A stretch of DNA of 25,032 nucleotides, from the NCBI GenBank assembly GCA_964447495.1, contig CAYUTF010000045.1, positions 1-25,032 of the forward strand, read 5' to 3'. This stretch comes from an uncultured archaeon. GTDB taxonomy: Archaea; Asgardarchaeota; Lokiarchaeia; Sigyniarchaeales; SOKP01. The stretch's first letter is position 1. Each line of letters begins with the position of its first letter. This document shows positions 1 through 25,032 of this stretch, piece after piece. The translations under genes and the position numbers were made by a program. The notes under the pieces were generated by a model. It ran no database searches and was not told the DNA's origin. It worked only from the letters and a program-made list of their open reading frames with translations.

Positions 1-661
1 GTTGAAAAAGTTTACCGTTCACATAAATATTAGTACGGTTATTTTCTAGTTTTAAAGCGAGTTTTCTATTAACTCTAAATACAGTTTGCTTAGTTTCTCT
101 TTTTAACTCACTCAAATGTGATTGATCTAATAATGAATTATTTCGATATCGATCGAACATAAGTTCCGTTATAGTTGTGAAAGCACTTTCAACATTTTGA
201 CCGGTTCTTGCAGATAATTCAACGAAAGATGATAAATTGTAATATCTGGCTAAATTTTCTCCTTCTTCACGAGCAATTGCTCGATACTGTTCTAAGTCTA
301 ATTTAACTCCTACTAACATTATAGGAATATCTCCAACACTCTGTCTTATTATATGAATCCAAGTAGGTAAGTTAGAAAGTGTTGTTGGATTAGTAATATC
401 ATACAGAAACATTGCTCCATTTGCTCCCTTACAGTATTGGTTAAGTAAAAATCTAAACCGTTCCTCCCCGCCATAATCCCAAATTTGCAGTTTAACTTTC
501 TTATCTCTATAGAGTGTTGTTTTGGAGTAAAAATCTATTCCTATAGTAAGTTTTAAATCCTCTAAAAAAAATCCTGAAATAAAACGGATTGTTAATGAAG
601 TCTTTTCAGTGCTGGCTTCACCTAACATCATTATTTTGAAAGTAAAATCATAATCCGTCAT
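1..661 (-). CDS. Rab-like small GTPase with a C-terminal extension, 3' end truncated by the window edge (not in the ORF track)
   Basis: Manual translation from ATG at 661 is open to the window edge: MTDYDFTFKIMMLGEASTEKTSLTIRFISGFFLEDLKLTIGIDFYSK...VKLQIWDYGGEERFRFLLNQYCKGANGAMFLYDIT...IPIMLVGVKLDL...FVELSARTGQNVESAF...FRVNRKLALKLENNRTNIYVNGKLFQ. Rab-type motifs TIGIDF, KLQIWD, ERFR, LYDIT and ELSA are present. Confidence 0.9.
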   Translation of the reverse strand, partial: MTDYDFTFKIMMLGEASTEKTSLTIRFISGFFLEDLKLTIGIDFYSKTTLYRDKKVKLQIWDYGGEERFRFLLNQYCKGANGAMFLYDITNPTTLSNLPTWIHIIRQSVGDIPIMLVGVKLDLEQYRAIAREEGENLARYYNLSSFVELSARTGQNVESAFTTITELMFDRYRNNSLLDQSHLSELKRETKQTVFRVNRKLALKLENNRTNIYVNGKLFQ

Positions 662-920
662 AGTAATTTCGCAAAATTCACTTCATTTCCCAGTTATTGT
701 TATGATTATCTAAGAATATAAAGTGTCCTATTCTGTCTCTTTTTCGCATGAAGAACAAGAAATTAAATCACCTTTATTTCAAATTTATGTAATTAGCTCC
801 GAAGGATTATAGAATTAAGTGTGAATTCATTTCATTCCACATTAATACTTTTAAACTAAAAATTAGCTTGCCTTAAAGAATTATACACTTCTTTAAGGTA
901 TGAAAATAAGCAAATTCGAA

Positions 921-1388
921 TTAATCGGGAGTGAGCTCATCCAAGTCGCTTAAATCTAACCCCGAATCGAGTGTATCTGGAATGTCCGATAAGAACTCAT
1001 CCAAAATCTCCTTTAATTCATCACCAGAACGCTTTAATATTAATCGAATTAGCCCAATATTGATATCTGGATCGGATATGAGTGTTAAAACACCCTTAGG
1101 ACCACAACTTGATGCAAAAATTTTCCCTCCTGAGAATTCTGACGTAACTATCTCCAAATCGCCGAGCTCCAGGTTCTTTCCTTGCTCTTCGCTGGCACAG
1201 AACACAGCACTGGCGATTGCCCCAATTCCGTCAACGTCAGCTGGAAAGTAAGAAAACTTAGAGACACTGGCGATGGTAAGCCCGGTTCGATCGACCAATA
1301 TTACTTTTTTAATTCCGCTTTCGGATTTGATTATTTTCGATAAAATATTATCAAAACTTTTGGTATCAATAGACATCTTATACACCAA
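921..1388 (-). CDS. Roadblock/LAMTOR/MglB-family protein with acidic C-terminal tail
   Basis: Pattern GIKKVILVDRTGLTIAS...IGAIASAVFCASEEQGKNLELGDLEIVTSEFSGGKIF...GVLTLISDPDINIGLIRLIL matches the roadblock/LC7 fold. The true start may be the ATG of MSIDTK at about 1376. Confidence 0.9.
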   Translation of the reverse strand: MVYKMSIDTKSFDNILSKIIKSESGIKKVILVDRTGLTIASVSKFSYFPADVDGIGAIASAVFCASEEQGKNLELGDLEIVTSEFSGGKIFASSCGPKGVLTLISDPDINIGLIRLILKRSGDELKEILDEFLSDIPDTLDSGLDLSDLDELTPD

Positions 1389-1572
1389 TTCTATTATAAC
1401 ATTTAATATAATATTATTAGAATTTTAACTTTAAAACTGTTATTATTATTAAAAAAGTATGGATTTATAAAAATATGTTTTTGTGTAGTAATCATCAAAA
1501 TAAGCGTGTGAAAAATTGGACATTTAAAATTTTATGAATCAAATTCAGTACTTATGCGAAATTTTGAGTAGG

Positions 1573-2796
1573 TTAAAGGAGATTATTTTTTTTAACGATG
1601 TTCATATAATGATCTCGCTCCCGTCTTAAAACTTTAACTTCTTTTTTTAAATCGAAGATTTGATTTTTAATATCAGCAGATACATCCTCGTTTGCTGTTT
1701 GTTTTTTCTTAAAGTTTTGTATTTCAAGTTTTAAAGAGGTTATGGTGTCTATATGAATTGTATTTTGATTTTTAGCCTTCTCTATTTCCGAGTCTAACTT
1801 ACTTACCATTTTTTCTAAATTAGAAACTTCAGTGTTCAAATTACGATTAATAATTCTCAGATCTTCTTTTTCTTGTATGATTTTTTTGGTTTCTTGTTCT
1901 GCTCCATCCAATCCTTGTAATTTTTTCTCTAAATCTTTAATCTGTTTCTCTTTTTGTTCTCCTTCGTTGACTTTTTTGGTAATTTGTGAGGATAAATTTT
2001 TATTTTCGATCATTAATTTTGCATTATTTTCGTTTAAATCTGCCATCTGTTGGCTCCATTTTTCCAACTTGATATATTGTTCGCTTAGTTCTTTTTTTAG
2101 GGAATCTAATTCAGTAGATAACGTGGTATTTTCTGATTTGATTTCAGTAAATTTATTTGTTAGCTCTCTTATCTTACTTATTTTTTCTTGGAGTAGGGTT
2201 TCTAATTCTGTATTTTTCTCGTGTAAATCTTTTAATTTAGTCTTAATATTAGAAGCATCAACTTTCTCATCTGCTACATTTCTAGCATCTTCTTTTTCCT
2301 CAATTATTTCACCGTTCTGAGATTCTTTCTTTTTTTGATTTTCTTCTCTAACTACTTTACTTGTCTCTCCTTCAATAGTTTCTTCCCAATAAGGCGTTAA
2401 TTCACCATTTTTTAGCATATCATAATATTTCCCGAAAATATCATCAAAATTAAGCGCTTCTCTTTTTGGCAATAATTCATATGCAATCCGGCGCATCATT
2501 CCCTCAAAATCGTCGATAAGAAAATCATCTTCAGACAAGAATACTATGATGGCATAATTGGGTTTTCCTACATAGTGTCTGAACGAAAATCCCGTGTAAA
2601 AGCTTGATACGATAACCTCATCGTTTAATTTCATTTCTAGATAGTTAGGCTCCATTTTCTTTGTTAAATGCTGATCGGATAATGGTTTGAGAACTTTTGG
2701 AGTTACTTCTAGAAATTCGCAAATATTTACAGGGAATTGTGTACTAATTGATAGGTTATCATTCTCATCAAATTCTAAAATAATAATACCTTTCAA
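1573..2796 (-). CDS. N-terminal longin/uDENN-like domain plus long coiled coil
   Basis: N-terminus KGIIILEFDEND..ISTQFP...SSFYTG...YAIIVFLSEDD resembles the N-terminus of the 4442 ORF (LGLVIFSWDRKLGPVIDMKYP). Residues ~180-400 are heptad-rich E/K/L/N coiled coil. The TTG start has a GGAG 5 nt upstream. Confidence 0.65.
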   Translation of the reverse strand: MKGIIILEFDENDNLSISTQFPVNICEFLEVTPKVLKPLSDQHLTKKMEPNYLEMKLNDEVIVSSFYTGFSFRHYVGKPNYAIIVFLSEDDFLIDDFEGMMRRIAYELLPKREALNFDDIFGKYYDMLKNGELTPYWEETIEGETSKVVREENQKKKESQNGEIIEEKEDARNVADEKVDASNIKTKLKDLHEKNTELETLLQEKISKIRELTNKFTEIKSENTTLSTELDSLKKELSEQYIKLEKWSQQMADLNENNAKLMIENKNLSSQITKKVNEGEQKEKQIKDLEKKLQGLDGAEQETKKIIQEKEDLRIINRNLNTEVSNLEKMVSKLDSEIEKAKNQNTIHIDTITSLKLEIQNFKKKQTANEDVSADIKNQIFDLKKEVKVLRRERDHYMNIVKKNNLL

Positions 2797-3002
2797 GAGT
2801 GCTCCACATGGATTGATATTTAATTAATAGATTTAGCTGCGGATTAATATAATATAATTTGCCTTATCTATTTTATCTTTACATATTTATAATATTTTAT
2901 TAAAACATGATCAGTATTAGAGAGAAGTAATTATCTTAAGACGTAGTAATAATATTTAAAAGAATGAGATTTTCATTATAGTTCTGATTTTATTCTTTGC
3001 AG

Positions 3003-3878
3003 TTATTTATCATTTAAGTTAGAAAAGAGGAATAACGCATCAAGGATTCTATTTATTTTATTTTGATCTTGATTTATTTCATCTTTTTTTACTTTGGACT
3101 TAAAGAAAGAAGCTTTATCTGTTAATTTAAATCGGTTCATATCTCCTAAAATTTCAACAAATCCTAACTTTTCTAACCTATTAAGATGAATTAAAGCATT
3201 GCTATGCTGCAAATTAAAATCATAAAAAAGATCATCAAAACTATAAGGTTTGGTCACTTCATATTCGATCAAAATTTCTAAATCTTTACGAAATTCATCA
3301 ATAATTGTACTACTTTTTGTATATTGGTTGATCGATACAATTTTGTCAAGAATTTCTGTGATATAATCAAAAGTGTTAAAGAAAAACTCTTCTGCAATTG
3401 AAGTAGGATAGATTTTAATTTTTTTTTCTAATTTCATTTCACTTTCTACGAAATCTTTGAATGCTTTGACTTTATGGTGGAGATAAATTCGCTCTATTAA
3501 ATCAACCTTATGTAAAAATACTACTATAAAGCAATTACTTAACTTCATTTCTCGGTATAACTTTATTAATTTTATAAAGAATTCTTGAATCTCTCTCAAA
3601 TACGTATTTACATCTAAAACGCAAATAATTAAGTTAGCATTAATGAAAACATCTTTCTCATCAGCAAACCAATTTTTATTTTCTTGTCCTGCTAAATCAA
3701 ATACTCCTAATTCAAGATTAAAAAATTTAAAGATTTTTGAATTTATACCTCTGGTAGGTTCTATAGTACTATTTATTAATGTAAGAGGGTTTGCCATTTC
3801 GAAAAAAACTTTTTTTATAGTGGTTTTACCCACTCCTGCGGGTCCTATAATAACTACTTTTTTCTTTTCAATCATCAA
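3003..3878 (-). CDS. Rag/Gtr-like small GTPase fused to C-terminal winged helix
   Basis: G1 GPAGVGKT, G2 EPTRG, G3 DLAGQE, G4 HKVD (His-type as in Rags), G5 TSI. C-terminal YSFDDLFYDFNLQHSNALIHLNRLEKLGFVE...FKLTDKA is wHTH-like. Confidence 0.85.
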   Translation of the reverse strand: MMIEKKKVVIIGPAGVGKTTIKKVFFEMANPLTLINSTIEPTRGINSKIFKFFNLELGVFDLAGQENKNWFADEKDVFINANLIICVLDVNTYLREIQEFFIKLIKLYREMKLSNCFIVVFLHKVDLIERIYLHHKVKAFKDFVESEMKLEKKIKIYPTSIAEEFFFNTFDYITEILDKIVSINQYTKSSTIIDEFRKDLEILIEYEVTKPYSFDDLFYDFNLQHSNALIHLNRLEKLGFVEILGDMNRFKLTDKASFFKSKVKKDEINQDQNKINRILDALFLFSNLNDK

Positions 3879-3903
3879 TTTATTTAGAAATACTTAAATA
3901 CGA

Positions 3904-4269
3904 TTAGGAGATTAATTTTTCTACTAATTTCCTAAACTCTTGGACTTTAATAGGTTTCGATACATATTCAGTAAATCCTGCTTGTAATATACGCTCTTTA
4001 TCACCTTTCATTGCAAATGAAGTAACCGCGATTATCGGTTTATCTTTAAATTTATCTATTTTTCGAAGTTCTGAGCAAATTTCAATTCCATTAATTATAG
4101 GCAGTTGTATATCAAGTATTATTATGTCAGGATTACCTGTTTTAATCAATTCTAAACCTAAATCTCCTTGGGTTTCTTCATAAATTTCGACTTCAGGGAT
4201 TAACTTCAAAATTGCTCTGAATAACTTCATATTCTTTTCATTATCTTCAATTATATAGATATTCTTCAT
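3904..4269 (-). CDS. Single-domain response regulator (CheY/DivK-like receiver)
   Basis: IIEDN acidic pocket, phosphoacceptor D53 (IILDIQLP), T83 in AVTSFAMKGD and K105 in SKP. No output domain. Confidence 0.95.
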   Translation of the reverse strand: MKNIYIIEDNEKNMKLFRAILKLIPEVEIYEETQGDLGLELIKTGNPDIIILDIQLPIINGIEICSELRKIDKFKDKPIIAVTSFAMKGDKERILQAGFTEYVSKPIKVQEFRKLVEKLIS

Positions 4270-4429
4270 TTTGTAAAATCAACTCGTAGGATTGTGAATA
4301 AGTGTCGTTATATTTTAAGTTATAGTACTCATTAATATTACTTTTCTTTTAGATATGTTTATATATATCATTTTTTATGAGTTATTTAAGTTTAAGGTTT
4401 GAATTATAGCTATTAAAATTCAAATTCAT

Positions 4430-4435
4430 AAGGAG
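4430..4435 (+). promoter_or_regulatory. Shine-Dalgarno-like site for the 4442 ORF
   Basis: AAGGAG lies 6 nt upstream of the ATG at 4442. Confidence 0.55.
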
Positions 4436-4441
4436 ACAAAA

Positions 4442-5758
4442 ATGGTTTTAGGACTTGTTATTTTTAGTTGGGATAGGAAATTAGGACCTGTAATTGATAT
4501 GAAGTATCCACTGGATTTTCATGTTTCTAATGATCTTATTAATAAAATCTATATAACATTCACGTATAGTGATGATATACAAAGAGAAGAACTAGTAGAA
4601 ACCTCAATTACTGATTTTTCAATCTTATCTTATTGTGATAAATCAAAAATTTCAAAAGAAGGATATGAAATAGTATCTATTATTTTAGAAGAAAAAGACA
4701 AATTAAATATTCATAAAATTAGATCCAATCTCACAAATTTTTCTCGAGAGATTTTTCAGATCGAAAAAGAAAAACGAAAAAGTTATTTCAATAAAAATTT
4801 GGAGATATTTTTTAAGAAAGCAGCAACAAGAAAAATACTGTTGTTAGGTCGAGCAGGAACAGGAAAAACAAGCATTAAGAAAATAATTTTTGAAGGTGTA
4901 GATCCTAAAGAATTGCTTTTAAAACCCCTCGAACCTACTAGAGGTATAAATCCTAATGTTTATACATGGTTGGATATTAGATTAGGCATTTTTGACTCTT
5001 CTGGGCAAGAGCTCAATTATTTATTAGATCATGAAGAGGAAAATGACTTTCTTATTGCATTTGAAAATACGGATATAATTGCTTATATCATAGATTATAA
5101 TTCATGGAATTTGAAAAATAAGGAAATAGAAAAAGAAATCCAGAAAATAATGCAGATTATAAAATTAAGAGACTTACAAACAGAATTAGTATTGTTTGTT
5201 CATAAAATTGATTTGATTGAAAAACAAAATAATGATACTACTATAAAGAATTTAAAAAATCTTTTCCATGAAAAATTCAATTTAGAAACATACTTCACTA
5301 GTATTCACCCAGAGTGGATTTATCGTTTATATGATGCGTTTTATAATATACTAAGTAATTCTTCTCAAGAGACAATGAATTTAAGGTTAATATTAGAAGA
5401 TCAAATTAATGGAGTTCCAAAAACAATGGTTTTTTTTACTAATTTGCAGGACAGCATTATTGTCCAAAGTATGTCGAATGATTTTAACACAAATATAATA
5501 AATCATTCTCATAAATTAATAGCAGAGTTGAATCAGAATTTCGAAGAAATGAGCCGAGATGGAAAAATTGATCACTTAATTCTCTCAAGCGCTGAAAACT
5601 TTAACATTATTCTAAATAATTTAAATATGGTAAAATTTGGTCTTAAGTACATGATCGTTATCTCTGAAAGTTTAACAACAAATAAACTTATCTTATTGGT
5701 TGGTCAAATTAGATTAAAACTCAAAGATTATTACTATTTAGATAAAAAAGTCGCTTAA
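4442..5758 (+). CDS. Longin/uDENN-like domain, Rag/Gtr-like GTPase and roadblock-like C-terminal domain
   Basis: Residues 1-125 begin GLVIFSWDRKLGPVIDMKYP (longin beta1-beta2 with GP turn). GTPase motifs are GRAGTGKT, EPTRG, DSSGQE, HKID and TSI. Residues ~310-432 show an alpha-beta-beta-alpha-beta-beta-beta-alpha pattern (MVFFTN..DSIIVQS...IDHLILSS..FNIIL...YMIVIS...KLILLV) like the Rag C-terminal roadblock. Confidence 0.8.
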   Translation: MVLGLVIFSWDRKLGPVIDMKYPLDFHVSNDLINKIYITFTYSDDIQREELVETSITDFSILSYCDKSKISKEGYEIVSIILEEKDKLNIHKIRSNLTNFSREIFQIEKEKRKSYFNKNLEIFFKKAATRKILLLGRAGTGKTSIKKIIFEGVDPKELLLKPLEPTRGINPNVYTWLDIRLGIFDSSGQELNYLLDHEEENDFLIAFENTDIIAYIIDYNSWNLKNKEIEKEIQKIMQIIKLRDLQTELVLFVHKIDLIEKQNNDTTIKNLKNLFHEKFNLETYFTSIHPEWIYRLYDAFYNILSNSSQETMNLRLILEDQINGVPKTMVFFTNLQDSIIVQSMSNDFNTNIINHSHKLIAELNQNFEEMSRDGKIDHLILSSAENFNIILNNLNMVKFGLKYMIVISESLTTNKLILLVGQIRLKLKDYYYLDKKVA

Positions 5759-5759
5759 T

Positions 5760-7298
5760 ATGAATAAGAAAATAATTTTTATCGGTCCTTCTGGAGCAGG
5801 AAAAACAACTATTCGAAAAATGTTTTTTGAAGGAGAGAACTCTAAAAAGCTACTTGAATATGCTCTGGAGCCCACTTATGGTGAAGAGTCATTGATATTA
5901 AGATTACCAGGTATTAATGAAAATATTGGAATCTTTGACTTAGCTGGACAGGAGAATCATCGCTGGTTGGAAACTGATGAAAACTCGATATTTGTTGATT
6001 CTAAATTAATACTAGTGGTAATAGATATCAGTTCAGATTTTGGATTAATATCTGAATTTATAAGAAAAATCGTAGATATTCGAGATCAATTATCTCCAAA
6101 CTCCATGATTTATGTACTATTGCATAAAATTGATCTTATTGATGACAAAAAGTTTAAAGAGGTAAAAACCAATACGATACTAACATTCTCTGATACAAAA
6201 CTCTTTAAGATAAAGTTTACAAGTCTAAAAAAGAAATATTTGGTTCATACTTTTTCTGATTTCTTAGAGATCATGAAGTCTTGCCTAATAGAGGAAGATT
6301 CTGAGGATGCATTAGAATTTAATGTTATAGATGAGTCAATAAAAATCATCTCAGAAATTAAAAATCAAATTTCGATATCTAAGAAAGTCTTAATTGAAAA
6401 ATTGAATCGCCCAGAGAAATTGGTAAACTATTTAATAGAAAGTTTAGAGAAAAAGAATCACATTAGTATACAGGATTTAGAAAATGATGAAGTAATCAGT
6501 TTAACAGATTTTGGAAAAGATTATTTCTCGAATATTCTTAAATCATTTTCTTCCAAACTTATAGTTGAAAATGAAAATCTAGTAAAATCTAATAAGAATT
6601 TATCACCTGAAGAAATTCCATCCTTTATAGGAGCTTTAATATCTGACAAAGATGGAAGGACATTACTCAAAATCGAATTAAATGAAGATTATTTAAAGAA
6701 ATTTTTGTTTAAAAGAGAAAATCTTGATCCATCGTCTATTCTAGCTGACTTAGATTTAATTCCAATGTTTATTAGTGCATTAGAAAAATTCTCAATGGAA
6801 TTAAATATTCATGATCTATCTGGATTTAATTTATCTGGAAGTAATTTAAAGTTAAATATAATAAGCTATGATTTATATAATGTAATTTTGTTCATGAATC
6901 CTGATGTAAATATTGATCCACTAAAAATAAGAATACAGAATTACTTCAACAATATCTTCGACGAACATAATGAACTTTTTAATAAATGTCTTAAAACGGG
7001 ACAAACTGATTTATTGTCTCCAATATTAAAAGAGACAAAAAATTGGTTAGAAGATATAAATAAAACTTATCAAAATATGATTATAAACTTAGAAATAATT
7101 GATATTGAGCATGCAAAAAGATTATATGATCAAATAGACAACTTGTATGAAAAAGTAAGTCAAACGTTTGGAATAACACTTGATAAAATTAAAAAGCTAA
7201 AAGTAAATCTTATGAAAGCAATTTTAGAAAAAAATTATGAAGAGCTAATTAGCATATCAAATCATGCTAAAAAATTAAGTCTAAAATTTGCTGCGTAG
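5760..7298 (+). CDS. Rag/Gtr-like GTPase, winged helix, longin-like domain and helical tail
   Basis: Motifs GPSGAGKT, EPTYG, DLAGQE, HKID and TSL. wHTH ISKKVLIEKLNRPEKLVNYLIESLEKKNHI...SLTDFG. Longin-like FIGALISDKDGRTLL...LIPMFISALEKFSMEL. It starts 1 nt after the upstream stop, suggesting translational coupling. Confidence 0.8.
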   Translation: MNKKIIFIGPSGAGKTTIRKMFFEGENSKKLLEYALEPTYGEESLILRLPGINENIGIFDLAGQENHRWLETDENSIFVDSKLILVVIDISSDFGLISEFIRKIVDIRDQLSPNSMIYVLLHKIDLIDDKKFKEVKTNTILTFSDTKLFKIKFTSLKKKYLVHTFSDFLEIMKSCLIEEDSEDALEFNVIDESIKIISEIKNQISISKKVLIEKLNRPEKLVNYLIESLEKKNHISIQDLENDEVISLTDFGKDYFSNILKSFSSKLIVENENLVKSNKNLSPEEIPSFIGALISDKDGRTLLKIELNEDYLKKFLFKRENLDPSSILADLDLIPMFISALEKFSMELNIHDLSGFNLSGSNLKLNIISYDLYNVILFMNPDVNIDPLKIRIQNYFNNIFDEHNELFNKCLKTGQTDLLSPILKETKNWLEDINKTYQNMIINLEIIDIEHAKRLYDQIDNLYEKVSQTFGITLDKIKKLKVNLMKAILEKNYEELISISNHAKKLSLKFAA

Positions 7299-7303
7299 AC
7301 TTT

Positions 7304-9382
7304 TTATGTATTTAAATTACTGAACTTTTTTATGATTGAGAAACAAAATGTAGTACCAACTCCTAAAACACTATAAAAAGTAATCTCCCCGCCATGTAAT
7401 TCAATTAATCTTTTAGTTAGCGATAAACCTAAACCTGTCCCGGGAACTGAGCGGACATAAGTTGAATCTACTCTTTTAAAATCTTTAAAGATGATTGGAA
7501 AATCTTTAGTATCAATTCCAATACCCATATCTGAAACCTCGAATTCCCATTTATCATTTAATTCTTTAATTTTAAGCGTTATGATGCCTTCAATAGTGAA
7601 TTTTACAGCATTACTCAACAAATTTAATAAAATTTCTTTAAACCTAATAGGGTCCGCTTCTAACATTTTTTCATTTTCTAATCCTACTACCCTAAATTGT
7701 AATTTTTTGTTCCCAATTAATGGTTTTAGGCTTGAGAAAATTTGTTCTATCATAGAATTTAAGGAAAAACTTTGAATTTTCATAGTAATTTGACCAGATT
7801 CAATTTTTGATATGTTTAAAATGTTTTTAATCATCTCAAACTGATCCTCTGCTGAAATTTTAATATCATTCACGAATTCTCTTTGTTCAGTATTTAAGGG
7901 GCCATAAACTTCCTCTAAAAGTAATTCTGTAAATCCTATTATAGCATTCAAAGGAGTCCTTAATTCATGAGACATAGTTGACATAAATTCTGTTTTGAAT
8001 TGGGAAGACTTTAAAATTTGATCTACATATTTTTTTTGCTGCTGAAAGGCAAAATTCAAATCTCCTGTCCGAGCTTCAACTTCCTTTTCTAAGTCTTCTT
8101 TAAACTTTTGTTCAAGCAGCTCTCTTTTCTTCTTTTCTGTAATGTTTTGAAAAAGAAGTTGAATATATATATTATTATCCTGTTTAATAACTGAAGCCTG
8201 TACTTCTAACCAAACGCAATCATTTAATTCAGTTTTTATCTTAATTTCGATAGGTTTAGGAAATTCCTTTTTAAAATAGGCTTGAAAGGTTTTTTTGTAA
8301 AAATTCTTCAATTCTATAGGAAATAAATCATCAAAATCTTCTAGTGATTTACCAATAAAGAAATCTTCTTTATATCCGAAAACTTTTTGAGTAGATTGAT
8401 TAGCATCAATTATAACACCTTTGAAATCAATAAATAATATTGCATTTGGAGAATTGTCGAAAAGATTCTTATATTTGACCTCAACCCATTTACGCAGTTC
8501 TATATTATTTAAAATAAGCATTAACGTTTTAGAGTGTGTTGTGGATGGCTCATAAATATTACATCCAAATTCCTTCCAATGGCCCTCATTATTTTTCATC
8601 CTGATTTCTAATTGAATGTGTTCCTTGGGGGATTTAGGATCAAATACTTTTTCTAATTTATCGAAATCGTCATGATGAACAAAACTTAGCAGTGAAAAAC
8701 CTATAACATCTTCAGGATTATAACCTAAGTACTCCAATAACGGTTTTTTGTTAACATTCTCAATATCATAATTTGATTTAATAGTAATAATAATATCATT
8801 TGAATTCTCTACTAAGGATTCGCTTTTTTTTTCAACAATTTCTAATTCTCTCGTCATCTTAGAATTTTCTAAGATTTCAGACACGATAAGACATAATAAT
8901 TTAATTTTTAACAGAATTTTGTTTGAAAAGAAACTATCCTTAGTATCAGATATAAGTCCTATAAAACCCAATAAATTTTCATTGGAATTAATAGGAATAG
9001 CTATAAAATATTTAATATTCTTTAATTTTAATAAATCTATAATAGAGTCTGCATATTCCGATTGTTTCTTATCTAAATTTATGTAAACTACAGATTTATT
9101 TCTTAATTTTTCATGTAACCAGGGAAACAACTTTAAGCTTAATACATCGGGGAATTCATTATTTTCTACTAAATTTTTTAAGTTGGAATATCGAACAATT
9201 TTAGTTGAATTGAATAAATCATCAATAATCGACAAAAAACAATAATCCATTCCGCTAACTTTACATATCAGTTTAATAATACGAGCTAATTTCTTGTCTG
9301 CATTAGATTCGGAAGCAATATTATCAAATATTTCAATAAATGAATGGGAATCGAAATCTAGATCAAAATCTTCTTCAATCAT
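7304..9382 (-). CDS. Soluble sensor histidine kinase (GAF-PAS-PAS-HisKA-HATPase)
   Basis: H-box MSHELRTPLNAIIGF (H472), N-box NLLSNAVKFT, G1 DMGIGI, F-box IFKDF and G2 GTGLGL. PAS signatures GYNPEDVIG..FVHHDD and LFDNSPNAILFID. GAF IAIPI...LLGFIGL. No transmembrane segment seen. Confidence 0.95.
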   Translation of the reverse strand: MIEEDFDLDFDSHSFIEIFDNIASESNADKKLARIIKLICKVSGMDYCFLSIIDDLFNSTKIVRYSNLKNLVENNEFPDVLSLKLFPWLHEKLRNKSVVYINLDKKQSEYADSIIDLLKLKNIKYFIAIPINSNENLLGFIGLISDTKDSFFSNKILLKIKLLCLIVSEILENSKMTRELEIVEKKSESLVENSNDIIITIKSNYDIENVNKKPLLEYLGYNPEDVIGFSLLSFVHHDDFDKLEKVFDPKSPKEHIQLEIRMKNNEGHWKEFGCNIYEPSTTHSKTLMLILNNIELRKWVEVKYKNLFDNSPNAILFIDFKGVIIDANQSTQKVFGYKEDFFIGKSLEDFDDLFPIELKNFYKKTFQAYFKKEFPKPIEIKIKTELNDCVWLEVQASVIKQDNNIYIQLLFQNITEKKKRELLEQKFKEDLEKEVEARTGDLNFAFQQQKKYVDQILKSSQFKTEFMSTMSHELRTPLNAIIGFTELLLEEVYGPLNTEQREFVNDIKISAEDQFEMIKNILNISKIESGQITMKIQSFSLNSMIEQIFSSLKPLIGNKKLQFRVVGLENEKMLEADPIRFKEILLNLLSNAVKFTIEGIITLKIKELNDKWEFEVSDMGIGIDTKDFPIIFKDFKRVDSTYVRSVPGTGLGLSLTKRLIELHGGEITFYSVLGVGTTFCFSIIKKFSNLNT

Positions 9383-9439
9383 TATTTTATTTATACTCTT
9401 TTTTTATAATTTCTCTTATTTTGTAATTTTAATCAATTA

Positions 9440-12361
9440 TTAAAGCACGTTTAGGAAATCAAAAACAGTCTCAGATTTCGTTCTGTTTTTATAAACTTTA
9501 GGTATGGTAAATGTAAAAGTGGACCCTTTACCTAAAGTACTTTTGAAAGAAATATCTCCCCCGTGTAAGTTGACTATTCTCTTTGTTAAAGCTAATCCTA
9601 AACCAGATCCCACTACCGATTCAACATATGGTGATTTAACTCTCTTAAAATCTTTAAAGATTAGATCGTAATCTTTTTCTGCTATACCTATTCCTGTGTC
9701 AATAACATTAAATATCCAATAATTAGACTCATCCTTGAATTCAAGGATAATTTCTCCTTCTAATGTAAATTTTATAGCATTTCCAATTAGATTATATAAA
9801 ATTTGTTTCAATTTAATGCGATCCGCACTGATTACTGTCTTTTTATTAATATATTTATATTCAATTTTTAGATTCTTCTTTTGGGTTAATGGTTTAAAGT
9901 TAGAAACAATTTGTTCAATTAAATAAAAAAGGTTAAATTTTTCAATCTTTATTGATAATTCTCCAGATTCAATCTTAGATATATCTAGAATCCTTGTGAT
10001 CATATCTAATAGATGCACAGAGGAATCTTTAATGTCTGTTATGAAGTCTAGCTGATCTTTATTTACATCTCCATAAGATTCTTCTAGTAGTAAATCTGTA
10101 AATCCAATTATCGCATTTAAAGGTGTTCTTAATTCATGAGACATTGAAGCCAAAAACTCTGTTTTAAATTGAGATGTTTTAGCAATATGATCTAAATAGA
10201 ACTTTTGTTTTTTTAGAGCATCTTTGAGTTCATCAGTTCTTAAAATGACTTCTTTTTCTAATGATTCTTTAAATTTTTCCTGTAACCTTAGAGCCTTTTT
10301 TCTTTCTGAAATATCCCTTACAATAGCTTGAAGGTAATATTGCTTTCCATGCTTTTGGCGGTTCAAGGAAATTTCCGCATCAAAAGCAGTTCCGTCTTTT
10401 CTGAGATGTTTCCATGTAAAATTTAATGCTTCACCGTCTAAGGCACGATTTATATAATTTAAAGCCATTTCTTTTGATGTTTTGCCATTTAATTGATATA
10501 GAGGAGAGAATTCCCATGGAGAGACACCGATGAAATCTTTTTTACTATTATAACCATATATTTTGACAGCCATTTTGTTAGCATTAATTATTCTTTGATT
10601 TTCTAATAAAAAAATAGCATCCATAGCGCCATCAAAGATACTACGATATTTTTTCTCAGAATCAATTAATTCAAGTTCAGATCTTTTTTTTTGTGAAATA
10701 TCTTGTAATATAACTTGAATAAGGATTTTCTTATTGACTGAAATTAAAGTAGTATGCAGTCTCACCCAGTTTAATCTGAAATTATCACTAAGAACTGGAA
10801 TATCAATTGGATTTACAATTTCCTTATTCAATACTTCTTTTAATTTTTCTTGAAATATGGGTAGATTTTCTTTTCTAATCAGGTTTAAATCGATGATCTT
10901 TTTACCTAAAATGTGTGGCTTCTTGTATGGGATATAGTCTAAAACCATTTCATTAACATCAACAATAGTACCATTAAAATCTAAAAGAATTATCATAAAT
11001 GGGGCAGTTTTAAAAAGATTTTTATATCTCAGTTCTGATTCTTTTAATTTTTCTTCAGTAAATTTTCGTTCTAGTGCATTAGCTATAATCTGAGATGTAA
11101 ATTGGAGTAGAGATTTGTCATTATAAGTCCAAATTTTTTTTTTTATTTCATAATCAAACCCAATAAATCCAATTAACTCTTGATTACTTAAAATAGGACA
11201 TGCAATTGTACTTTTTATTCCATTTTTGATCAAATCACTTTTAAGGTTATTAGCTTCGATTGGTAATTCTATGAGATCATTTACTTCAATAAATTCACCG
11301 TTTTTAAGTTGGAGCATAACCCATGGATATTGATTTAATGGTTTTTTATTGTAGTAATTAATATGAGATTGAATTCCATCTCTACACCATTCATACGCAT
11401 TATTTAAATTCATTAGATCTTTATCAACAAGAAATATATATGCTCTATCGACATTGCATTCTATACCAATATCTCTTAATGTAAAATAAATAACCTGATC
11501 AATATTTATGTTTCCAACAAAGCGGGAAGAAAGAGAAGTAACAAGTTTTTCATAACTAATTGTGTCGTTAATGATTTTCTCTTTAATTTTTTTATCAGTT
11601 ATGTCTCGAATTATAGCGACAGCATTCCACTTTCCCTTAATAAACACAGATGATATACTTAATTCAATAGGAATTTTATTTCCATTCTTTTTAATTGCCT
11701 CAAACTCTATACATTTCCCAATTAAATTTCCCTTCCCTGAACTTTTAAATAATTCAAAACCTTTCTTAAACGCGGGAATATAATGTTTTGGAGCAAGAAC
11801 TTCGTGTGCATCTTTTCCAATAATCTCATCTTTTCGATATCCAAAAATTTTTTGAGCAGCATCATTCCAATATATAATTCTTCCATTAATATCAATTTGA
11901 ACAATCCCATCTTGTGTGGAAGAACTTATCAATTGGAATTTTAGCTCCTCTTCATCAGTCATCTCAGATTTTCTCTGAGTAATTTCATTAATGCTTCCGA
12001 TAAATCCTATCCGATCGTATTGTTTTTTTCTAACAATGAAACCACAGTCCTGAATAAGCTGATATAATCCATTTTTTTTTTTAATTCTATATTCTAACTT
12101 ATAATTTTCATAATTTTTACTAGCTTTTATTAAATTCATATTCACAAGTTCTTGATCATCAGGGTGGATTAGATTTAGCCAATTTTCTAGACATACATGA
12201 CTAAAATTATCTTGGTTATATCCAAGAATAAAATCTATAGGACCATAAAGAGTAAAAATGCTGTTTGTAAAATCAATCTCATATATTAGTTGACTGTTGT
12301 TTTCTTGAAAATCAATAATATTGTCACAACTATTCGGAACATTTTTTGATTGATTCCACAT
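9440..12361 (-). CDS. Soluble sensor histidine kinase (PAS-PAS-GAF-PAS-PAS-HisKA-HATPase)
   Basis: H-box MSHELRTPLNAIIGF (H742), NLIGNAIKFT, DTGIGI and GSGLGL. PAS motifs WLNLIHPDD, WNDAAQKIFGY, LFKTAP and IFDGAMDAI. GAF VDRAYIF..YEWC...PWV...IGFIGFD. The start is GTG and uncertain. Confidence 0.95.
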   Translation of the reverse strand: MWNQSKNVPNSCDNIIDFQENNSQLIYEIDFTNSIFTLYGPIDFILGYNQDNFSHVCLENWLNLIHPDDQELVNMNLIKASKNYENYKLEYRIKKKNGLYQLIQDCGFIVRKKQYDRIGFIGSINEITQRKSEMTDEEELKFQLISSSTQDGIVQIDINGRIIYWNDAAQKIFGYRKDEIIGKDAHEVLAPKHYIPAFKKGFELFKSSGKGNLIGKCIEFEAIKKNGNKIPIELSISSVFIKGKWNAVAIIRDITDKKIKEKIINDTISYEKLVTSLSSRFVGNINIDQVIYFTLRDIGIECNVDRAYIFLVDKDLMNLNNAYEWCRDGIQSHINYYNKKPLNQYPWVMLQLKNGEFIEVNDLIELPIEANNLKSDLIKNGIKSTIACPILSNQELIGFIGFDYEIKKKIWTYNDKSLLQFTSQIIANALERKFTEEKLKESELRYKNLFKTAPFMIILLDFNGTIVDVNEMVLDYIPYKKPHILGKKIIDLNLIRKENLPIFQEKLKEVLNKEIVNPIDIPVLSDNFRLNWVRLHTTLISVNKKILIQVILQDISQKKRSELELIDSEKKYRSIFDGAMDAIFLLENQRIINANKMAVKIYGYNSKKDFIGVSPWEFSPLYQLNGKTSKEMALNYINRALDGEALNFTWKHLRKDGTAFDAEISLNRQKHGKQYYLQAIVRDISERKKALRLQEKFKESLEKEVILRTDELKDALKKQKFYLDHIAKTSQFKTEFLASMSHELRTPLNAIIGFTDLLLEESYGDVNKDQLDFITDIKDSSVHLLDMITRILDISKIESGELSIKIEKFNLFYLIEQIVSNFKPLTQKKNLKIEYKYINKKTVISADRIKLKQILYNLIGNAIKFTLEGEIILEFKDESNYWIFNVIDTGIGIAEKDYDLIFKDFKRVKSPYVESVVGSGLGLALTKRIVNLHGGDISFKSTLGKGSTFTFTIPKVYKNRTKSETVFDFLNVL

Positions 12362-12409
12362 TTTAGTACATCATACATTTTAAATAATCGAAACATTAAA
12401 TTATTTAAT

Positions 12410-13291
12410 TTAAGAATTGTTATCATCTAAGATTAAGAATATGGAGAAAATTTCATAAACCAAACATCCATCTTCTGCCTTTTGTTTATTTTTATGGTTT
12501 TCTAAACCAACTTTGTAATAATATCCATTATCTGATAATATATACTTCCTTGTCTTATTTTCAATAGCAATAATTCCTTTAGTTTTTAATTGATTTATAT
12601 AAAAATTAACTTGCTCATGGCTTAATTTAAGTTTAGAGACTAACTCTTCTATTTGAATTTCTCTATCTTCAGTTATATTCATTAATAAAGAAAACTGGTT
12701 TTTAAGATGAAAAAAATTATCACTATCGGGTAAAATATTCTCATAAGGAAGAATCATTTTTAATAATTTAGATAAAACTCGAAAAGTGGTGTAATAATAA
12801 CTCTCGGTAATCGAAGTTTTGTAAATCTCAAAATGAGCTCCTCGAGGGTGTTGTTTTGTAACAAAATCATGAATAGCTTTAATTTTTTGGTCCATATACG
12901 AAGGGCTTACTAAGTCTGCTTTATGTAAAAATGCTACTATATGGCATGAGTTTAATTTATTTTCTTTTTGAATATGATAGATATTAAGAATAAATTGAAT
13001 TATAGATTCAACCGAATTATGAATGTCAAAGATACAAATAATCATATTTGAATCATTGAAAACGGAATCTTTTGTCTCTGATAACCATAAATCATTTTCT
13101 TGTCCAGCTAGGTCAAATATACCGAGTTTATTATTGAATAATGAATATACTGATGTAGTTATTCCTCTTGAGGGATTTATGGGATTTACTAAGAGTGATA
13201 TTGGGCTATATCTCTCAAAGAAAGTTTTCTTAATTGAGGTTTTTCCAGTCCCTGATGGTCCAACAAATACTATTTTCTTATCGTTTATCAT
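12410..13291 (-). CDS. Rag/Gtr-like small GTPase fused to C-terminal winged helix (paralog of 3003..3878)
   Basis: Motifs GPSGTGKT, NPSRG (Ser at the G2 Thr position), DLAGQE, HKAD and TSI. wHTH IQIEELVSKLKLSHEQVNFYINQLKTKGII...YILSDNG. Confidence 0.85.
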   Translation of the reverse strand: MINDKKIVFVGPSGTGKTSIKKTFFERYSPISLLVNPINPSRGITTSVYSLFNNKLGIFDLAGQENDLWLSETKDSVFNDSNMIICIFDIHNSVESIIQFILNIYHIQKENKLNSCHIVAFLHKADLVSPSYMDQKIKAIHDFVTKQHPRGAHFEIYKTSITESYYYTTFRVLSKLLKMILPYENILPDSDNFFHLKNQFSLLMNITEDREIQIEELVSKLKLSHEQVNFYINQLKTKGIIAIENKTRKYILSDNGYYYKVGLENHKNKQKAEDGCLVYEIFSIFLILDDNNS

Positions 13292-13306
13292 TTTTTAAAA
13301 TTTTTT

Positions 13307-14005
13307 TTATTTAATTGCTGATGATAAAGGTGTTTCAAGAGCTTCAATAATATCCTTACATGAATCAAGCATCATTTCAATATAGCTAGAAATCTCATTT
13401 TTTGAAATATTACCCTTTAATCCAATCTGTTCTTGTATTATTTCACAAAAACCTTGGATAGTATTGACTCCACTTCTTATTTGTAAATTTATGGATTCCA
13501 GTGGCAGCACTTCCCCTTTCTTCATATATATTTCGCTTACTTCTTTGAAAAAGCTCTCAAAAGCAGATTCATCATCAGATAAAATTAAATTTGTATCAAT
13601 TTTATGAAAAATCATACCTATTCTTTTGAGATGCAAAATAGGAATGAGAGGATATTCAACATCTCGCAAAATTATAATAGCATATAACTGTTTTCCCCCT
13701 CTTGCACTTGAATCTTTAACTTCAATTTTATATACTTGTGAATAAAATTGATTGAAGTCTAAAATAACAAATTTATTTTTAGTGTTTAACGCATCTCGCA
13801 ATAAATTCCTAATAAAAATTACGTCTTTTAAAACTACGGAGGAATATAATGAACGCGGTCCTAAAATATGATCATACTTTCCTATTATTATAATAAAGGG
13901 AAATTTATCTAGATCTTCCTTGAATTGAAAATAGGGTTCTTTTGAGTTATCATATAACTTTTCTTGACCTATATCTTTTCTTATTATATCATCCATAATT
14001 ATCAT
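13307..14005 (-). CDS. Folliculin-like longin domain (putative Arg-finger GAP) fused to a His-less HisKA/DHp-like domain
   Basis: IIIIGKYDHILGPRSLY and YKIEVKDSSARGGKQLYAIIIL resemble FLCN longin motifs recalled from memory (FCELHGPRTLF and FFIKDSLARGFQRWYSII). C-terminal SINLQIRSGVNTIQGFCEII aligns without gaps to the neighbouring kinases' TMSHELRTPLNAIIGFTELL, with H replaced by L174. Confidence 0.7.
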   Translation of the reverse strand: MIIMDDIIRKDIGQEKLYDNSKEPYFQFKEDLDKFPFIIIIGKYDHILGPRSLYSSVVLKDVIFIRNLLRDALNTKNKFVILDFNQFYSQVYKIEVKDSSARGGKQLYAIIILRDVEYPLIPILHLKRIGMIFHKIDTNLILSDDESAFESFFKEVSEIYMKKGEVLPLESINLQIRSGVNTIQGFCEIIQEQIGLKGNISKNEISSYIEMMLDSCKDIIEALETPLSSAIK

Positions 14006-14187
14006 TTAATTTTGTGTAACTTAACTGACATTTTGGTATAAAAAAATGCAAACAGTGACTTTTGTTATAAAAACCCTTTATCCTTTTATAAGAATTATAA
14101 TAATTTACATATTTAAGATTATGTTTTATAGTGTTTTGCGTTCTCTGTGTACAAAAAAAAAAAAGATTGTGTTCACTTTTCTAAAAA

Positions 14188-14197
14188 TTTATATAAA
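14188..14197 (+). promoter_or_regulatory. Candidate TATA box for a leaderless transcript of the 14217 ORF
   Basis: TTTATATAAA is preceded by an A-rich BRE-like stretch and centred about 25 nt upstream of the ATG at 14217. No SD seen. The AT-rich background limits certainty. Confidence 0.4.
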
Positions 14198-14216
14198 TTA
14201 AGTATATTAATTTACT

Positions 14217-15698
14217 ATGTCAGAATCTTCAAAGATTATAATCAAATACTTTTGTGATCGGTTTTTAGACATTGATTACTATCCAACCTCATTAAAAACT
14301 GTCCTTGACTTGGAATTAAGTTTTTTAAAAGGAATAACTGATGATCAGTTAAAAAAGTTCTTAAAATTGGATATTACGACTCTAAGGGATTTATCAGGAG
14401 TTAATGGAGAAGATTATGAAAAACAAGCAAAAAAGGTTAATTTAGATTTATCGACTTTTAAAAACGCAATTATCGCTGCTTACTTAGTTGCTAATTCTTG
14501 GAATAAAAGAAAATTATATATGAAAAAGCCCAAAATGAAAGTGGTTATAGCAGGTTTAGATTATGCAGGAAAGACTTCCCTTATGAATCGTCTTATCAAT
14601 GATTATAATTATAATGATATGATAAATTTAGAACCAACAATTGGTGCTAATGTTGAGGAATATCAATCAGAAAGGTTAGATTTAGTTTTATGGGACTTAG
14701 GCGGCCAAAAGGACCATATTAATGAATATCTAGCATCACCAGAAAGATTTTTTGTTCATGTAGATGTAATGATCTTTGTATTTGATTCTCAAGATGATAT
14801 TCGATATGATGAAGCTCTAAAATATTTAAGAGATCTAATTGATATCTTTGGGTTTTTAAATGAATTACCATATATAGAAATATTACTTAATAAAGCGGAT
14901 TCTGATGTAGTTAAAGATCCTGATTTTCAAATAAAATTAGAATATTTAACAGATAAAATTTCTAAAGTTTTTATGGAAAGCGAAAAATCATGGAATTTTG
15001 AAATGATTCCCACTAGTATTTATAATTATTACTCAACAGAGCCTGAAATCGCAAAAAGTATTAAAAGTATTTTTTCTAAAGAAAAAGATGTGCTTGATAC
15101 TGGTACACTATTGCCAGATATTAATGAAAAACTGCAAAAGATCTTAGATATTAACTTAAAATTAATGGATAAAGTTGTTGTAGAACTTAGTGAGGTTAAA
15201 AGGGTTTTACATCAAATTACGCCATCAGATGTATCTCAAACACTTTTTTCAATACCCTTTGAAAAAGTACCTATTGATTTTATATCTACCAATGATATAA
15301 AAGAAGAACAAAGTAAACTGAAGAAGAAAAAGAAAAAAGATTCCGCAATAGATATGAAAAAAGTAAAACAAAAGAAAAGTTACGGTCCACCTAAAAGATT
15401 GAAGGAATTACCTAAACCTACTGAAGAAGTGGTTAAATTAAAAGAATCTGAAAAAATTACAATTGATAAGATTAAAGAAGCTAAAGCACAACTTACTTCA
15501 GAGATTACTGATAATATTGAATCAAAAAGACCACCTATGGCTCCTAAAGTAAATCAAATAACATTAAATATGCTTAAACCTCCATTACCCCCTCCAAAAC
15601 TCACATCAAATTCTGAGGTAGGACAAGAAAATGTAAGAACTCAGGTTATCTCTGAATTAAAAGAGATGTTTGTGAAAAGAGGTTTAGTTTCCAGATGA
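14217..15698 (+). CDS. Arf-like small GTPase with N-terminal helical (HhH-like) domain and Lys/Pro-rich C-terminal tail
   Basis: Arf-type motifs VVIAGLDYAGKTS, EPTIGANVE, LWDLGGQ, FVFDS.D..RYDEA, ILLNKAD and TSI. N-terminal LSFLKGIT....KKFLKLDITTLRDL is helix-hairpin-helix-like. The tail contains KKKKKK, PPLPPP and a terminal amphipathic helix. Confidence 0.85.
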   Translation: MSESSKIIIKYFCDRFLDIDYYPTSLKTVLDLELSFLKGITDDQLKKFLKLDITTLRDLSGVNGEDYEKQAKKVNLDLSTFKNAIIAAYLVANSWNKRKLYMKKPKMKVVIAGLDYAGKTSLMNRLINDYNYNDMINLEPTIGANVEEYQSERLDLVLWDLGGQKDHINEYLASPERFFVHVDVMIFVFDSQDDIRYDEALKYLRDLIDIFGFLNELPYIEILLNKADSDVVKDPDFQIKLEYLTDKISKVFMESEKSWNFEMIPTSIYNYYSTEPEIAKSIKSIFSKEKDVLDTGTLLPDINEKLQKILDINLKLMDKVVVELSEVKRVLHQITPSDVSQTLFSIPFEKVPIDFISTNDIKEEQSKLKKKKKKDSAIDMKKVKQKKSYGPPKRLKELPKPTEEVVKLKESEKITIDKIKEAKAQLTSEITDNIESKRPPMAPKVNQITLNMLKPPLPPPKLTSNSEVGQENVRTQVISELKEMFVKRGLVSR

Positions 15699-15747
15699 TC
15701 TCCAATGTAATAATGTAAGACAAAAAATATGATTAATATAAATGAGA

Positions 15748-17286
15748 TTAATTTATTATATGAGTTAAAGCATTATTTATTTGCATTTCATCATTTGCTA
15801 AATAGCATTGCTTAAATATCGAAGCAAAAAATGCGCGATCTTTAGGATTAAAATATTTATATCCAAACTTTTGCCATTCTATGGTCTTATTTAAAGGAGC
15901 AACCAATGAAATCTTACTTTTTACTAGCTCAGTAAGCAATAGTGGAATTTCTTCTTTTGTATTAACATTTATAAGATTAAGAACGACATCATCATTGAAA
16001 TAATCCCAAGATTCCTTAAACTGCAAACAAAAGCTTTTAATATCAACACGATTGTTAATGATGAGTTTAGCTAACCCTGAAATCGCAAGTTCATTTGGAC
16101 TTTGAGTATTCATTGGATTGGAAATGATCGTACTTGGTATGACTTTCTCTTGACTACTTATTTGTGGAAGATTGTATTCCGGCAATACACGTAATTGATT
16201 CATCCCAAGAATATTTCTAACATCTCGGATTGATCCCCCTGTATCAAAAAAGCGTTTATTAATAACATATATCAGTAGTTTTTCGGCGTGAATATCTCCA
16301 AAATAGGGATAATCTGATGCATAGAGGATATATTCTGACCAGTCTCTATTATCGACGGAAATTTTATTATGTGTTCGAAACCATTTCCGAAAATCCTCAA
16401 GAAAATTTCCTGCACCTTCACCATGGAGCATGGATAAATCTCCATAAGTGTTTGGTTGGACAATCGCATTATATACTTCATAATCTCCAATATTTCCCTG
16501 GGCAAAATGCGCAATAATAACTTTAAAATGCGGTAAAAGATTCGGATTATTCTGTAAGATTGCACTTCGGGTGGATTTTACTAATTCCGCAATATCTAAA
16601 ATTGATCCTCTCCCCCGTGTATCAAATATTACTGGCATTGAGTGTTTTGCTGCCTCGAGAAGAACATTAATAGCTTTCGATGACTTAATATCATCAATCC
16701 AGCGTTCGGAACGGGGATGTAGTTTTAATCCTCGAAGTCCTAACACTTCCCGTGCATAGCGAACCTCATTTACTGCTTTTTGTCCTTCCATAGGATCTAC
16801 TCGAGCATACCCGATTAATTTCATAGAAAATGGAAAGCGGGTGGTAAATCGCGATATATTAATATTACTTGCGCGGTATAACGCTTCAGGATATTTATCT
16901 CGAAATACATCTTGAAACGGAAATACAACACCTTGGTCTATAAACGAATAAAACTTCGCTTTCTCTTTTAGGTCGGAATAACGTTTCCCGAGTTTTTTAA
17001 GGGCACTATATAGTTTGTTGGTAAAGGGATACGGGGTAAATGACCAACTTAGTCTTGCTGGTGCTCGATCTATAGTAGTATTAAAAGATTGTTCTCCATT
17101 CTTTTCCCAATCCGCATTTATTCGACCTTGAATATTCCCCCAAAAATCAAAGGTACCCGTTCCTGGAGCGAGAGGATTCATCATAGTAGCGCCATCTACA
17201 TCTTCACCTAAGTGAGAATGAGCATCAATTACAAAAATATGTTCAATTCTTTTTTTTCCGCCTTGTTCTATTGTTGCTGTTAACAT
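15748..17286 (-). CDS. Metal-dependent amidohydrolase (Amidohydro_2-like TIM barrel) with C-terminal extension
   Basis: IDAHSH (HxH), GLRGLKLHP, IIAHF and ILYASDYPY motifs. Confidence 0.85.
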   Translation of the reverse strand: MLTATIEQGGKKRIEHIFVIDAHSHLGEDVDGATMMNPLAPGTGTFDFWGNIQGRINADWEKNGEQSFNTTIDRAPARLSWSFTPYPFTNKLYSALKKLGKRYSDLKEKAKFYSFIDQGVVFPFQDVFRDKYPEALYRASNINISRFTTRFPFSMKLIGYARVDPMEGQKAVNEVRYAREVLGLRGLKLHPRSERWIDDIKSSKAINVLLEAAKHSMPVIFDTRGRGSILDIAELVKSTRSAILQNNPNLLPHFKVIIAHFAQGNIGDYEVYNAIVQPNTYGDLSMLHGEGAGNFLEDFRKWFRTHNKISVDNRDWSEYILYASDYPYFGDIHAEKLLIYVINKRFFDTGGSIRDVRNILGMNQLRVLPEYNLPQISSQEKVIPSTIISNPMNTQSPNELAISGLAKLIINNRVDIKSFCLQFKESWDYFNDDVVLNLINVNTKEEIPLLLTELVKSKISLVAPLNKTIEWQKFGYKYFNPKDRAFFASIFKQCYLANDEMQINNALTHIIN

Positions 17287-17515
17287 TTTTTCTAATAGTA
17301 ATGTAAATATCGTTAATAACTTACTTTACATAGATTATCTAAAAAATTAGATTTAATCTTTTGGATTGCAATTTATAAAACTACAAACTATTAGAAAACT
17401 TAGGATATTACTTATGAAACTAGGGTTTATAAAATTTTGAAATCTATTTTTAATTTGATTAGAGATGAGTAATCATAGCGTAATTTAAATATCTTCAAAG
17501 TTTAATGAAAGAATA

Positions 17516-19012
17516 ATGATATCTGAAAAGGTAAAGATACAATTAATATTCGTAGGAAAACCTCAATGGGAAGCTGGTTGGCCGTATATAGGCTATAATA
17601 ATGAACTTTTAATAAAATCTGTGAATGATCATTTAAATAGTAAATTTCCTGAAATATTATTTTCTAATAGTGATGTTATTACAACCTATGATGTTAATTT
17701 AGTAAATGAAATCAAAGAAACCATCAAAAAATCTGATGCTAATATACTCTTTACTATTGGGCATTATGGAGATCCTGGGATTGTCCAGGCAGGAATAGAG
17801 TTTATCGAACTTAAAAAACCAACTATTTTAGCTAATTTTATTTATCAAGGAGATCATACATTTATTAAAATCCTTTCTAGTATTAAAGCTATTGAATCTA
17901 CAGTATACCCAATATCATCCATCAATCTTGAGGATTTTGATAAATCTATCGAAACATTAATAAAATTAATCAATATGCAAGGAAAAAGAGTGTTATTGTA
18001 CGCTCCCGATAAAATCAAAATGGATTGGAAAAGAATTTTGGGATTATTTAGTCCAGAACAAAACCGTATTAGAAAAGAACATCCTGACTTTCTTGAACAG
18101 GTATTAAGTCTTAGCTCCGACCAAGAATTTGAATTTTATACAGATATAGTTGGAAAGGATCAAGCACATCAATGGAGAAGAGATGAAGGAAAATATATAA
18201 AAAATCTTAAAGATATTTTTGGCATCGAAATGGTTAAAGGTAATCCTGATGAAATTCTGGAGTTTTATGATAAAGTAAATGAACAAGAAGCACAAAGTAT
18301 TGCTACAAAATGGAAAGAAGAAGCACTTAGAGTTGATCCTAATGACAAAACGGTTTTAAATTCAGCAAAATTATATTTAGCGTTAAAGAACTTATTACAA
18401 GAAAAAGATTTTGCTTTTTTTACTCCAGATTGTGGTACATTTTTGCTAACTGGAAAATTGCCTGCGTATCCGTGTTTAGCTTTCATGGAATTAACAAATG
18501 ACAACATTTATGGTATATGTGAATCCGATATGGATTCAACTGTCAGTTACATTTTTGGTTTAAGTATTACTGATCGTCCAGGATTCGTCTCCAACCATAC
18601 TATTGATACATTAAATAATCAAATTACTTATATGCACTGTGTTGCGCCAAATAAATTATTTGGGGTAGATGGTCCAAAATCTAATTATGAAATAGTATAT
18701 CATGGAGAAACGCATTATTTAGGAGCCTCTCCGCGTGTTAAATTTCCTATTGGAGAAATGGCTACAACTATAAAAATAAGTGTGTTAGAGAAGAAAATAG
18801 CAATTCGAACGGGAAAAATAATTAACAATCTTGTGGATGATAGAGGATGCGTCTCAAAGATGCTAGTAGCTACTAATGTAAAAAAAGTAATAGATAATTA
18901 TGATTGGGAAACTTTTGGATGGCATAGGGTTACATTTATAGGAGATTGGAAAGAAAAATTCATTATTGGAGCTAAGATATTAGGTTTAAACATTATAGAA
19001 GAGGATAAATAA
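17516..19012 (+). CDS. L-fucose/L-arabinose isomerase-like protein
   Basis: C...LPAYPCLAFMEL...GICESD (metal-binding ExD), YMHCVAP, downstream H and C-terminal GWHRVTFIGD are typical of FucI/AraA-like proteins. Substrate unknown. Confidence 0.7.
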   Translation: MISEKVKIQLIFVGKPQWEAGWPYIGYNNELLIKSVNDHLNSKFPEILFSNSDVITTYDVNLVNEIKETIKKSDANILFTIGHYGDPGIVQAGIEFIELKKPTILANFIYQGDHTFIKILSSIKAIESTVYPISSINLEDFDKSIETLIKLINMQGKRVLLYAPDKIKMDWKRILGLFSPEQNRIRKEHPDFLEQVLSLSSDQEFEFYTDIVGKDQAHQWRRDEGKYIKNLKDIFGIEMVKGNPDEILEFYDKVNEQEAQSIATKWKEEALRVDPNDKTVLNSAKLYLALKNLLQEKDFAFFTPDCGTFLLTGKLPAYPCLAFMELTNDNIYGICESDMDSTVSYIFGLSITDRPGFVSNHTIDTLNNQITYMHCVAPNKLFGVDGPKSNYEIVYHGETHYLGASPRVKFPIGEMATTIKISVLEKKIAIRTGKIINNLVDDRGCVSKMLVATNVKKVIDNYDWETFGWHRVTFIGDWKEKFIIGAKILGLNIIEEDK

Positions 19013-19021
19013 TTTTACTTT

Positions 19022-20719
19022 TTATTCTCTCATTTCTTTTGGGAGAGTTAGCACTCCTGTTAAAGGATTATTAAGTGGATCTTGACAGTACTCTATAGTG
19101 AAATATATTAAATCATATAAAATATTGGGGTCTTGTCCTGATTTCTGCTTATAATCATAAAGAGATAATTGATATTCAGCTTCAGTTATTGGAGGCTCAG
19201 CATAACTTACACCTCCAAAAACGCTCTGCAAAACCGGTTTTAAAAAGGGAGAATAGAGAAAGCCAAGTTCTTTCAATTCATCTTTAAGGTAGAAGAACAT
19301 TCGCTGGACAGCCTGCGTCATATATCTAACTGGTTGATTTTCCGGACCTAAGTACTGTTCTGCAAATACAGGATCATAACTTGCTAGTTGTTCGCGTGTA
19401 AGGTTTTGAGGTCGGAATAGCGAGATTAAACCTCGTTCGATTGATGTTTTTCGATTATAGGCTATGGTTTCACTTCCCGCATCTGGTACCCATACTCCTT
19501 TTTGTAAGAGTTTGCGAGCTTTGTAACATAATGCTTGTATTAAAAGTGCAATTCCAATCCTTCTACATATTGATATCTGAGCGTCGCTTACTCGTATTTC
19601 GATTGTCCCCCAATCGGTAAAAGGAAATACGTCTTGAAATCTTCCGTCCTCTAAACTCGCCTTTTGGACAACTTGGAGGAAATAATTAATGGATTCTTGA
19701 TCGGAAGATGTTAAATAAGGGATAAAATGTTTTGGATCATTATTACTTAACATAGTGCTATTATATTTTAATCGTAAAGATCTGACACAATTAGGTGCTG
19801 TAATCCTATTATTAACCACTTTGATCTCATCAGTTGGTTTATTGTTGATTATCGGGGAATTACAAGTAAGAGAAATGATATGTGGTATAAAGTTACGTAT
19901 CATACAATATGCCTGTATCTTCTCTAAATCTGACTGGAAAGTGCCAAGGTGGCTATGATCTGCTTGACTTAGACCTCTCATATACTCTTTTGCCGCTGGA
20001 TTTATAGCAGAAGCGATGATATGTAAGTCAGAGGGTAATGTAGTCTTCGCTAAAAGAAATAAAGTACTTGCCCAGTATGCTAGCTCTTCCACAAATTCGC
20101 ACGGGGGAGTTACAAGTTCTAAGATATAGGTGACTGCGGTAACATTACCATCTCTAGCGAAGGTATCAATATCGACGGAAGCGCTATCTCCTAATTTATA
20201 ACGTATTTGCATAGCGTACCCTTTTTCTAAGTCATCTCTTCCCCAAGGTCGAGCTAAAACTTTCTCTCTAATATAATCAGGGACTGGTAGAAAATCGCTC
20301 CGTCCTTCATATAAGACTTGATCCATTATCCGTATGGCATCTTTTACGATCTCTTTCATCCGGAACACCATCTCATCTCCCGGAGGATAATTTCCATTAT
20401 CATCAGCGATTATTAATTCCATTTCGATACCATGGGTAAAGGGCAATGGCGTCCAATTCTGAATATCTGCGAGAATTTCCCCCCAAGATCTTTCAGGTAT
20501 ATGAACTTCGCGATAATCAGTGCCCACAAACAATTTGTCTTTCGATCTATCGATTTGCTCACCGATATATACTCCTTGAGGTAAACTTTTTGCTCCTTTA
20601 CCTTTCGTTTTTTGTTTTGAAACTTTGCTTGATCCTCCCATGAACTGGGAAAACGTATCAATTTCGGTATCAGACCCTTTCTTTTTTTTCTTTTTTTTGT
20701 CTTTACCCACAATCCTCAC
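19022..20719 (-). CDS. Glutamate--cysteine ligase family 2 (GCS2)-like carboxylate-amine ligase
   Basis: THGIEMELII (ExE), ILELVTPPC, HSHLG, LTCNSP, SLR and GTIEIRVSDAQ match GCS2/YbdK-like motifs. Lys-rich N-terminal extension and GTG start. Confidence 0.8.
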   Translation of the reverse strand: MRIVGKDKKKKKKKGSDTEIDTFSQFMGGSSKVSKQKTKGKGAKSLPQGVYIGEQIDRSKDKLFVGTDYREVHIPERSWGEILADIQNWTPLPFTHGIEMELIIADDNGNYPPGDEMVFRMKEIVKDAIRIMDQVLYEGRSDFLPVPDYIREKVLARPWGRDDLEKGYAMQIRYKLGDSASVDIDTFARDGNVTAVTYILELVTPPCEFVEELAYWASTLFLLAKTTLPSDLHIIASAINPAAKEYMRGLSQADHSHLGTFQSDLEKIQAYCMIRNFIPHIISLTCNSPIINNKPTDEIKVVNNRITAPNCVRSLRLKYNSTMLSNNDPKHFIPYLTSSDQESINYFLQVVQKASLEDGRFQDVFPFTDWGTIEIRVSDAQISICRRIGIALLIQALCYKARKLLQKGVWVPDAGSETIAYNRKTSIERGLISLFRPQNLTREQLASYDPVFAEQYLGPENQPVRYMTQAVQRMFFYLKDELKELGFLYSPFLKPVLQSVFGGVSYAEPPITEAEYQLSLYDYKQKSGQDPNILYDLIYFTIEYCQDPLNNPLTGVLTLPKEMRE

Positions 20720-20727
20720 TTTTATTA

Positions 20728-22611
20728 TTACAATAATGATTCAATAAACATTTTAAAAAGATCGTAATCGTTCAAAAATTCATAAGATAATACAAGATTA
20801 ACAATATCTGCACCCATAACTCCAAGAGTATTCTGTATTGGTTCTAGTGATGCCCCCCCCTTAAACACTCCATCATCAATTAATATGGTGGCTTTACTAC
20901 CTATTTTACTCTCCACTTTTGATGTAATCATGCTAAGAGAGCTTGAATTAGAAGCAAAGATTATTGTTGGTTTTCCTAAATAAGGAATAAAATCTAAATT
21001 GAAAATTATTAAATTTTGGTTTAATTTGCTAGATGGAAAGAATTGTTTTAATGTTCTTTGAATTACAGATAACTCTTCTTGATCGAGGTTGTTGATGGAA
21101 GGATAAATGTAATATGCAATTGATTTTTTTGAAGTATATTTTAAGTCTGTATAGACTCGATCTAAAAATGGAAAAATACTAAAGTTTAAGCTAAATAATG
21201 AAATGAAAAGGATTTTAAAATCAAAATCATTCATGAGAGCATTACTACTGGCATTACCTCCAAGTAACGCAAACTGCTGGAGTTCATTGGAAAGGTTTGA
21301 GATGTAAGTATTTAACGAATAAAATTGTGAAAAAATGGTAGTGGTTTCTACTCTGGTTTTAACTTCATTAACCATTTCGTATATAAGATCGAATAAGTCT
21401 TTTGCCAATTTTTCTCTGATATCTGGAGCAGTAATCTCTTTAATAGCATTATCAGCTGTTTCTGGACAATCTAATTCTGCAATTATACAAATCGCATTTT
21501 TCAAATAAGAATATGCTGGGTTTTTAAATTCATTTTCGGATAAATTAATTTGCGATGAGTTTTTAATAATTTGATCAATATACTTTACAACTTGAAGAAT
21601 TTGCTCATTCTTTTTAGAAGTTTGCAATTCCTTCATCAGATTAAATAATACCTTAACTTTAAGAAACTCCTCACTAATTAAATACGAATATTTAAGTGCG
21701 ATATCAAATTGGCTTTTGTAACTTTTACTTATTATATCTGTGATCGCCTGATCTCTCGAAGAAGGTTTGGAAATTAAAGATATTATTTTGGAGATTTCAT
21801 TAGGATTAATATCTACATAATCATAAGCAATTTCAGACAATACCACATTGCGTTTAGTTTCATCATTCAAATTTTTAATGATTTGTAAACTTGCATCTAA
21901 ATTTTTAACTGAATTGACTCGAATCAAATCGTAATAAAATTGAGTCTGTTCTTCTTGTTTTGATAGTCTTAACGCAGATTCTAGCGCTTTATACATCTCT
22001 CCGACGGCTAAATAACCCTTTGCGAGCTTTTTATATTGCACATCAATCTCTCTAATATTAACCTTCACATCGGAAGAAACTTTACCATTTTGATTGTTAT
22101 TACCTTTTTGTTGCACTTGGTAAGTATTAATTAAGGATGCTAAATCTTTTTCAATTTTCTTTACATCACTTTTAGACACTTCGATAATAAAGTCATTTCT
22201 ATTGAAGTTATCTACGGTTTTAGAGCTTAAAATCTGGGTTTTTGCTAATATTTTTTCTATTTTACTGCTAGAGATAGTTGTTCTTAATTTCTGTACTTTT
22301 TCAGTATATTCAATCAATTTCAACCAATAGATATTGATAATGAGTTTACCAAATCCATCCGCTTTTGGGATAAGGTTTAAATTTATTTTCCGTTGTTCTC
22401 CTGCTTTTAATTTGATATTAGTGTTAAATTCCTCAGGAGAAACTTTTATTTCAATATTTTCTCCTTTAAATTCAAATTTAAAGTCTGCTTCTTTGTTTAG
22501 ATTATTTACTACTTGTAAAGAAACCGCATTGTCGATATTTGGAATTAAAATATTTTGAGGAAATTTAGAAACGGTTAAAGATACAGCATTGTGTGAGTCT
22601 GAAATAGTCAT
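20728..22611 (-). CDS. Hypothetical protein: Ig-like beta N-terminus, helical-repeat middle, alpha/beta C-terminus
   Basis: 627-aa ORF. N-terminal VSLQVVN...IKLKAGEQRKINLNLIPKADGFGKLII is beta-sandwich-like, and there are TPR-like helices (LAKGYLAVGEMYKALE). It ends 8 nt before the GCS2-like gene. Confidence 0.6.
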   Translation of the reverse strand: MTISDSHNAVSLTVSKFPQNILIPNIDNAVSLQVVNNLNKEADFKFEFKGENIEIKVSPEEFNTNIKLKAGEQRKINLNLIPKADGFGKLIINIYWLKLIEYTEKVQKLRTTISSSKIEKILAKTQILSSKTVDNFNRNDFIIEVSKSDVKKIEKDLASLINTYQVQQKGNNNQNGKVSSDVKVNIREIDVQYKKLAKGYLAVGEMYKALESALRLSKQEEQTQFYYDLIRVNSVKNLDASLQIIKNLNDETKRNVVLSEIAYDYVDINPNEISKIISLISKPSSRDQAITDIISKSYKSQFDIALKYSYLISEEFLKVKVLFNLMKELQTSKKNEQILQVVKYIDQIIKNSSQINLSENEFKNPAYSYLKNAICIIAELDCPETADNAIKEITAPDIREKLAKDLFDLIYEMVNEVKTRVETTTIFSQFYSLNTYISNLSNELQQFALLGGNASSNALMNDFDFKILFISLFSLNFSIFPFLDRVYTDLKYTSKKSIAYYIYPSINNLDQEELSVIQRTLKQFFPSSKLNQNLIIFNLDFIPYLGKPTIIFASNSSSLSMITSKVESKIGSKATILIDDGVFKGGASLEPIQNTLGVMGADIVNLVLSYEFLNDYDLFKMFIESLL

Positions 22612-22762
22612 ATTAATGTCGGCTTCTTACGGTTGTGTGTTTTAATAATTTTCCATTTAAGATAATTATTTCGTTTATCGAAAATTATGAATTTTGAGAT
22701 ATTACCTTAATATCCTCAATATAAAAATATATTTTTTTAAACTTTTACTTTCAGAATGCAGT

Positions 22763-23488
22763 TTATTTTCCCTTTCTTCTGTTTCTCATTGCGAATTCTT
22801 TTAAATCCTCAATAACCATTTCACGACTATAATCTGGCCATAAATCCTTTCTAAATTTAAACTCAGCATATGAAGAGTCCCATAATAGAAATCCTGAAAT
22901 CCTTGCTCCATCCTCCATACCAGTTCTTATTACATAATCCACTTCTGGAAAATTATGAGTATATAAATATTTTTTTACAAGATTTCGATCTATTTCTTGT
23001 ACCTTCACATTATCTTGAATTATTTTTTTTACCGCATCTACAATTTCTTCTTGCCCATCATACATAATACATAAATTAATGAAATTCTTATCGTGATCCT
23101 TCGTAAATTCAACTAATTCTTGAATTTTTTCTCTAACTTCTTGCGGTAATAAATGTACCCTTCCAATAACGTTAAAATTAACCTTTTCTTCTTTTACCGT
23201 TGCTTCTTTAATCACCGAATCTACCGCATCCAAGATAATTCTAAAAATATAAATAATTTCTTGTTGCTTCCGTTTTTTAACATTTTCAAGAGAGAGCGCA
23301 TAAATACTTAAATAATGGATACCCGCTTCAAAAAAATCAAACAACCTTTTTTTTAAATTTTCATACCCAATTAAATGACCGATATTCAAATTAAGAAGGT
23401 TCTTTTTAGCCCATCGACGATTTCCATCAAGTATTAGACCAATGTGTTTCGGTAATCTACCTTGGGGGATATCTTTGAGCTCTTCCAA
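22763..23488 (-). CDS. uppS: cis-prenyltransferase (polyprenyl/undecaprenyl diphosphate synthase)
   Basis: PKHIGLILDGNRRWA, YALSLEN, YDGQEEI, DYVIRTG...RISGFLLW..YAE, LWPD and C-terminal RxG (RRKGK). Confidence 0.95.
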   Translation of the reverse strand: MEELKDIPQGRLPKHIGLILDGNRRWAKKNLLNLNIGHLIGYENLKKRLFDFFEAGIHYLSIYALSLENVKKRKQQEIIYIFRIILDAVDSVIKEATVKEEKVNFNVIGRVHLLPQEVREKIQELVEFTKDHDKNFINLCIMYDGQEEIVDAVKKIIQDNVKVQEIDRNLVKKYLYTHNFPEVDYVIRTGMEDGARISGFLLWDSSYAEFKFRKDLWPDYSREMVIEDLKEFAMRNRRKGK

Positions 23489-23836
23489 AATGCCAAAACC
23501 TTAGGGAGTAAAATTATATCCTTTCATACAATTAAGAATATTATTATAATTAAATATATGAAATTTGACTCTTATATCTTTTTTTAATAATTTTTGTGAT
23601 AGTATTTGTCATAAAAGAAGAAAAATTCAGTTTTAAAAAAGAAATTTTACTCAGTTAGAATAATGTGGAGGTAAGTGAACACCAGTGTAAGGATGGGGGG
23701 GTCCTTTAACTAGAATTCAAGTGACTCTTGATAAGTATTTAGTGTTGTACTGTTTTATGAGCTTGGTATATTGGATTGGATTTCAGACTTCAATTTATGC
23801 ACTCCAAGCTCCATTGCTGTCAAAGTTGAAATTAAT

Positions 23837-24784
23837 TTAGTGTGATACAACGATTTTTTTTCCCTCTTTTAGGTAAAACTCCTTTAGTTTAAGAATCTCT
23901 TTCTCTGATACTTTTGTTCTATAAATCCCTAAGTGATGAAATTCTTTAAGTTTTTTATATAATAACTCACCTAAAGACCCTAAGGGATTTTCCCATATCG
24001 ATAAATAAGATAAATTTGAAAGCTCGCCAACGTTTTTAACTTCTCTAATCAGATTATTGTTTAGACATAACGAAGTCAAATTCTTTAGATTATCTAATCC
24101 TTCTATCTCCATAATTTGATTCCCAATTAAATATAGAGATAGTAGATTATGAAGGTTATCTAATCCCTTCAATTCCTTAATCTTATTAAAATTAAGATTT
24201 AAACTCTCTAAGCTCTCCAATCCATCTAATCCCTTTATCTCTTCAACTTGATTATTGGAAAAATCTAAGTACTTTAAATTCTTCAGATTATCTAATCCTT
24301 GAATGTCCTTAATCTTATTTTTTGATTGTAAATGTGAATCCCCAAAATGTAATTCATGCAGATTTTTCAATCCATCTAACCCCTTAATTGTTACAATCTT
24401 ATTCCCTGCCAAGTTTAGCTCATATAATTTGCTTAGATCTTCAAGCCCTTTAATCTCTGTAATATCATTTCCTAACAAATTAAGCTCTTCTAAGTTTGTC
24501 AACCCTTCAAAACCCCCCGTGTGAATCAGTCCGCATCCGGTAGCCCACAAACCTCGCAAATTACGCAGATTTTCAAGCCCCATCACTTCTCTCAAGTTAT
24601 TTCCACTGATGTCGAGTCCTCGAAGATTTACACAATTGAATAACCCTTCTACTTCTCGTAAATCCCTTATGTCATAATTTATGAGTTCCAATGATCCATA
24701 TTCTATTGGAATCTTCTCCCCCTTATAAACTACGAATTCTTCTTGTCCCAATTTCTTACACCCTCTTCTAATAAAATCTGTCAT
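23837..24784 (-). CDS. Leucine-rich repeat protein (22-aa SDS22-like repeats)
   Basis: About ten repeats of LxxLxLxxNxIxxIxGLxx, for example LEELNLLGNDITEIKGLED and LKYLDFSNNQVEEIKGLDG, ending in a cap LSIWENPL. Confidence 0.92.
   Translation of the reverse strand: MTDFIRRGCKKLGQEEFVVYKGEKIPIEYGSLELINYDIRDLREVEGLFNCVNLRGLDISGNNLREVMGLENLRNLRGLWATGCGLIHTGGFEGLTNLEELNLLGNDITEIKGLEDLSKLYELNLAGNKIVTIKGLDGLKNLHELHFGDSHLQSKNKIKDIQGLDNLKNLKYLDFSNNQVEEIKGLDGLESLESLNLNFNKIKELKGLDNLHNLLSLYLIGNQIMEIEGLDNLKNLTSLCLNNNLIREVKNVGELSNLSYLSIWENPLGSLGELLYKKLKEFHHLGIYRTKVSEKEILKLKEFYLKEGKKIVVSH
24050..24620 (-). repeat. Degenerate ~66-bp coding tandem repeat underlying the LRRs
   Basis: The unit 'atctaatcc' (GLD codons) recurs at about 24091, 24157, 24223 and 24289, i.e. 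66-nt spacing, with weaker copies on either side. Confidence 0.7.
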
Positions 24785-25032
24785 ACTAAATAAGCATTAG
24801 CTCATATTTAACTGTTTACCCTCCTAAAGTTAAGTAGAACAAGAGGATATCTTTTTTTTAAATTATTTTCATACGGAGTTGCGCAAAAAAATTCACTATT
24901 AATTAATTGTACCACATTTCAGAATATTAATAGTTAAAAGTATGAATATATAGAGAATATTTATAAAGCATCATAGGTGAATTATCTAAAAACATTTAGT
25001 AAAATACTAATTTAATTAAATACTAATTTGAT

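Follow-up and report, generated by a model that had tools for sequence, protein, structure and literature searches.

A folliculin/NPRL2-type longin joined to a His-less, HisKA-type DHp hairpin in Lokiarchaeia, a probable link between two-component signalling and Rag-like GTPases

In eukaryotes, Rag GTPases are turned off by GAPs that act as longin pairs, such as GATOR1 and folliculin. The gene described here raises the question of what a longin of this type does when it is covalently joined to a hairpin that resembles part of a histidine kinase, lacks the phospho-accepting His and is encoded among kinase, receiver and GTPase genes. It lies in the window, that is, the whole stretch of 25,032 nucleotides that was analysed. 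ORF 13307-14005 encodes an NPRL2/folliculin-type longin followed by a diverged HisKA-type DHp hairpin without the His; the initial annotation, which had described a His-less DHp fused to a putative GAP, is confirmed here in both coordinates and sequence. The protein and its parts are as follows.

13307..14005, minus strand: longin + His-less DHp protein, 232 aa (P0001; ORF and translation)
13526..13936, minus strand: longin domain, NPRL2/folliculin type, aa ~24-160 (AF2, Foldseek, Pfam)
13853..13864, minus strand: GP motif, L48-G49-P50-R51, in the loop before strand 2 (alignment and AF2)
13697..13705, minus strand: candidate arginine finger, A101-R102-G103 (conservation, translation)
13319..13510, minus strand: His-less DHp (HisKA-like) hairpin, aa 166-229, given as 13330-13515 in the initial annotation (AF2 and HisKA comparisons)
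13448..13504, minus strand: H-box-like segment P168-F186, translation PLESINLQIRSGVNTIQGF
13484..13486, minus strand: Leu174 (TTA), in the column of the phospho-accepting His (translation and register from several alignments)

The N-terminal region is a folliculin/NPRL2-type longin with a GP motif, as Foldseek, Pfam and conservation agree, and this gives substance to the putative GAP part of the fusion. AF2 places its strands at residues 38-45, 49-55, 79-83, 87-97 and 105-115, and its helices at 62-73, 123-134 and 146-160. The best Foldseek match is the GATOR1 chain 6ces_N, which we take to be NPRL2 (E=3.4e-4, prob 1.00); other top matches are the FLCN complex chains 8dhb_J and 6ulg_N and the Lokiarchaeota longin 8yqg_A. 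Pfam Folliculin matches aa 79-121 at E=9.6e-4 (19.4 bits, under the 23.3 cut-off). L48, G49, P50 and R51 are invariant in 35/35 sequences, with G49-P50 between strands 38-45 and 49-55 of the AF2 model, and a GP motif before the second strand is what the longin passages of PMC12290439 describe for GAP-type longins and Asgard longins. Two marks of the FLCN/NPRL2/SMCR8 type, namely closeness to the GAP-longin fold and the GP motif, are thus present. R102 and G103, which fall within the Pfam Folliculin match, are likewise invariant in 35/35. We treat R102 as a candidate equivalent of the eukaryotic catalytic Arg, judged from its conservation and not from a residue-level alignment: single-sequence searches of the PDB with the longin of this protein and of one relative found no FLCN/NPRL2 chain, so the arginine finger is not alignable residue by residue. 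Matches of CheY-like receivers to the longin helix 1 region, which were the top two in the PDB search with the full-length alignment A1 (E=0.1-0.12) and recurred in a single-sequence search, were taken as chance.

FLCN, NPRL2, SMCR8 and the Asgard 'FLCN/SMCR8-type' longins (PMC12290439) share the longin fold, the GP motif and possibly the conserved Arg with our protein, as well as a genomic association with Rag/Arf-like GTPases. The difference lies in what follows the longin. Eukaryotic longin GAPs carry a DENN or NPRL2-specific C-terminal domain and form heterodimers, whereas here a putative GAP carries a DHp hairpin and is predicted to form a homodimer.

The protein ends at aa 232, 3 residues past the hairpin, and Pfam finds no match at E<=1 to HATPase_c or any other domain after it. 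The protein has 288 homologs at E<=1e-3, among which the 120 listed show 58-81% identity, and its gene occurs at 49 genome loci in Promethearchaeota/Lokiarchaeia records. Within its own genus, the gene was detected in only 14/41 genomes, so it does not serve a core function. One protein, P0138, combines an unrelated membrane-like N-terminus with a C-terminus of the longin-DHp family; it is possibly a gene-call artefact and was left out.

Whether the hairpin is truly a DHp domain has to be judged from many weak comparisons. Against Pfam, aa 160-232 match HisKA as the sole family at E<=10 (E=0.061, 13.8 bits). The HisKA HMM scoring that had been proposed as a check therefore has a mixed outcome: the score is below the curated threshold of PF00512 (26.9 bits), but no other family is reported. 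A SNARE-like or other coiled coil was rejected as an identity because HisKA stands alone at that cut-off. The H-box alignment to the neighbouring kinases claimed in the initial annotation was recovered by BLASTP, in the same register, for the 973-aa kinase (E=0.021), but not for the 692-aa kinase, where the best match lies elsewhere (E=0.80).

Profile methods extend this picture. When a profile of the C-terminal 73 residues was run on the full set of 10,491 six-frame ORFs from the genome, 4 of its 10 HisKA ORFs appeared at non-self ranks 1, 3, 5 and 21, as against best ranks of 151, 88, 695, 371, 577, 482, 1094, 6 and 721 for the control profiles (one reversed and eight column-shuffled). Identity of the hairpin to the DHp of each of the two neighbouring kinases is 27% (11/41 columns), as against 8-22% for the genome's 8 remaining DHp domains. 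An hhalign comparison with the genome's own DHp alignment gave P=9.6e-5 and a probability of 58% over 24 columns only, in a register that sets Asn-Leu on Ser-His. A PDB search that used 46 aligned sequences of the C-terminal part alone returned 21 matches, of which the best 7 are all histidine kinases (7n0e_A at E=0.0034, 4jas_A at 0.029, 7z8n_A at 0.058 and the HK853 entries at 0.28-0.47); 12 of the 21 are kinase or RetS DHp domains matched along the full length of the hairpin, and in each Leu174 falls on the His. The same kinase, 7n0e_A, was the top match with alignment A2 (E=0.02), while the full-length alignment A1 gave 3 matches at E<=10, with no kinase and no longin among them.

A transitive link is available too. 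Positions 161-216 of the family profile retrieve, from 1.84 billion representatives, P0145 at E=1.6e-11, a protein of 6 tandem HisKA domains (Pfam E=1.6e-37, 127.8 bits). Divergent members of the family score better against HisKA than our protein does (L050:720-1403 at E=1.8e-5 with 25.1 bits, P0153 at 0.0015 and P0148 at 0.013). In the ESM Atlas, HisKA is present in 27/30 of the named nearest clusters (scores 0.93-0.94), which we use as a lead only. Two retrieved proteins, P0152 (1462 aa, Ig-like repeats) and P0156 (513 aa, repetitive), were spurious, being matched over short repetitive stretches only.

The predicted fold agrees with these comparisons. The hairpin is present in both AF2 models, with helices at 166-195 and 202-229 in the full-length model and a pLDDT of 85.7 when modelled alone, and the models show the antiparallel two-helix arrangement of a DHp. 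With the hairpin model as the Foldseek query, kinase DHp domains account for 10 of the 12 best-ranked matches, with an rmsd of 1.1-4.2 A across 55-67 columns and a prob of 0.91-0.99; HK853 leads, and SrrB, an EnvZ-chimera and KinB are also at the top. The E-values are not significant (>=0.59), so that the ranking alone is informative, and a nucleoporin, Mediator and designed proteins are also among the matches. Because the weak single scores share one register and survive the shuffle controls, and because the transitive link and the fold are added to them, we consider it very likely that the hairpin is homologous to HisKA-type DHp domains.

Compared with the HisKA DHp of class I kinases, such as Thermotoga HK853 (PDB 2c2a, 3dge), the protein has the same two-helix hairpin and, in models, the same parallel four-helix-bundle dimer. 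Of the H-box it keeps Arg H+3, Ile H+9, Gly-Phe H+11/12 and Glu H+14. It differs in that the His is replaced by Leu, the acidic H+1 by Gln and Pro H+5 by Gly, as well as in its sub-threshold Pfam score and the missing HATPase_c.

The loss of the His is shared by the orthologs. The TTA codon read at Leu174 and the lack of an HATPase_c match bear out the earlier statements that Leu stands in place of the phospho-His and that there is no ATPase domain. An aliphatic residue at this site together with an absent ATP-binding domain means that the hairpin is unable to autophosphorylate or accept phosphate. Among 47 species-level orthologs taken from genome loci, the column holds Leu in 30, Met in 10, Ile in 4, Val in 3 and His in none; in 144 stored-protein rows it holds L 90, M 39, F 6, H 3, I 1, V 1, K 1 and a gap in 3. 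To the question of whether homologs ever keep the His, the answer is yes: in the 10 divergent relatives of alignment A4 (local kinase DHp included) the column is His in 8/10 and Tyr in 2/10, the latter being P0153 and P0160, and relatives in this alignment combine Ser-His or Glu-His at the column with a kinase-like helix 2. Since divergent relatives still carry the His, the alignments indicate that the hairpin is descended from a phospho-accepting DHp.

We next consider what such a hairpin may do. The homodimer model reached an ipSAE of 0.52 (0.52, 0.53 and 0.52 in separate runs) compared with 0.09 for the best control, a mark reached by 20/30 proteins solved as pairs and by 1/23 solved as single chains. 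At least 75% of the contacts are shared between the runs, and the partner pLDDT is 70. The modelled contacts are symmetric (176-176, 183-183, 212-212 and 219-219), helix 1 meets helix 2' at 180-216 and 187-209, and residue 174 is outside the interface. The symmetric four-helix bundle expected in the initial annotation is therefore reproduced in the model, and the hairpin likely forms a homodimer, although the pass may owe part to likeness to solved DHp dimers, which are well represented among structures. Column entropy, computed over 123 non-redundant main-clade sequences, averages 0.67 outside and 0.80 inside the modelled interface in helix 1, and 1.76 outside and 1.28 inside in helix 2. In other words, the core a/d positions are conserved in both helices, and residues 167-186 of helix 1 are near-invariant on all faces, while helix 2 is conserved in the core only. 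Conservation of the H-box helix on all its faces makes docking of a receiver or kinase plausible. It includes Q175 (96%), S178 (95%) and N181 (97%), which correspond to H+1, H+4 and H+7.

Possible partners are encoded in the same locus, which has five Rag/Arf-like GTPases in all.

12410..13291, minus strand: Gtr1/RagA-like GTPase, winged helix in its C-terminal region, possible client of the longin (Pfam Gtr1_RagA E=1.6e-15)
9440..12361, minus strand: PAS-GAF-HisKA-HATPase histidine kinase, 973 aa, H-box intact (Pfam)
7304..9382, minus strand: PAS-HisKA-HATPase histidine kinase, 692 aa (Pfam, translation)
3904..4269, minus strand: single-domain CheY-like receiver, 121 aa, Asp53 (Pfam Response_reg E=2e-23, translation)
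14217..15698, plus strand: divergent Arf/Rag-like GTPase, 493 aa (Pfam Arf E=1.6e-21, Gtr1_RagA E=2.1e-21)

The Gtr1/RagA-like GTPase gene, whose product has weak HTH matches at aa 197-257 (Pfam), lies 15 nt downstream of the longin-DHp gene on the same strand, and in 22/40 loci with at least 1.5 kb downstream the gene that follows encodes a GTPase-HTH protein. The Arf/Rag-like GTPase is the divergent neighbour in 23/40 loci with at least 2 kb upstream. A co-oriented kinase gene is found within 5 kb downstream in 26/29 loci, and in 2 of the other 3 a kinase gene is immediately upstream. A receiver ortholog (>=100 bits) is present in 12/20 loci of at least 15 kb. One His-bearing paralog (L050) has a gene for a Rag-like GTPase on one side and a gene for a receiver on the other.

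On this basis, the longin-DHp protein probably links two-component signalling to Rag-like GTPases. For the particular form of the link, we propose, at even chances, a two-domain adaptor in which a longin with GP motif and conserved Arg102 is combined with a degenerate DHp and connects His-Asp signalling to a GTPase. In this mechanism, the hairpin would form a parallel homodimeric four-helix bundle and would hold two longin domains side by side, as in eukaryotic longin GAP pairs. A two-component partner would dock on the strongly conserved outward side of what was once the H-box helix (P168-F186). The best candidate for this partner, we infer, is the CheY-like receiver encoded in the locus, which would be phosphorylated at Asp53 by the two co-operonic PAS kinases. 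Docking in dependence on that phosphorylation would alter how the longin pair acts on the co-operonic Rag-like GTPase, presumably as its GAP, and the His-Asp signal would be converted into a GTPase state. That a two-component partner docks on the hairpin at all is in our view a balanced question; as the partner we prefer the receiver to the kinases. The interpretation given in the initial annotation, in which the domain docks the receiver or pairs with the kinases to gate GAP activity, holds in part: a DHp homolog without His and ATPase, a modelled dimer, a longin and His-bearing homologs are all in place.

The general idea has precedents. In the passages of Liu et al. (bioRxiv 10.1101/2020.10.19.343400) that concern this topic, Asgard NPRL2-like longins fused to two-component domains are reported, and it is proposed that growth in Asgard archaea is controlled jointly by two-component systems of the prokaryotic kind and by 'eukaryotic' regulators. 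Our protein, from a Loki-lineage genome, belongs to the same class, since a single chain contains both an NPRL2-type longin and a two-component domain. Those passages leave the fused domains unspecified, mention no His-less or ATPase-less DHp and report no experiments; the longin-DHp architecture may or may not be drawn already in figure 5c or the supplements of that work. Our literature searches, including 10.1101/2024.02.28.582541, gave no specific report of a longin-HisKA or His-less DHp in Asgard archaea. Since the idea of an NPRL2-like longin/two-component fusion is already in print, the gain here is in specificity and testability, not in concept.

For the hairpin, a possible functional analogue is DivL of Caulobacter, a kinase relative with a replaced acceptor that, as described in PMC4211667, reads the phosphorylation state of a response regulator and does not phosphorylate. 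The likeness suggested in the initial annotation extends to the non-phosphorylatable residue at the His site, Leu174 in our protein, and the Tyr of P0153 and P0160 is the very residue which that annotation gives for DivL. It does not extend to the DHp-CA module: DivL is bacterial and keeps its catalytic domain and PAS, whereas the longin-DHp protein has no catalytic domain, an aliphatic residue and a longin output, so we use DivL as an analogy only. A DHp can also serve protein-protein control, as the RetS-GacS account in PMC8498467 illustrates. Unlike our protein, RetS, Spo0B and ChpT have no longin domain, and RetS keeps its catalytic domain. In Spo0B/ChpT-type phosphotransferases, the DHp carries out phosphotransfer without kinase activity and the His is kept, which makes them relevant to the His-bearing relatives of the hairpin.

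Other explanations account for parts of the same evidence. In the simplest, which we consider rather unlikely, the hairpin is a relic DHp that pairs two longins and makes no two-component contact, so that it stands in for the C-terminal domains (DENN or NPRL2) by which eukaryotic longin GAPs are kept paired, and the kinase linkage is co-regulation. The passing homodimer model, the a/d core conserved in both helices and the lack of both His and ATPase domain all fit a mere dimeriser. Such a role, however, leaves unexplained that helix 1, unlike helix 2, is near-invariant off the interface as well over 167-186 (0.67 vs 0.80), and the tight linkage to kinases and receivers, seen over 49 loci and in the His-bearing paralogs, exceeds what a simple dimeriser needs. 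Alternatively, the surface against which the conserved H-box face packs could be the GTPase or the longin domain of the same protein; in the AF2 model the interdomain linker is poorly predicted (pLDDT 53 for aa 161-170, pTM 0.61). As for the receiver, it may be just an ordinary substrate of the kinases, and its ortholog occurs in only 12/20 of the longer loci.

The partner might also be a kinase. By analogy with RetS and GacS (PMC8498467), the hairpin might form mixed bundles with the DHp of the co-operonic PAS kinases, or dock on it, and thereby inhibit the kinases or recruit the longin. Co-oriented kinase genes in 26/29 loci, the presence of RetS among the PDB profile matches (6dk7_A, E=0.79) and the fact that the DHp domains most similar to the hairpin are those of the two neighbouring kinases (27% vs 8-22%) speak for such binding, but a homodimer is modelled with confidence, and the hairpin is only slightly closer to the neighbouring kinases (11/41 columns), which could be local ancestry; we consider this reading clearly unlikely. 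As a sub-form of receiver docking, the hairpin could be catalytic instead of sensing, that is, a dedicated phosphatase that docks the phosphorylated receiver and speeds its dephosphorylation via Q175, S178 and N181 with no need of a His. Phosphatase activity of HisKA proteins depends on the H+4 residue, and isolated DHp domains can keep it. The three residues are indeed conserved next to the former His, yet H+4 is Ser and not the Thr/Asn of the phosphatase motif, and H+1 is Gln and not Glu/Asp; judged from sequence motifs, this function is distinctly improbable. Finally, the hairpin might not be a DHp at all and might represent an unrelated coiled coil, SNARE-like or generic, in which the H-box likeness is convergent or due to chance. 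Every direct score is sub-threshold, and helical hairpins match many folds, such as those of the nucleoporin, Mediator and designed proteins above. Against this stand the same register obtained by independent methods, the failure of the shuffled and reversed controls, the link through P0145, the relatives with Ser-His or Glu-His and a kinase-like helix 2, and HisKA as the sole Pfam family at E<=10, which together make an unrelated coiled coil highly improbable.

The family may also be placed in an evolutionary series. We put forward, as a speculation that we ourselves rather doubt, that in it a hairpin once active in phosphotransfer was converted step by step into a sensor of phosphorylation, with a GAP of the GATOR1/folliculin type under its control. 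Relatives with the His would then be longin GAPs that are His-phosphorylated by, or exchange phosphate with, a receiver, and the Tyr and Leu/Met/Ile/Val forms would only read the phosphorylation state of the receiver. If true, Lokiarchaeia would run a direct relay from His-Asp to Rag GTPase, an archaeal forerunner of GATOR1/FLCN nutrient signalling with a two-component system in the place where TOR-pathway sensors came later. A single DHp that occurs in nature with His, Tyr or an aliphatic residue at this site is also useful material on the evolution of pseudo-kinase hairpins.

What sets the locus apart is a GAP-type longin covalently joined to a prokaryotic two-component part, in an operon with Rag-like GTPases, kinases and a receiver, among the closest prokaryotic relatives of eukaryotes. 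The proteins concerned, namely a receiver and two kinases in addition to the adaptor and a handful of GTPases, are small, soluble and of non-pathogen origin, and they suit a bench test of His-Asp control over a small GTPase. An ortholog set is present in the cultured strain MK-D1 (L041), where the receiver gene is directly upstream of the longin-DHp gene and the order is receiver, longin-DHp gene and kinase, with gaps of ~80 and ~50 nt.

The window is AT-rich, with a G+C content of 26-34%, and corresponds to contig C45 in a genome of 3.8 Mb and 223 contigs; public records label the relatives of its genes Promethearchaeota, Lokiarchaeota or Promethearchaeia. The protein under study is encoded as follows:

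13307..14005, minus strand: ORF of 232 aa, longin domain and His-less hairpin
13448-13504, minus strand: H-box-like segment, translation PLESINLQIRSGVNTIQGF
13484-13486, minus strand: Leu174, codon TTA

The initial annotation had placed at 13330-13515 a His-less pseudo-DHp domain fused to a putative GAP, with Leu174 at the position of the phospho-accepting His, and the translation of 13448-13504 on the minus strand bears out its coordinates, residues and numbering. It had also reported no ATPase domain; none was detected after the hairpin by Pfam in the 232-aa ORF, and the protein ends a few residues past the hairpin segment. The His and the ATPase domain, both of which define a functional HisKA kinase, are missing; the product is a DHp homolog and not a kinase.

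The C-terminal hairpin is very probably homologous to HisKA/DHp; no single HisKA score is decisive, and the evidence becomes convincing once combined. HisKA was the sole Pfam family matching aa 160-232 at E<=10, but its 13.8 bits (E=0.061) lie under the cut-off of 26.9. The alignment claimed earlier to the H-box of the local kinases stands in part: BLASTP recovered it for the 973-aa kinase (E=0.021) and missed it for the 692-aa one. When a profile covering the C-terminal 73 residues (35 homologs) was run with all filters off against every six-frame ORF in the genome (10,491), HisKA ORFs, of which the genome has 10, took non-self ranks 1, 3, 5 and 21, each in H-box register, while the best HisKA ranks of the control profiles (one reversed and eight column-shuffled) were 151, 88, 695, 371, 577, 482, 1094, 6 and 721. 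Comparison with the genome's own DHp alignment by hhalign gave P=9.6e-5 and a probability of 58% over 24 columns.

The PDB search using the full-length family profile returned no kinase. With the C-terminal-only alignment (46 sequences), the seven best matches were all histidine kinases, among them 7n0e_A (E=0.0034), 4jas_A (0.029), 7z8n_A (0.058) and HK853 entries (0.28-0.47). Kinase or RetS DHp domains made up 12 of the 21 matches, and in those 12 alignments both helices are covered and Leu174 falls on the His; the search with the family alignment A2 again placed 7n0e_A at the top (E=0.02). Among 1.84 billion representatives, only 34 proteins matched the family profile at E<=1e-3. One of these, P0145 (E=1.6e-11), is matched in six stretches by profile positions 161-216 and carries six HisKA domains by Pfam (E=1.6e-37). 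Divergent members come near the HisKA threshold, namely the L050 ORF (25.1 bits, E=1.8e-5), P0153 (E=0.0015) and P0148 (E=0.013). A protein language-model search with aa 160-232, taken as a lead only, gave HisKA-carrying clusters in 27 of 30 named matches.

AlphaFold2 folds aa 166-195 and 202-229 into a helical hairpin (pLDDT 85.7 for the hairpin alone). Foldseek gives 10 of the first 12 places against this model to kinase DHp domains, mostly HK853, with an rmsd of 1.1-4.2 A across 55-67 columns; no E-value is below 0.59, which is unsurprising for such a short query. A four-helix bundle had been predicted for the homodimer, and this was obtained on modelling two copies of aa 160-232, with an ipSAE of 0.52 (runs 0.52, 0.53 and 0.52) against 0.09 for the best control; among proteins of solved structure, 20 of the 30 pairs and 1 of the 23 single chains came up to that mark. 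Between runs, at least 75% of contacts are shared, and the partner pLDDT is 70. The modelled contacts are symmetric (176-176, 183-183, 212-212 and 219-219) and join helix 1 to helix 2' (180-216 and 187-209), the predicted pattern being that of a parallel four-helix bundle. Residue 174 lies outside the interface, as expected since the His position faces outward. Existing DHp dimer structures may have contributed to the dimer score, which indicates likeness, not binding.

The N-terminal domain is modelled with the longin-type order of strands and helices. Its best Foldseek match is the GATOR1 chain 6ces_N (E=3.4e-4, prob 1.00), followed by other GATOR1 entries, the FLCN complex chains 8dhb_J and 6ulg_N, DENND10 and the Lokiarchaeota longin 8yqg_A; the Pfam Folliculin match is sub-threshold (E=9.6e-4, 19.4 bits vs 23.3). 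The invariant L48-G49-P50-R51 is placed before strand 2, the site at which PMC12290439 describes the 'GP motif' of GAP-type and Asgard FLCN/SMCR8-type longins. R102, invariant and inside the Folliculin match, is a candidate arginine finger and may correspond to the catalytic Arg in FLCN/NPRL2; PDB sequence searches with the longin part of the window ORF and of one relative gave no FLCN/NPRL2 alignment for R102. Repeated weak matches to the N-termini of CheY-like receivers were seen for aa 38-70 (window ~13796-13894; strand 2 and helix 1), and this likeness (7od9_B and 6ekg_Y in the PDB, E=0.1-0.35) is probably due to chance.

At the Leu174 column, 47 species-level genome loci carry Leu (30), Met (10), Ile (4) or Val (3), and none carries His; the residue in MK-D1 is Val. 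The 144 aligned rows of stored proteins have L 90, M 39, F 6, H 3, I 1, V 1, K 1 and gap 3, five of the six F rows being repeats of P0145. Homologs that retain the His, a point raised by the initial annotation, do occur: in alignment A4, where the 692-aa kinase of the locus is represented by its DHp, eight divergent relatives have His (P0148, P0158, P0159, P0149, the L050 ORF, P0131, P0161 and P0134) and two, P0153 and P0160, whose sisters keep His, have Tyr. Tyr at the phospho-His column is the substitution attributed to DivL. In one His-/Tyr-bearing divergent branch, helix 2 is like that of ordinary kinases. P0148 matches the window ORF across residues 4-185 of its 193 (E=4.7e-12), which marks the divergent relatives as full-length homologs rather than chance partners.

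His is what the outgroup, HisKA itself, carries; this residue is therefore ancestral and was lost in the main clade. The acidic residue next after the His serves autophosphorylation; in the eight His-bearing relatives this residue is Lys, His or Arg, and Glu/Asp in 0/8, so their sequences would fit phosphotransfer or binding rather than kinase chemistry. In the branch of P0131, P0161 and P0134 the His is retained but the R102 column is occupied by Glu, Ala or Lys, from which we suggest that His and Arg may be lost in alternation.

The longin-hairpin gene heads a co-oriented gene row, and its surroundings are as follows:

921-1388: Roadblock/LC7 protein
3003-3878: GTPase-HTH
3904-4269, minus strand: CheY-like receiver, Asp53
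4442-5758: Rag-like GTPase
5760-7298: Rag-like GTPase
7304-9382, minus strand: PAS kinase, 57 nt beyond the PAS-GAF kinase
9440-12361, minus strand: PAS-GAF kinase, 48 nt beyond the GTPase at 12410-13291
12410-13291, minus strand: Gtr1/RagA-like GTPase with winged-helix tail, 15 nt beyond the longin-hairpin gene
14217-15698, plus strand: Arf/Rag-like GTPase, divergently transcribed
15748-17286: large ORF, weak Amidohydro_2 match just sub-threshold
22763-23488: undecaprenyl-diphosphate-synthase-type prenyltransferase, flanking the signalling block
23837-24784: leucine-rich-repeat protein, flanking the signalling block

Five Gtr1/RagA- or Arf-like GTPase genes, the Roadblock/LC7 gene, two kinases and the receiver thus lie within 15 kb, and most of the GTPase/Roadblock genes recur with their order kept in other genomes. 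The large ORFs at 17516-19012, 19022-20719 and 20728-22611 have no Pfam match at E<=1e-3; two of the large ORFs, 19022-20719 and 15748-17286, show very strong conservation upstream of the locus in other genomes, with scores of up to 1135 and 1034 bits.

The neighbourhood was counted in 49 loci taken from species-representative genomes. Where at least 1.5 kb of downstream sequence is present (40 loci), the gene is followed by a GTPase-HTH gene in 22 loci and by a kinase gene in 15. A kinase in the same orientation is encoded within 5 kb in 26/29 loci (in two of the other three, a kinase is immediately upstream), a divergent GTPase is found in 23 of the 40 loci with at least 2 kb upstream, and a receiver ortholog (at least 100 bits) in 12 of the 20 loci of at least 15 kb. 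The order in MK-D1 is receiver, longin-hairpin gene, kinase. A His-bearing relative in G144 (L050) has a Rag-like GTPase gene on one side and a receiver gene on the other. G282 carries both a Leu-type ortholog (L040) and a His-bearing paralog of the P0131/P0161/P0134-type branch (L063, 1902-2528, plus strand), the paralog having kinases and receivers on its flanks. Tran et al. (PMC10933270) report that small GTPase genes of MK-D1 are generally outside operons with longin genes, and to this rule the window locus is an exception.

The family occurs in 55 of the 400 Asgard genomes searched and in one order only (46/134, 7/14 and 1/4 genomes in three families; elsewhere 0/247). It is patchy within its own genus (14/41 genomes), and in-frame stops interrupt several orthologs, such as G228:C25 (two TGA and two TAA); the signalling module may be gained and lost as a block.

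Conservation was measured as column entropy in main-clade sequences, inside and outside the modelled interface. Helix 2 is conserved mainly at its core (1.28 inside, 1.76 outside), and residues 167-186 of helix 1 are near-invariant on every face (0.80 inside, 0.67 outside); position 174 is among the more tolerant (Leu 70%, Met 30%). An H-box surface that stays fixed though the catalytic residue is lost argues for a binding partner, and the kinases and receiver, being the fixed company of the gene, indicate where to look for it. We favour an adaptor between a two-component partner and a Rag-like GTPase. The bundle would bring two longin domains into a pair, the former H-box face would dock the receiver or, less likely, a kinase, and docking, which we infer to depend on phosphorylation, would alter how the longin pair, as a putative GAP, acts on the adjacent Rag-like GTPase, its presumed client. 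Of the parts of this picture, the domain assignments, the loss of the His, the fold and the synteny are shown by the analysis, and the dimer is modelled.

A hairpin that serves dimerisation only would agree with the modelled bundle and is conceivable, if unlikely, beside the fixed H-box surface. Binding to a kinase in the manner of RetS is appreciably more doubtful; the hairpin is 27% identical (11/41 columns) to the DHp of each neighbouring kinase and 8-22% to the other eight in the genome. We consider it improbable that the hairpin is a His-independent receiver phosphatase, and hardly credible, beside the combined HisKA evidence, that it is not a DHp at all.

The likeness to DivL extends no further than the principle: a catalytic domain is retained in DivL (PMC4211667), whereas the longin-hairpin protein has none. 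NPRL2-like longins fused to two-component domains have already been reported in Asgard archaea (Liu et al., bioRxiv 10.1101/2020.10.19.343400), so the general concept is in print. The literature covered, which took in text passages of Liu et al., held no account of a longin that carries a His-less DHp, of His-/Tyr-bearing relatives or of the conserved operon. The finding itself is real, coherent and open to testing.

Two variant architectures accompany the family. P0145, a 556-aa metagenome protein with six tandem HisKA-type hairpins behind an Ala/Gly-rich N-terminus, has Phe at the His column in five of the six stretches aligned to the family's C-terminal profile and looks like a multi-pseudo-DHp scaffold. 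P0133, P0135 and an ORF of locus L064 (683-1849, minus strand), of 388-391 aa, have a PAS domain and an extra H-box-like helix ahead of the longin-hairpin unit and are thus the module in sensor-coupled form.
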